Below, one piece after another: positions 1 to 64,000 of a DNA stretch of 64,000 nucleotides. Below the pieces are notes generated by a model. The model saw nothing but the letters and a program-made list of their open reading frames with translations. It did no database searches and was not told where the DNA came from. Source of the DNA: Eledone cirrhosa (taxonomy: Eukaryota). The position numbers were made by a program, and so were the translations under genes. How positions within the stretch are numbered: position 1 is the stretch's first letter; every line of letters begins with the position of its first letter. The stretch lies in contig OZ024754.1 in the NCBI GenBank assembly GCA_964016885.1, forward strand, positions 13,826,001 to 13,890,000, given 5' to 3'.

Positions 1-652
1 GGGATGCCTACAGGTAATCAAGCCCCATATCTCTCAAATAACATGCAAGTGTGTTACCATTATATTAAGAAGGTGACCGACACCCCTTGTCTTTCTTGAA
101 GGAGTTATACTATAAAGCTTGCAGTTAGAGCATAGCTAGATGTAAATAAACCAGACAAATTATGGAATTACAGGTGTGTTTAAAATTTGAAAATGTGACA
201 ATCCCAAACAAAAAATAACTCACATAACAGTTGATCGCCAAAGACAAATATTGAGAAAATTTGGGTAAATTATCCATAGGATGGACAGAGATTTTTCCAT
301 CCCTAAAAAAAAAAATTACCAGATTTTTTTCAGCTATTACCTGTACTGAGCAACTGTTATTGCAGTTATTTTCTATGTTTGGGACTTTCATATTTTCAAA
401 TATAAAACACCCTCAGCTCTTTGAAAATTCATAGAGTTTAAAACTTTATAACAAGACATTTCAAGCCACAGAAGTCAAGAAATATGCAAACATGCGGTAT
501 TTTGCCTGTCACAGCTTATCACTATTTTACAAGTTTTCTAAATTTACCAACAACTACAAATAGAACTTTCTCTCCTTCTCTTTTACATTGTATTTACAAA
601 CATGAGAAAAAAAGTACTCATTACACACACATATATATATATATATATACAT

Positions 653-683
<31 letters not shown>

Positions 684-688
684 CACAT

Positions 689-722
<34 letters not shown>

Positions 723-1046
723 TAAAATCTGATTTATCACACAGTTGCTTCTTAGAGCTCCTCATAAGCCACAAGTCATACCTGTTATGTTGTATGGCCA
801 GCAAAGGACAATAAACTGAGTATTAGCAACTGTGTGACATATTGAATTTTAATATATATATATATATATATATACATATATTCATACATACATATATATA
901 TATACATACATATATATACAGACATATGCACACGTATGGACACATATATACATACATATATATACTCATGTACATGAATGTATGTATTGTCCTCTGTTAT
1001 TTTTTGTAAGTTTATCATATATATATGTGTGTGTGCATGTGTATAA

Positions 1047-1085
<39 letters not shown>

Positions 1086-1111
1086 TATGTGTGTGTGTGA
1101 ATATATGTATA

Positions 1112-1156
<45 letters not shown>

Positions 1157-1181
1157 AGTTCTGTTTTATAGCAATATGAAA

Positions 1182-1187
1182 TTTATT
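1182..1187 (-). promoter_or_regulatory. Candidate polyadenylation signal AATAAA of the FRRS1-like gene
   Basis: Minus-strand AATAAA about 300 nt after the stop codon; AT-rich context makes it weak. Confidence 0.3.
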
Positions 1188-1492
1188 CTATAGAAGGCTT
1201 TGCGTTGATATTTGATTCATTTAAATTATTTTTTTTTTTTTTTTTTTTTTTTCTAGGGTGTTTTTTGTTCAAATATACATTTTCTTCAAAGAAATATTTT
1301 TTCCTTCTGCAAAAATAGCACCATATGTTCAGTATCGATGTTGAACACTCGACGATGATACCAAAAGAAAAATAACAGCAACATTTCCACCGCCAGATCG
1401 CTGTCGAGTGTAATAGTAGTGGTGGTGATGGTGGTATAAGGCAGGATTTATATCGTTTGGCGGTGTGGTTACAGTGAATTTGTTAGTCTACA

Positions 1493-1585
1493 TTAGGCAG
1501 CAGCAATGACTATTATAACAATAACTGTCAGCACTGTAGTGAAGAACACATGGATAAAGAGGCAACATTTCTTGAATCGCCGACC
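1493..1585 (-). CDS. FRRS1: FRRS1-like last coding exon (C-terminal TM, stop)
   Basis: tatttccag|GRRFKKCCLFIHVFFTTVLTVIVIIVIAAA-TAA; resembles the GxxFKK+TM C-terminus of FRRS1. Confidence 0.88.
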   Translation of the reverse strand, partial: GRRFKKCCLFIHVFFTTVLTVIVIIVIAAA

Positions 1586-4500
1586 CTGGAAATAATGGAG
1601 AGAGAGAGAGAGAGAGATAGAGAGAGAGAGAGGTAAGGCGAGAGAAAGAAATATTAATACAGTGAAATTCTGTTGTAATGAAAATCACAAGGTATAAAAA
1701 AAATTTGTTGTAATGAAAAATTCTTTATAACGAGATTGTCCCACCCTTACAAGCAGGGAAAAGCAGACGTATGATGATGATGATGACTGAAACACATTGA
1801 ACGTATGGTTGGGGATTGAGAAAAATGTTGTTATACTGAAGTATTCTTTATAATGGAATTTTACCTGTATACAAAATTATGGGGGATATTTTCAGCAAAA
1901 ACAAAATAAAAAGGTTTAAAAAAAAAAAAAATTTCTAATTTCTAATGTAAAAGGTCATCAATTTTCAGAAAGGAAGGGCCAGGTCACAAGGACTCTTCAG
2001 TTGTGTCAAAGACATGACAACCTTCCTCGTGCTTGTGTCATGATAAACACACCCAGTACACACTGTAAAGTTGTTGGTGTTAGGAAAGGCATTCAACCAT
2101 AGAAACCATGCCAACTTCCCTAGTGCTGGTGCAACAATAAAATGCACCCAGTACACACTGTAAAATGGTGGGTGTCTGGAAGGCCATCCAACCATAGTAA
2201 CCATGCCAACTTCCCTAGTGCTGGTGCCACAATAAAATGCACCCAGTACACACTGTAAAATGGTGGGTGTGCCATCCAACCATAGTAACCATGCCAACTT
2301 CCCTAGTGCTGGTGCCACAATAAAATGCAATTAGCAGAGCAAGATGTCCATCTGAGAAGTCAGTAGCTTCACTTTAGTACTGACTCTAGCAGAGACAACT
2401 TGTCCAACTCTTGCTGTCAGGGAAAATAGACCTTAAATGATGATGATGGTGATGGTGATGGTGATGATGATGATGATGATGGTGATGATGGTGATGATAA
2501 TGATGGTGATGGTGATGATGGTGATGATAATGATGGTGATGGTGATGATGGTGATGATAATGATGGTGATGGTGATGATGATAATGATGGTGATGGTGAT
2601 GGTGATGATGATGATAATGGTGATGATGATGATGGTGATGATGATAATGGTGGTGATGATAATGGTGGTGATGATAATGATGGTGATGGTGATGACAATG
2701 GTGGTGATGATGGTGATGATGACAATGGTGGTGATGATGGTGATGGTGATGATGGTGATGATGGTGATGGTGATGATGATAGTGATGATGATGGTGATGA
2801 TGATGGTGATGATGATGGTGGTGATGATGGTGGTGGTGGTGATGATAGTGATGATGATGGTGATGATGATAATGGTGATGATAGTGATGATGATGGTGAT
2901 GATAATGATGGTGATGATGATGATCATGGTGATGATGATGGTGATAGTGATGATGATGATGGTGATGATAATAGTAATGATGGTGATGGTGATAATGATT
3001 ATGATTATGATGATGGTGATGATGGTGGTGAAGGGTCAAAGCGATTGAATCAATCATATTACTAGACTAATATTTAAATTTATCAAACCTCATAAGATAA
3101 AAGAGAGAGTTGATATGAAGTGCTGCCCTTTTTTTCTTTCTAATTAACCCCTTCGTTACTGTATCTCTAATAAAGTATACTGCCCACATATTTTAATTAA
3201 TTTTGAAAATGATAAAAAAAAAAAATGAAGGAATTAAATAAAATAACTAACTTTTTAATTAGCAAACTCATGTTTGGGACATTGCTAAATAATATCATCA
3301 TCACCATTTTACATCCATTCTTCCACGCTAGATGGGTTAGACGGGTTGTCCTGTTGTGGGCAATGCCAGGTCAGGTGACCATATCTTACTTATACAGAAC
3401 TGATTCTGGGTTCGTTTCTACAGCTGGATGCCCTTCCAAACACCAACCACATTTACAGTGAGTACTGGGTGTTTTTCTTACCATGGCACCTACACGACCA
3501 CTTCACAGTATGGACTAGGTGCTTTTGTATGGGCACATAAACGACCACTTCACAGTATGGACTAGGTGCTTTTGTACGGGCACCTACATGACCACTTCAC
3601 AGTATGGACTGGGTGCTTTTGTACGGGCACCTTCATGACCACTTCACAGTATGGACTAGGTACTTTTGTACGGGCACCTACATGACCACTCCACAGTATG
3701 GACGAGGTGCTTTTTTATGGGCACCTACATGACCACTTCACAGTATGGACTGGGTGCTTTTGTACGGACACCTACATGACCACTTCACAGTATGGACTAG
3801 GTGCTTTTTTATGGGCACCTACACGACCACTTCACAGTATGGACTGGGTGCTTTTTTACCATGCCCCCTACACGACCAGTTCACCGTGAGAGGGAAGGGG
3901 GCATACTGTTTATATGCTTCAGCTTATACCAGTGGGAAGTCGGGTCTTCTGTATTACTGCGTAACGCATGTCTTAAATGAAAATATGCAGGAAAGTTTTA
4001 AGATAATTGAACATTTTAAAATGAGTAGATCTGTAAAGTGCCGTGTTGGTGTTGCTGGTGTCACAAAAAAAAAAAGAGACCCTGTCCACACTGTTAGGTG
4101 ATAGTGGTGTTACTATGTGAAATCAAATCTAGTACATACAATGAAGTGGTTGGCATGGTGAGAAGCCAGTTGTAGAAACAATGCTCGATTGGACAGTATG
4201 AGGATGACATAGTCGTCTAACCTGTCTGCCCTAGCCTTAGAGTCTGACAACACATCTAACCCATGCAAGCATGAAAAATAGATGTAAAAGGGTGATGATG
4301 AAGATGATGATTTTTACATGAGAAGATTTGTATCATAAAATCAGGGGCGTTTTCATCATCCTCTGTTCACAGGATAAACTACACTGTTAATGGAAACTGT
4401 TGATATTACTGTTCACACCTATGTAGGGTTAGCTGGCCTCCAGTGAGGGTCATGTTACTGTTCACACCTATGTAGGGTTAGCTGGCCTCCAGTGAGGGTC

Positions 4501-7500
4501 ATGTTACTGTTCACACCTATGTAGGGTTAGCTGGCCTCCAGTGAGGGTCATGTTACTGTTCACACCTGTGTAGGGTTAGCTGGCCTCCAGTGAGGGTCAT
4601 GTTACTGTTCACACCTGTGTAGGGTTAGCTGGCCTCCAGTGAGGGTCATGTTACTGTTCACACCTGTGTAGGGTTAGCTGGCTTCCAGTGAGGGTCATGT
4701 TACTGTTCACACCTGTGTAGGGTTAGCTGGCCTCCAGTGAGGGTCATGTTACTGTTCACACCTGTGTAGGGTTAGCTGGCCTCCAGTGAGGGTCATGTTA
4801 CTGTTCACACCTGTGTAGGGTTAGCTGGCCTCCAGTGAGGGTCATGTTACTGTTCACACCTGTGTAGGGTTAGCTGGTCTTCTATGTTGTTGTTATAGTT
4901 CATAACAGAGGTTCTCAAAGTGGGTGTTGTTACAGCTCACACCTTCGTAGGTTTAGTTGGCCTCCTATGTGATTACATCTCATTGGAGGTTTCTTAGGAG
5001 TATTAATGATAAAGACTGTCCCTTAGACTGGGGGCTAGTCCATTGCAGGAGTTACAGCTGCTGCTAATAGTCTATTATGATATATTTTATTTTATTTTAT
5101 TTTTTTTTATCTATATTTCATTTTATTCTATTATTATTTGGGGAGGGGGCTGAATGAACTTGAGCAATGCGAAATGAAGCATCTTGCTCAAGGATGGAGT
5201 GTGCCACCCAGTCAAGGAATGGTGAGTGGCATCTAACAACAACATAGGAGGTGTGTATATTTACAGCATGGTGACATCTAACAATTATAGAGAAGATATA
5301 TTTAGGAAGTGTACGTAGAAGTGTACGTAGGATGTATATAAAGGGTGTATATAAAGGGTGTATAAAGGGTGTATATACTTACAACAGGGTGTGGTTCTGG
5401 GATATACATCTTTGGATTCTCCCTCTTTGCATATTCATATTTTTCTCGTCGATCTGCAATAAAGGAAGCATCAGTGTCAATAGGTTGGTACCAGTGTCAG
5501 TTGGTTGGTACCAGTGTCAATAAGTTGGTACCAGTGTCAATAAGTTGGTACCAGTGTCAATAGGTTGGTACCAGTGTCAATAGGTTGGTACCAGTGTCAA
5601 TAGGTTGGTACCAGTGTCAATAAGTTGGTACCAGTGGCAATAGGTTGGTACCAGTGTCAATAAGTTAGTACCAGTGTCAATAAGTTGGTACCAGTGTCAA
5701 TAAGTTGGTACCAGTGTCAATAAGTTGGTACCAGTGTCAATAAGTTGGTACCATTGTCAATAGGTTGGTACCAGTGTCAATAAGTTGGTACCAGTGTCAA
5801 TAAGTTGGTACCAGTGTCAATAGGTTGGTACCAGTGTCAATAAGTTGGTACCAGTGTCAATAGGTTGGTACCAGTGTCAATAAGTTGGTACCAGTGTCAA
5901 TAAGTTGGTACCAGTGTCAATAAGTTGGTACCAGTGTCAATAGGTTGGTACCAGTGTCAATAAGTTGGTACCAGTGTCAATAAGTTGGTACCAGTGTCAA
6001 TAATTTGGTACCAATGTCAATAGGCTGGTAGCAGTGTCAATAAGTTGGTACCAGTGTCAATAAGTTGGTACCAGTGTCAATAGGTTGGTACCAGTGTCAA
6101 TAAGTTGGTACCAGTGTCAATAAGTTGGTACCAGTGTCAATAAGTTGGTACCAGTGTCAATAGGTTGGTACCAGTGTCAATAAGTTGGTGCCAGTGTCAA
6201 TAGGTTGGTACCAGTGTCAATAGGTTGGTACCAGTGTCAATAAGTTGGTACCAGTGCCAATAAGTTGGTACCAGTGTCAATAAGTTGGCACCAGTGTCAA
6301 TAGGTTGGTACCAGTGTCAATAAGTTGGTACCAGTGTCAATAAGTTGGTACCAGTGTCAATAGGTTGGTACCAGTGTCAATAAGTTGGTACCAGTGTCAA
6401 TAGGTTGGTACCAGTGTCAATAAGTTGGTAGCAGTGTCAATAAGTTGGTACCAGTGTCAATAAGTTGGTACCAGTGTCAATAAGTTGGTACCAGTGTCAA
6501 TAGGTTGGTACCAGTGTCAATAAGTTGGTACCAGTGCCAATAAGTTGGTTCCAGTGTCAATAGGTTGGTACCAGTATCAATAAGTTGGTACCAGTGTCAA
6601 TAGGTTGGTACCAGTGCCAATAAGTTGGTACCAGTGTCAATAAGTTGGTACCAGTGTCAATAGGTTGGTACCAGTGTCAATAGGTTGGTACCAGTGCCAA
6701 TAAGTTGGTACCAGTGCCAATAAGTTGGTACCAGTGTCAATAAGTTGGTACCAGTGTCAAGAAGTTGGTACCAGTGCCAATAGGTTGGTACCAGTGCCAA
6801 TAGGTTGGTACCAGTGTCAATAGGTTGGTACCAGTGTCAATAAGTTGGTACCAGTGTCAATAAGTTGGTACCAGTGTCAAGAAGTTGGTACCAGTGTCAA
6901 TAGGTTAGTACCAGTGTCAATAGGTTAGTACCAGTGTCAATAGGTTAGTACCAGTGTCAATAGGTTGGTACCAGTGTTAATAAGTTAGTACCAGTGCCAA
7001 TAGGTTAGTACCAGTGTCAATAGGTTGGTACCAGTGTTAATAAGTTAGTACCAGTGTCAATAGGTTGGTACCAGTGTTAATAAGTTAGTACCAGTGTCAA
7101 TAAGTTGGTATTGGTATCAGTCTCAATAAGTTAGTATCAACCACCAGTAGCCACAACTTGACAGCCATAGCAATGGAGTATGGAGTGTCGCTGTGATGTG
7201 TGTTCAGGAGATTGGCAGTTGAATAGGAGAAAGAGGAGGAGGAAATGTTAGCGAAACATCAAGAGAAAGGATCATAGAGGGAAACAGATAGATTGATAAA
7301 GAGAGAGACAGAGAGGGAAAGAGAGAGAGAAAACAAGAGAGAGAAACAGAGAGGGAAAGAGAGAGGGAAAACAAGAGAGAGAGATAAAGAGAGAGAGAGT
7401 GAGATAAAGAGAGAGAGAGAGAGAGGGAAAGAGAGAGGGAAAACAAGAGAGAGCAAGACAGAGAAATTTACCTTCATTTTTCTCATAGTAGCAGAAGTCA

Positions 7501-9512
7501 TGTATCTTGAGTAAAATATCAATAATAAGCTGGATTATCATGATAGCAACGAGGAACCATGTGATCCACCAAGGTATGTAGTATCTGCCATAGTCTAGAC
7601 TGATCAGTAAAGTTGGAACTAGAAGAAGCGAAGTGGAAACACCAATGACAGTCTTAGAAAAACAACAGAGATTTAAAACAACAAAATAATAAAAAAATAT
7701 ACATAAAAATTTGAAAATACACCCAGCACACTCTGTAAAGTGGTAGTGTTGGTGCAATGATAAGATGCACCCAGCACACTCTGTAAAGTAGTAGAGCTGG
7801 TGTCATGATAGAATACACCCAGTACACTCTGAAAAGTGGTAGTGTTGGTGCAATGATAAGATGCACCCAGCACACTCTGTAAAGTAGTAGTGTTGGTGCC
7901 ATGATAGAATACACCCAGCACACCCTGTAAAGTAGTAGTGTTGGTGCCATGATAAGATGCACCCAGTACACTCTGTAAAGTGGTAGTGTTGGTCCCATGA
8001 TTAAATGCACCCAGCACACTCTGTAAAGTAGTAGAGCTGGTGCCATGATAGAATGCACCCAGCACACCCTGTAAAGTAGTAGTGTTGGTGCCATGATTAG
8101 ATGCACCCAGCACACTCTGTAAAGTGGTAGTGTTGGTGATACCATGATTAAATACACCCAGCACACTCTGTAAAGTGGTAGAGCTGGTGCCATGATAGAA
8201 TGCACCCAGCACACCCTGTAAAGTAGTAGTGTTGGTGCTACCATGATTAAATACACCCAGCACACTCTGTAAAGTGGTAGTGTTGGTGCCATGATTAAAT
8301 GCACCCAGCACACTCTGTAAAGTGGTAGTGTTGGTGCCATGATAAAATACACCCAGTCCCCCTGTAAAGTGGTAGTGCAAGTGCCATGACAAAATACATA
8401 TGGTCCACTCTGTAAAATAGTAGTGCTGATGCCACAAGCTGTACTCAGTCCACTCGGTAAATTGGTAATATTGGCACCATAATGTGCATCAACTTCACCA
8501 AGTAACGTGGTAGTGATGTCCAGATAAAATACACCCAGTCCATTCTATAAAGTGGGAAGACAGGTGCCATGATAAAATGCACCCAGTCCACTCTGTAAAT
8601 TGTGATGAGGGCAGTAAATAAATGCTACAAAGTATTTTGTCTGACGCTCTACTGATTCTACCAATATGCAGCCCTGATTAAGTAAGTGCAATAAATCATA
8701 AGTTAGTAAGAAACAACAATAATAAATACAGGACAATAATTGTTTCTACTTTTGGCACAAGGCCAGCAATTATCCCAGTGCTTCATTTTATCGACCCCGT
8801 AAGGATGAGAGGCAAAGTTAACCTCGGCGTGATCTGAACTCAGGCTGTAAGGGGCCGTAACTCTATACGCCAAAGCATTGCGTCCGACCCTCCAGCAATA
8901 CTGCCAATCCACCACCCTTGCTGACCAATAAAGAACAATAATTGTTTCTACTTTTGGCACAAGACCAGCAATTACCCAGTACATTACTGGTACTTTATTT
9001 TATCGACCCCCGTATGGATGAAAGGCAAAGTTAACCTCGGCAGGATTTGAACTCAGACCGTAAAGGGACAGAACTAATCTGGAAAGCATGGCGTCCAACC
9101 CTCTACCGATACTGCCAATTCACTGCCATAAAGAACAATAATGAATACAGAACACAGAAGGCAGTAACTAAATGCCACAAAGCATTTCGTCCGACACTCT
9201 ACCGATTCTGCCAAGCCACGGCTCTGATTAAGTGATTGCAACAACAAACAATAATACTCACTGGCCAAAATGAGAGTGACCAAACAGAGAATAAAACAGA
9301 TGACGTTGAAGATAAACTGAAGGCATCCATCTGTACAGCGAATCAACAACATTATTATCGGCTGAAAGAGAAAAAACAATGGAAAGTCGTCGTCTAATAG
9401 AAAATTCTTTCATGGTTTTTATCTGCATGAGTGGCTTGAATGGTTCTTTTTGTTTTCTGTCTTATTTCTGGCTTTTTTATGTTTTATATTGTTTTATGTT
9501 ATTTTATCTCTA

Positions 9513-9586
<74 letters not shown>

Positions 9587-12500
9587 TATATATATATATA
9601 TATATATTTATTTATTTATATATATACATACATCATATATATATATATATTTATTTATTTATATATATATAAACATACATCATATACACATACACACATA
9701 TATATATACACACACACACACATACATATATATACATATATAGTGTTGTTGTTTTTTTTCATAAAACAGTGTAGCTAGATAAATAGTTGTAAAGAAATGG
9801 TATGGGTTAGATGAGCAGTCAGAGAGTAAACAGAATGGCTTAGATAAATACTTGTAGAAAAAAGAACCACAAATCCAATGGCATTGTTGTTGTTGTTGTT
9901 GCTGTTGTATATAAACAATTACAAATAAACAGTGTGGCTTAGATAAACAGTCGCAAAATAAATGATGCCGGCTTAGGGAAACAATCGCAAATAAAATAGT
10001 GGAGCTTCAGTGACCAATTTAGTAATGATAGAAAGAAGAGAACAAAAGAGAAGTGATTAATGGCTACAGAGAATTGGTAAAAGAAGATAGCCAAATGTCC
10101 AGAAAGTCTGATAATTTAGTGTAGGGTAGTGAAGGAAGGTTGAGGGGGTTTCAACATTGAAACATTTCTGGTAATGTAAACTACAAGATGTTAAACTAAC
10201 TGAATATAGTGAAGATTGATTGAGGTACGGGGTGAGGTTTGGCTGAGGTGTTGAGGTGTTGGGTGAGGTTTGTCTGAGTGTTGAGGTATTGGGTGAGGTT
10301 AGGCTGAGGTATTGGTGAGGTTAGACTGGGGTATTGGCTGAGGTTAGACTGGGGTATTGGGAGAGGTGAGACTGAGGTGCTGAGGTATTGGCTGAGGTGT
10401 TGACTCAGGTATTGGCTGAGGTATTGACAGATGTATTGGCTGAGGTATTGGCTGAGGTATTGACAGAGGTATTGGCTGAGGTATTGACTGAGGTTAGACT
10501 GAGGTATTGACTGAGGTTAGACTGAGGTATTGACTGAGGTATTGACTGAGGTTAGACTGAGGTATTGACTGAGGTTAGACTGAGGTATTGAGTGAGGTTA
10601 GACTGAGGTATTGACTGAGGTTAGACTGAGGTATTGATTGAGGTTAGACTGAGGTATTGGCTGCGGTTAAACTGAGGTATTGGCTGAGGTATTGGCTGAG
10701 GTTAGACTGAGGTATTGGCTGAGGTTAGACTGAGGTATTGATTGAGGTTAGACTGAGGTATTGGCTGAGGTTAGTTGAGGTATTGATTGAGGTTAGACTG
10801 AAGTATTGGCTGAGGTTAACTGAGGTATTGACTGAGGTATTGACTGAGGTATTGACTGAGGTTAGACTGAGGTATTGACTGAAGTTAGACTGAGGTATTG
10901 ACTGAGGTATTGACAGAGGTATTGACTGAGGTATTGACTGAGGTTACACTGAGGTTAGACTGAGGTATTGGGTGAGGTATTGACTGAGGTGTTGGGTGAG
11001 GTTAGACTGAGGTGTTGGGTGAGGTTAGACTGAGGTATTGGCTGAGGTTAGAATGAGGTTAGACTGAGGTATTGGCTGAGGTTAGACTGAGGTATTGGCT
11101 GAGGTAGGACTGAGATATTGGCTGAGGTAGGACTGAGGTTAGACTGAGGTGTTGGCTGAGGTTAGACTGAGGTATTGGCTGAGGTTAGACTGAGTGTTGA
11201 CTGAGGTTAGACTGAGGTTAAACTGAGGTTAAACTGAGGTGTTGGCTGAGGTTAGACTGAGTTATCGGGTGAGGTTTAGATGAGGTATTGGCTGAGGTTA
11301 GACTGAGGTATTGGCTAGGTTAGGTTAATGTATTGACTGAGGTTAGACTGAGGTATTGGCTGAGGTTAGACTGAGGTATTGGCTGAGGTATTGGCTGAGG
11401 TTAGACTGAGGTATTGGCTGAGGTTAGACTGAGGTGTTGACTGAGGTTAAACTGAGGTTAAACTGAGGTTAGACTGAGGTTAGACTGAGGTTAGACTGAG
11501 GTTAGACTGAGTTATCGGGTGAGGTTTAGATGAGGTATTGGCTGAGGTTAGACTGAGGTATTGGCTGAGGTTAGACTGAGGTATTGACTGAGGTGTTGGC
11601 TGAGGTTAGACTGAGGTATTGACTGAGGTTAGACTGAGGTATTGGTGAGGTTAGACTGAGGTATTGGCTGAGGTTACACTGAGGTATTGGGTGAGGTTAG
11701 ACTGAGGTATTGGCTGAGGTTAGACTGAGGTATTAGCTGAGGTTAGACTGAGGTATTGGGTGAGGTTAAACTGAGGTATTGGCTGAGGTTAGACTGAGCT
11801 ATTGGGTGAGGTTAGACTGAGGTATTGACTGAGGTTAGACTGAGGTATTGGGTGAGGTTAGACTGAGGTATTGGGTGAGGTTAGACTGAGGTATTGACTG
11901 AGGTTAGACTGAGGTATTGACTGAGGTTAAACTGAGGTTAGACTGAGCTATTGGGTGAGGTTAGACTGAGGTATTGACTGAGGTTAGACTGAGGTTAGAC
12001 TGAGGTGTTGGCTGAGGTTAGACTGAGGTATTGGGTGAGGTTAGACTGAGGTATTGACTGAGGTTAGACTGAGGTATTGGCTGAGGTTAGACTGAGGTGT
12101 TGGCTGAGGTAAGACTGAGGTATTGGCTGAGGTTAGACTGAGCTATTGGGTGAGGTTAGACTGAGGTATTGACTGAGGTATTGGCTGAGGTTAGACTGAG
12201 GTATTGGCTGAGGCTAGACTGAGGTATTGGCTGAGGTTAGACTGAGGTATTGGGTGAGGTTAGACTGAGGTATTGGGTGAGGTATTGGGTGAGGTTAGAC
12301 TGAGGTATTGGCTGAGGTTAGACTGAGGTTAGACTGAGGTTAGACTGAGGTATTGACTGAGGTATTGACTGAGGTAAGACTGAGGTTAGACTGAGGTTAG
12401 ACTATATTATAAATCATCATCATCATAATCATCATCATTTTACGTCCGCTCTTCCCTGCTTGCAAGAGGAATTTAAAAAAAAAAACAGAAGTACTTACAA

Positions 12501-14664
12501 TTATCAAGACACACACAAAGACAATAATCAGCATAATTGGATGAGCTTTGAGTGGTAGATAGGGAGCCTGCAAATATAGAGAAGTAGATGAACAAACATA
12601 TTAGAGAGAGAATACAAATATAGACAAATAATTGTTTTTACTTTTGGCACAAGGCCAGCAATTACCCCAGTGTATTACTGGTGCTTTATTTTATTGACCT
12701 CGTAAGGATGAAAGGTAAAGTTAACCTTGGCAGGATTTGAACTCAGAACGTAAAGGGCCGTAACTCTGTGCTGCAAAGCATGGTGTCTGATGCTCTACCA
12801 ATACTGCCAATCCACCGCCCTGATATAGACAAATAATTGTTTCTACTTTAGGCACAAGGCCAGCAATTACCCAGTGCATTACTGGTACTTTATTTTATCG
12901 ACCCCGTAAGGATGAAAGGCAAAGTTAACCTCGGCAGGATTTGAACTCAGACCGTAAAGGGACGTAACTGTGCTGGGAAGCAAGGCGTCCGACCCTCTAC
13001 CGATACTGCCAATTCACATCTGATATAGACAAATAATTATTTCTAGTATAGGCAGAAGGCCAGTAATCTGTGGGGAGGGGAAAGTCGATTAAATCAACCC
13101 CCAGTACGTTACTGGTGCATTATTTTACCGACCCCGCAAGAATGAAAAGCAAAGTTAACTGTAAAGGGCCATAACTCTATGCTGCAAAGCATGGCGTCTG
13201 ACGTTCTACTGATACTGCCAATCCACCACCCTTATATAGACAAATAATACTAAGGGTTTCTCATTTAGCACAAAACTAACAAAGTTGGTTTCTGATTTAG
13301 GCACAAGGCCAGCAATTTTAAGGGGTGCGGAGAAAGTCAATTAAACCAACCCCGCAGTACGTTACTGGTACTTTATTTTACCAACCTCGTAAAGGTAGAA
13401 AGTCAAAGCTGACCAGGACAGAATTTGAACTCAAAATGTAGAAAATTATAACTAAATACTGCAAAGCATTTGTTCTGATGCTCTACCGATTCTGTGCACT
13501 GTCCTCAATAATTATAATAATAAGGAGGAGGAGAAAACAACAAAGACTATACTACTCACATCTAAAAAGAAATGACATACAACACAAAGCTTTCAATTCA
13601 ATAGAACAACTAAAACAATACATATTCTTGAAAACTGCCTGTGTTCTGAGTTCAAATCCTGCCAAGGTCAATACTGCTTTTCATCCTTTCAAGGTATATA
13701 AAGTACCAGTCCTGTGCTGGGTTGGTTCTCTCTCGGCTGTGTTCTGACCTGGAGAGGAATGAACTCTACCAGGTTTAACCCTTTACCATTTACATTACTC
13801 TATATTTACTATTGTATTTTCACGGTAAACACTTTATCTCACATAATTATTTCACATAATATCAAATCTATGAGATTTTGGTATCATTTATTTTGAGAAC
13901 AATACTTTAACATCAGTATGAGGGGCTGGTTATAGTCGGTTTGAACAGAAAGAGGTCAGAGAATTCTGGCCGGACGTGGCCAGCTTAAATACCTAAAGGG
14001 TTAAAAATACCCACGACATACTGTGTGTCAGAGGGCGTCTCTATGACACCATCAGTAGTTAAGGGCCCTTTACAGTTTTATTCCATCATTGGAACTGAAC
14101 CATTACGACATGTCTTACCAAATAACTGTTGTAACTTCTATGACATGTCTTACCACATTATCATAAAGAATATGACAATATTAACAAAAAACAAGAGAGA
14201 TAAAAGATGTAGTAAAGACTTACTTCGACATATCCTCCAGCGTCCACAAAGAAAAGGATAAATGCGAGGATCATGAGGATAAACACTGACACCATACATG
14301 TCCAGTAGACCTAGAGATAGAGAGAGATAGAGAGAGAGAGAGAGATGAGGAACATTAGACATTGGTCGTGAAGGATAAAGATAACTAGGATGAAAACAAT
14401 AAAGAAAAATTAGATACATATATATGTGTGTGTGTGTATTATATATATATATATATATATATACATATTTATTAAAATAACAGATTAAAGTTTAAGCAAA
14501 GAATGGCTGCTTTCACCCTTAACGGGATCTTCTGAAACTTTCAGAAGATCTTAAACTTTAATCTGTTATTTTAATAAATATTTGCTCTACGGTTCTTATA
14601 TATTTGATATATATTTATCCTTATCGAGCCCTCTTTGGATTTTAGACTTCACATTTATTATTAT

Positions 14665-14706
<42 letters not shown>

Positions 14707-15033
14707 ATAATAATAAATGTGAAGACTAAAATCCAAAGAGGGCTCGATAAGGATAAATATATATCAAATATATAAGAACCATATATATATACATACATAT
14801 AAACAAAGAATTATACATATCTCTACACGAGTATAGATACAAGTACAGATCATATCTCTACATGAGTATAGATACATACACACATACATACATACAGAGT
14901 GTCCAACTTATACTGAGTTTGATTCTATGAAAGAGTTAATAAAATTAACAGATTCAGAGCCTAATAATATCAAATATGGAAAAAGGAAACAAGTTAAGAA
15001 AAAATCTTTACTTACTCACTTTAATGTCCCTAC

Positions 15034-15070
<37 letters not shown>

Positions 15071-18000
15071 AAGTATGACCCCGACGGCAGAGCTCAAGCC
15101 GTTTCAACGGCTATTTAATAAATATTTGCTCTATGGTTCTTATATATTTGATATATATTTATCCTTATTCACCAGGCTAAAAATTCTAATTTAGTCCAGA
15201 AATAGCCGTCGAAACAGCTTGAGCTCTGCCGTCGGGGTCATACTTTTTCTTATTTCCCCCTCTACTACCCTAAGTATTGAGTACTCTGGTGCGTTATGGT
15301 CCATCTGGTTCCTTGCCACAATTCCTTTGTTATATATATCATCATCATCATTTTTTACGTCCACTTTTCCCTGCTTGCAAGGGTGGGACGGGAACTGATA
15401 CTGGCTTGATTTCTACAGCTGGATGCCCTTCCTAACACCAACCTCATTTACAGTGAGTGCTGGGTGCTTTTTTTGCCGTGGCACCTCCATGACCACTTTG
15501 CAGTGGAATGATAGGGACACCAGTCCCTATCATCTCATTTCTACAGCTGAGTAAACTGGAGCAATGTGAAATAAAGTGTCTTGCTCAAGGAAACAACACA
15601 TCACCCGGTCCAAGAATTGAACTCACAACCTTTCGATTGCAAGGCCAATGCTCTAACCACTAAGCCATGTGCCTCCGATAAATTACATATTACGAGAAAT
15701 TAACGGAGCCATAGACTCTCGCTATTCCCTGTCATTAATGTGCTCAAAGGAGAAGGAATCCCGAGCCCTTTATAATACAATATGTAGAAAAGATAACACA
15801 CCAGAGAGAGAGACAGTGCGCCATCAGTCAAACAGGGAAAAACCACCAGTGTATGGAATCTATAACCCATGGAAGGCAGAGTAGACACACAATAATTAAA
15901 AGTATAAATCAAAGTGCAAATACGTACCTTGATAACTATCTAACACACACGTACAAATCCAACAGGATCTGTTTCACCAACTAATTTGTTGACGGAAATG
16001 ATTAGCCTATGGTTCATTAGCGTGTGTAAGGCTATACATTTCAGACAACACTAAAAGAATCTAAAGCGACCGTCCAGCCACACGTGGGAGAGAGAATTCA
16101 CAGCGTGCCTAGGGCAGCAACCAGTGGACTCTGAGGGACGAGCTGCTAGAAAGGGCAGCCCAAACCACTCTGTCAACAAATTAGTTGGTGAAACAAATCC
16201 TTTTGGATTTGTACGTGTGTGTTAGATAGTTATCAAGGTATGTGTTTGCACTTTGATTTATACTTTTAATTATCGTGTGTCTACTCTGCCTTCCATGGGT
16301 TATAGATTCCATACACTGGTGGTTTTTCCCTGTTTGACTGATGGCGCACTGTCTCTCACTCTGGTGTGTTATCTTTTCTACATATTGTATTATATATACA
16401 AGTTAGTTCCACAACAGTTAATAAAACATTTTAGAGAGAGTGCCTTTCACCTTGCGGATTTTCAACTTGAGTGAATGGGTTATAGCCAAAAAACAGAAGT
16501 CTATATGAAGAACATCAGTCATGCGCAAGTTCATCAACAAAGGGAACAACTCAAGTTAAACTGATGAAAAAGATACAATTGAGATCGTTCTGGATAAAAA
16601 TAGGTTGGGTCCATAGCAAATGAAATTAGTCTGGGTCCTTGTAGTTACACAATAAGTACTTGGATGTGTGAGGACATCGTTTATAGAAATCATACCTTAT
16701 ATTTAGACAGGTACTGTTACGTAATCTCTGTGGGATATTTATTCGTTCCTCAATGCATAGCCCACAAGACAAATTCCCATTTCCGTATGGCTTAGATTTG
16801 GTCAGAACTTTCCATTGAATGGTGTAATCCACGTCTGTTTTACGGCTATAACCGATTCACTCCACAAGGTGAAACGTGCGTCTTCGAAAATGGTTTATTA
16901 ACTGTTGTGGAACTAACTTCCGAACTTGTTCCATGGACTGAGTGCTCTACTACTACGGATATAACCTCCCAGTGTTCTACCTCTACTTTTTTTCCTAAAA
17001 TAAGTCTCAAAAATGTGTCATGGAGGCCGAAGGTTGTGTATTATTTTTTTTTCAAATTTTTGGTTGTCAAAATTAGGGGTCGTCCTCGAAGATGAAGCAT
17101 CTTCGGCGCTGGGAAATACGGTATATATTGAACAATGTGTGAGATCCTCGATATAGTTAGGTATATTTGAAAAAAAGAAAAGAATGACTTCGCTTGTAGT
17201 TGGTATTCTATAAGAATTTAATTTTATAATTTTGCTTTGTAGATCTAATAAGTCCTTTGTTAACTTCCGCACTTGTCCTACTCGCCAGATTTAGCTCCTG
17301 CGGACTTCTTCCTTTTCCTGAAGATGAAAATCAAGCTCAAAGATCACCATTTTAACACTGTTGCAGAGATCCAGCACAAATCGCAAAAGGTTCTTGACAA
17401 GCTTACAAAACTTGACTTCAAGGCCGCACAACAGGAGTGGCAGAAATGCAAGGAGACTTGCTTAAAGGAGATCATGTTTAAACTTATGTAAATAAAGTAA
17501 TTTTTTAAATAAAGAGCTAGTCTGGAAACTTTTTGACTTTCCCTCGCATATCATTTTTTTCCTGAAAGATTTGATGTCAAAATCTGTCTTATTCACCGAT
17601 GATGTTGACAATTTAGAACAACTACAGAGAATTATGGCAAGAAATGTACATCAAGGGAGTTTATTCTATTAAAAACAAATAAAGTTATTTCCCTTGTAAA
17701 TGGCAACAGGTAAATTATAGATTGTTAATACATTTCCTCCACCCCTCTTCTTTCTTGTTACAGTAAACTACTGGCTCTGATTGATTGACAAGATCCTAGA
17801 CTTTGTTTGTTTGCTGAGTGGCGTGGACCTCGTCAAATCAGCAGAAAGAGGAACGTGAAATAAAATGTCTTGCTCAAGGACACAACACATCACCCGGTCT
17901 GAGAATTGAACTCGCAACTTCACGATTGCGAATCCAACTCTCTAACCACTAAGCTACGCACCTTCACATTATACTACAGTCTGCTTAATCAGAGTTAACC

Positions 18001-21000
18001 TAAGGTTAAACACCAACAGTATACCTGGGACACAAACTAGTAATCTCCCCATTTTGTGAATCAAGACAAGTATTGTACAGCCTCCACACCACCACCATTT
18101 TATCAAAGATGCCCTAACCATCTCCACACCACCGCCATTTTATCAAAGATGCCCTAACCATCTCGACACTACCGCCATTTTATCAAAGATGCCCTAACTA
18201 TCTCCACACCACCACCATTTTATCAAAGATGCCCTAACCATCTCCACACCACCACCATTTTATCAAAGATGCCCTAACCATCTCCACACCACCACCATTT
18301 TATCAAAGATGCCCTAACCATCTCCACACCACCCCCATTTTATCAAAGATGCCCTAACCATCTTGTCTTTATATTCCGACAGAGTGGATCCTACCCAACA
18401 TTATCCAAATGCATTTGGATAGGAAATAAAGAAATTTTGACTGTTATTTCTAGCTCATTGGGCAGTTATATTAAGGTTTCCTTCCTGGTTGAAATAGGGA
18501 TCTCTGATTTAGGCAAAAGACCAATTATTTTTAGGGGAGGAGAAAGTCAATTAAACTGAACCTAGTGCATTACTGGTACTTTATTTTATCGACCCCGTAA
18601 GGATGAAAAGCAAAGCTAACTTCGGCGGGATTTGAACACCGAACGTAAAGGGCCATAACTCTATGTTGCAATGCATGGTGTCTGACACTCTATAATAGTC
18701 AATTAAATCAACCCCAGTGCATTACTGATACTTTATTTTATCGACCCCGTAAGGATGAAAAGCAAAGCTAACTTCGGCGGGATTTGAAATCAGAAGGTAA
18801 TGGGACGTAACTCTATGCAGGGTGCCCGATGCTCTACTGATACTGCCAATCTACTACCCTCTGGTGAAATAATGGTAGTTATTTAATGGTTTGACAAGCT
18901 GACAACATTCAAATCAACAGCAAAGTGAATGGTTGTTGAAACAAAATCATCATTATCATTTAAAGTTCATTTTTCCTACTAGCAAGGGTTGGACAGACCA
19001 AATAAGTACTTAGCCAGACCCCTTCACCTCTCAGAGAGGTATGGGTGGGGGGATCCATACATCCCTGTTCTCTACAGAGGGTACTGAATATGCTTTTATC
19101 ATGGCACCAGGACTAGACAGGTTATCATGTCTTTAACACAAGTGAAAAGAAAGAGAAGAGTAAAATACTTACAACAAACCAGTATCTTTTGTCAAGGAAG
19201 CGACTGTTGGGCCACATTCTCTTGTAGTACATTGACATTAGGCAACCAATAGGAGCACAGAAGATCCAGGCCAAAATCATCAAAATTACTGAAAAATTAG
19301 AAGATTTCATTGAAAGATTACAGTGAAATTCCATTATAAAATAAAATTTGTTGTAATGAAAAATTCTTTATAACGAGATCGACCGAAGCAAATCGAAAGT
19401 GTGGCCGGGGAATAAAAAATATTTTGTTATACTGAAAAATTAGTTATAATGGTATAACGGAATTTTACCTGTATATGAAATAATATTTTTGTGAGTGTAA
19501 ATGAATGATAATATATAATTGTTTCTAGCATAGACACAAGGTCAGTAATTTTGTGGGGGTGCTATTGGGATGAAGGAGTCAATTAAATTAACCCCAGTAC
19601 TTTACAGGTACTTTATTTTATCAACCCAGGAAGAATGAAAGGCAAAGATGACTTTGGCAATATTTGAACTCGGTCATTACACTATATTCAAGATATATTA
19701 CTAAATAGAAAAATAGTACAAGCAATAAATGAAGGCATAATACAGCCACTATATAAATACATTACACTATATTAAGACATAGTACTATCAATACAGCCAC
19801 TATATAAAGATATTATAGTGTCATTACACTATATTAAGACATAGTACTATCAATACAGCCACTATATAAAGATATTATAGTGTCATTACACTATATTAAG
19901 ACATAGTACTATCAATATAGCCACTATATAAAGATATAGTGTCATTACACTATATTAAGACATAGTACTATCAATACAGCCACTATATAAAGATATTATA
20001 GTGTCATTACACTATATTAAGACATAGTACTATCAATATAGCCACTATATAAAGATATAGTGTCATTACACTATATTAAGACATAGTACTATAGATATAT
20101 TTCCTATATAAAGATATTATAGTGTCATTACACTATATTAGCAGAAAGACAACCCTTCGGGTGGTTTTCTGCTAGCATGTGTAGTGTGCATATTGATATT
20201 ATACGCAAATATATATGCATGTAGATATGATCATCATCATTTTACGTCCGCTTTTCCCTGCTTGCAAGGGTGGGACGGGTCTTATTCAGCACAGCATCTC
20301 TCCACTTGTCACGGTCCTTTGTCATCTACACTGTGAGCTTCAGCAATCTGAGGTCTGTTCTCACCACCTCCGCCCATGTTTTTCGTGGTCTACCTCTACC
20401 ACGTCTTCCTTCAACTGGCATTTCCTGGCACTTCTTCACCCATCAGTCATCCTCCATGCGCATCACATGTCCATACCACCTCAGTCTCCTCTTTCTCACA
20501 CTACATTCTATCCCTCTCAGACACAGTTTCTCTCTCAACAGATCCACGCTCGGTCGTTAATGCACATTGACATCGCACATCCAACGGAGCATGCTTGCCT
20601 TTCTCTCCAGCTGTCGCATATACTCTGCAGTTGCTGCACTACCATGCAGCATCATGCTCCTCACACAGGCATCAGATAACCAGCCTTTCATACGCAGGGA
20701 GAAACCCTTCTTCGTCAAATATGTCAAATAAAATCATAATTGACAATTTGCACAGAAATTAAACAAAGTCTGTGTTACACTCTCTTCTGTAATCAGTAAA
20801 GTAATTCATGATACATTAAAAAAAAGACGATATTATATATAAACTGCATATATGATAAACTAAAATGTTATGAAAATGAAAAAGGAGAAAATTAGCGACA
20901 GAAATATAAACTTTATATAACGATGCAAATATATGAACGTTTATATAAGTGATGTGATAAGTGTTAGTTATGATATAAGGGACGCTAACTGGAAGTATTG

Positions 21001-24000
21001 ACATTTGAAAATTTTAAAGAAGTGAATGTTAAAATAAGCAATACTTTATATATAAGAATATTTATGTTTAATGAAGGGATTTGAAATTTAGTAGATAAAT
21101 TACATAATATTCATTCATTATTTATTCAAAGTAATCCAACTTATTTTACTAACGGGATAAAATAAATATAAAATGGACGCCGTCCCGCACTCCCCCTTTT
21201 ATTATATTATAGATTTAAGACGTGCTATGAATACATTCACTATATAAAGACATTACATAGTCATTACACTAAGACATAATACTATCAATACAGCCACTAT
21301 ATAAAGATATAGTGTCATTACACTATATTAAGACATAGTACTATCAATACAGCCACTATATAAAGATATAGTGTCATTACACTATATTAAGACATAGTAC
21401 TATCAATATAGCCACTATATAAAGATATAGTGTCATTACACTATATTAAGACATAGTACTATCAATACAGCCACTATATAAAGATATTATAGTGTCATTA
21501 CACTATATTAAGACATAGTACTATCAATACAGCCACTATATAAAGATATAGTGTCATTACACTATATTAAGACATAGTACTATCAATATAGCCACTATAT
21601 AAAGATATTATAGTGTCATTACACTATATTAAGACATAGTACTATCAATACAGCCACTATATAAAGATATTATAGTGTCATTACACTATATTAAGACATA
21701 GTACTATCAATATAGCCACTATATAAAGATATTATAGTGTCATTACACTATATTAAGACATAGTACTATCAATATAGCCACTATATAAAGATATAGTGTC
21801 ATTACACTATATTAAGACATAGTACTATCAATACAGCCACTATATAAAGATATAGTGTCATTACACTATATTAAGACATAGTACTATCAATACAGCCACT
21901 ATATAAAGATATAGTGCCATTACACTATATTAAGACATAGTACTATCAATATAGCCACTATATAAAGATATAGTGCCATTACACTATATTAAGACATAGT
22001 ACTATCAATACAGCCACTATATAAAGATATTATAGTGTCATTACACTATATTAAGACATAGTACTATCAATATAGCCACTATATAAAGATATTATAGTGT
22101 CATTACACTATATTAAGACAGTACTATCAATACAGCCACTATATAAAGATATTATAGTGTCATTACACTATATTAAGACATAGTACTATCAATATAGCCA
22201 CTATATAAAGATATTATAGTGTTTAGTATATAGGTAGAACATAATGAGGCAAAAACCATTGGAAAAAATGTAAGGGAAATAGAAAGACCATATCAAGACA
22301 GTGTGATCAAGAGATGGTAAAAATGTGACTACTTACCATGGGCTTTAGCAACTGGGTACCTTGAAATACCAGAGATGTCTTCTGTCTCACTCATGTCCAC
22401 TTCTTCTACTGATACTATTGGTACACGGCCAATACCAAGACCATGGATTGTTTTCTTACCTGGAATTTAAGAAGAAAGAGTCAACCAAACCATTACAGCT
22501 ATCATTACCACCTCAAACCTTAACCTCCACTCAACACCTCATGAAACCTTAAGCTCCATCCAACACCACATGAAAGCTCAACATACCATTCCAACCTCGA
22601 CCTCCATTCAACACCACATGAAACCTTAATCTCGACTCAACACCAGATGAAAGCTCAACTTAACATCCCAAGCTCAACCTCCAATCAATACCACATGAAA
22701 GCTCAACTTAACCATCCCAAGCTAAACCTGCACTCAACACCACATGAAAGCTCAACTTAACCATCTCAAGCTAAACCTCCACTCAACTCACCATCCGATG
22801 CTTTACCTCCTCTCTACACCACATGAAAGCTCAACTTAACCATCCCAAACTCAACCTCCATCCAACACCACATGAAAGCTCAACTTACCATCCCAAGCTA
22901 AACCTCCACCCAACACCACATGAAAGCTCAACTTACCATCCCAAGCTAAACCTCCACCCAACACCACATGAAAGCTCAACTTACCATCCCAAGCTTTGCC
23001 TCCACCCATCACCACATAAAAGCTCAACTTACCATCCCAAGCTTTACCTCCACCCAACACCACATGAAAGCTCAACTTACCATCCCAAGCTTTACCTCCA
23101 CCCAACACCACATGAAAGCTCAACTTACCATCCCAAGCTTTACCTCCACTCAACACCACAGGAAAGCTCAACTTACCATCCCAAGCTTTGCCTCCACCCA
23201 ACACCACATGAAAGCTCAACTTACCATCCCAAGCTTTGCCTCCACCCAACACCACATGAAAGCTCAACTTACCATCCCAAGCTTTGCCTCCACCTAACAC
23301 CACATGAAAGCTCAACTTACCATCCCAAGCTTTGCCTCCACCCAACACCACATGAAAGCTCAACTTACCATCCCAAGCTTTGCCTCCACCCAACACCACA
23401 TGAAAGCTCAACTTACCATCCCAAGCTTTGCCTCCACCCAACACCACATGAAAGCTCAACTTACCATCCCAAGCTTTGCCTCCACCCAACACCACATGAA
23501 AGCTCAACTTACCATCCCAAGCTTTGCCTCCACCCAACACCACATGAAAGCTCAACTTACCATCCCAAGCTTTGCCTCCACCCAACACCACATGAAAGCT
23601 CAACTTACCATCCCAAGCTTTGCCTCCACCCAACACCACATGAAAGCTCAACTTACCATCCCAAGCTTTGCCTCCACTCAACACCACATGAAAGCTCAAC
23701 TTACCATCCCAAGCTTTGCCTCCACTCAACACCACATGAAAGCTCAACTTACCATCCCAAGCTTTGCCTCCACCCAACACCACATGAAAGCTCAACTTAC
23801 CATCCCAAGCTTTGCCTCCACCCAACACCACATGAAAGCTCAACTTACCATCCCAACTTTGCCTCCACCCAACACCACATGAAAGCTCAACTTACCATCC
23901 CAAGCTTTGCCTCCACCCAACACCACATGAAAGCTCAACTTACCATCCCAAGCTTTGCCTCCACCCAACACCACATGCCATTTGCCTTCCTTCAACATAA

Positions 24001-27000
24001 AGTCATGTTGGTTGCCAGCACTTTTGTGGACCCGGAATCGGCATCGCAGGCGGTTGTTGTAGTGGGAACCAGTCTCATAGACTATTCCTTTCTTGGGCTG
24101 AGGGAAAGTGAGAGAAAAGAGAGAAGATGAAACAGAGGTGTGAGATAGGCTGTGATAGAGGAGTGGGAGAGAAGGAAGTAAGAGAGAGAAGAGTGGGAGA
24201 GAGGGAAGTAAGAGAGTGCAGAGTGGGAGAGAGGGAAGTAAGAGAGAGGGGAGTGGGAGAGAGGGAAGTAAGAGAGAGGGGAGAGAGGGAAGTAAGAGAG
24301 AGGGGAGTGGGAGAGAAGGAAGTAAGAGAGAGAAGAGTGGGAGAGAAGGAAGTAAGAGAGAGAAGAGTGGGAGAGAAGGAAGTAAGAGAGAGAAGAGTGG
24401 GAGAGAGGGAAGTAAGAGAGAGAAGAGTGGGAGAGAGGGAAGTAAGAGAGAGGGGAGTGGGAGAGAGGGAAGTAAGAGAGAGGGGAGTGGGAGAGAGGGA
24501 AGTAAGAGAGAGGGGAGAGAGGGAAGTAAGAGAGAGGGGAGTGGGAGAGAGGGAAGTAAGAGAGAGAGGAGTGGGAGGGAGGGAAGAGAGAGGAGTGGGA
24601 GAGAGGGAAGAGAGAGAGGAGTGGGAGAGAGGGAAGAGAGAGAGGAGTGGGAGGGAGGGAAGAGAGAGAGGAGTGGGAGAGAGAGGAGTGGGAGAGAGAG
24701 GAGTGGGAGGGAGGGAAGAGAGAGAGGAGTGGGAGAGAGGGAAGAGAGAGAGGAGTGGGAGAGAGGGAAGTAAGAGAGAGAGGAGAGGGAGAGTGAGGTA
24801 TCAGAGAGAGGGAGAGGATGAGAGCGAGGTGAGAGGGAGAGAGGGTGATATAAGAGAGAGGAGAGGAAAGGAAAGAGAATGAGGTATGAGAGGAAAGAGA
24901 GAGAGAGAGAGAGAGAATATGAGAGAGAAAGGATAGACATATAGGCAAGAGAAGAAGAGAGAGAAAATATGGAACAGAGGTAGGAGAAAGAGAATAAAGG
25001 GTGACTGGACAGACAGACAGACAGAAAGCCAGACAGACAGACAGACAGACAGACAGAAAGCTAGAGAGACAGACAGAGAGAAAGGCAGTGAGACAGACAG
25101 AAAGCTAGACAGACAGGGAGACAGGTAGATAACCAGACAGACAGTGAGTGAGTGAGTGAGTGAGAGAGAGAGTTGTACCTACCTCTGATAACTCAACAAT
25201 ATCATTCACTCCTCTAATGTAGGAGAGTGACACAGACACTATTCCATGTTTGAAATCTTCAATACAGTCAAAAGCATAGTCATCACCCTGGACAGAAATA
25301 TAGAAATATAATGGGATTAGATGTGTGTAAAGTAGTTAGTAGTAAATAATAGATATAATGGGATTAGATGTATGTAAAGTAGTTAGTAGTAAATAATAGA
25401 TATAATGGGATTAGATAAATGTAAAGTAGTTAGTAGTAAATAATAGATATAATGGGATTAGATGTATGTAAAGTAGTTAGTAGTAAATAATAGATATAAT
25501 GGGATTAGATGTGTGTAAAGTAGTTAGTAGTAAATAATAGATATAATGGGATTAGATAAATGTAAAGTAGTTAGTAGTAAATAATAGATATAATGGGATT
25601 AGATGTATGTAAAGTAGTTAGTAGTAAATAATAGATATAATGAGATTAGATGTATGTAAAGTAGTTAGTAGTAAATAATAGATATAATGAGATTAGATAT
25701 ATATAAAGTAGTTAGTAGTAAATAATAGATATAATGGGATTAGATATATGTAAAGTAGTTAGTAGTAAATAATAGATATAATGGGATTAGATATATGTAA
25801 AGTAGTTAGTAGTAAATAATAGATATAATGAGATTAGATATATATAAAGTAGTTAGTAGTAAATAATAGATATAATGAGATTAGATATATGTAAAGTAGT
25901 TAGTAGTAAATAATAGATATAATGAGATTAGATGTATGTAAAGTAGTTAGTAGTACATAATAGATATAATGGGATTAGATGTATGTAAAGTAGTTAGTAG
26001 TAAATAATAGATATAATGGGATTAGATATATGTAAAGTAGTTAGTAGTAAATAATAGATATAATGAGATTAGATGTATGTAAAGTAATTAGTAGTAAATA
26101 ATAGATATAATGGGATTAGATATATGTAAAGTAGTTAGTAGTAAATAATAGATATAATGGGATTAGATATATATAAAGTAGTTAGTAGTAAATAATAGAT
26201 ATGAGATTAGATATATGTAAAATAGTTAGTAGTAAATAATAGATATAATGAGATTAGATGTATGTAAAGTAATTAGTAGTAAATAATAGATATAATGGGA
26301 TTAGATATATGTAAAGTAGTTAGTAGTAAATAATAGATATAATGGGATTAGATATATGTAAAGTAGTTAGTAGTAAATAATAGATATAATGAGATTAGAT
26401 ATATATAAAGTAGTTAGTAGTAAATAATAGATATAATGAGATTAGATATATGTAAAGTAGTTAGTAGTAAATAATAGATATAATGAGATTAGATGTATGT
26501 AAAGTAGTTAGTAGTACATAATAGATATAATGGGATTAGATGTATGTAAAGTAGTTAGTAGTAAATAATAGATATAATGGGATTAGATATATGTAAAGTA
26601 GTTAGTAGTAAATAATAGATATAATGAGATTAGATGTATGTAAAGTAATTAGTAGTAAATAATAGATATAATGGGATTAGATATATGTAAAGTAGTTAGT
26701 AGTAAATAATAGATATAATGGGATTAGATATATATAAAGTAGTTAGTAGTAAATAATAGATATGAGATTAGATATATGTAAAATAGTTAGTAGTAAATAA
26801 TAGATATAATGAGATTAGATATATGTAAAGTAGTTAGTAGTAAATAATAGATATAATGAGATTAGATGTATGTAAAATAGTTAGTAGTACATAATAGATA
26901 TAATGGGATTAGATGTATGTAAAGTAGTTAGTAGTAAATAATAGATATAATGAGATTAGATATATATAAAGTAGTTAGTAGTAAATAATAGATATAATGG

Positions 27001-29395
27001 GATTAGATGTATGTAAAGTAGTTAGTAGTAAATAATAGATATAATGAGATTAGATGTATGTAAAATAGTTAACAGTAAATAATAGATGAATTAATTAGAA
27101 AAGAAACTGAAGAGAACAAACAGGCCAATGTTTAATCAGAGCTAGGGGTGGTGTGAATGGCTTGAGGAGTGTCAAATGTGAGACAGGTGAGTGAGTAGGT
27201 AGATAGGTGAGTAGGTGGGTAGGTAGGTAGGTGAGTAGGTGAGTAGGTGGGTAGGTGAGTAGGTAGGTAGGTGAGCAGGCGGGTGGGCGGGTAGGATGGA
27301 CAGGAGCCACAGCTCTACTTGTTAACAACAAAAGTTTCTTGACACATTAAATACAAGAAATATAAAAAGGTCAGGAGTTGTAGCTTCAGAGTTAATTTTA
27401 TTTTACTACCCTCATAAAAAGTGTGTGTGTGTGTGTGTGCGTGCGTGCGTGTGTGATGGTTGGTGGGAGTATAAAGCACATAGTGATATTTAAATAGAGC
27501 TCCTTCTTTACATTCTGAGTTTAAGTCTGGTCTGCAACATGACTTTTATTACCCCCAAAGCTCATATCTTCTATGAAATTAATACCAGAAACCATTATTT
27601 CATTATTTTCTAAAGACAAAATGGCAGAATTGTCAGAGTGCCAAACAAAATAACTTGTATTATTTAATTACACCTCATTACAAGCCAACAAGAGAGACCC
27701 CCAACTCCCCATCCCATCTCATGTGGTTCCTCGGCCTGTTAGAAATACCAATTAAATCTTCCCCTTAACTAATATCATCATGTATTAGGAAAACATTCTT
27801 GAAATATACAAAACAATACTATGATTGCATCACAAAAAATTGAAGTCTTTACTTTAACCCATTAGCATTTAAACTGGCCATATCTGGCCAGAATTCCCTC
27901 ACCTCTTTCTGTACAAACTGGCTGTAACTAGCCACTCATACTGATCTTAAGATATTGTTCTCAAAATAAACAATATCAAAATCTCATAGATTCGATATGT
28001 GAAATAATTATGTGAGGTAAAGCCTTTACCATGAAAATACAATAGTAAATATAGAGTAATGTAAATACTAAAGGGTTAATACTGCAAATGTTCACAACAA
28101 TCTAACCTCAAGTAAAGACATCTGAATTAACAGATCACATGAAATCATATTAAATATTAAAGGTGTCTATAAGCTATAGAGGTGGCTCAGTTGGGGAGGA
28201 AGTAAGGTGTGGTGGCACAGTTGGGGAGAAAGTGAGGTGTGGTGGCACAGTTGGGGAGAAAGTGAGGTGTGGTGGCACTATTGGGGAGGAAGTAAGGTGT
28301 AGTGGCACAATTGGGGAGGAAGTAAGGTGTAGTGGCACAGTTGGGGAGGAAGTAAGGTGTAGTGGCACAGTTGGGGAGAAAGTAAGGTGTAGTGGCACAG
28401 TTGGGGAGAAAGTAAGGTGTGGATGCACAGTTGGGGAGGAAGTAAGGTGTGGTGGCACAGTTGGGGAGGAAGTAAGGTGTGGATGCACAGTTGGGGACGA
28501 AGTAAGGTGTGGTGGCACAGTTGGGGAGGAAGTAAGGTGTGGTGGCACAGTTGGGGAGGAAGTAAGGTGTGGATGCACAGTTGGGGACGAAGTAAGGTGT
28601 GGGGGCAAGTGAGGAGTGCCTGTATACCTAATAACTTGTAGTAGCACTATTGGGGAGGAAGTAAAAATAATGTACTGAGTGTGTAGACACACAGATGGTG
28701 TATACAACACATGGGAGTGTATAGAGTCAGTGCAGGGAAATACATGTGTATACAACACATGGGAGTGTATAGAGTCAGTGCAGGGAAATACATGTGTATA
28801 CAACACATGGGAGTGTATAGAGTCAGTGCAGGGAAATACATGTGTATACAACACATGGGAGTGTATAGAGTCAGTGCAGGGAAATACATGTGTATACAAC
28901 ACATGGGAGTGTATAGAGTCAGTGCAGGGAAATACATGTGTATACAACACATGGGAGTGTATAGAGTCAGTGCAGGGAAATACATGTGTATAAACAAAAC
29001 CTTTTGTTTGTATCTTTGTTACTTTAAAACCACAAATTCAGGGTTTCACAAACTAACTTACACATTCACCTGTGTGAACATGTATCTTCTTTTAGTCAAA
29101 GCTGAAGATCATAAATGTGTATGTGTTTATATATGACACGTGTCTGAGTGGTTAGAGAATTGGATTTGTAATCGTGAGGTTGTGATCTTGATTCCGAGAC
29201 CGGGCGATGCGTTGAGATTCCGAGACCTTGAGCAAGACACTTTATTTCACTTTGCTCCTTCTGCCTGGATTTGCGACCGACAGATAGTGTTAGCAATTGG
29301 AAAGACCAATGGAAAAATTGTTTCCTTGGTCTGATTTGACAAGCTCCACCCCACTCATTAAGCGAATGAGCTCTGGGATCTTGTCGATCGACTGT

Positions 29396-29437
<42 letters not shown>

Positions 29438-29735
29438 CATCATCATCATTTTACGTCCGCTTTTCCCTGCTTGCAAGGGTTGGACGGGTCCTATTCAGCA
29501 CAGCATCTCTCCACCCGTCACAGTCCTTCGTCATCTCCTCCGTGAGTTTCAGCGATCTGAGGTCTGCTCTCACCACCTCCGCCCATGTTTTTCGTGGTCT
29601 ACCTCTACTGCGTCTTCCAAGATTAGTCAGGCATACTCCCCTGGTCAGTCTAGCCTTAAAACATGGTGAATAGTCTAATCTATACAAGCACACAAAATAG
29701 ATATTGAACAGTGATGCTTATTATCATGATGTTGA

Positions 29736-29787
<52 letters not shown>

Positions 29788-32700
29788 AGTGTTATCTGGA
29801 TTGAGATCTTGCCTACCTACACCTCTCTAAGACAATGACACTGGATCGAGATCTTTGGCGCCATGCAGTTGTACAGAAGACCCGACTGCCATTGCATACA
29901 AACCTAGTCAGTAAGCACCTCTTAACCCAATGTACACCTCCACCGCGCACACCCTACCACATCCCCCCTTTCCCGTTCCATCCACTGTGTCGATGACACA
30001 ACACTCCACACTGTAAGGTGGTCGTGTAGGAGACACGGTAAAAAGGCTCTCAGTCCACACTGTAAATGTGGTTGGTGTTACGAAGGACATCCAGATGTAA
30101 AAAAACTTGCCAGAGACACTTCCGTACGAGCGAGACATGGCCTCCCGACCATTCCTGCATCAAATGGAACAAAACCGTCTAACCCATGCTAGTGTGGAAG
30201 ATGTACGTTAAACGATGATGATATATATATATATATATCTTTATTTTACATCCATTTTCACATTGCCTTGGGTTATACATCTCATCATCACTGTTTAACA
30301 TCTATTTTCCATGTTTGTAAGAGTTAGACAAGTTGTCACTCTATGAGGCTAAACAGCTCAGGTGTCCCCATCTGATCATTTGGTTTCATTCTCTATAGCA
30401 GGGAGCCCTTTCTAATGCCAACCACATTATAACGTGTATTGGGAGCTTTTTTCTTGACACCACCACTACCGCTTTACAGAGAGGACCAGGCACTTTTTCT
30501 TGAGGCGCTAGTATGACCACTTTACAGTGTCGACTGAGTGTTTCTTGTCATGGAACCAGTATGACCACTTTACAAAGTGGAATGGGTGATTTGGGGGTGG
30601 TACCAATACGATCACCTAACGGTGGACTGAGTGCTTTTTTTTTTGTTGTGACATCTCACACACACACACAATGAACTTACGCACAATTTCCAAGTAACAA
30701 ATTCTTTCCTATCGCAGTGGTCTGTCTGAGATCATACACACACACACTCACACATATATCTATCATCATCATCATCATCCCCGTTTAGCGTCCATTTTTC
30801 CATGCTTGTTTGAGTTAGACAGGTCGTCCACGTCAGGAGACAAGTCTGGCCAGAAGTGGCCACGCCGTACCTTGCTCCAACGAGGACTGTAAATTTGTCT
30901 GGGGATTTAACAGCTGGGTGCCCTTCCTAACACCAACCACATTTACAGTGTGGAATCATTATCATCATCGACTAACGTCTATCTTCCTCTTCCATGCTAG
31001 CATGGGTTAGATGGGTCCCATTTAGAGGCAAGTTAAGTCGGGTGACCTTGTCTCGCTCATATAGGGGTATTTCTGGCTTGTTTTCTACGGCTGGAAGCCC
31101 CTCCTAATGCCAGCCACATTGATAGTGTGGGCTGGGTGCTTTTTGCTGTGTCTTTTACATGTCCACTTTACAGTGTGTGCTGGGTGATTTTTGCTGTGTC
31201 TTTTACATGTCCACTTTACAGTGTGGTCTGGGTGCTTTTTGCTGTGTCTTTTACATGTCCACTTTACAGTGTGTGCTGGGTGCTTTTTGCTGTGTCTTTT
31301 ACATGTCCACTTTACAGTGTGTGCTGGGTGCTTTTTGCTGTGTCTTTTACACGTCCATTTTACAGTGTGTGCTGGGTGCTTTTTGCTGTCTTTTACATGT
31401 CCACTTTACAGTGTGGTCTGGGTGCTTTTTGCTGTCTTTTACATGTCCACTTTACAGTGTGGTCTGGGTGCTTTTTGCTGTCTTTTACATGTCCACTTTA
31501 CAGTGTGTGCTGGGTGCTTTTTGCTGTGCCTTTTACATGTCCACTTTACAGTGTGGTCTGGGTGCTTTTTGCTGTGTCTTTTACATGTCCACTTTACAGT
31601 GTATGCTGGGTGCTTTTTGCTGTGTCTTTTACATGTCCACTTTACAATGTGTGCTGGGTGCTTTTTTAGTGTGTCTTTTACATGTCCACTTTACAGTGTG
31701 TGCTGGGTGCTTTTTGCTGTCTTTTACATGTCCACTTTACAGTGTGTGCTGGGTGCTTTTTGCTGTGTCTTTTACATGTCCACTTTACAGTGTGTGCTGG
31801 GTGCTTTTTGCTGTGTCTTTTACGTGTCCACTTTACAGTGTGTGCTGGGTGCTTTTTGCTGTGTCTTTTACATGTCCACTTTACAGTGTGTGCTGGGTGC
31901 TTTTTGCTGTCTTTTACATGTCTACTTTACAGTGTGGTCTGGGTGCTTTTTGCTGTGTCTTTTACACATCCATTTTACAGTGTGTGCTAGGTGCTTTTTG
32001 CTGTCTTTTACATGTCCACTTTACAGTGTGGTCTGGGTGCTTTTTGCTGTCTTTTACATGTCCACTTTACAGTGTGTGCTGGGTGCTTTTTGCTGTGTCT
32101 TTTACGTGTCCACTTTACAGTGTGTGCTGGGTGCTTTTTGCTGTGTCTTTTACATGTCCACTTTACAGTGTGTGCTGGGTGCTTTTTGCTGTCTTTTACA
32201 TGTCTACTTTACAGTGTGGTCTGGGTGCTTTTTGCTGTGTCTTTTACACGTCCATTTTACAGCGTGTGCTAGGTGCTTTTTGCTGTCTTTTACATGTCCA
32301 CTTTACAGTGTGGTCTGGGTGCTTTTTGCTGTCTTTTACATGTCCACTTTACAGTGTGTGCTGGGTGCTTTTTGCTGTGTCTTTTACGTGTCCACTTTAC
32401 AGTGTGTGCTGGGTGCTTTTTGCTGTGTCTTTTACATGTCCACTTTACAGTGTGTGCTGGGTGCTTTTTTAGTGTGTCTTTTACATGTCCACTTTACAGT
32501 GTGTGCTGGGTGCTTTTTGCTGTCTTTTACATGTCCACTTTACAGTGTGTGCTGGGTGCTTTTTGCTGTGTCTTTTACATGTCCACTTTACAGTGTGTGC
32601 TGGGTGCTTTTTGCTGTGTCTTTTACGTGTCCACTTTACAGTGTGTGCTGGGTGCTTTTTGCTGTGTCTTTTACATGTCCACTTTACAGTGTGTGCTGGG

Positions 32701-35700
32701 TGCTTTTTGCTGTGTCTTTTACATGTCCACTTTAAGAATATAGTAGAGGAAAGAAGATGATAGGAGATTTAGCAGAGAACTAGAAAATAAAGGAAAAGAG
32801 GAAGGTGTAACAAGCTGGACATGTTAAACAGTATGTAGAAACATTGACCTGAAGTAAACAACTGTTGAAGTATTCACCTACCTCATAAGTATCATCTGAC
32901 AGAGCAAATGTCATCCAGACATTATGGATCAAACCAGTAGCCATACTCATCTCTACCTCCACAACATTGTCAATGGACTTCCATGTAACAATATACTTGC
33001 AGTTCAATTCCCAGCATCCTACTGGCTCCCGGTAGCAACCCCTTGTCTTACCACAGTCAGCTGTGTTAATCTGTTTGGTTAAGGGCACAATATTCTGAAA
33101 CAGATCAAAAATTGGGGGAGGTCAACCCCACCAAATAATCAGTGAAATAAATATATTAATTTGACAGATGTGTAAATACATTTAATTATCATCATCGTTT
33201 TACATCTGTTTTTACATCTGTTTTTACATGCTGACGTGGTTTGGATGGAAATTTTAATTCTGGTGGCGCTCACCACTCTCCAGGATTGAACACAGCTGAT
33301 TTCTTCCAGAGAAGGAAGGAGACAGACAGAGAGAGAGAGAGAGAGAGAGAGGAAGTGAGAAAGAGATATAGGGGGAGAATAGACCCCCAGTACTTGACTG
33401 GTACTTTATTTATTGACCTCCAAAAGATGAAAGGCAGGATTTGAAAGCCAATTCACCGTCTTACAGAGTGTAGTGGCTGTATCTTATCATGGCATCAGCA
33501 CCAAAGAGGTTGTCATGTCCTTCGTTATTAGTTTCTCTATTCAACTCTCGCTAAAGCATCACTTTGCCTTTCATGTTTCTAAGGGATTGATTAAATAAGT
33601 ACTAACAAAAAACTAGAGCCAATTCAGTCATCCACAATTCTTCCTGAAAATCTGGACTATTATTAGTGGTAAAACTACTGAAGAAGGAAAATAACAGGAT
33701 CGTCATGGCTGGACTTCTTTTGACCATATTTCTCCTTTATTCAGGCTGATCTGGAGCTAGACAACAACAAACAGGTTGTATGAAAACAAATAAAATAAAA
33801 CTATACCAAGTTAATCAGAAGAAATAAAGTTACTTACTTCTTGAGGTACTGGAGGCATAGGCAGTCCTTTAGTGTAGTCAATAACTGTTGCTGACCGTTC
33901 TCGAACCCAGAATGTTTTGAAGTTTTTAGAAACGGTAAAGCTACACAATAGATAGACAAAATTCATATAGAAAAAAAAAAAAAATCAACATTCATTTAAT
34001 TGCTTGATTTTAAAGTATTATGACATTAAAATGCTTTGTCTATATTGTCCAAAAATTACATTCAACTCATCTTATTGGAGTTATCTTCCCTCGCTTGTTT
34101 TTAGATTTTAAAACATTCCGAGAAGGGGTTTTTTTTTTTAGTAAATGATTTGATAAACTTAGTCAATAAAAGTTTCTTAACTCACTATATTACATATGTT
34201 AGACTCTACTCTATCTCTATTTAATATATAGCACTAAGCCCACCCTGTATGCTAATCCAGTACCACAACATGCTGGTGACACAACAAAAAGCACCCAGTA
34301 AGGTGGTTGTGCTGGTAACATGACAAAAAGCACCGTCTACTCTGTAAGGTGGTCGTATTGGTGACAAAATAGAAAGCACCCAGTCCACACTGTAACGTGG
34401 TTGGCATTAGGAAGAATATCAAGCTATAGAAACCACGCCAAAATACAGATCTGTATGGGCATAGCGTGGTCTCCAGACCTGACTTGTCTCATAACAGGAC
34501 AACCTGTCTAACCCATGTAAATGTGGAAAATGAACATTAAATGATGATGATGATGATGATGATGACGACAAATTGGCAGAGTCAGAGCGTTAGATTAACC
34601 CTTTAGTATTTAAACCGGCCAGAATTCACTCACCTCTATCTCTTCAAAACAGCCGTAGCCGGCCACTTATACTGATGTTAAAGTATTGTTCTCAAAATAA
34701 ATAATATCAAAATCTCATACATTTGATATTATGTGAGATAATTATGTGAAGTAAAGCCTTTACTGTAAAAATACAATAGTATATATAGAGTAATGTAAAT
34801 GCTAAAGGGTTAAAAATGCTTCACTAAATTTGTTTCAGCTCATTGCATTCTGAGTTCAAATCCCAATGAGGTCAACTTTGCCTTTCGTCCTTTCGAGGTT
34901 GATTCTAATACAGGGATTGAATGTTCTTCCTATCCCTCTTTCTTTCAATGGATGAGCTCCAACAGGTTTAAAAAGCCCAAGACATGCTAAATATCATGAT
35001 GGCGCCTCTAAAACTCTATCAACATCATTTTTATGGCCATTTTCCATGCTAACATGGGTTGGACGGGCAGGTTTGAGTCAATGCTTTACAGCTGGATACC
35101 ATTCCTGACTCCAACCCATTTAGTCATTTCTTAAGATATGCAGGGATACAGTATGCCCATTCTAAACCCCTGTCAAGGTAAAAAGTCGCAGTACTTACAG
35201 AAAATAGATATGCCCTACATATTGCTTCACTCTCCAAAAAAATGAAATATTGGATAGGGGTTCATTGTTGACTTTGACATAACCAGCCTGAAATAGAAAG
35301 ACCAGCTAATGATAGGACCATGAAATAGCTACCCTGAAATAGAAAGACCAGCAAATGACAAGACTTTGACATAGCTGCTCTGAAATAGAACGACCAGTAA
35401 ATAATGGGATGTATTGAAAATAATAAAAAGCTACTTACACCAGCTGCTTCTTTGCAATTTGGGATCATGACTTGTCGCTCACCACCCAAGAATGTACCTT
35501 GAGGCCCATTATCATTACCGGATAGTTTCCTCGCTTGAATCTGGAAGTCTTGAAATTCACTGCCATCTGTAGACATCACAGTCACTGAAAAAATAATGGT
35601 TATATTTATATTAGTGGACCAGTTCCGTCTATAATAACATTAGCATCAATTTTTTGGGTCCAGGACTTGCATGTCATATATACCAGGACTAGAGTACCAT

Positions 35701-37371
35701 TCCTGTCAATAATGATGTTAATAGCATTAATAGTTGGAGCTCAAGATTGTTATGTCATATATACACAACCGTCACGCAGTAATACAGAAGAGCCGACCCC
35801 CCACGGGTACAAGCCGAAGCTGAAGCATATAGACAATATGCCCCCACACCCTCCACTGCAAAGTGGCCGTGGAGGTGCCATGGCAAAAAAGCACCCAGCC
35901 CACACTGCAAAGTGGACGTGTAGGCGCCATGGAAGACAAGCACCCAGCCCACACTGTAAATGAGGTTGGTGTTAGGAAGGGCATCCAGCTGTAGAAATCA
36001 AGCCAGAATCAGTTCCCGTATGAGCAAGGTATGGTCAGCCGACCGGACACTGCCCACAACAGGACAACCCGTCTAACCATGCTAGCGTGGAAGTATGGAC
36101 ATAAAACGGTGATGATGATGATGATACCAAGACTAATGGATCTAACTGGACAGACAGATAGATAAATAACCAGAGAGACAGAGAGCTAGATAGATAGAGA
36201 GTTAGATAATTAGATATAGAGAGTTAGATAACTAGATATAGAGAGTTAGATAACTAGATATAGAGAGTTAGATAACTAGATAGATAGAAAGTTAGATAAT
36301 TAGATATAGAGAGTTAGATAACTAGATATAGAGAGTTAGATAACTAGATAGATAGAGAGTTAGATAATTAGATAGATAGAGAGTTAGATAATTAGATAGA
36401 GAGTTAGATAACTAGATATAGAGAGTTAGATAACTAGATAGAGAGATAGTTAGATAGATAGAGAGTTAGATAATTAGATAGAGAGTTAGATAACTAGATA
36501 TAGAGAGTTAGATAACTAGATAGAGAGAGAGAGTTAGATAACTAGATAGAGAGAGAGTTAGATAACTAGATAGAGAGAGTTAGATAACTAGATAGAGAGA
36601 GTTAGATAACTAGATATATAGAGAGTTAGATAACTAGATATATAGAGAGTTAGATAACTAGATAGAGAGAGTTAGATAACTAGATAGAGAGAGAGTTAGA
36701 TAACTAGATAGAGAGAGAGTTAGATAACTAGATAGAGAGAGAGAGAGTTAGATAACTAGATATAGAGAGAGAGTTAGATAACTAGATATAGAGAGAGAGT
36801 TAGATAACTAGATATAGAGAGAGAGTTAGATAACTAGATATATAGAGAGAGTTAGATAACTAGATATATAGAGAGTTAGATAACTAGATATAGAGAGAGT
36901 TAGATAACTAGATAGAGAGAGAGTTAGCTAACTAGATATATAGAGAGTTAGATAACTAGATATAGAGAGAGTTAGATAACTAGATATAGAGAGTTAGATA
37001 ACTAGATATATAGTGAGAGTTAGATCACTAGATAGATAGAGAGTTAGATAACTAGATATATAGTGAGAGTTAGATCACTAGATAAAGCACACAGTTAAAT
37101 AACTAGACAGCTAGCTAACACAATTGACAGATAGATATATATAAAGAGATAGATACCAAAAATATTTTTTTTAATGTTTCATCTTATTACCTTTCAATGG
37201 AGCATTTGGTCTATAGAATTTTTCAGAAACCTGGACTTTGAATGGTGATGCTCCTTTCTGTGGAGTAAGTCCTGAAGATATTGGCATCATGGAACCACAA
37301 TTAATGTCAACGGAAAGGGTTGATCCAGTAAAGAGGAACAACAAAAGGATACTGGTAACCATTGGATACAT
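1493..37371 (-). CDS. FRRS1: Ferric-chelate reductase 1 (FRRS1/SDR2)-like gene, 15 coding exons, 598 aa: signal peptide-Reeler-DOMON-cytochrome b561-TM
   Basis: Manual exon assembly: join(complement) 37191-37371, 35439-35584, 35199-35287, 33838-33940, 32882-33094, 25183-25287, 23944-24097, 22337-22459, 19173-19288, 14224-14310, 12499-12567, 9262-9361, 7472-7618, 5383-5453, 1493-1585. All introns GT-AG, phases compatible, 1797 nt, no internal stop. Motifs FQIQAR/TFW (Reeler), CGKTRGC..W.FALS.D..GDD..DC (DOMON), KAH..LM..AW (b561), GRRFKK + TM. The symbol denotes family; it is probably a divergent paralog. Confidence 0.9.
1660..1867. mobile_element. Tigger/pogo-like MITE interrupted by a short RTE-type tail (about 1738-1785)
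   Basis: TA|CAGTGAAATTC ... GAATTTTACCTG|TA termini; related copies at 19321-19470 and about 47208-47366. Confidence 0.6.
2437..3030. repeat. (GAT/GGT)n trinucleotide microsatellite
   Basis: Imperfect ATG/GTG repeat; source of the poly-His/Ile/Met pseudo-ORFs. Confidence 0.95.
3295..3965 (-). mobile_element. RTE-tail retroposon copy with internal ~47-bp tandem expansion (about 3485-3880)
   Basis: Shares ggatgcccttcc..caccaacc..tttacagtg with the SINE/RTE tails; homologous to 53502-53843. Confidence 0.65.
4406..4878. repeat. 49-bp minisatellite, about 9.5 copies
   Basis: unit tactgttcacacctgtgtagggttagctggcctccagtgagggtcatgt. Confidence 0.95.
5383..5453 (-). CDS. FRRS1: FRRS1-like exon 14 (hydrophilic loop)
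   Basis: tttattgcag|(D)RREKYEYAKRENPKMYIPEPHPV|gtaagt; phase 1 to 0. Confidence 0.85.
5472..7140. repeat. 20-bp minisatellite, about 83 copies
   Basis: unit ccagtgtcaataagttggta, starting about 18 nt from the exon 14 acceptor. Confidence 0.97.
7472..7618 (-). CDS. FRRS1: FRRS1-like exon 13
   Basis: cttcttctag|(I)PTLLISLDYGRYYIPWWITWFLVAIMIIQLIIDILLKIHDFCYYEKNE G|gtaaat. Confidence 0.85.
7716..8600. repeat. 48-bp minisatellite derived from retroposon tail
   Basis: unit approx. cacccagcacactctgtaaagtggtagtgttggtgccatgataagatg, decaying rightwards. Confidence 0.9.
8737..9125 (-). mobile_element. Two tandem tRNA-derived SINEs (family B)
   Basis: Minus strand: GAGTTCAAATCC B-box, gcctttcatccttacggggtcgataaaataaagtaccag central block (resembles Meta/MESC-type SINE core), AAT-rich tail. 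Confidence 0.75.
9262..9361 (-). CDS. FRRS1: FRRS1-like exon 12 (b561 TM)
   Basis: ctctttcag|PIIMLLIRCTDGCLQFIFNVICFILCLVTLILA A|gtgagt; phase 0 to 1. Confidence 0.85.
10210..12402. repeat. Compound 11/12-bp satellite (CTGAGGTTAGA / CTGAGGTATTGG)
   Basis: About 2.2 kb of two interspersed unit variants. Confidence 0.97.
12499..12567 (-). CDS. FRRS1: FRRS1-like exon 11 (b561, third His)
   Basis: atttgcag|APYLPLKAHPIMLIIVFVCVLII|gtaagt; 69 nt. Confidence 0.88.
12633..13233 (-). mobile_element. Three head-to-tail family B SINEs separated by the same 15-bp sequence
   Basis: atatagacaaataat at 12618, 12823, 13023, 13234. Confidence 0.8.
13779..14000 (+). mobile_element. piggyBac-like MITE (about 220 bp)
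   Basis: TTAA|CCCTTTA ... TAAAGGG|TTAA; four copies in window. Confidence 0.8.
14224..14310 (-). CDS. FRRS1: FRRS1-like exon 10 (b561 TM)
   Basis: atctctag|VYWTCMVSVFILMILAFILFFVDAGGYVE|gtaagt; 87 nt. Confidence 0.88.
14466..15338. repeat. Cluster of fold-back (palindromic) repeats embedded in (TA)n
   Basis: Inverted arms about 14466-14495/14550-14581, 14591-14668/14702-14780, 15066-15116/15200-15249. Confidence 0.8.
15339..15676 (-). mobile_element. tRNA-derived CORE-like SINE with RTE-type tail (family A)
   Basis: A-box TGGCTTAGTGG, B-box GAGTTCAATTC, CCTTGAGCAAGACACTT core-like block, (GAT)n tail. Confidence 0.85.
15771..16394. repeat. About 225-bp inverted repeat (15771-15993 / 16172-16394), probably Penelope-like pLTR
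   Basis: Near-identical reverse-complement arms (ORFs 15700-15912 and 16253-16474 share sequence); lies next to the PLE endonuclease fragment. Confidence 0.75.
16626..16832 (-). mobile_element. Penelope-like element GIY-YIG endonuclease C-terminal fragment
   Basis: YTIQWKVL...PY....CGLCIEER...LNIRYDFYKRCPHTSKYLL matches the WxIL..Y..CxLCxxEK..LNxR..CxH pattern of PLE ORF ends. Confidence 0.7.
17265..17549 (+). mobile_element. Mariner transposase 3' fragment with right TIR
   Basis: YSPDLAPADFFLFLKMK motif; terminal ggaaactttttgactttccctcg. Confidence 0.85.
18082..18362. repeat. 40-bp minisatellite, 7 copies
   Basis: unit ctccacaccaccaccattttatcaaagatgccctaaccat. Confidence 0.95.
19173..19288 (-). 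CDS. FRRS1: FRRS1-like exon 9 (b561)
   Basis: tttttcag|(V)ILMILAWIFCAPIGCLMSMYYKRMWPNSRFLDKRYWFV|gtaagt. Confidence 0.9.
19321..19470. mobile_element. Tigger/pogo-like MITE
   Basis: TA|CAGTGAAATTCC ... GGAATTTTACCTG|TA; about 30 nt from the exon 9 acceptor. Confidence 0.65.
20138..21213 (-). mobile_element. Non-autonomous Helitron (family H1) with nested RTE fragment
   Basis: A|TCTATAATATAATAAAA 5' end, 3' hairpin ending CTAA|T; homologous to 61450-62119. Confidence 0.75.
20229..20717 (-). mobile_element. 5'-truncated RTE-clade LINE fragment
   Basis: Homologous to 41513-42029 (RWYGHVMRM..GRPRKTW); (GAT)n tail. Confidence 0.85.
22337..22459 (-). CDS. FRRS1: FRRS1-like exon 8 (DOMON His ligand; first b561 His)
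   Basis: aattccag|(G)KKTIHGLGIGRVPIVS...RYPVAKAH G|gtaagt; 123 nt, phase 1-1. Confidence 0.9.
22500..23977. repeat. 48-bp minisatellite made of the exon 7 end plus 5' splice site; fills intron 7
   Basis: Minus unit CATGTGGTGTTGGGTGGAGGCAAAGCTTGGGATG|GTAAGTTGAGCTTT; homogeneous 22870-23977, degenerate 22500-22870. Confidence 0.97.
23944..24097 (-). CDS. FRRS1: FRRS1-like exon 7 (DOMON)
   Basis: tttccctcag|PKKGIVYETGSHYNNRLRCRFRVHK...WHVVLGGGKAWD G|gtaagt. The 3' end is ambiguous because the donor is tandemly repeated. Confidence 0.85.
24130..24965. repeat. Purine/pyrimidine-biased compound repeat (polypyrimidine on the gene strand)
   Basis: gagtgggagagagggaagtaagagag units and GA runs. Confidence 0.9.
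25183..25287 (-). CDS. FRRS1: FRRS1-like exon 6 (DOMON)
   Basis: ttctgtccag|GDDYAFDCIEDFKHGIVSVSLSYIRGVNDIVELSE|gtaggt; 105 nt. Confidence 0.9.
25300..27085. repeat. 47-bp minisatellite, about 38 copies, TACTAAC in nearly every unit on the gene strand
   Basis: plus unit aatgggattagatgtatgtaaagtagttagtagtaaataatagatat. Confidence 0.97.
27858..28075 (-). mobile_element. piggyBac-like MITE
   Basis: TTAA|CCC...GGG|TTAA; homologous to 13779-14000. Confidence 0.8.
28180..28605. repeat. 30-bp G-rich minisatellite
   Basis: unit ttggggaggaagtaaggtgtggtggcacag. Confidence 0.95.
28698..28992. repeat. 48-bp minisatellite, 6 near-perfect copies
   Basis: unit gtgtatacaacacatgggagtgtatagagtcagtgcagggaaatacat. 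Confidence 0.95.
29437..29618 (-). mobile_element. RTE LINE 3' fragment
   Basis: GRRSRGRPRKTWAEVVRADLRSLKL..WRDAVLNRTRP; (GAT)n tail. Confidence 0.85.
31130..32733. repeat. 47-49-bp minisatellite grown from a retroposon tail
   Basis: unit ctgggtgctttttgctgtgtcttttacatgtccactttacagtgtgtg, contiguous with the tail copy at 30960-31130. Confidence 0.93.
32882..33094 (-). CDS. FRRS1: FRRS1-like exon 5 (DOMON N-part)
   Basis: tgtttcag|NIVPLTKQINTADCGKTRGCYREPVGC...VWMTFALSDDTYE|gtaggt; 213 nt, phase 0-0. Confidence 0.9.
33838..33940 (-). CDS. FRRS1: FRRS1-like exon 4 (end of Reeler, linker)
   Basis: tgtgtag|(L)FTVSKNFKTFWVRERSATVIDYTKGLPMPPVPQE|gtaagt; phase 2 to 0. Confidence 0.9.
34599..34809 (-). 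mobile_element. piggyBac-like MITE
   Basis: TTAA|CCCTTTAG...CTAAAGGG|TTAA. Confidence 0.8.
35199..35287 (-). CDS. FRRS1: FRRS1-like exon 3 (Reeler)
   Basis: tatttcag|AGYVKVNNEPLSNISFFWRVKQYVGHIYF|gtaagt; phase 0 to 2. Confidence 0.85.
35439..35584 (-). CDS. FRRS1: FRRS1-like exon 2 (Reeler)
   Basis: ttttttcag|..VTVMSTDGSEFQDFQIQARKLSG..CKEAAG|gtaagt; phase 1 to 0. Confidence 0.9.
36170..37085. repeat. GATA-related ~20-26-bp repeat (gagagttagataactagata)
   Basis: Variable-length units, ending about 100 nt from the exon 1 donor. Confidence 0.9.
37191..37371 (-). CDS. FRRS1: FRRS1-like coding exon 1 (signal peptide, start of Reeler)
   Basis: GCCACC-ATG at 37371; MYPMVTSILLLFLFTGSTLSVDINCGSMMP...APLK; donor AAG|gtaata. 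An upstream acceptor tctcttctacag (exon start 37438) implies a further 5' UTR exon. Confidence 0.9.
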
Positions 37372-37991
37372 GGTGGCTGAAATTAATTGGCTTCAGCTAG
37401 AATGTCAATTTCTCATCAAGGACCAAAGTTGGAATATTCTGTAGAAGAGAGAGAAAGTGAGAGGTGTTAAAACATGGTGGTAATGTAATATAGTGAAACA
37501 TGATATACTGTTTAACATCTATTTTCCAAGCTTGCATGGGTTAGACAGGTTGTCCTGTTATGAGGCCAAACAAGACAGGTGACAGTATCTTACTTATACG
37601 ATCCATTTTAGGGTAGGTTTTCTACGGATGGATGCCCTTCCTAACACCAACCACCTAAGAGCATCTACTGGAAGCTTTTTTCATGGCACCACCACTACCA
37701 CCTTATGGGGTGGACAGGGTGCTATTTGTCGTAGCACCAGTACAACCACCTTACAAACCTACACAAAACATGCCTGGATTCTATGAATGAAAACCATATA
37801 TTTTAAAAGCTAATTAGATTAAAATCTTCCAACATAATTTTCTATAAGAACCTTATGTTATGTTACAAATATCGTCATAATAATGAAATAATTAAAAATT
37901 GTAGTAAATACCTGCAAATTCATCATTAATCAATTCAAATACATTAAAAATATTGTTTCAAAGGGGTTAAAAATATATAACGTACAGATAA

Positions 37992-38345
37992 GGAGGCACA
38001 TGGCTTAGTGGTTAGAGCATTGGCCTTGCAATCGAAAGGTTGTGAGTTCAATTCTCGGACTGGGTCATGTGTTGTTTCCTTGAGCAAGACACTTTATTTC
38101 ACATTGCTCCAGTTTACTCAGCTGTAGAAATGAGATGATAGGGACTGGGGTCCCTATCTTCCACTGCAAAGTGGTCGTGCAGGTGCCATGGCAAAAAGGC
38201 ACCCAGCACTCACTGTAAATGAGGTTGGTGTTAGGAAGGGCATCCAGCTGTAGAAATCAAGCCAAAATCAGTTCCCGTCCCACCCTTGCAAGCAGGGAAA
38301 AGCGGACGTAAAATCAAATGAAATGAAAATGAATGAAAATGAATA
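37992..38345 (+). mobile_element. Family A tRNA/CORE-like SINE
   Basis: A/B boxes, core block, RTE-like 3' end. Confidence 0.85.
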
Positions 38346-38370
38346 AACGCAAACTTTAAATCAAAATATG

Positions 38371-38656
38371 GGTGTTTAGGATCATGACTTTCAGAAACAT
38401 TTTTCACACTCAGAGTTGCTGAAGCATGGAACAAACTACCTGCATCAGTTGTTAGCTGCCGAGACACTGCATCCTTTAAAATCTCCATGCTTCCTGAAAT
38501 TCGCCAACACTACACTTGATACCCCATACACATGCACACATGTATATCATGACTCATACACTGTTCACTTTCCTGACATTTGTACATTATTCTATTTACT
38601 ATACATGCACCTTTGACGACTTGTAGTGCACCTGAGCACTGTACAATAATTTCATT
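38371..38656 (+). mobile_element. CR1/L2-type LINE 3' fragment
   Basis: Translates HDFQKHFFTLRVAEAWNKLPASVVSCRDTASFK, the FF.xRV..WNxLP..VV....FK RT C-terminus of CR1-like LINEs. Confidence 0.75.
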
Positions 38657-38659
38657 ACG

Positions 38660-38855
38660 GCGGTGAATTGGCAGTATAGGTAGAGGGTCGGACACCATGC
38701 TTTCCAGCATAGTTACATCCCTTTACGGTCTGAGTTCAAATCCCGCCGAGGTTAACTTTGCCCTTCATCCTTACGGGGTCGATAAAATAAAGCACCAGTA
38801 ATGTACTGGGTAATTGCTGGCCTTGTGTCAAAAGTAGAAACAATTATTATATTAT
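38660..38855 (+). mobile_element. Family B SINE
   Basis: GAGTTCAAATCCC B-box, tcatccttacggggtcgataaaataaa block, (ATT)n tail. Confidence 0.8.
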
Positions 38856-38929
38856 TATAATATCATTTCTGCTAGCAGGGAAAATGGATGTTAAATAATG
38901 ATGATGAAGCTATTGACACAATAAAATCC

Positions 38930-40998
38930 TTGCAGTCCACACTGTAAAGTGGTAGTGCTGGTGCCATGACAAAATGTACTCATCCCACACTGTAAAGTTG
39001 TAGTGCTGGTGTCACAATAAAATGCCCCCAGTACACACTGTATAGTGGTAGTGTTGGTGTCACAATAAAATGCTCCCAGTATACACTGTATAGTGGTAGT
39101 GCTGGTGCCACAATAAAATGCTCCCAGTACACACTGTATAGTGATAGTGCTGGTGTCACAATAAAATGCTCCCAGTACACACTGTATAGTGGTAGTGCTG
39201 GTGCCACAATAAAATGCTCCCAGTACACACTGTATAGTGGTAGTGCTGGTGCCACAATAAAATGCTCCCAATACACACTGTATAGTGGTAGTGCTGGTGT
39301 CACAATAAAATGCTCCCAGTACACACTGTATAGTGGTAGTGCTGGTGTCACAATAAAATGCTCCCAGTACACACTGTATAGTGGTAGTACTGGTGCCACA
39401 ATAAAATGCTCCCAGTACACACTGTATAGTGGTAGTGCTGGTGCCACAATAAAATGCTCCCAATACACACTGTATAGTGGTAGTGCTGGTGTCACAATAA
39501 AATGCTCCCAGTACACACTGTATAGTGGTAGTGCTGGTGTCACAATAAAATGCTCCCAGTACACACTGTATAGTGGTAGTGCTGGTGCCACAATAAAATG
39601 CCCCCAGTACACACTGTATAGTGGTAGTGCTGGTGTCACAATAAAATGCTCCCAGTACACACTGTATAGTGGTAGTGCTGGTGCCACAATAAAATGCTCC
39701 CAGTACACACTGTATAGTGATAGTGCTGGTGTCACAATAAAATGCTCCCAGTACACACTGTATAGTGGTAGTGCTGGTGCCACAATAAAATGCTCCCAGT
39801 ACACACTGTATAGTGGTAGTGCTGGTGCCACAATAAAATGCTCCCAATACACACTGTATAGTGGTAGTGCTGGTGTCACAATAAAATGCTCCCAGTACAC
39901 ACTGTATAGTGGTAGTGCTGGTGTCACAATAAAATGCTCCCAGTACACACTGTATAGTGGTAGTACTGGTGCCACAATAAAATGCTCCCAGTACACACTG
40001 TATAGTGGTAGTGCTGGTGCCACAATAAAATGCTCCCAATACACACTGTATAGTGGTAGTGCTGGTGTCACAATAAAATGCTCCCAGTACACACTGTATA
40101 GTGGTAGTGCTGGTGTCACAATAAAATGCTCCCAGTACACACTGTATAGTGGTAGTGCTGGTGCCACAATAAAATGCTCCAAGTACACACTGTATAGTGG
40201 TAGTGCTGGTGCCACAATAAAATGCTCCCAGTACACACTGTATAGTGGTAGTGCTGGTGCCACAATAAAATGCTCCAAGTACACACTGTATAGTGGTAGT
40301 GCTGGTGCCACAATAAAATGCTCCCAGTACACACTGTATAGTGGTAGTGCTGGTGCCACAATAAAATGCTCCCAGTACACACTGTATAGTGGTAGTGCTG
40401 GTGCCACAATAAAATGCTCCCAATACACACTGTATAGTGGTAGTGCTGGTGTCACAATAAAATGCTCCCAGTACACACTGTATAGTGGTAGTGCTGGTGT
40501 CACAATAAAATGCTCCCAGTACACACTGTATAGTGGTAGTACTGGTGCCACAATAAAATGCTCCCAGTACACACTGTATAGTGGTAGTGCTGGTGCCACA
40601 ATAAAATGCACCCAATACACACTGTATAGTGGTAGTGCTGGTGTCACAATAAAATGCTCCCAGTACACACTGTATAGTGGTAGTGCTGGTGTCACAATAA
40701 AATGCTCCCAGTACACACTGTATAGTGGTAGTGCTGGTGCCACAATAAAATGCTCCAAGTACACACTGTATAGTGGTAGTGCTGGTGCCACAATAAAATG
40801 CTCCCAGTACACACTGTATAGTGGTAGTGCTGGTGCCACAATAAAATGCTCCAAGTACACACTGTATAGTGGTAGTGCTGGTGCCACAATAAAATGCTCC
40901 CAGTACACACTGTATAGTGGTAGTGCTGGTGCCACAATAAAATGCTCCCAGTACACACTGTATAGTGGTAGTGCTGGTGCCACAATAAAATGCTCCAA
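38930..40998. repeat. 48-bp minisatellite, about 43 copies, retroposon-tail derived
   Basis: unit gtgccacaataaaatgctcccagtacacactgtatagtggtagtgctg; source of the 574/672 aa pseudo-ORFs. Confidence 0.97.
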
Positions 40999-41152
40999 GG
41001 CATTTGACTATGGAAAATGCAGAGAGAAATAAATATATTCAGGTCTTGGGCATTTAATCCAAAATAAATATTTAATTTTAAATGTTCCTGTTGATGTTAT
41101 TTATGATTAAGGATCTGTCATAATGTCAACATCTGGAGTAAATAACAGGGAT

Positions 41153-41328
41153 ACCAGACAGATGTGAGAAATAGGGAGACCAGACAGATGTGAGAAATAG
41201 GGAGACCAGACATATGTGAGAAATAGGGAGACCAGACATATGTGAGAAATAGGGAGACCAGACATATGTGAGAAATAGGGAGACCAGACAGATGTGAGAA
41301 ATAGGGAGACCAGACATATGTGAGAAAT
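41153..41328. repeat. 26-bp minisatellite
   Basis: unit accagacatatgtgagaaatagggag. Confidence 0.9.
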
Positions 41329-41512
41329 GAAAGTTCAATGAAGATTTGGAGTTGAATAACATATACTGCAGTCATCAGATTGTTGTATTCTATAGATATC
41401 TACAATAAATCCATCCACGGGTAGAGATTTAGTAATAAGAGCACTCAGAAATATATGTCCCTATACAGTTGTAATACACCCACTATCAACATCATTTTAC
41501 ACTAACACACAA

Positions 41513-42114
41513 CATCATCATAATTTTACGTCCACTTTTCCCTGCTTGCAAGTTGGGACGGGTCTTATTCAGCACAGCATCTCTCTACTTGTCACGGTCC
41601 TTCGTCATCTCCACCGTGAACTTCAGCGATCTGAGGGCTGTTCTCACCACCTCCGCCCATGTTTTTCGTGGTCTACCTCTACCACGTCTTCCTTCAACTG
41701 ACATTTCCTGGCACTTCTTCATCCATCGGTCATCCTCCATGCGCATCACATGTCCATACCACCTCAGTCTCCTCTCCCGTACACTACATTCTATCCCTCT
41801 CAGACACAGTTTCTCTCTCAACACATCCATGCTGGGTCGTTCACACACATTGACATTGCACATCCAATGGAGCATGCTTGTCTCATTTCTCTCCAGCCGT
41901 CGCATATCCTCTGCAGTTGCTGCCCATGTCTCACTACCATGCAGCATCACGCTCCTCACACAGGCATCATATAACCGGCCTTTCGCACGCAGGGAGAAAC
42001 CCTTCTTCGTCAGCAGAGGAAGCAGCTCCGAGGCCATAGTATCTAGAATAAGGACGTGTTGGAAGAAGTTTAGGGAGCTGCTTCCTCTGCTGACGAAGAA
42101 GGGTTTCTCCCTGC
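41513..42114 (-). mobile_element. 5'-truncated RTE LINE with 5' inversion
   Basis: LLPLLTKKGFSLRAKGRLYDACVRSVMLHGSETW...RLRWYGHVMRM...GRPRKTW; 42030-42114 inverted. Confidence 0.9.
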
Positions 42115-42116
42115 AT

Positions 42117-42163
<47 letters not shown>

Positions 42164-42265
42164 TATATATATGTACCCGCTCACAAACACACACACATAC
42201 AAATATGCATACGTATATACACACACACACAGAAACACATACAACCGCACATACAGATACATATA

Positions 42266-43135
42266 TCTGTATATATAAAATTAAGTATGTCTGTGTGTCT
42301 GTGTATTACCTATAAGGGCCTACATCTTACGACCGATTTTCATGAAAATTTACAGGCTCATAGGTTAGTCATCGGGGAGTGTTTTCTATATATCAGCGTA
42401 TAATTTTTTTTATTCCGGGGTCATTCTGTAGATAAAAATCGATTGGGGGGGGGGGGGGGGGGTCACCTTTTTTCAGGTATCGAAAAATAATATTTTTGGC
42501 TCTAGCTCCCACATTTTGCCACTGATTTCGTTCAAATTTTAAAGCAAAATAGAATTTATAATTGCACATCCTGTAATGGCTTTATATTTCGCATTTGTTG
42601 TTCGGGGACGGCGTGACAGCCGCTTAAATACTACTTAAACCTACTTAGTTCAAATTTTACACTACGCTAGATCTGATTATTTTACATCTTAAAGTGGCTT
42701 TACATTTTGGATATTTTGTTCAGGAACGCTTAAATATTCGAAAATACCACCTTTTCGCTCAAATTTCCGCCTTTTCGGCTCTAGCTCCCACATTTTTCAA
42801 CCGATTTCGTTCAAATTCGAAACTTCAGCTCCACCTCACACATAAATCAATTTATTTGGTTCAACTTTTATACTACGATAGACCCTATCATTGCACATCT
42901 TATAGTAGCTTTACACTTTGCAATTTTTGTTCAGGGACGGCATGGCAGCCGTTTAACTCTTCAAAATACAATTTTTTCCACCTCCCACATATTCCATACG
43001 ATTTCACTCAACATTTCGCCATTTGCTACACCTTACGACCGATTTTCAAGAAACTCGCAGTCGCTAAGATCAACACCTTTTCATCAAAGCAGATATTATT
43101 TTACCTACCCAGGCAATGCTGGGTACTGCTGCTAG
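42266..43135 (+). mobile_element. Non-autonomous Helitron (family H2)
   Basis: A|TCTGTATATATAAAA 5' end; ACCCAGGCAATGCTGGGT hairpin about 10 nt before CTAG|T. Confidence 0.8.
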
Positions 43136-43218
43136 TATATATATATTTACATACATACACACACACAGAAACACATATATATACACCCACAGACACTTTA
43201 CTGTATAACATTAATAAC

Positions 43219-43275
<57 letters not shown>

Positions 43276-43579
43276 AAATGTGGGTACTGCAGTGTGTGTG
43301 TGTGTGGTGTAATATTGTGTGTTATGTGTACTGTGTGTCTGTTCTGCGTTTGTGTTCTGTTTTCAGTGTGTGTGTGTTCCCTGAAAGAAATTGATAAAAC
43401 TAAAATGAAATAATGCCCTCGTCCCCTTTTTTTTGTTTTTGTTTTGAGAAATAAAATAAAATAAAATAAAACAACATTAAAGCTATTCTTGCTTAATTTA
43501 TGTTTGGACTCTTTCTAAGCAAAGGTAAGTTTTGACACCTGTCATCTAGGGATGGATTTAGAAATAAAGCAGCCCCTAC

Positions 43580-44650
43580 ATATAAAACAGTTATGTATAC
43601 TAACTATATAACAGTTTAAACCATTAACAGTAAAAACAGTTATGTATAGTAACTAAATAACAGTTTAAACTATTAACAGTAAAAACAGTTATGTATAGTA
43701 ACTAAATAACAGTTTAAACCATTAACAGTAAAAACAGTTATGTATAGTAACTAAATAACAGTTTAAACCATTAACAGTAAAAACAGTTATGTATAGTAAC
43801 TAAATAACAGTAAACCATTAACAGTAAAAACAGTTATGTATAGTAACTAAATAACAGTTTAAACCATTAACAGTAAAAACAGTTATGTATAGTAACTAAA
43901 TAACAGTTTAAACCATTAACAGTAAAAACAGTTTAAACCATTAACAGTAAAACAGTTATGTATAGTAACTATATAACAGTTTAAACCATTAACGGTAAAA
44001 ACAGTTATGTATAGTAACTAAATAACAGTTTAAACCATTAACAGTAAAAACAGTTATGTATAGTAACTAAATAACAGTAAACCATTAACAGTAAAAACAG
44101 TTATGTATAGTAACTAAATAACAGTTTAAACCATTAACAGTAAAAACAGTTTAAACCATTAACAGTAAAACAGTTATGTATAGTAACTAAATAACAGTTT
44201 AAACCATTAACAGTAAAAACAGTTATGTATAGTAACTAAATAACAGTAAACCATTAACAGTAAAAACAGTTATGTATAGTAACTAAATAACAGTTTAAAC
44301 CATTAACAGTAAAAACAGTTATGTATAGTAACTAAATAACAGTTTAAACCATTAACAGTAAAAACAGTTTAAACCATTAACAGTAAAACAGTTATGTATA
44401 GTAACTATATAACAGTTTAAACCATTAACGGTAAAAACAGTTATGTATAGTAACTAAATAACAGTTTAAACCATTAACAGTAAAAACAGTTCTGTATAGT
44501 AACTAAATAACAGTTTAAACCATTAACAGTAAAAACAGTTATATATAGTAACTATATAACAGTTTAAATTATTAACAGTAAAAACAGTTCTGTATAGTAA
44601 CTATATAACAGTTTAAATTTTTTACCGTGAAAACAGTTATATATAGTAAC
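43580..44650. repeat. 49-bp AT-rich minisatellite with partial units
   Basis: unit aaaacagttatgtatagtaactaaataacagtttaaaccattaacagta. Confidence 0.95.
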
Positions 44651-44886
44651 TATTTTGTACTAGATCTACCAACTCATAATATTATAATATAAAATTAAAT
44701 CAAATTGTTTAGAACTACAAGTGAAGTCATTCCTTTACTTTTTTTCAAATATACCTAAGTGTACCAAGGATTTCACACATTTTCCAATATATATAATATA
44801 TATATATTGGAATATATATATATATAATGCTGTTTGTTGATGTTAAACATTGTTATTAATGTTAAATTCTCTTAAATATATGTTTA

Positions 44887-44960
<74 letters not shown>

Positions 44961-46072
44961 GTTTATATGAGAATTTCTGGAACTCTGTGACCAATATAGA
45001 TGCTATCTAAATAGAAAGATTCCATCTGTGCTTTCAGTTCAGTAGAATTTTCTTGGTGAAATTAACTTCTTAATCACAGACTGCTGTTAGTGGGTAGATA
45101 GATGGGTGGGTGGATAGCTGAGGGATATGTGGTGGAGGATATAAAGGAGATGGAGGAAGGAGTAGGGGGGTAGGAAGGGGAGGAGGAGGAGGGGGAGGAG
45201 ATTTCTGATAATAGAGTTGTAATAAATGTGATAATAAGGAATATGGTGGATTGAAAAAAAAAAAAGAAAAATTTGACAATAAACCTACTGTGTTTATTTA
45301 GTGTGTGGGTGGTTGCTATATATGAGTGATTGTGTACATGCTCATAAGTATATGAATGGGGGTATATATGTGTGTATATATATATGTATATATATATACA
45401 TACACACATATATGTGTATATCTATCTATATATATACATACACATATATATGTGTGTATATCTATCTATATATACATACACACATATATATATGTGTGTA
45501 TGATATACAGACATATATATGTATGATATCTCTCTGTCTGTCTGTCTGTGTGTGTGTGTGTGCGTGATTCCAGAGTGAGTCTGTGGAGTTAGGTAGGTAG
45601 CAGTGTGTGTGTGTGTATGTGTATGTGTGTGTAAGAAAGAATGTGTGAATGTGTACAATCACAGACATTCTTTCCATGTGGGTTGATACAAGTAGATGTA
45701 TTGGTGGCATGACATCATTCTCACTCTCTACACCCTAATTATATCATCATTTACATTTACATCATGGCTGTGTGGTTAAGAGGTTTCTTTTGCAATCACA
45801 CTGTCCCAGGTTCAATCTCACTAGATGACACCCTGGGAAAATGTTGTTTACTAGAAACTCGGCTTCATCAAAGCCTTGTCAGTGAAATTTGAGTCTATGG
45901 GAACTGTGAGGAATTCTACTGCATTGACTACCTTTACTTCAGTGTCCTGCTGAATCTCCCTGAGAATTACAGTCAGGCTATATGTATTTATGGAATACTC
46001 AGCCACTAATACCCCAAGTGTGTAGTTCTGTTGATACAACAACAGAGTGGCCACTATCAAAACTGACTGAGA

Positions 46073-46397
46073 AGTGGATTGGCAGTATCGGTAGAGGGTC
46101 GGACGCCATGCTTTCCAGCATAGTTACGTCCCTTTACGATCTGAGTTCAAATCCCGCCGAGGTTGACTTTGCCTTTCATCCTTACGGGGTCGATAAAATA
46201 AAGTACCAGTAATACATTGGGTAATTGCTGGCCTTGTGCCTAACGTAGAAACAATTATGTTTGTATCCCCTTTACGGTTTGAGTTCAAATCCCACCGAGG
46301 TTAACTTTGCCTTTCATCCTTACAGGGTCAATAAAATAAAGTACCAGTAATGCACTGGGGTAATTAGTGGCCTTGTGCCAAAAGTAGAAACAATTAT
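46073..46397 (+). mobile_element. Two family B SINE copies (one 5'-truncated)
   Basis: Same B-box and core block as other family B copies. Confidence 0.75.
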
Positions 46398-46462
46398 GTT
46401 TGAATGTATAATACAGGTATATTATAACAAATATAAGGTATAATACAGGTATATAAGAGGGA

Positions 46463-47208
46463 TCAGATGTTGTTTACTCGAGAGAAGGCTACGTTGGTAT
46501 GGTCACGTGATGCGCATGAAAGACGACAGCTGTATAACAAAGTGCAAGGCAATAAAGATAGACGGTAGCCACGGAGTAGGCAGACCCAGAAAAACCTGGG
46601 ACGAGCTGATAAATTCCGACCTCGCACACTTACCCCTCTCCAAGACAATGTCACTGGACAGAGACCTTTGGCGGTACTCAGTAATAGAGAAGACCCGCCT
46701 TACCTAAATACAAAGTAAAACCTACTACAGTCAGTAGGCATCTCAAACAAAATACACCCTCGTCCCACCACCGCCACCCCATCCACACCGCCCCTTTCAA
46801 TGTAAAGTTATGTTAGTGCCACAGCATCCAGGCCGAAACAAATGAGATCGTGTAGGTGTCACGACAAAAAACACACAGTCCACGTTGTAATGTGGCCGTG
46901 TAGGTAACACGGTAAAAACCTCCCAGCCCCACACTGTAAATGTGGTTGGTGTTAGGAAGGGCATCCAGCTGTAGAAAACCCGCCAGACAGTCCACGCTGT
47001 AATGTGGCCGTGTAGGCAACACGGTAAAAACCTCCCAGCCCCACACTGTAAATGTGGTTGGTGTTAGGAAGGGCATCCAGCTGTAGAAAACCCGCCAGAC
47101 AGTCCTATGCGAGCAAGACAATCACTCTTGCCTCAAGTGGGAAAACCCCCGTCCAAACCCATGCAAGCGTGGAACACGGACATTAAAGGTTGATGATGAT
47201 GATGATGA
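46463..47208 (+). mobile_element. RTE LINE 3' end (ORF end plus long 3' UTR, (GAT)n tail)
   Basis: RLRWYGHVMRMKDD...GRPRKTWDELI...DRDLWRYSVIEKTRLT*; 3' UTR contains gttggtgttaggaagggcatccagctgtagaaa, shared with family A SINE tails. UTR-only copies near 29830-30220, 54715-55168, 59188-59480, 60773-61160. Confidence 0.8.
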
Positions 47209-47787
47209 TTATAACAAATTTTTCAGTATAACAAACTTTTTTTTCCATTCCCCGGCCACACGCTGATGTGTTTCAGTTGATCTCGATCTCATTATAAAGA
47301 ATTTTTTTTGTTACAACAAATTTTTTTTTTATACCCTGGGAATTTCATTATAATGGAATTTCACTTTATAAGTGTATGCACGATATATTTGCATGTAAAA
47401 AAGCCATTTGACTGTTTGGTATGTGGGTTTGTGGAAGGCACGATGAAGGATCACAATTTGGACGTCAACTTCGTTCAAGTAAAGTACTATATGACAACTC
47501 AAACAGTGTAGATCTCCTGAATAACAACACTGGAGAATTCTTCAGAGTTATATCTATAATATGGGTGTGTATATATATAAATGAATGTTTCACATGTTTG
47601 GATCTATGAGTGTATATATATAATATAGGTGTGTGTATAATATGTTTGTATATGCAAGCATGGAACAACAGATGCGAAATGATGATGTATAATGTTTGTA
47701 TGTATAACATGCTTCTATATATATATATGTTTGTATGTATTATATGTTTCTATATAGGTTTGTATGTATAATATGGGTGTATGTATA

Positions 47788-47825
<38 letters not shown>

Positions 47826-48287
47826 ATGTATAATGTTTGTGTATATAATATGCATGTATGTATGATGAGGATGTATTTATACTTTTGTATGTATATGCTT
47901 TTATGTATGAGCATATGTATAATAGGAGTATGTATAATATTTATAATGAGGATATGTGTACACAGGTTGCTCTAAATATATGTTATTTCACACCAAGTCA
48001 GACCTGACTGTCAATGAAAGGCAAATATGGCCCATTGTGTCCTTGAGCAAGACACTTTATTTCACATTGTTCCAGTCCACTCAGCTGGTAAAACTGAGTT
48101 GTAACTCTAACTCAAAGAGCCAGCCTTGTCACATTATGTGTCATGCTGAATCTCCCTGAGAACTATGTTAATGATACATGTGTTTGTGGAATGCTCAGGC
48201 ACTTGCCCGTTCATTTTACGAGCAGGTTGTTCTGTTGATTGTATCAACTGGAACAATCATCGTCGTAACCGGCGGAGTACCAGGCAA

Positions 48288-48504
48288 CCCTTTACCATTT
48301 ACATTACTCTATATTTACTATTATATTCTCACGGTAAAGGCTTTATCTCAATTATCTCACATAATATCGAATCTACGAGATTTTGATGTCATTTATTTTG
48401 AGAACAATACCTTAACATCAGTATGAGCAGCCGGTTGCAGCCGGTTTGAAGAAAAAGAGGTGAGAGAATTCTGGCCGGATTTGGCCGGTTTAAATGCTAA
48501 AGGG
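48288..48504 (+). mobile_element. piggyBac-like MITE
   Basis: CCCTTTACC...AAAGGG|TTAA; homologous to 13779-14000. Confidence 0.75.
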
Positions 48505-48913
48505 TTAAATTACAACTCCATAAACCCCCACAAAATATATTCATTTCTTAGATAGGAAACAGGTGATTGTAATTAATCCACTGTGGAAATTCCTCCAACG
48601 CCACAAAATATTTCTTAAAATGTTAGACATGTCTGTTATTTCCTCCCACTCCCACACTGTTTCCTCTTTAATCATAAGATACTTTCCGATACAACTTCAC
48701 ATCTTGGAAGACAAGGAAGAACAGAAAAGAAATATCAGAAATCTGAATAAACGCCTGTATCCGGTTTAGAATAGGTTCACTGCATCTCTGTGTATTGGAG
48801 AAAAGTAACTAGAAGAGTTACTGCCAGGAATATATTGCTTCAAACAGTCCTGTCCAACACATGTCAGCATGACATGTGTTGTCATGTGTTGTAGAGGAGG
48901 AGAGGGGAGGAGG

Positions 48914-49100
48914 AGAAGAAGAAGAAGAAGAAAAAGAAAAAGAAGAAAAAGAAGAAAAAGAAGAAGAAAAAGAAGAAAAAGAAGAAAAAGAAGAAAAAGA
49001 AGAAAAAGAAAAAGAAAAAGAAAAAGAAGAAAAAGAAGAAGAAAAAGAAGAAGAAAAAGAAGAAAAAGAAGAAGAAGAAGGAGAAGAAGAAGGAGGAAGA
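48914..49100. repeat. (GAA/GAAAAA)n purine microsatellite
   Basis: Direct inspection. Confidence 0.95.
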
Positions 49101-50279
49101 GGAAAGGAAAGGTGAGATGTGATCAAGGAAACATTGACCAGAACTCCTAGCAGAAGGTGAAATGGGAAACAAAGTATTTGAGCTCAAGAACACAACATAC
49201 CTCCTTGTCCAGAGATTGACCCCATGGCTTTATGATTGAGTCTAACACCCTAACTACCTAGGCCAAATATAGAAAGCTATATGAAAATCTCAGTATTTCT
49301 AAACACACCAAATCATACAATCTTACATGGAGTGGACAGGTTTATAGTGTTACCACTTGACCATTAACAGTCTCAAGTCTGTATCAAGCCCGGGGGCTCA
49401 TCAGGCCAGTGCTTATTCTGGTTTCCATAGCGTTAAGCGACAGAGTACAATACTCTCCCCGGACAGGATGCCAGTCCATTGCAGAGTTAAAGCTCCACCT
49501 ACTGTTGGTAGCCAGTTTTAGCTGAGTATACTGGAGGAACATGAAATGAAGTGTTTTGCTCAAGAACACAACACACAACCCAGTCCAATAATCAAACCCA
49601 TCACATTATGATCGTAAGCCCAACACTCTTACCACAAAACCTCGCACCTTCAGTAACACACACACACTGACGAAAAACTACCCGGAGTGTGTGTGTGTGT
49701 GCGCGCACGTGCTTGTTGAGTGAAGAAGTGCCAAGTAATCCCAGTGGAAGGAAGCTGCAGTAGAGGAAGACCAAAGAAAACCTAGATGGAAGTGATGAGA
49801 GCTGGTCTCAGATCACTGAAGCTCAGAGAGGAGATGACACAGGAACATGACAAATGGAGAGATGCTGTACTGAGAAGGAGCTATCCAGCCCATGCAAGTG
49901 TGGAACAATGGACATATGATGATGATGATGATGATGATGAGAGAAAGTGTGTGTAAGTAAGATAGAGAGAGAGATGTGTGTGTATATACTGGAATTCCAC
50001 ACAGATTCCATGTGCCAAATTTCTTTCACATGGTTTTGGTCAACCCAAGGTTATCATCATCATCATTATCATCATCATCATTATTTAACATTCATGTATA
50101 CATATAGATATATGTGTGTATGTACATTTACATGTGTCTGAGTTGGGTTTCCATACAGATTCCATGTGCCAAATTTCACTCACATGGTTTCTGGTAAATC
50201 CAAGTCTATGTTAAAGACACATGAAATCAAGCTGACAATATATATATATATAAATCAAGCTGACAATATATATATATAT

Positions 50280-50617
50280 GGAGGCACATGGCTTAGTGGT
50301 TAGAGCATTGGCCTTGCAATCAAAAGGTTGTGAGTTCAATTCTCAGACCAGGTGATGTGTTGTTTCCTTGAGCAAGACACTTTATTTCACATTGCTCCAG
50401 TTTACTCAGCTGTAGAAATGAGATGATAGGGACCCCAGTCCCTATCATTCCACTGTAAAGTGGTCGTGGAGGTGCCACGGCAAAAAAGCACCCAGCACTC
50501 ACTGTAAATGAGGTTGATGTTAGGAAGGGCATCCAGCTGTAGAAATCAAGCCAAAATCAGTTCCCGTCCCACCCTTGCAAGCAGGGAAAAGCGGACATAT
50601 GATGATGATGATGATGA
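50280..50617 (+). mobile_element. Family A SINE
   Basis: A/B boxes, core, (GAT)n tail. Confidence 0.85.
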
Positions 50618-50631
50618 TATATATATATATC

Positions 50632-51000
50632 AACATCATCGTCGTTTACGTCCCTTCTTCCACGCTAGCATGGGTTAGACGGGTTGTCCTGTTGTGGGCA
50701 GTGTCCTGTTGGCTGATCTTGTGTTGCTCATACGGGAACTGATTCTGGCTTGATTTCTACAGCTGGATGCCCTTCCTAACACCAACCTCATTTACAGTGT
50801 GGGCTGGGTGCTTTTTTTTCTGTGGCACCTCCACAACCACTTTGCAGTGGAATGATAGGGACTCCAGTCCTATCATCTCATTTTTACAGCTAAGTAAACT
50901 GGAGCAATGTGAAATAAAGTGTCTTGCTCAAGGAAACATCATCACCCGGTCTGAGAATTGAACTCACAACCTTTCGATTGCAAGCCCAATGCTCTAACCA
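50632..51000 (-). mobile_element. Family A SINE (head slightly truncated), tail-to-tail with the previous copy
   Basis: Reverse complement of the family A consensus. Confidence 0.85.
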
Positions 51001-53292
51001 TATATATATATATAGATACAGTACGAAGGTAACCAAGTGTAAATGTATATGTATATATTTGTTTACAAACACACCGAGCATTATAATAAATGTTCGGTGA
51101 ATCCATACGTACATATATATATGTGTGCATGTATATATATATACACATACAACTGTACGTCTGTATACATATATCTATGTGTACATACTTATATTTAAGT
51201 AACAGCCGTACTAAGAGTGGGAAATGAAATTTTGTTTCATTTTTTCCGTTTATATATATATATATATACAGTACAAAGGCAACCAAGACTGTAAATGTGT
51301 ATATATATATATATGTATATATATATACAGTACAAAGGTAGCCAAGACTGTAAATATATATATTAAATTTACATATTGAGTATGTGTACATGTAGACATG
51401 TAAAATTTATTTCCCTGTAAATATTCTTAATCAATTTTCGAACCTTATTGGCTTCGCATCAGAAGACATGTACGGCTTTGAAATGAACTTTTTAACCACT
51501 CAGCCACGCCTGTAACCATGGCTAGTGTCAAGATTTTACTGAAATCTGACACAGTTCCACACTGGAACATCTGGTAACGCTGCACTTTAAATCCAGCTGT
51601 GTATTTCCTCAGGGTTATTTATGTGTATTACATATGTTTATATAGAATGTGTGTGTGTGTGTGACTGTGTGTGTCTGTGTGTGCGTGAGAGAGGGACTGT
51701 GTGAGATATGGTATGTGTGTGTGTGTGCATGAGAATGAGTGCATGTGAAAGACCGTGTAGGCATGAGTATGTGTGAAACTGAATGTGCGTGAGTGACTGT
51801 GTGAATGTGAGAGACTGTGAGTGTGAGAGAGTGTGCGTGTGTGAGTATGAGAGATGGAGTGTGTGTGTGTGTGAGATGGAGTGTGTGTGAGATGGAGTGT
51901 GTGTGTGTGTGTGAGATGGAGTGTGTGTGAGTATGAGAGATGGAGTGTGTGTGTGTGAGTATGAGAGATGGAGTGTGTGTGTGTGAGTATGAGAGATGGA
52001 GTGTGTGTGTGTGAGTATGAGAGATGGAGTGTGTGTGTGTGTGAGATAGTGTTTGTGAGAGTGTGTGAGAGTGTGTGTGTGAGTATGAGACTGAGTGAGT
52101 GTGTGTGTGACTATGTGTGTGTATGTAGACTTCTATATGTATGTAATTCTCCAACAAAGAATATGTATGTGTGAAGAGGTGAAGATTACATGGTCACTCA
52201 ACTTGCAAGAAATAGCAGCCAAATCTCCCTGAAAACACACCATACAATCTTAAGGAAAGAATACATTTGATAATTGTAGGCCAAGGCATACGTCTAAAAA
52301 GAGTGGGATGGTCATGGTTGGAATGTTTTTGATTATAAGTCAACATGATCAAGGTTAAGCTGGCAATAAGCCGTTTCAAACCATCCATCACAATCTTGAG
52401 CTGCTAGAAATAGCAACCAAGTCTTCCTCAAATCCCACCCACCATCTTAGAAAAGAACGTTGAATAATATAACCCTGGATTTCCTGCACATAAGACAGAA
52501 TGGTCACTTCCGGAAGGCCTGTGATCATGTGATCACACATCTACTCAATAAGAGCTGACCTTGGGCTAAACAACAGCAATAACTTTCACCAGCAGAAGAA
52601 TCACCATATGCACACCACCATAAAAGACCACATCCATCAGAAGAGCTGTCAAGACCCCCCCCACCATAGACACCATCACCACCACCACCACCACCACTCC
52701 AACTGCCGGCACCACAACCACCCCAACTACCACCACTAGTCATCACCACCACTACCACAACTACCATCACAACAGTCACAACAACCACCACCACCACCAC
52801 CACCACATCCACTACCACCACCACAATCCCCACCGCCACCACCACCACCATAACCACCACAACCACCACCCCCACCACCACCACCTCATCCCCCCCACAC
52901 ACACACCACCACCACCACCACATCCACCATCACAACTACCACCACCACCACCACCACAATCCCCCCACCACCACCACCATCACCATCACAACTACCCCCC
53001 CCCCCCCCCATCACAACTACCACCACCGCCACCACCAGTGACACAGATATAAAACAAGTTTTAACAACATTTACATCATTACAAAACACAAACCTTACCA
53101 AAAGAGACTCTTTACAATTACTCTTGCTTTCTTTCTTTTGTTTTATTTTATTTCAAGTTTGTAGTTTTATATACAGGGGGGTGGGAGGGGGGGGGGATTT
53201 CAGAATAAACATTAATAACTTCCTCTCTCTCTCTCTCTTTATTTCTATCTCTCTCACCTCTCATTTCCTCCCTCACTGTATTCATATATATA

Positions 53293-53370
53293 CTGGGTGT
53301 CCCCCAAAAAATGTATTCACACTTCAACAGCTTTCTAATCAAAATGTGTATACATTTTTGGGACACCCTA
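53293..53370. mobile_element. Tiny Tc1/mariner-like MITE
   Basis: TIRs ctgggtgtcccccaaaaaatgtattcac / gtgtatacatttttgggacaccct flanked by TA. Confidence 0.65.
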
Positions 53371-53440
53371 TATATCTGTGTGAGTATGTGTGTGTGTGTG
53401 TATGTATGTGTATATATATATGTGTATGTGTGTATATGTA

Positions 53441-53489
<49 letters not shown>

Positions 53490-54006
53490 ATATATATGTG
53501 TATCATCATCACCGTTTTACGTCCGTTCTTCCACGCTAACATGGGTTAGACGGGTTGTCCTGTTGTGGGCAGTGTCTAGTTTGCTGACCATGCCTTGCTC
53601 ATACAGGAACTGATTCTGGCTTGATTTCTACAGCTGGATGCCCTTCCTAACACCAACCTCATTTACAGTGAGTGCTGGGTGCTTTTTCGTGGCGCCTACA
53701 CGTCCACTTTACAGTGTGGGCTGGGTGCTTTTTTGCCGTGGCACCTCCCCGACCACCTTGCAGTGGGAGGGTGTGGGGGCATATTGTCTATATGCTTCAG
53801 CTTGTACCCATGGGAGGTCGGGTACTCTGTATTACTGCGTGACGCCAGAGGTCACGGTCGTGTGTCATCGCCTTTGAGAGGTGTAATTGGGTAAGGTCGG
53901 CTTTTATAAGGTCGGTGTATATATATATATGTAAAAAGCAACAAAGCAAACAATGCAGTACAAGGAAGATATATATAGGTTAATGTTTGATAAATTATGA
54001 AAAGAG

Positions 54007-54043
54007 TCTTAACGTTTCGGACACTAGTCCTTCATCAGAAGAT
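54007..54043 (-). ncRNA. Minimal type-I hammerhead ribozyme motif (Penelope-like pLTR remnant)
   Basis: TCTT-CTGATGA-A-GGAC(TAGT)GTCC-GAA-ACGT-T-AAGA: full core, stem I TCTT/AAGA, stem II, palindromic stem III. Confidence 0.75.
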
Positions 54044-54374
54044 AGAAGGGAGAAATAAAAGAAGAAATAGAAAGATAAGAAAGGAGAGATGAGGAAGAAA
54101 TGGAAAAATAAACTTTCAGAGAAAAACCCAAACCATCTCATCTAACACATGCCATGATGATGATGGTGATACATATCATCATCATCATCATTTATACCTA
54201 TTATATACTGGCATGGGTTGGCTGGGCTGGAGAACCTTGCCTTACTCTTGTTTCAGTTTCAGCATGGTTTCTATAACTACATACCTTTCCTAATGCCTCA
54301 AACCATTCCATCCAACCCATGCCAGTACAGAAAAAGGGCCATAAAAAGATGATGATATATATATATACATATAT

Positions 54375-54710
54375 GGAGGCACATGGCTTAGTGGTTAGAG
54401 AATTGGCCTTGCAATCAAAAGGTTGTGAGTTCAATTCTCAGACCGGGCGATGTGTTGTTTCCTTGAGCAAGACACTTTATTTCACATTGCTCCAGTATAC
54501 TCAGCTGTAGAAATGAGATGATAGGGACTGAGGTCCCTATCATTCCACTGTAAAGTGGTCGTGTAGGCGCCACGGCAAAAAAGCACCCAGCACTCACTGT
54601 AAATGAGGTTGGTGTTAGGAAGGGCATCCAGCTGTAGAAATCAAGCCAGAATCAGTCCCCGTCCCACCCTTGCAAGCAGGGAAAAAGCGGACGTAAAATG
54701 AAATGAAATA
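54375..54710 (+). mobile_element. Family A SINE
   Basis: A/B boxes, core, RTE-like tail. Confidence 0.85.
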
Positions 54711-55567
54711 TATAAGACAATGTCACTGGATTGAGACTTTTGGCGCTACGCAGTAATACAGAAGACCCCAACTTCCCTTACGTAAAAAGTTAAACCTACA
54801 GTCAGTAGGCCCCTCTTAACCAAATATACACCCCACCCTACTACCCCTACTCCATCCTCCCACTTCCACCCACACCACCCTCACTCTGTAAAGTTATGTT
54901 GGTACCACAGAACATCCAGTCCACACTGTAAAGTGGTCGTGTAGGCGACACAACAAAAAGCACCCAGTCCACGCTGAAAAGTAGTCGTGTAGGAGTCACA
55001 GTGAAAAGGCTCCCAGTCCACACTGTAAATGTGGTTGGTGTTAGGAAGGGCATCCAGCCGTAAAAAACCTGTCAGATGCAGTCCTATACGAGCGAGACAC
55101 GGTCACCTGATCAATCTTACCTCAAGTGGGACAATCCCGTCTAGCGTGGAAGATGGACATTAAATGATATATATATATTGTAATCCACCTGGTTGTGGTG
55201 GGGCTGATAACTTTGTTAGAACTCAATATGCCCTTGAGGATGGCAGATTGAACAGGGTTTTGAGACTAGAAATAGGTAGTAACTTAACCATTACCATGCT
55301 GGTTGATATATTGATCTCCAGTGATCAATCAACCCTCTGAAACGATCGTAAAATGATGAACTAACTCTCTACCTACACCTGACTTCTGTTTTTTTTTATT
55401 ATTCTATGCACAAACACATATATGTATGTATGTATGTATATATATATATATGTATACACACGTCAACATACATACCTACATCAGCACACATCTCTACCCA
55501 CATATAAACACAATGACATACGTAAACACACATGCTCTATGGTGCAACACAAAAAAATATATGTGTA

Positions 55568-55599
<32 letters not shown>

Positions 55600-56111
55600 G
55601 TGAATATATGTATGTGTATATATATATAGTGAATATCATTTCACACCTTTTATTGTTAAGATTTTTGATGTTCTATTAAGAGAACCGATTTTACTGAAAA
55701 AAAAAAATCGAATAATGTACACCATTTTACCAGGGGGAAAAAAATACTGGTCCACCCACACACATACACATTCTCTCACACACACACACACACACACATA
55801 TATACACACACACATACATTAACATACAAAGAGACTTATACACACACACATACACTTCTCCGTATAAGACAAAAGCTGAAAAATATCTTTTGACATGCTA
55901 AAATACCCCCCATTGCTTACAGACACATTCTTACTGACCATCCCTGCTACCACCAATTACTCTGCTATATACACACACACACACACACACACACTTATCT
56001 TAATAGCCATTTGACACACATCTCTGCTAACCATTATCACAACATCAAACACCTTACTACTACTACTACACACACACACACATATTTGTTGTGAAAGAGT
56101 CATTTCTCAAT

Positions 56112-56356
56112 CTTGGCGCAAAACCAATTTTTTATTCACATGACCTCTACCGACCAATCAAAATTGTTTTGACCACAAGAATTTTTGCAAACACCAAGTA
56201 GCGCTGGAGCCACTTTTTTAACATAAAAACAGTCTTGGCGCAAAATCAATTTTTTACATTTACATGACCTCTACCGACCAATCAAAATTGTTTTGACCAC
56301 AAGAATTTTTGCAACACCAAAGTAGCGCTGGAGCCACTTTTTTAACATAAAAACAG
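56112..56356. repeat. Direct duplication of about 121 bp
   Basis: cttggcgcaaaa...cacttttttaacataaaaacag twice. Confidence 0.85.
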
Positions 56357-56596
56357 GTAGAGTTCCCAAAACTAATCAGATCAGAGCAAACAACACGGAC
56401 ACTCTATCTCAAAATTATTTTTGAAAAGCATTTAGAAATGCGCAACCGGTAAAAACTTAAACCACAACTGAATACTAACCCATACAATCACTCTTTTATT
56501 CCTAATTAAACCATTTTTCAACTGTGAACAATTTGTCAGCATTTTCTATTCCGTTTACCAATATATAATAACTTGTGTGTTACACCTCTATTCTTT

Positions 56597-56635
<39 letters not shown>

Positions 56636-56638
<3 letters not shown>

Positions 56639-57198
56639 GAGTCACTCTTGAGTGCTACTGGTAACATGTAACCCAGTACAACCTGTCGGGTTGTCGGCGA
56701 CTAAACCAGCAACCCCACCAAGTTTACTCGGTGAGGAGGGTGATTTTGGACACCCTGTAGGACAAAAAACAAAACCTGACAAAGGGCGGAAGAACTCATA
56801 AGGGTCAACGGCCATCCAAAAGTGTGAAAATATGTATATACACATGTACATATGTGTGTATATGTGAGGGGACATAGAAATAGTCGGGCTGGACACCCGA
56901 CTGTGCAATTAAACCTTGGGAGTGAATGACTCCTAGCCTTTGTCAGGGCATTCTTCTAAGAGAAAGCAACTCAGGAAACTGGGATAACTCCGATATAAAA
57001 CCTGCGGCTCAGTAGTTACCGATGATGTTGATCATTTTTTTCTTTTCGGGTTATAGCTACTGTCTCTCAGAAAGTGGGATTGGCTCAGTGCACAGTCTTT
57101 CCTCACTTTAAAAAATATCTTCACGCAGAGGCATTGCACGATAGAATTAATTAATAATGGTATATCGTGCAATGGCCATACTCGATAACGAGGGGGCA

Positions 57199-57205
<7 letters not shown>
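56636..57205 (+). mobile_element. Interspersed non-coding repeat in (TA)n, possibly non-autonomous RTE-derived
   Basis: Partial diverged reverse copy at about 58339-58475; class inferred from the 3' end only. Confidence 0.4.
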
Positions 57206-57248
<43 letters not shown>

Positions 57249-58487
57249 ATATTGATAGTGTGCAGTACTTGAACCAGGAAGACCACAAATCAAATAAGTA
57301 CTCAATATATGGTAAGATGCAGCGAAAACTGCCAAACTCACAGTAGATCCTCTACTTTCACTAATATACATATATGTGTGCGTGTGTATATATATATATA
57401 TATAAACGTTTTTGTTCTATATCTATGCTGTTTCTCCATGAACTGATAGTCTGCTACACAAACACACATACACACCACATACTATCCTATTCTAGGTTTC
57501 CTCTTGTGACTAAAAATAAAAAAATAAAAAGTATTAGAATAAACAAACAGCAAATAGAATCACATTCCTAACAATTCAAACAGGTTGTATTTTATGGAAG
57601 CTCACAAAAGCAAAAAAACAATATTTTCTATGGAAGGACATAAATATATAATGTACAGTTATTAAAAGCCAGATAAATGATAATGTCTCTTCATAGCAGA
57701 CAAAGGAAGATAAATTTAGTTTGTTTTACACTTGATGAATCAAAAAATTAATGAAATGTCTTGCCTAATGGCTGTTTTATTTTTTTTATTTTTCATAATA
57801 TATGTATATCATCCAAGTGTAAAAAAAAAATAATCGTTAAATGATGATGATAATGTTGTTTATACATTATATTTGGGGAGACTCATCTTGTCCTAATATT
57901 GCCAGAAAAAATAGTAAAACACACTCACTATTTGGTTTGGTTTTTGCTTCAGTATATTTTTATATTTCTATAAATAATTTATCTGGCAATCAATGTTTGA
58001 TTGACCAATAGTTAAAAATATAAATATAAATATAGTGTGTTAGTGTATGGTTGTTGTTTGTTATTCCAATCATGTTTTCTGTTCAGCCTAGGTTTTCTTA
58101 ATTCTATTTCTGTAGCTTCCCTAATTTGAAAAATTGTCGAGTCATTCCTATGTTTAGATATTATTTTAATTTCTATGTTGTCTATTTTACCATCATGTCT
58201 CTAGTCTGGTGTGTTCATATAGTACTGAATTGTCTTTTTGTCCTTTGTAGTTCACTCCAGTGTTCATCAATCCTCTCTCCTATGATACCGGCTGCCTCTC
58301 CTACATTATGTTTCACTCCACAAAAAAAAAATCTTTATTGGATGGCCATTGAATCTCCTGAGTTCCTCCACTCTTTGACGGGTTTTGTTTTTCATCCCGC
58401 TGGGTTCCGATAACCCAACTATTCACAGGTTATGCTGGGTTACATGTTACCAGTAGCGCTGAAGAGCGACCTGATATATATATATGT

Positions 58488-58879
58488 ATCATCATCATCA
58501 TCATCATCATCATCATTTTACGTCCGCTTTTCCCTGCTTGCAAGAGTGGGACGGGAACTGATTCTGGCTTGATTTCTACAGCTGGATGCCCTTCCTAACA
58601 CCAACCTCATTTACAGTGAGTGCTGGGTGCTTTTTTTCCGTCACGCTTACACGTCCCCTTTACAGTGTCGGCTGGGTACTTTTTTGCCATGGCACCTCCA
58701 CAACCACTTTGCAGTGGAATGGTAGGAACCCCAGTCCCTATCATCTCATTTCTACAGCTGAGTAAACTGGAGCAATGTGAAATAAAGTGTCTTGCTCAAG
58801 GAAACAACACATCACCCAGTCTGAGAATTGAACTCACAACCTTTCGTTTGCAAGGCCAATGCTCTAACCACTAAGCCAT
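58488..58879 (-). mobile_element. Family A SINE
   Basis: Reverse complement of family A consensus with (CAT)n. Confidence 0.85.
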
Positions 58880-60189
58880 ATATATATATATATATATATA
58901 AGCAAAAGAATATCTGCCTCCGATGAGTCCCCCTGGGTGAAACACATCTAACAGTTATATAAAGATATGTTTTAACGGCTTGTAACCCTTTCATTCACTC
59001 ATCCTTTTACTTATTACAGCTCTGCTTAACCTTTACACTAAATATTAACTTTCTCTAATATTTAACCCTGTTAACGCAAGCATTGAGCACTTACGCACCC
59101 GCCTTTGGCATGTAATATTCTGTATCGCACCTCTCTATATGTCTTCTTTCTATCCTCTTTTACGATACTGTAACCTATATATATTACCACAACATCCAGT
59201 CCAAATAAATGAGATCAAGATCTTGTAGATGTCACGACAAAAAAAAAACAGTCCACGCTGTAATGTGGCCATGTAGGGAACACGGTAAAAAGTTCCCAGT
59301 TCCACACTGTAAATGTGGTTGGTGTTAGGAATCGCATCCAGCCGTAGAAAACCTGCCAGATAGTCCTATATGAGCGAGACACGGTCACCCGACCAACCTT
59401 GCCTCAAGTGGGACAACTCCCGTCTAACCCATACTAATGTGGAAGATGGGACGTTAAACGAAGATGATGATGATGATGATATATATATATATATATTTTA
59501 TGAACTAATTGTATGAATAATCTCATCTGACTAAAGTAATGAAAATAACAGATACTGACAAACTAACAGATTTCTTACCTTACATTCATAGAGATACATA
59601 AGTTAGGTGAGTAGAGAAGAGAGTGGAATGTAGACTAGACTACCTGTTTTACATAATTACAGGTGTGTGAAGGATGTACATTGACTCTATTGACAGCAAA
59701 AATCTTTTCATAAAGACTAACAGAAATTAGGTCAGGTCATGTCATATATTTGTTTAGCTTGCTGTTTTTGTTGGTGGTAAAACTACTGATGCTGTAGTCT
59801 TTGTTATGGTGGTGTGGCTTATTGGTGGTGGTGGTGGTGGTGGTGGTGGTAATAATATTGATGCTGTGGTCTTCATGATGGTGTTATGGTTTAGACCTAA
59901 GTCAACCTTTGATGGGCTCAAACTGTAACAACCCAGCCAACCCATTCCAGCATGAAACATAGACATATGATGATGATGATGATGATAATACTACTAGAAG
60001 CCTATCAATGAAAAAATACTGCCATTAGACAAACAGAAACATATAAAAAAATAATGGTTTCTAATTTAGGTACAAGGACAGCAATTTCAGGGAAGGAAAA
60101 GTTATATGTGTAACAATGTGTAACACATGCTAGTGTGGAAAAATGGATGTTAAACAGTGATGATCACATCTATCTATCTATATATATTA

Positions 60190-60395
60190 TATATAACGAA
60201 GGAAATGTGGTAAGGAACCAGGTGGACCATAACGCACCAAAGTACTCAATACTTAGGGTAGTAGAGTGGGTAATAGGAACAAGTAAGACCCCGACGGCTG
60301 AGCTCAAGCCATTTCGACGGCTAATTCTGTACAGAATTAGCCGTCGAAACGGCTTGAGCTCAGCCGTCGGGGTCCTACTCGTTCCTATATTATAT
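60190..60395. repeat. Fold-back element with ~60-bp palindrome arms centred at 60330
   Basis: gaccccgacggctgagctcaagcc..ctgtacag..ggcttgagctcagccgtcggggtc; same family as 15066-15338. Confidence 0.85.
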
Positions 60396-60598
60396 ATATA
60401 TATATATACACACATATACATTCACACTGAATCATCTACACTATATATATATATATATATATATGGCAAGTATGGCAGCAAATATTGACCAGAATTTATG
60501 ATGACATAGAAAAACAACAGCCAATAGCAAGACAAGAGAGGAAGATGTTTTTTTTAAGATAACACCCCAGTGAGAAAATTTGTTCCGAAAGTATTGCC

Positions 60599-60688
60599 TG
60601 TGTCCGAAGAACCTGCAGATCTAGAATCAGACAGATCCATACAGTGATCGTGTCTCAAGCTATCTGCCGGCGAAACAATTGTAACACA
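60599..60688 (+). ncRNA. Degenerate hammerhead ribozyme motif followed by AATAAA and (TA)n
   Basis: TGTGT-CCGAAGA-[gcagat..atctgc long stem II]-GAA-ACAATTGT-A-ACACA; core U4 changed to C. Confidence 0.55.
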
Positions 60689-60727
60689 CAATAAACTGAG
60701 TCCAGATGCATCACTGATTTTTCGTTT

Positions 60728-60776
<49 letters not shown>

Positions 60777-61449
60777 AAGTAAAAACCTACTACAGTCAGT
60801 AGGCATCTCTATCAAAACACACCCCCGTCCCACCACCTCCACCCCATCCACACCGCCCCTTTCAATGTAAAGTTATGTTGGTCCCACAACATCCAGGCCG
60901 AAACAAATGAGATCGTGTAGGTGTCACGACAAAAAAAAACACAGTCCACGCTGTAAATGTGGCCGTGTAGGCAACACGGTAAAAACCTCCCAGCCCCACA
61001 CTGTAAATGTGGTTGGTGTTAGGAAGGGCATCCAGCTGTAGAAAACCTGCCAGACAGTCCTATGCAAGCAAGACAACCACTCTTGCCTCAAGTGGGAAAA
61101 CCCCCGTCCAAACCCATGCAAGCGTGGAACACGGACGCTAAACCTGATGATGATGATGATATATACATATATATATAAAGCACCCAGTCCACATTGTAAA
61201 GTGGTCATGCAGGAGACACGGTAAAAAAGCTCCCAGTCCACACTATGTGGTTGGCGTAAAGAAGGGAATCCAGCCCTAGAAAACCAGCTAGAAACGGTTC
61301 TATGCGAGCGAGACACAGTCAGCTGACCAATCTTGCCTCAAGTGGGACAAACCCATCTAACCCAGGCTAGCATGGAAGATAGACAAACGATGGTGATGAT
61401 TTTATATATATATATATTTACACACACTGAGAATCACCTATACTATATA

Positions 61450-62119
61450 TCTAAACTATAATAAAGTAAGGAGCGCAGGACTGCATATGGTTTATAATTT
61501 TTTATCCCATTAGTAAAATAAGTTGGATTACTTTGAATAAATAATTGTTTCTAATTTAGGCACAAGGCCAGCAAATACCCAGTGCATTACTGGTACTTCA
61601 TTTTATCGACCCCGTGGATGAAAGGCAAAGTCAACCTCGGCGGGATTTGAACTCAGATCGTAAAGGGACGTAACTATGCTGGAAAGCATTGCGTCCGACC
61701 CTCTACCAATACTGCCAATCCACTTTGAATAAATAATGAATGAATATTACATAATTTATCTACTAAATTTCGTGGCTGTTGATTAAATATATTTTGTTTA
61801 TTTAAAGATTCACTTCTTTAAAATTTCTGAAATGTCAACACTTCCGGTTGGCCATCGCTTAAATAAACATACTAATTTTCTGTCACTAATTTTCTCCTAA
61901 TGCAGTTTATATCATCTTTTTTTAATGTATCATGGATTACGTTACTAATTACATAAGACGGTGTAACACAGTCTTCGTTCAATTTCTATGTATTATATAT
62001 TGTCAATTACGATTTTATTTGATGTATCATATCTACATGTATATATACCTGCGTATAATATCAATATACACACTACACATGCTAGCAGAAAACCACCCGA
62101 GGGGTGGTTTTTCTGCTAG
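61450..62119 (+). mobile_element. Non-autonomous Helitron (family H1) with nested SINE
   Basis: A|TCTAAACTATAATAAAG 5' end; ctagcagaaaaccacc..ggtggtttttctgCTAG|T 3' end. Confidence 0.78.
61546..61721 (-). mobile_element. Family B SINE with 16-bp TSD
   Basis: actttgaataaataat at 61530 and 61722; the Helitron paralog near 21118-21133 has a single copy. Confidence 0.85.
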
Positions 62120-62149
62120 TATATATAATGGTGACTGTGTTTCTCTGTG

Positions 62150-62192
<43 letters not shown>

Positions 62193-62273
62193 TATACATA
62201 TATATACATATATATATATACATATATATATATACATATATATATATACATATATATATATACATATATATAC

Positions 62274-62352
<79 letters not shown>

Positions 62353-62398
62353 AGGAAGTAATATGATGTTGCTAGAAGTGAATTACCTCCTTGTATAC

Positions 62399-62438
<40 letters not shown>

Positions 62439-62446
<8 letters not shown>

Positions 62447-63908
62447 AATAACAGGAGGCTGCATTGGTGTAATTCCTTAAAGATTTATTATACTATGAAC
62501 ATTTCAATGACCGGGTTCAGTATGAATCCGGTGACATCATCAAATAACCTGGGCTAACTTGGGATTGAATATAGTCTCTTTACCTATTTCATCAGATTTT
62601 GCCACTTTTAAACTTCACACCACGGATGTAAATAACTAATAATCGTTTAGTACATGCAATGATCTGATGGCTATGACGGCCTTCCCGCTTGCACGCCCAG
62701 CGCTTGAGTCGGTCAACCTTCCTAGAGTGCCTGGAAAAATAAATTTCCCTTTCTTTCGGTAAACGAAAATACTCGGAACAGTTGTTACACCCTTCGGCCC
62801 TGGATGGGCTGGGAATCCGTTGTGTCACCGGTTATTGACTGTCAAACAGTACTCTTAAATTTTAAGCTTAATCTTTAATCCTAACTTTAAATTCTACTCT
62901 AAAAATTTATCATGAATATCAAAAGTATATTTAACTTTTACATAAATGCCTCCTCCTTCTACTAGTTCTTTAAATAAAATCCGCCCCCTAGAGTGATAAC
63001 TAATAATTGTTTGGTACACACAATGAACAGCTGACGGTGACAACCTTCCCGCTAGCGCCCCCGGCGATTGAGTTGGTTAACCTTCCTGGAGTGATTGGAA
63101 AAATAAATTTCCCTTTCTTTCGGTAGACGAAAATACTCGGAACGGTTGACATGCCATTGGGCCCTGGGTGGGCTGGGAATCCATCGCGTCACCAGTTATT
63201 GACAGCCAAACGGTACTCTTAAATTTGGGCTTAATCTTACTTTTTTAATATTAACTTTATATTCTACCCTGAAACTTTAATATGACTATCAATAATACAT
63301 TTAACCTTTTCATAAAGAATTTGCAGAAGAAAGCATTTAACTAAATTTCCCAATTTTAAACCTAAATCTTACTTTTCTAACTTTTAATCTTATCTTAAAT
63401 TATATATTTTAATTCTAAACAAATTTTACATTTCTAATATTTAATCGTAATTTCTAACTCTACATTAAAAAACCTACTGTACACCCGGCCACTATATATA
63501 GAATTTTTATTTATTTCTTAGTACCTTTTAGCACTTCTGACTAACTTCTTATATGTAACCTGATCTCACTGCTAGCATCTGTCCATGACAGGGTAGTAGT
63601 AGTTAATATACACTATAAACGTATGACCCCCCCTGACCAGACCGATAAGACAAGATTAAATAGATTCTTCACTTGAAGGCAGCCTCCGGGACTAGCAACT
63701 GCTAATTTTTGGCCGCCTTCTCGTCTTGGGTATTTCTCTCTGCTTTTCAGCCCCTTGGATTGTGTCTATTATTATATTCCTTTGTTGGATAAATTTCGGA
63801 ATACCTGATGATGTAACCGGATTCATACTGAACCCGGTCATTGAAATGTTCATAGTATAATAAATCTTTAAGGAGTTACACCAGTCCAACCGTCTGTCAT
63901 TTTATAAT
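62439..63908. mobile_element. Element bounded by ~105-bp inverted repeats with an internal ~290-bp direct repeat (Penelope-like?)
   Basis: 62439-62544 is the reverse complement of 63805-63908; each starts with (C/T)TGATGA..hairpin..GAAATGTT and contains AATAAA; internal 62670-62960 resembles 63030-63310. Confidence 0.55.
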
Positions 63909-64000
63909 AATTAACTCCGTACTCGCACCACCACCACCAACACAAACGAAGACGGGTGCGTTGCATTACGTCGAGTGCTCTCCCTAATATTACATCAAGG

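Follow-up and report, generated by a model that had tools for sequence, protein, structure and literature searches.

Loss of the cytosolic heme ligands in an octopod FRRS1-type cytochrome b561 protein suggests a conserved pseudo-reductase

In the octopod Eledone cirrhosa, a Reeler-DOMON-cytochrome b561 protein has three of the six usual ligands of its three hemes replaced: the second and fourth His of the b561 domain and the Met of the DOMON heme. The best explanation, and one that we consider likely, is that the gene encodes a conserved, probably expressed pseudo-reductase, holding at most one heme and acting as a membrane-anchored binding protein. A sequence-only reading of the same DNA had proposed a mono-heme pseudo-reductase unable to pass electrons across the membrane, and the non-conducting part of that proposal is still the best account of the protein.

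The window analysed here is a stretch of 64,000 nucleotides (contig OZ024754.1, positions 13,826,001 to 13,890,000), and all positions are counted from its first letter. The gene runs on the minus strand from 37371 to 1493, its 15 coding exons adding up to 1797 nt (598 amino acids) with a single stop at the end and GT-AG borders at 14 of 14 introns. Exon 1 (37191..37371) provides the start codon and a hydrophobic N-terminal segment, likely a signal peptide, before the Reeler domain begins; the Reeler extends through exons 2 (35439..35584) and 3 (35199..35287) and ends in exon 4 (33838..33940), together with a Pro-rich linker. The first half of the DOMON domain is encoded by exon 5 (32882..33094), whose final codon is Glu244 (GAG, 32884-32882), and the domain continues in exons 6 (25183..25287) and 7 (23944..24097) and into exon 8 (22337..22459). 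Intron 7 contains an array in which one of the 22 extra donor copies is in frame. The membrane region then follows with TM1 and a cytosolic loop in exon 9 (19173..19288), TM2 in exon 10 (14224..14310), TM3 in exon 11 (12499..12567), a cytosolic loop and TM4 in exon 12 (9262..9361) and TM5 in exon 13 (7472..7618), which also holds His535 and Cys538. Between TM5 and TM6, exon 14 (5383..5453) inserts a charged helix and a Pro-rich stretch, predicted to be cytosolic and conserved in mollusc orthologues, and exon 15 (1493..1585) closes the frame with TM6, His580 and the stop codon.

Both domains ahead of the membrane region are recognised. The Reeler matches PF02014 (E 2e-17 in O. sinensis) and the F-spondin reeler (Z 13.8), while the DOMON matches PF03351 at E 1e-6, slightly below the curated cut-off, and resembles in fold dopamine beta-hydroxylase (Z 12.0) and the cytochrome domain of CDH (Z 10.9). 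The membrane domain that follows the DOMON is of the b561 type, its core being 46-52% identical to that of orthologues passing PF03188, but PF03188 itself finds no match in any of three octopod proteins. The O. sinensis membrane domain is predicted with a pLDDT of 95. Of 48,161 chains compared, those closest to it in structure are cytochrome b561 (4O6Y; Z 12.1, rmsd 3.3, 158 positions aligned) and Dcytb (5ZLG; Z 12.0, rmsd 3.0, 163 positions aligned), although for helical bundles the tool advises caution below a Z of about 13, which values near 12 do not reach. With a limit of E 0.001, Foldseek returned no b561 for the whole model or the membrane domain, the latter without any match, and a sequence search of solved structures matched only the Spondin-1 reeler. 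Given the low Z and the lack of a Foldseek match, the fold assignment leans on the alignment to intact orthologues.

In the b561 family, His1 and His3 bind the outer heme and His2 and His4 the cytosolic one (PMC10691727, section 17; PMC10784544), in agreement with the pairing that the sequence-only reading had assumed. The four sites read His371 (CAT), Tyr412 (TAC, 14307-14305), His448 (CAT, 12543-12541) and Cys484 (TGT, 9298-9296), so that the protein lacks the full set of four His; His371, in exon 8 (22340-22338), and His448, in exon 11, are kept, and the WFV|VY motif at the second site straddles the exon 9/10 junction. All four motifs are found where they had been reported, on the minus strand. 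An alignment of 178 rows, 146 of which have all four His, places the Eledone Tyr and Cys in the His2 and His4 columns. The cytosolic heme site is gone, and A-to-I editing could not bring it back, since by the genetic code neither TAC nor TGT can yield His this way. As replacement ligands, His535 and His580 can be set aside: they also occur in intact orthologues and would sit on TM5 and TM6, outside the four-helix core. Searching the window by tblastn with the membrane domains of eight relatives uncovered no His-bearing alternative exon among the matches listed; 610 of 671 matches fall off the gene model, the best among those listed being low-complexity at E 0.056.

A second heme site is also broken. 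In the DOMON motif SxDxxMGxD (as defined in section 20 of PMC10691727), the heme-binding Met is replaced by Glu244, while His336 (exon 8, 22445-22443) is kept, so the Met/His pair is incomplete. Glu244 lies outside the region from 9262 to 22459 to which the sequence-only reading was confined, and the DOMON loss was missed there.

The damage to the inner site goes well beyond its ligands. We scored 15 hallmark positions, 10 of them named in section 17 of PMC10691727 and the other five (H4-7, H1+1, H1+4, H1+8, H3+1) picked by column conservation and general b561 structure. The Eledone gene, O. sinensis and Argonauta keep none of the seven inner hallmarks and six of the eight outer ones (Fisher p 0.007, for positions that are not independent); the Solemya and Lottia orthologues keep 7/7 and 8/8. 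Three cytosolic residues that position the heme or ascorbate are replaced by Met391 (exon 9; H1+20, Arg/Lys in the family), Ile462 (exon 11; H3+14, Asn/Gln) and Met466 (exon 12; H3+18, a small Ala, Ser or Gly), and exon 12 further holds Gln477 instead of the ascorbate Arg (H4-7) and Cys488 instead of Gly (H4+4). The summed volume of the small inner sites has grown to 272, against a family median of 149 and a maximum of 178. The cytosolic face retains Trp408, Phe409, Phe480, Asn481 and several basic residues. Thus, the description of an otherwise intact reading frame stands as far as the frame is open, but fails for the DOMON Met and these five inner-pocket residues, which are lost as well.

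Could Tyr412 and Cys484 ligate the cytosolic heme in place of His, as had been offered as an alternative? Both amino acids serve as heme ligands elsewhere, and both residues occur in all six octopod sequences; however, invariance is the rule in the octopod core, at 81% of positions. The pocket has been rebuilt throughout, which argues against such ligation: the propionate-binding Arg/Lys and small pocket residues are now Met, Ile, Met and Cys (Met, Met and Cys at the Arg/Lys and heme-accommodating Gly/Ala sites). Moreover, the replacement at His4 varies across the 11 aligned rows that lost it (Tyr 5, Cys 3, Phe 2, Leu 1), with Phe, Tyr or Leu in other lineages, and the Phe of the Sepia state is incapable of ligating. 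We consider Tyr/Cys ligation very improbable.

The outer pocket is better preserved, with His371, His448, Met375, Trp379, Pro449 and Ser502 kept. Two of its small residues have become bulky in octopods, Gly to Leu452 (exon 11) and Gly/Ala to Val372, whose codon is split across the exon 8/9 junction, and the small outer sites now amount to a volume of 396, against a family median of 180 and a maximum of 322. This crowding makes the remaining outer heme uncertain, and the protein may hold no heme at all; we regard one heme or none at this site as about even.

Relatives reveal how this state arose. The same Tyr and Cys are found in O. sinensis, O. vulgaris (two proteins), O. bimaculoides and Argonauta hians. 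The 15 proteins of the Sepia cluster have His2 present and Phe at His4. Collapsing the comparison set to 157 rows (146 that keep His4 and 11 that lost it), we found that every row without His2 is without His4 as well, 4/11 of the His4-losers versus 0/146 of the His4-keepers. The pocket follows the same divide: Gly/Ala at H4+4 is present in 146/146 keepers and 0/11 losers, and Asn/Gln at H3+14 in 145/145 and 1/11. The DOMON Met, kept in 142/143 His4-keepers, is Glu in 21/21 coleoid sequences, in all of which His1, His3, Glu244 and His336 are invariant. These alignments show the order of events: His4 and the DOMON Met were lost on the coleoid stem and His2 later, in octopods. The claim that exactly the His pair was lost therefore needs qualifying; both are absent, but they went stepwise, His4 before His2, as the Sepia cluster keeps His2.

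His4 loss is not confined to coleoids. In the Sinanodonta clade, His4 has become Tyr and the pocket Gly has become Trp, with an outer pocket of 8/8 and the DOMON Met kept where sequenced; this form also retains the ascorbate Arg. In P0052, an independent His4-loser, the DOMON Met position is Pro. The Eledone gene and intact mollusc orthologues form one clade with support of 100/100, and the coleoid stem, at 1.03 changes per column, is a long branch. One common origin for every loss of His4 is rejected by AU tests (p 0.00014 for eight rows, 0.00023 for the seven in the mollusc clade); a loss shared by coleoids and the Sinanodonta clade (p 0.42) and bivalve monophyly (p 0.28) are not. These tests used LG+G4 on 15 rows with 14 ligand and pocket columns removed, the groups being named after the tree was seen. 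In the FRRS1-type family, at least three independent losses of His4 have occurred, all accompanied by the same changes in the pocket.

Gene decay, wrong annotation or a faulty assembly is the least probable of the readings and is largely refuted. It could draw on the long coleoid stem branch, on the failure of Pfam to detect the b561 domain any longer in octopods and on the His2 codon, which falls outside the DNA contigs among the matches listed. Against it stand the open frame of 598 amino acids with 14 canonical introns and the identical Tyr/Cys state in four named octopod species, with b561-core identities of 84-94% among octopods; the earlier argument that this is not random decay holds. 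The two domains with broken heme sites are still conserved: invariant positions across four octopods make up 81% of the b561 core and 84% of the DOMON, against 49% of the Reeler. The Eledone gene is probably expressed: in run X4, which carries no library label, a contig of 2227 nt matches 19171-19289 with zero differences, its match ends being exactly those that a correctly spliced mRNA would give for exon 9, although the splice joints fall outside the rows listed. The depth over exon 10, observed at 46.3 and expected at 45.7, is consistent with that contig too. In the Sepia cluster, the contigs that encode full-length proteins do not exceed 3 kb, and some of these proteins recur on dozens of them; such contigs would represent spliced transcripts if the gene structure resembles that of Eledone.

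What does such a protein do? Among animal CYBDOM proteins, FRRS1/SDR2 and Drosophila CG8399 have the same Reeler-DOMON-cytochrome b561 order, and the octopod protein shares with them His1, His3, the DOMON His and the DOMON Ser/Asp loop (a comparison of the human and fly proteins made through the position numbering in PMC10691727). It departs from them at His2 and His4, at the DOMON Met, at the ascorbate Arg and at four other residues of the inner pocket, all of them replaced. The DOMON Met/His pair is described in that paper as universally conserved among the CYBDOMs examined. Intact mollusc orthologues (Solemya KAL5016941, Lottia XP_009045726, Littorina, Pomacea, Babylonia and Batillaria) share the charged TM5-TM6 insert and, in the three compared, a 46-52% identical b561 core, but keep all six ligands. 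In the family, electrons would pass from ascorbate to the inner heme, the outer heme, the DOMON heme and finally Fe3+, a relay that in octopods would be cut at both ends. With both cytosolic-heme His and the DOMON Met lost, transmembrane transfer from cytosolic ascorbate is likely impossible. Consistent with this, removing one His pair (the outer one) from the CYBDOM HYP1 abolished its transmembrane current (PMC10784544), and an engineered Arabidopsis CYB561B1 H83/H156 double mutant retained only the low-potential heme, as described in PMC10005133; that mutant is laboratory-made with an otherwise native pocket, whereas the octopod protein is natural and carries further changes, including some in the outer pocket.

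In STEAP proteins, electron transfer has survived the loss of the cytosolic His pair, and the vacated site became a flavin site (PMC6194020). Could the octopod protein likewise conduct through a single heme, with a flavin, quinol or aromatic relay replacing the cytosolic one? Like STEAP1-4 and YedZ, which belong to a different superfamily, it would have lost the cytoplasmic-side pair and kept an outer heme; STEAP4 is a weaker fold match to the O. sinensis membrane domain (Z 9.8). His1 and His3 are invariant in the 21 coleoid sequences, and the inner face is aromatic (Trp408, Phe409, Tyr412, Trp413, Phe480). However, STEAP and YedZ, which bind FAD and still conduct, carry conserved Arg and Gln for the lost His (PMC3591440), where the octopod protein has Tyr and Cys, a pocket that appears filled (272 against a maximum of 178) and neither a flavin signature nor, by Pfam, a nucleotide-binding domain. 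Met391 and Gln477 stand where the pocket Arg/Lys and the ascorbate Arg belong, and the DOMON acceptor heme is broken. Such conduction is quite unlikely here, and it suits the Sinanodonta clade, with its complete outer pocket, better than octopods.

Slightly less probable still is a conversion of the DOMON heme site to a non-heme site (Glu244, His336, Asp241, Asp247, Ser239) for surface binding or sensing of Fe, Cu or Zn. Ser239, Asp241 and Asp247, kept in the octopod protein, belong to the proposed iron-binding pocket of CG8399/SDR2 (section 20 of PMC10691727), and Glu244 and His336 never vary among coleoids. Yet P0052 has Pro at the Glu244 position, and only two coleoid lineages were sampled, with DOMON domains 57% identical, so one kept Glu weighs little.

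Returning to the pseudo-reductase, loss of the ligands from a gene that is intact and conserved suggests no electron transport and a non-enzymatic role. The predicted six-helix b561 fold would be retained, displaying the Reeler and a heme-less DOMON outside and the conserved charged helix inside, and His371 and His448 would likely bind a structural cofactor, either one outer heme or a metal. By elimination, the most likely candidate role is that of a membrane-anchored binding or assembly protein. A parallel is FRRS1L, a DOMON protein also named after ferric reductase, known for handling AMPA receptors and not for reduction; it is not known to contain the b561 and Reeler domains that the octopod protein has. 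Drosophila CG6479 may be another, reported as a b561-domain protein without the conserved His and dropped from the survey in PMC10691727.

These findings are chiefly of interest to specialists, the function being predicted from sequence. We found no report of ligand loss in octopod FRRS1-type proteins in the literature searched. The four His have been treated as defining cytochrome b561; the His-less member was left out of that survey, and the label 'ferric-chelate reductase 1', borne by the best Atlas cluster (score 0.96) and, as 'putative', by the orthologues, is probably wrong for cephalopods. More speculatively, the FRRS1 branch might have evolved natural single-heme b561 proteins repeatedly, with an aromatic relay in bivalves, whose Tyr and Trp at the former inner heme site may conduct as the other parts are kept, and in coleoids a surface redox or metal sensor, with a Glu/His/Asp metal site in the DOMON, signalling through the cytosolic helix. 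This wider scenario is unlikely; if true, single-heme transfer across the membrane would have arisen a second time, in bivalves, after STEAP. In any case, molluscs offer a natural series, from intact proteins (Solemya, gastropods) through loss of the inner heme (Sinanodonta clade) and of the inner and DOMON hemes (Sepia cluster) to octopods, where both inner His are absent and the outer pocket is crowded. With this series one could test whether a b561 with a single heme still conducts, which of the hemes are indispensable to a CYBDOM and what non-redox role the family may have.

The loss of heme ligands in this gene is real, conserved and wider than first described. All four ligand motifs named by the sequence-only reading were found on the minus strand of the window, in a gene running from 37371 to 1493 that, modelled with octopod relatives as guides, has 15 exons (1797 nt, 598 aa) and GT-AG boundaries at 14/14 introns. 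By descent and architecture its product is an FRRS1-type CYBDOM; the tree groups it with octopods (support 100/100), and it differs from the protein of every named species compared. At the b561 ligand positions, where His1 and His3 hold the outer heme and His2 and His4 the inner, cytosolic one, it reads His371, Tyr412 (TAC), His448 and Cys484 (TGT). A DOMON-plus-membrane segment was obtained from 177/187 homologous proteins, giving 178 rows with the corrected window protein, and all four histidines are present in 146 of these. Among the matches listed, no second, His-bearing exon lies within the window.

The gene is likely expressed, on strong though indirect evidence. A 2227-nt contig from sequencing run X4 (library type unlabelled) matches 19171-19289 with 0 differences, the exact range expected of a spliced mRNA (1 base beyond the acceptor, 2 beyond the donor). 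Its remaining length fits the other coding exons plus UTRs of ~220 and ~210 nt, contig-length arithmetic that makes the 5' UTR the ~220-nt one, and depth over exon 10 agrees with the same spliced contig. An acceptor-like sequence (37372-37390) sits close upstream of the start codon, making it probable that the transcript begins with an untranslated exon upstream of it. Intron 7 holds a 48-bp tandem array (22782-23977; 24.9 copies, 97% matches) that opens with a unit made up of the final 34 nt of coding exon 7 and its splice donor. It contains 23 exact donor copies, the true one included; since the second unit measures 47 bp, only 1 of the 22 extra donors preserves the reading frame. Correct exon 7 splicing must disregard ~20 identical downstream donors. 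By its translation, an open reading frame at 41585-42280 (-) looks like the C terminus of a LINE reverse transcriptase, and intron 8 carries a comparable piece near 20260-20720.

Tyr and Cys at the His2 and His4 sites are common to O. sinensis, O. vulgaris, O. bimaculoides and Argonauta hians (the group labels octopod, coleoid, decapodiform and bivalve are general background for the named species). Across four octopods, 113/140 positions of the b561 core, 135/160 of the DOMON and 64/131 of the Reeler are invariant, which suggests that the domains with lost ligands remain constrained. The claim that this is not random decay therefore holds, and decay or artefact is scarcely credible. The Reeler (exons 1-4, 33838-37371) diverges fastest, with 62-70% identity to the window protein among octopods vs 84-95% for other domains.

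Judged from sequence alone, as are all our pocket statements, the window protein keeps 0/7 inner-pocket and 6/8 outer-pocket hallmarks. Counting residues from the ligand positions, and comparing with rows that retain His4 (keepers), it has Met at H1+20 (Arg/Lys in 143/146), Ile at H3+14 (Asn/Gln in 145/145), Met at H3+18 (small in 143/145), Cys at H4+4 (Gly/Ala in 146/146) and Gln at H4-7 (Arg in 146/146). The inner pocket appears rebuilt rather than re-liganded, which argues against the unusual Tyr/Cys ligation of the cytosolic heme also proposed from the sequence; we hold it to be very improbable. Exon 12 (9262-9361) carries octopod-gained Cys471, Cys475, Cys484 and Cys488 around the TM3-TM4 cytosolic loop; these may be palmitoylation sites, and recall the Cys-rich loop of insect Nemy described in PMC10691727.

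The outer site is more ambiguous. Every coleoid sequence has both His1 and His3, and rows lacking His4 (losers) retain them in 11/11 and 10/11 cases, together with the neighbouring Met, Trp and Pro. H1+1 is Val, and H3+4, a predicted heme contact (PMC10691727), is Leu vs Gly in 145/146 keepers. The volumes of the three small outer sites add up to 396 (family median 180, maximum 322). The sole non-octopod row at 396 is P0167, where the alignment shows His3 lost, though a His stands one residue earlier; other non-coleoid losers stay at or below 209. One outer heme or none would be about even.

A second heme site, in the DOMON, also appears broken. The Met of the SxDxxMGxD motif, a predicted ligand according to PMC10691727 (M90/H174 in HYP1, per PMC10784544), is kept in 142/143 keepers. 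It is Glu244 here and Glu in 21/21 coleoid sequences, all of which retain its partner His. Conversion of the DOMON to non-heme metal binding is quite unlikely. The protein lacks the complete Met/His axial pair of a heme-binding DOMON, and also the full set of four histidines and the inner-pocket residues of a working diheme b561. With the DOMON Met lost besides the inner heme, the three-heme relay proposed for CYBDOM would be cut at both ends.

The idea that exactly the His pair was lost survives in part: both are gone, but stepwise, His4 earlier and His2 later, and the DOMON Met and inner pocket changed too. After collapsing 21 near-duplicates (157 rows), His2 is lost in 4/11 losers vs 0/146 keepers; three of these four are octopods, so His2 loss represents two events. 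A Sepia pharaonis-containing cluster (15/24 members used) keeps His2 with Phe at His4, and gastropod and Solemya orthologues keep all ligands. H4+4 changed in 11/11 losers and H3+14 in 10/11. On a 24-row tree built without ligand and pocket columns and leaving out P0053 and P0167, parsimony counts 3 changes for His4, 2 for His2 and 2 for the DOMON Met. His4 loss occurred more than once: the tree test rejected a single origin, while a loss shared by coleoids and bivalves is compatible with it, and a 164-row FastTree adds two apparent losses (P0053, P0167). Independent losses affect DOMON Met and His, His3 and His4 in P0167, DOMON His and His4 in P0041, and His4 in P0053; P0052, outside the mollusc clade, independently reached a near-octopod state (DOMON Met->Pro, His2->Tyr, His4->Leu). 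Proteins P0040, P0054 and P0011 of the Sinanodonta clade have His4->Tyr and Gly->Trp. All three retain the ascorbate Arg and an undamaged outer pocket, and the two that are full-length also retain the DOMON Met; no other proteins here are stronger candidates for a b561 that works with one heme.

Structure prediction used the O. sinensis orthologue (93% core identity) in place of the window protein. Mean pLDDT was 89.5 overall and 95.1 in the membrane domain, and this predicted domain has six membrane-length helices plus an extra, charged helix after TM5. Its best structure matches, 4O6Y and 5ZLG (Z ~12, modest for a helical bundle), are consistent with the sequence evidence. Around the charged TM5-TM6 helix (exons 13-15: 7472-7618, 5383-5453, 1493-1585), His535, Cys538 and His580 are conserved across the whole mollusc orthologue clade, intact or not, possibly as a cytosolic metal, lipidation or partner site.

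We infer that ascorbate site, inner heme and DOMON heme are all absent, so that transmembrane ferric reduction would be too. The proposed pseudo-reductase unable to pass electrons thus gains support from the ligand, pocket and ascorbate-Arg losses; a mono-heme state is about as likely as a heme-free one. STEAP/YedZ offer a conceptual precedent for single-heme conduction, but their Arg/Gln signature (PMC3591440) is missing here, and such conduction is unlikely. Our search of the open-access literature found no description of this ligand-loss variant. Because the protein is still conserved, its role is most likely non-catalytic: probably a six-helix membrane anchor that would display Reeler and heme-less DOMON outside and the charged helix on the inner side. 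His371/His448 would then bind one heme or a metal in a structural capacity. Conservation of that predicted inside helix, alike in intact and ligand-losing orthologues, would explain why the relay was lost repeatedly on this branch.

What the first reader, a model, noticed from the sequence alone, without database searches (positions are those of the whole stretch)
25288..27085. About 38 tandem TACTAAC branch points in a 1.8 kb AG-free zone before exon 6
Seen: on the gene strand nearly every 47-bp unit (..atttacTACTAACtactttacatacatCTAATcccatt..) carries the perfect branch consensus plus a second CTAAT. The plus-strand unit has no CT, so the transcript has no AG across the array. The array ends about 12 nt from the acceptor; the nearest candidate branch As are about 29 and 48 nt upstream. 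Known: UACUAAC is the optimal U2/SF1 site and an ACUAAY STAR/QKI motif, and AG-exclusion zones allow distant branch points. Inference: amplified branch site giving multiple lariats or an RNA-binding-protein sponge.
Basis: partly seen in the sequence, partly recalled or inferred. Interest (0 to 1): 0.7.

Follow-up and report, generated by a model that had tools for sequence, protein, structure and literature searches.

The report
Octopus intron minisatellite repeating branch motif
A 47-base piece at the end of an octopus intron, carrying a perfect branch-point motif, stands in 38 tandem copies; it is likely a harmless duplication of the intron's own end, and the one transcript seen joins the neighbouring exons normally.

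Summary
A 47-bp minisatellite (38 units; 34 TACTAAC, 3 TACTAAT, 1 TGTTAAC) gives a 1,819-nt AG-free zone ending 18 nt before coding exon 6 of an octopod FRRS1-like gene. A spliced contig joins exons 5-6-7 at this acceptor, and DNA contig depth fits a real array.

The functional reading is not supported. The 38 copies are one event: a shuffled unit holds TACTAAC 2-6% of the time, and the consensus unit has no G, so it cannot hold AG. Inner copies lack a polypyrimidine tract, and the motif is no better kept than the rest of the unit.

The same gene has tandem amplifications of a donor (exon 7), an acceptor (exon 3) and another acceptor-proximal stretch (exon 14); 40% of the window is tandem repeat. 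Best reading: local duplication of the intron's own 3' end, tolerated because any branch still leads to the same first AG. It is the branch-side counterpart of the F7 intron-7 donor VNTR.

Open: 37 of 38 units are bipartite QKI-type sites on unstructured RNA before an in-frame exon, so tissue-specific repression is untested, not excluded.

The parts
25306..27085 (-). 47-bp minisatellite, 38 units (36 of 47 bp, 2 of 44 bp); 34 TACTAAC, 3 TACTAAT, 1 TGTTAAC; each unit also has CTAAT
27039..27085 (-). 5'-most unit, 89% identical to the consensus, TGTTAAC in place of TACTAAC; either the ancestral seed or a decayed edge unit
25335..25341 (-). last TACTAAC; candidate branch A at 25336 (-49)
25316..25320 (-). 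last CTAAT; candidate branch A at 25317 (-30), in the usual distance range and likely the main branch point (inferred)
25288..25305 (-). 18-nt unique tail: pyrimidine tract and acceptor CAG; an imperfect direct repeat of the array's 5' junction
   Evidence: junction in spliced contig
25183..25287 (-). coding exon 6 (105 nt, phase 0/0, 35 aa of the DOMON-like region) of an FRRS1-like gene
27107..27108 (-). first AG upstream of the array (acceptor-like context, no evidence of use); 5' limit of the AG-free zone
32882..33094 (-). coding exon 5; its donor opens the 7,594-nt intron 5 that holds the array
23944..24097 (-). coding exon 7, joined to exon 6 in the spliced contig

Best explanation
This is an intronic 47-bp minisatellite directly upstream of the exon 6 acceptor, likely made by tandem duplication of the intron's own branch-point region and likely tolerated rather than selected, because it would leave the mRNA unchanged. 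Steps: (1, inferred) a 47-bp stretch between two imperfect direct repeats was duplicated by slippage or microhomology. (2, pattern shown, mechanism inferred) it grew by block duplications typical of unequal exchange. (3, shown) the unit has no G, so the whole array lacks AG. (4, inferred) the spliceosome branches in the last unit (-30, perhaps -49), next to the only pyrimidine tract, and any rarer upstream branch would scan to the same first AG. (5, shown in one contig) exons 5, 6 and 7 are joined at the expected sites.
For: Spliced contig of run X4 ends on exon 6 and continues into exon 5 and exon 7 sequence. An 11-unit block of variant types recurs at units 7 and 19; mean pairwise identity 94.9%. 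The 5' junction resembles the terminal tract: 307 of 20,000 shuffles and 7 of 1,282 unmasked sense 26-mers score as well. Longest pyrimidine run inside the array is 4 nt, while distal branch points need an adjacent tract and U2AF2 (PMC1431707, PMC5378181; passages). The same gene has 23 tandem donor copies at exon 7, a 46-bp duplication over the exon 3 acceptor and an 82-copy 20-mer ending at the same distance from exon 14. TRF masks 39.8% of the window. The heptamer is not better kept than the rest of the unit (3 of 7 against 7 of 40 positions vary). No similar unit elsewhere in the window (best outside blastn E 0.023, an AT run).
Against: A perfect TACTAAC is uncommon: 1 of 14 acceptors of the gene has it within -70..-10, and composition predicts 0.068 such arrays among 16 against 1 seen in a consensus. 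37 of 38 units are complete bipartite QKI-type sites on RNA with no predicted structure. If the TGTTAAC edge unit is the ancestor, the perfect motif arose inside the array and swept it; that fits turnover but also selection. No orthologous intron was obtained, so the seed is not shown. One contig cannot exclude minor or tissue-specific skipping.
Confidence: 0.75

Rival explanations
1. The array is a multivalent landing pad for a STAR protein (QKI/HOW type) that competes with SF1 at the branch region and represses the in-frame exon 6 in some tissues, with copy number tuning the effect.
For: 37 of 38 units match ACUAAY followed within 20 nt by UAAY. The last 253 nt fold to 0 kcal/mol. Exon 6 is 105 nt, phase 0/0, so skipping keeps the frame. 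In mammals tandem ACUAAC elements at -34/-43 of RAI14 exon 11 bind QKI and block SF1 (PMC13004596; abstract, passages, Discussion).
Against: The only transcript contig laid includes exon 6 (1 contig of 1 run). The exon is present in the 5 named octopod proteins and in P0007. The array looks young and its motif is not better conserved. Lack of structure follows from lack of G: 200 of 200 shuffles fold at least as well. A QKI ortholog in this animal was not checked (no genome).
Confidence: 0.12
2. Many units act as real branch points, giving a ladder of lariats in 47-nt steps that all resolve to the same acceptor and may slow removal of intron 5.
For: Perfect U2-complementary heptamer (consensus as stated in PMC13004596) in 34 units and no AG to intercept scanning. 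About 8% of human branch points lie over 60 nt from the AG, and distal ones go with delayed splicing (PMC5378181, passages).
Against: Characterised distal branch points lie 100-400 nt upstream with an adjacent tract (PMC1431707, passages). Here inner units lack a tract and most lie beyond 400 nt. A good candidate sits at -30. These rules come from mammals; no cephalopod lariat data were found or examined.
Confidence: 0.1
3. The array is an assembly artefact or is much shorter in the animal.
For: Long tandem arrays are often mis-sized in assemblies (general knowledge). Run X1 may be the source of the window, so it is not independent.
Against: In X1 a 35-nt contig over the unit has depth 212 against 5.4 and 8.7 for flank-bearing contigs (ratio 24-39), and that 31-mer has 23 exact copies in the window. 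Both junction contigs match the window. Units carry 13 distinct variant types.
Confidence: 0.03

Closest known systems
Human F7 intron 7 (IVS7) 37-bp VNTR (PMC1557585; abstract and outline read)
   Same: A minisatellite that has amplified a native splice signal into many identical copies; by the abstract the extra copies are functional but normally silent.
   Different: F7 repeats a 5' splice site and the most upstream copy wins. Here the branch-point region is repeated, and the copy nearest the acceptor is the one predicted to be used. The exon 7 donor array of this same gene is the direct F7 analogue.
AG-exclusion-zone / distant-branch-point exons (Gooding 2006, PMC1431707; passages read)
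   Same: Very long AG-free zone before an acceptor. The paper itself lists a 369-nt zone caused by an AG-lacking repeat, with a normal branch point at -17 and a 31-nt zone in mouse.
   Different: True distant-branch exons have the branch point and an adjacent tract at the 5' end of the zone and no good proximal site. Here the 5' unit has the worst motif, no inner tract exists and a good site lies at -30. The zone (1,819 nt) exceeds the 1,126-nt example in the passages read.
RAI14 intron 10 dual ACUAAC branch site, QKI versus SF1 (PMC13004596; abstract, passages and Discussion read)
   Same: Tandem ACUAAY elements near a 3' splice site, forming bipartite STAR-protein sites before an exon.
   Different: Two elements in mammals with shown binding and skipping. 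Here 37 repeat-borne sites in a mollusc, no binding or skipping shown, and only the included form seen.
Splicing-associated tandem repeats (spl-TRs), e.g. NARS2 (PMC10078293; passages read)
   Same: Tandem repeat next to an acceptor. In that paper's in-silico test, repeats that contain a branch motif and no AG restored predicted splicing, which is the tolerance rule proposed here.
   Different: The NARS2 repeat lies between branch site and AG and harms splicing as it grows. This unit brings its own branch motif, so growth leaves the proximal spacing unchanged. No length-splicing association was tested here.

Membership tests
Minisatellite / VNTR | Head-to-tail units of 10-100 bp with interspersed variant types | tested here: met
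   47-bp period, 38 copies, 13 variant types, repeated 11-unit block
Minisatellite / VNTR | Copy number varies between individuals | not testable with these tools
   RAD-seq run X6 laid 0 reads on the stretch; contigs do not span the array
Distant-branch-point (AGEZ) exon | Extended AG-free zone before the acceptor | tested here: met
   1,819 nt
Distant-branch-point (AGEZ) exon | Branch motif with adjacent polypyrimidine tract near the 5' end of the zone, no good proximal site | tested here: not met
   5' unit has TGTTAAC; longest inner pyrimidine run 4 nt; candidates at -30 and -49
Distant-branch-point (AGEZ) exon | Mapped lariat at the distant site | not testable with these tools
   No raw RNA reads among the 8 runs listed
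QKI/STAR-repressed exon with tandem ACUAA branch sites | Bipartite ACUAAY plus UAAY within about 20 nt near the 3' splice site | tested here: met
   37 of 38 units, including the last; motif definition as in PMC13004596 Discussion
QKI/STAR-repressed exon with tandem ACUAA branch sites | Exon is skipped in some tissues | tested here: inconclusive
   1 contig of 1 run shows inclusion; contigs drop rare forms, and the stretch laid could not show a skip joint
QKI/STAR-repressed exon with tandem ACUAA branch sites | Direct QKI/HOW binding that excludes SF1 | not testable with these tools
   Needs CLIP or pull-down

The most novel reading that the evidence does not exclude
A minisatellite built from a branch point has become a copy-number dial on splicing: 37 bipartite QKI/HOW sites on naked single-stranded RNA outcompete SF1 and switch off an in-frame exon by tissue. 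It is one of a genome-wide octopod class of acceptor-abutting, AG-free, branch-bearing arrays grown from splice signals.
Probability: 0.1. Interest if true: 0.75.

Novelty: new variant of a known kind. Interest (0 to 1): 0.27.

Why it matters
If neutral, it is a tidy natural example of which repeats an intron end can tolerate: AG-free, bringing their own branch motif, and sparing the last 18 nt. It is also a ready-made substrate for asking how the spliceosome chooses among 34 identical perfect branch motifs, as the F7 VNTR was for donor choice. One gene shows donor, acceptor and branch-side amplifications together. If STAR-protein repression were real, it would be a repeat-encoded, tunable splicing switch in a cephalopod. 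An array of branch-point motifs before an acceptor was not found in the searches, which cover only the held open-access library.

Tried and rejected
No whole genome is held, so the genome-wide strand test could not be run; it was run on the 16 arrays inside this gene only.

The orthologous intron was sought in two ways without success. Organism B's run X5 gave only two unrelated 19-24-nt pieces. The metagenome scan gave 22 pattern hits, 0 confirmed.

No RNA holder was listed by record. X4 is treated as transcript-derived only because its contig is spliced. RAD-seq run X6 laid 0 reads, which is no test.

Earlier-findings look-ups returned nothing. Paper searches returned 0 papers; others returned nothing relevant by their listings.

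Rejected: counting 44 sense against 2 antisense TACTAAC in the gene as enrichment, since 43 of 44 come from two arrays. Rejected: treating the absence of AG-creating mutations as selection; 16 of 141 possible substitutions would make AG and only about 10 distinct substitutions are seen, so there is no power. Rejected: RNA structure as a role. Rejected: a dispersed repeat family as the source within the window. Recursive splicing at the upstream AG is unlikely, as it is followed by TT, not GT. No supplements were read.

Full report
OBSERVATION. The region is a 47-bp tandem array of 38 copies at 25306-27087, with 95% matches. On the minus strand 34 of 38 units contain TACTAAC, 3 TACTAAT and the 5'-most TGTTAAC; every unit also has CTAAT. 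The sense strand has no AG from 27108 to the acceptor at 25289, 1,819 nt, the longest such stretch on either strand. The last unit is followed by an 18-nt unique tail ending in CAG, and candidate branch As fall at -30 and -49.

GENE CONTEXT. The exon after the array (25287-25183, 35 aa) matches putative ferric-chelate reductase 1 of Octopus sinensis and Argonauta hians. tblastn of these proteins places 15 coding exons on the minus strand between about 37383 and 1500, and this is the sixth. The proteins carry Reeler and, below Pfam's cut-off, DOMON matches. The window is therefore octopod DNA (inference). A 2,227-nt contig of run X4 covers the exon and continues with exon 5 on one side and exon 7 on the other (checked against window letters). 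The acceptor is thus used, and the array is removed with the 7,594-nt intron 5. This is one contig; contigs drop rare forms.

IS THE ARRAY REAL? In DNA-like run X1, which may be the window's source, a 35-nt contig on the unit has depth 212, against 5.4 and 8.7 for flank-bearing contigs. The 31-mer concerned has 23 exact copies in the window, and both junctions match. Depth is a rough guide only, but it fits.

IS IT MORE THAN CHANCE? The copies descend from one unit, so the sample size is one. Shuffled units hold TACTAAC in 2.1% or 5.8% of trials and CTAAY in 33-36%. The array has 4 G on the sense strand, so AG absence needs no further cause. Among the 16 arrays inside the gene, composition predicts 5.5 AG-free ones and 6 are seen. 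Their placement is uneven: 3 of 3 arrays ending within 60 nt of an acceptor are AG-free against 3 of 13 others (Fisher p = 0.036; thresholds chosen after seeing the table). Inheritance from an intron end and removal of AG-bearing duplications both predict this; neither requires function. Against pure chance, composition predicts only 0.068 TACTAAC-bearing arrays among the 16, and 1 of 14 acceptors has the perfect motif nearby. The motif is mildly unusual and best explained by its position.

ORIGIN AND GROWTH. The sequence at the array's 5' junction resembles the terminal tract; 307 of 20,000 shuffles and 7 of 1,282 control 26-mers align as well. That suggests a duplication seeded by imperfect direct repeats (inference). 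Units fall into 13 variant types with 94.9% mean identity, and an 11-unit block recurs 12 units later, as expected from unequal exchange (general knowledge). The heptamer varies at 3 of 7 positions, 2 of them only in the edge unit, against 7 of 40 elsewhere, so there is no sign of special conservation. The edge unit's TGTTAAC matches the terminal tract better than the consensus does (score 10.5 against 9.0). The perfect motif may therefore have arisen within the array; without an outgroup this is unresolved.

THE SAME PROCESS ELSEWHERE IN THE GENE. A 48-bp array repeats the end of exon 7 with its donor 23 times. A 46-bp duplication repeats the exon 3 acceptor. A 20-bp, 82-copy array with 68 TTGAC and 9 TACTAAC ends at the same distance from exon 14 as this array does from exon 6. 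TRF masks 39.8% of the window. Local duplication appears to copy whatever lies there, splice signals included (inference).

MECHANISM. Established mammalian rules, taken from passages: distant branch points lie 100-400 nt upstream, have an adjacent pyrimidine tract, and the first AG downstream is chosen by scanning (PMC1431707). Distal sites coincide with U2AF2 binding (PMC5378181). Inner units here have no pyrimidine run above 4 nt, so branching is predicted in the last unit. Because no AG intervenes, any branch would give the same mRNA. Gooding et al. describe a 369-nt zone caused by an AG-lacking repeat with an ordinary branch point. The F7 IVS7 VNTR shows that amplified splice signals can stay silent (PMC1557585, abstract). 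Extending these rules to a mollusc is an assumption.

WHAT KEEPS A FUNCTIONAL READING ALIVE. 37 of 38 units match ACUAAY plus UAAY within 20 nt, the last 253 nt have no predicted structure, and exon 6 is frame-preserving. In mammals two tandem ACUAAC elements let QKI exclude SF1 and cause skipping (PMC13004596). Nothing here shows binding or skipping. The exon is present in the 5 named octopod proteins and in P0007; among the 14 homologues compared the others gave no significant blastp match to this short exon, though the alignment shows the region in P0008, P0010, P0012 and P0014. I put STAR repression at about 0.12 and substantial distal branching at 0.10.

LIMITS. There was no genome, no orthologous intron, no raw RNA reads and no earlier notes. 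Paper searches cover only the held library. Five papers were opened: abstract and outline for PMC1557585; passages for PMC10078293, PMC1431707 and PMC5378181; abstract, passages and Discussion for PMC13004596. No supplements were read.

VERDICT. A real and striking-looking, but most likely neutral, minisatellite made from an intron's branch region. It is a new variant of the splice-signal VNTR kind. Interest 0.27.

Noticed in passing
window 22782-23977 (-), decayed copies to about 22510: 48-bp array made of the last codons of exon 7 plus its donor: 23 copies of GATG|GTAAGT. The second donor is in frame (+16 codons); a 1-nt loss shifts the rest. Direct analogue of the F7 IVS7 VNTR. Which donor is used was not seen.
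   Followed up: partly
window 5472-7110 (-): 20-bp, 82-copy, almost AG-free array ending at the same distance from the exon 14 acceptor as the main array from exon 6; about one TTGAC per unit and 9 TACTAAC variants.
   Followed up: partly
window 35287-35402 (-): 46-bp, 2.5-copy duplication across the exon 3 acceptor, leaving three TCTATTTCAG acceptor-like ends in the short intron 2; alternative acceptor use not tested.
   Followed up: no
whole window: Unit lengths of 46-49 bp recur in unrelated arrays: 7 of 20 hand-grouped repeat families, binomial p about 6e-4 against a flat 20-70 bp range (grouping and range chosen after the fact). It suggests a preferred duplication length in this genome; the octopus minisatellite searches listed nothing on it.
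   Followed up: partly
window 3485-3859, 7714-8599, 31124-32734, 35854-35960, 38917-40996, 54916-55035: Six 47-49-bp arrays share one sequence family, probably grown from a dispersed SINE-like element (label recalled, not tested).
   Followed up: no
exons 5/6, 9/10 and 12 of the gene; alignment A1: Octopod FRRS1-like proteins have E in place of the M before 'GxD' in the DOMON region and lack two histidines (WFVAH, WFH) kept in snail and bivalve homologues. These are recalled as haem ligands, so the octopod protein may not be an active reductase.
   Followed up: partly
window 24157-24845 (-): CT-rich 30-bp array gives an 855-nt AG-free pyrimidine stretch ending about 55 nt before exon 7, with one AG at 24151 in between.
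   Followed up: no
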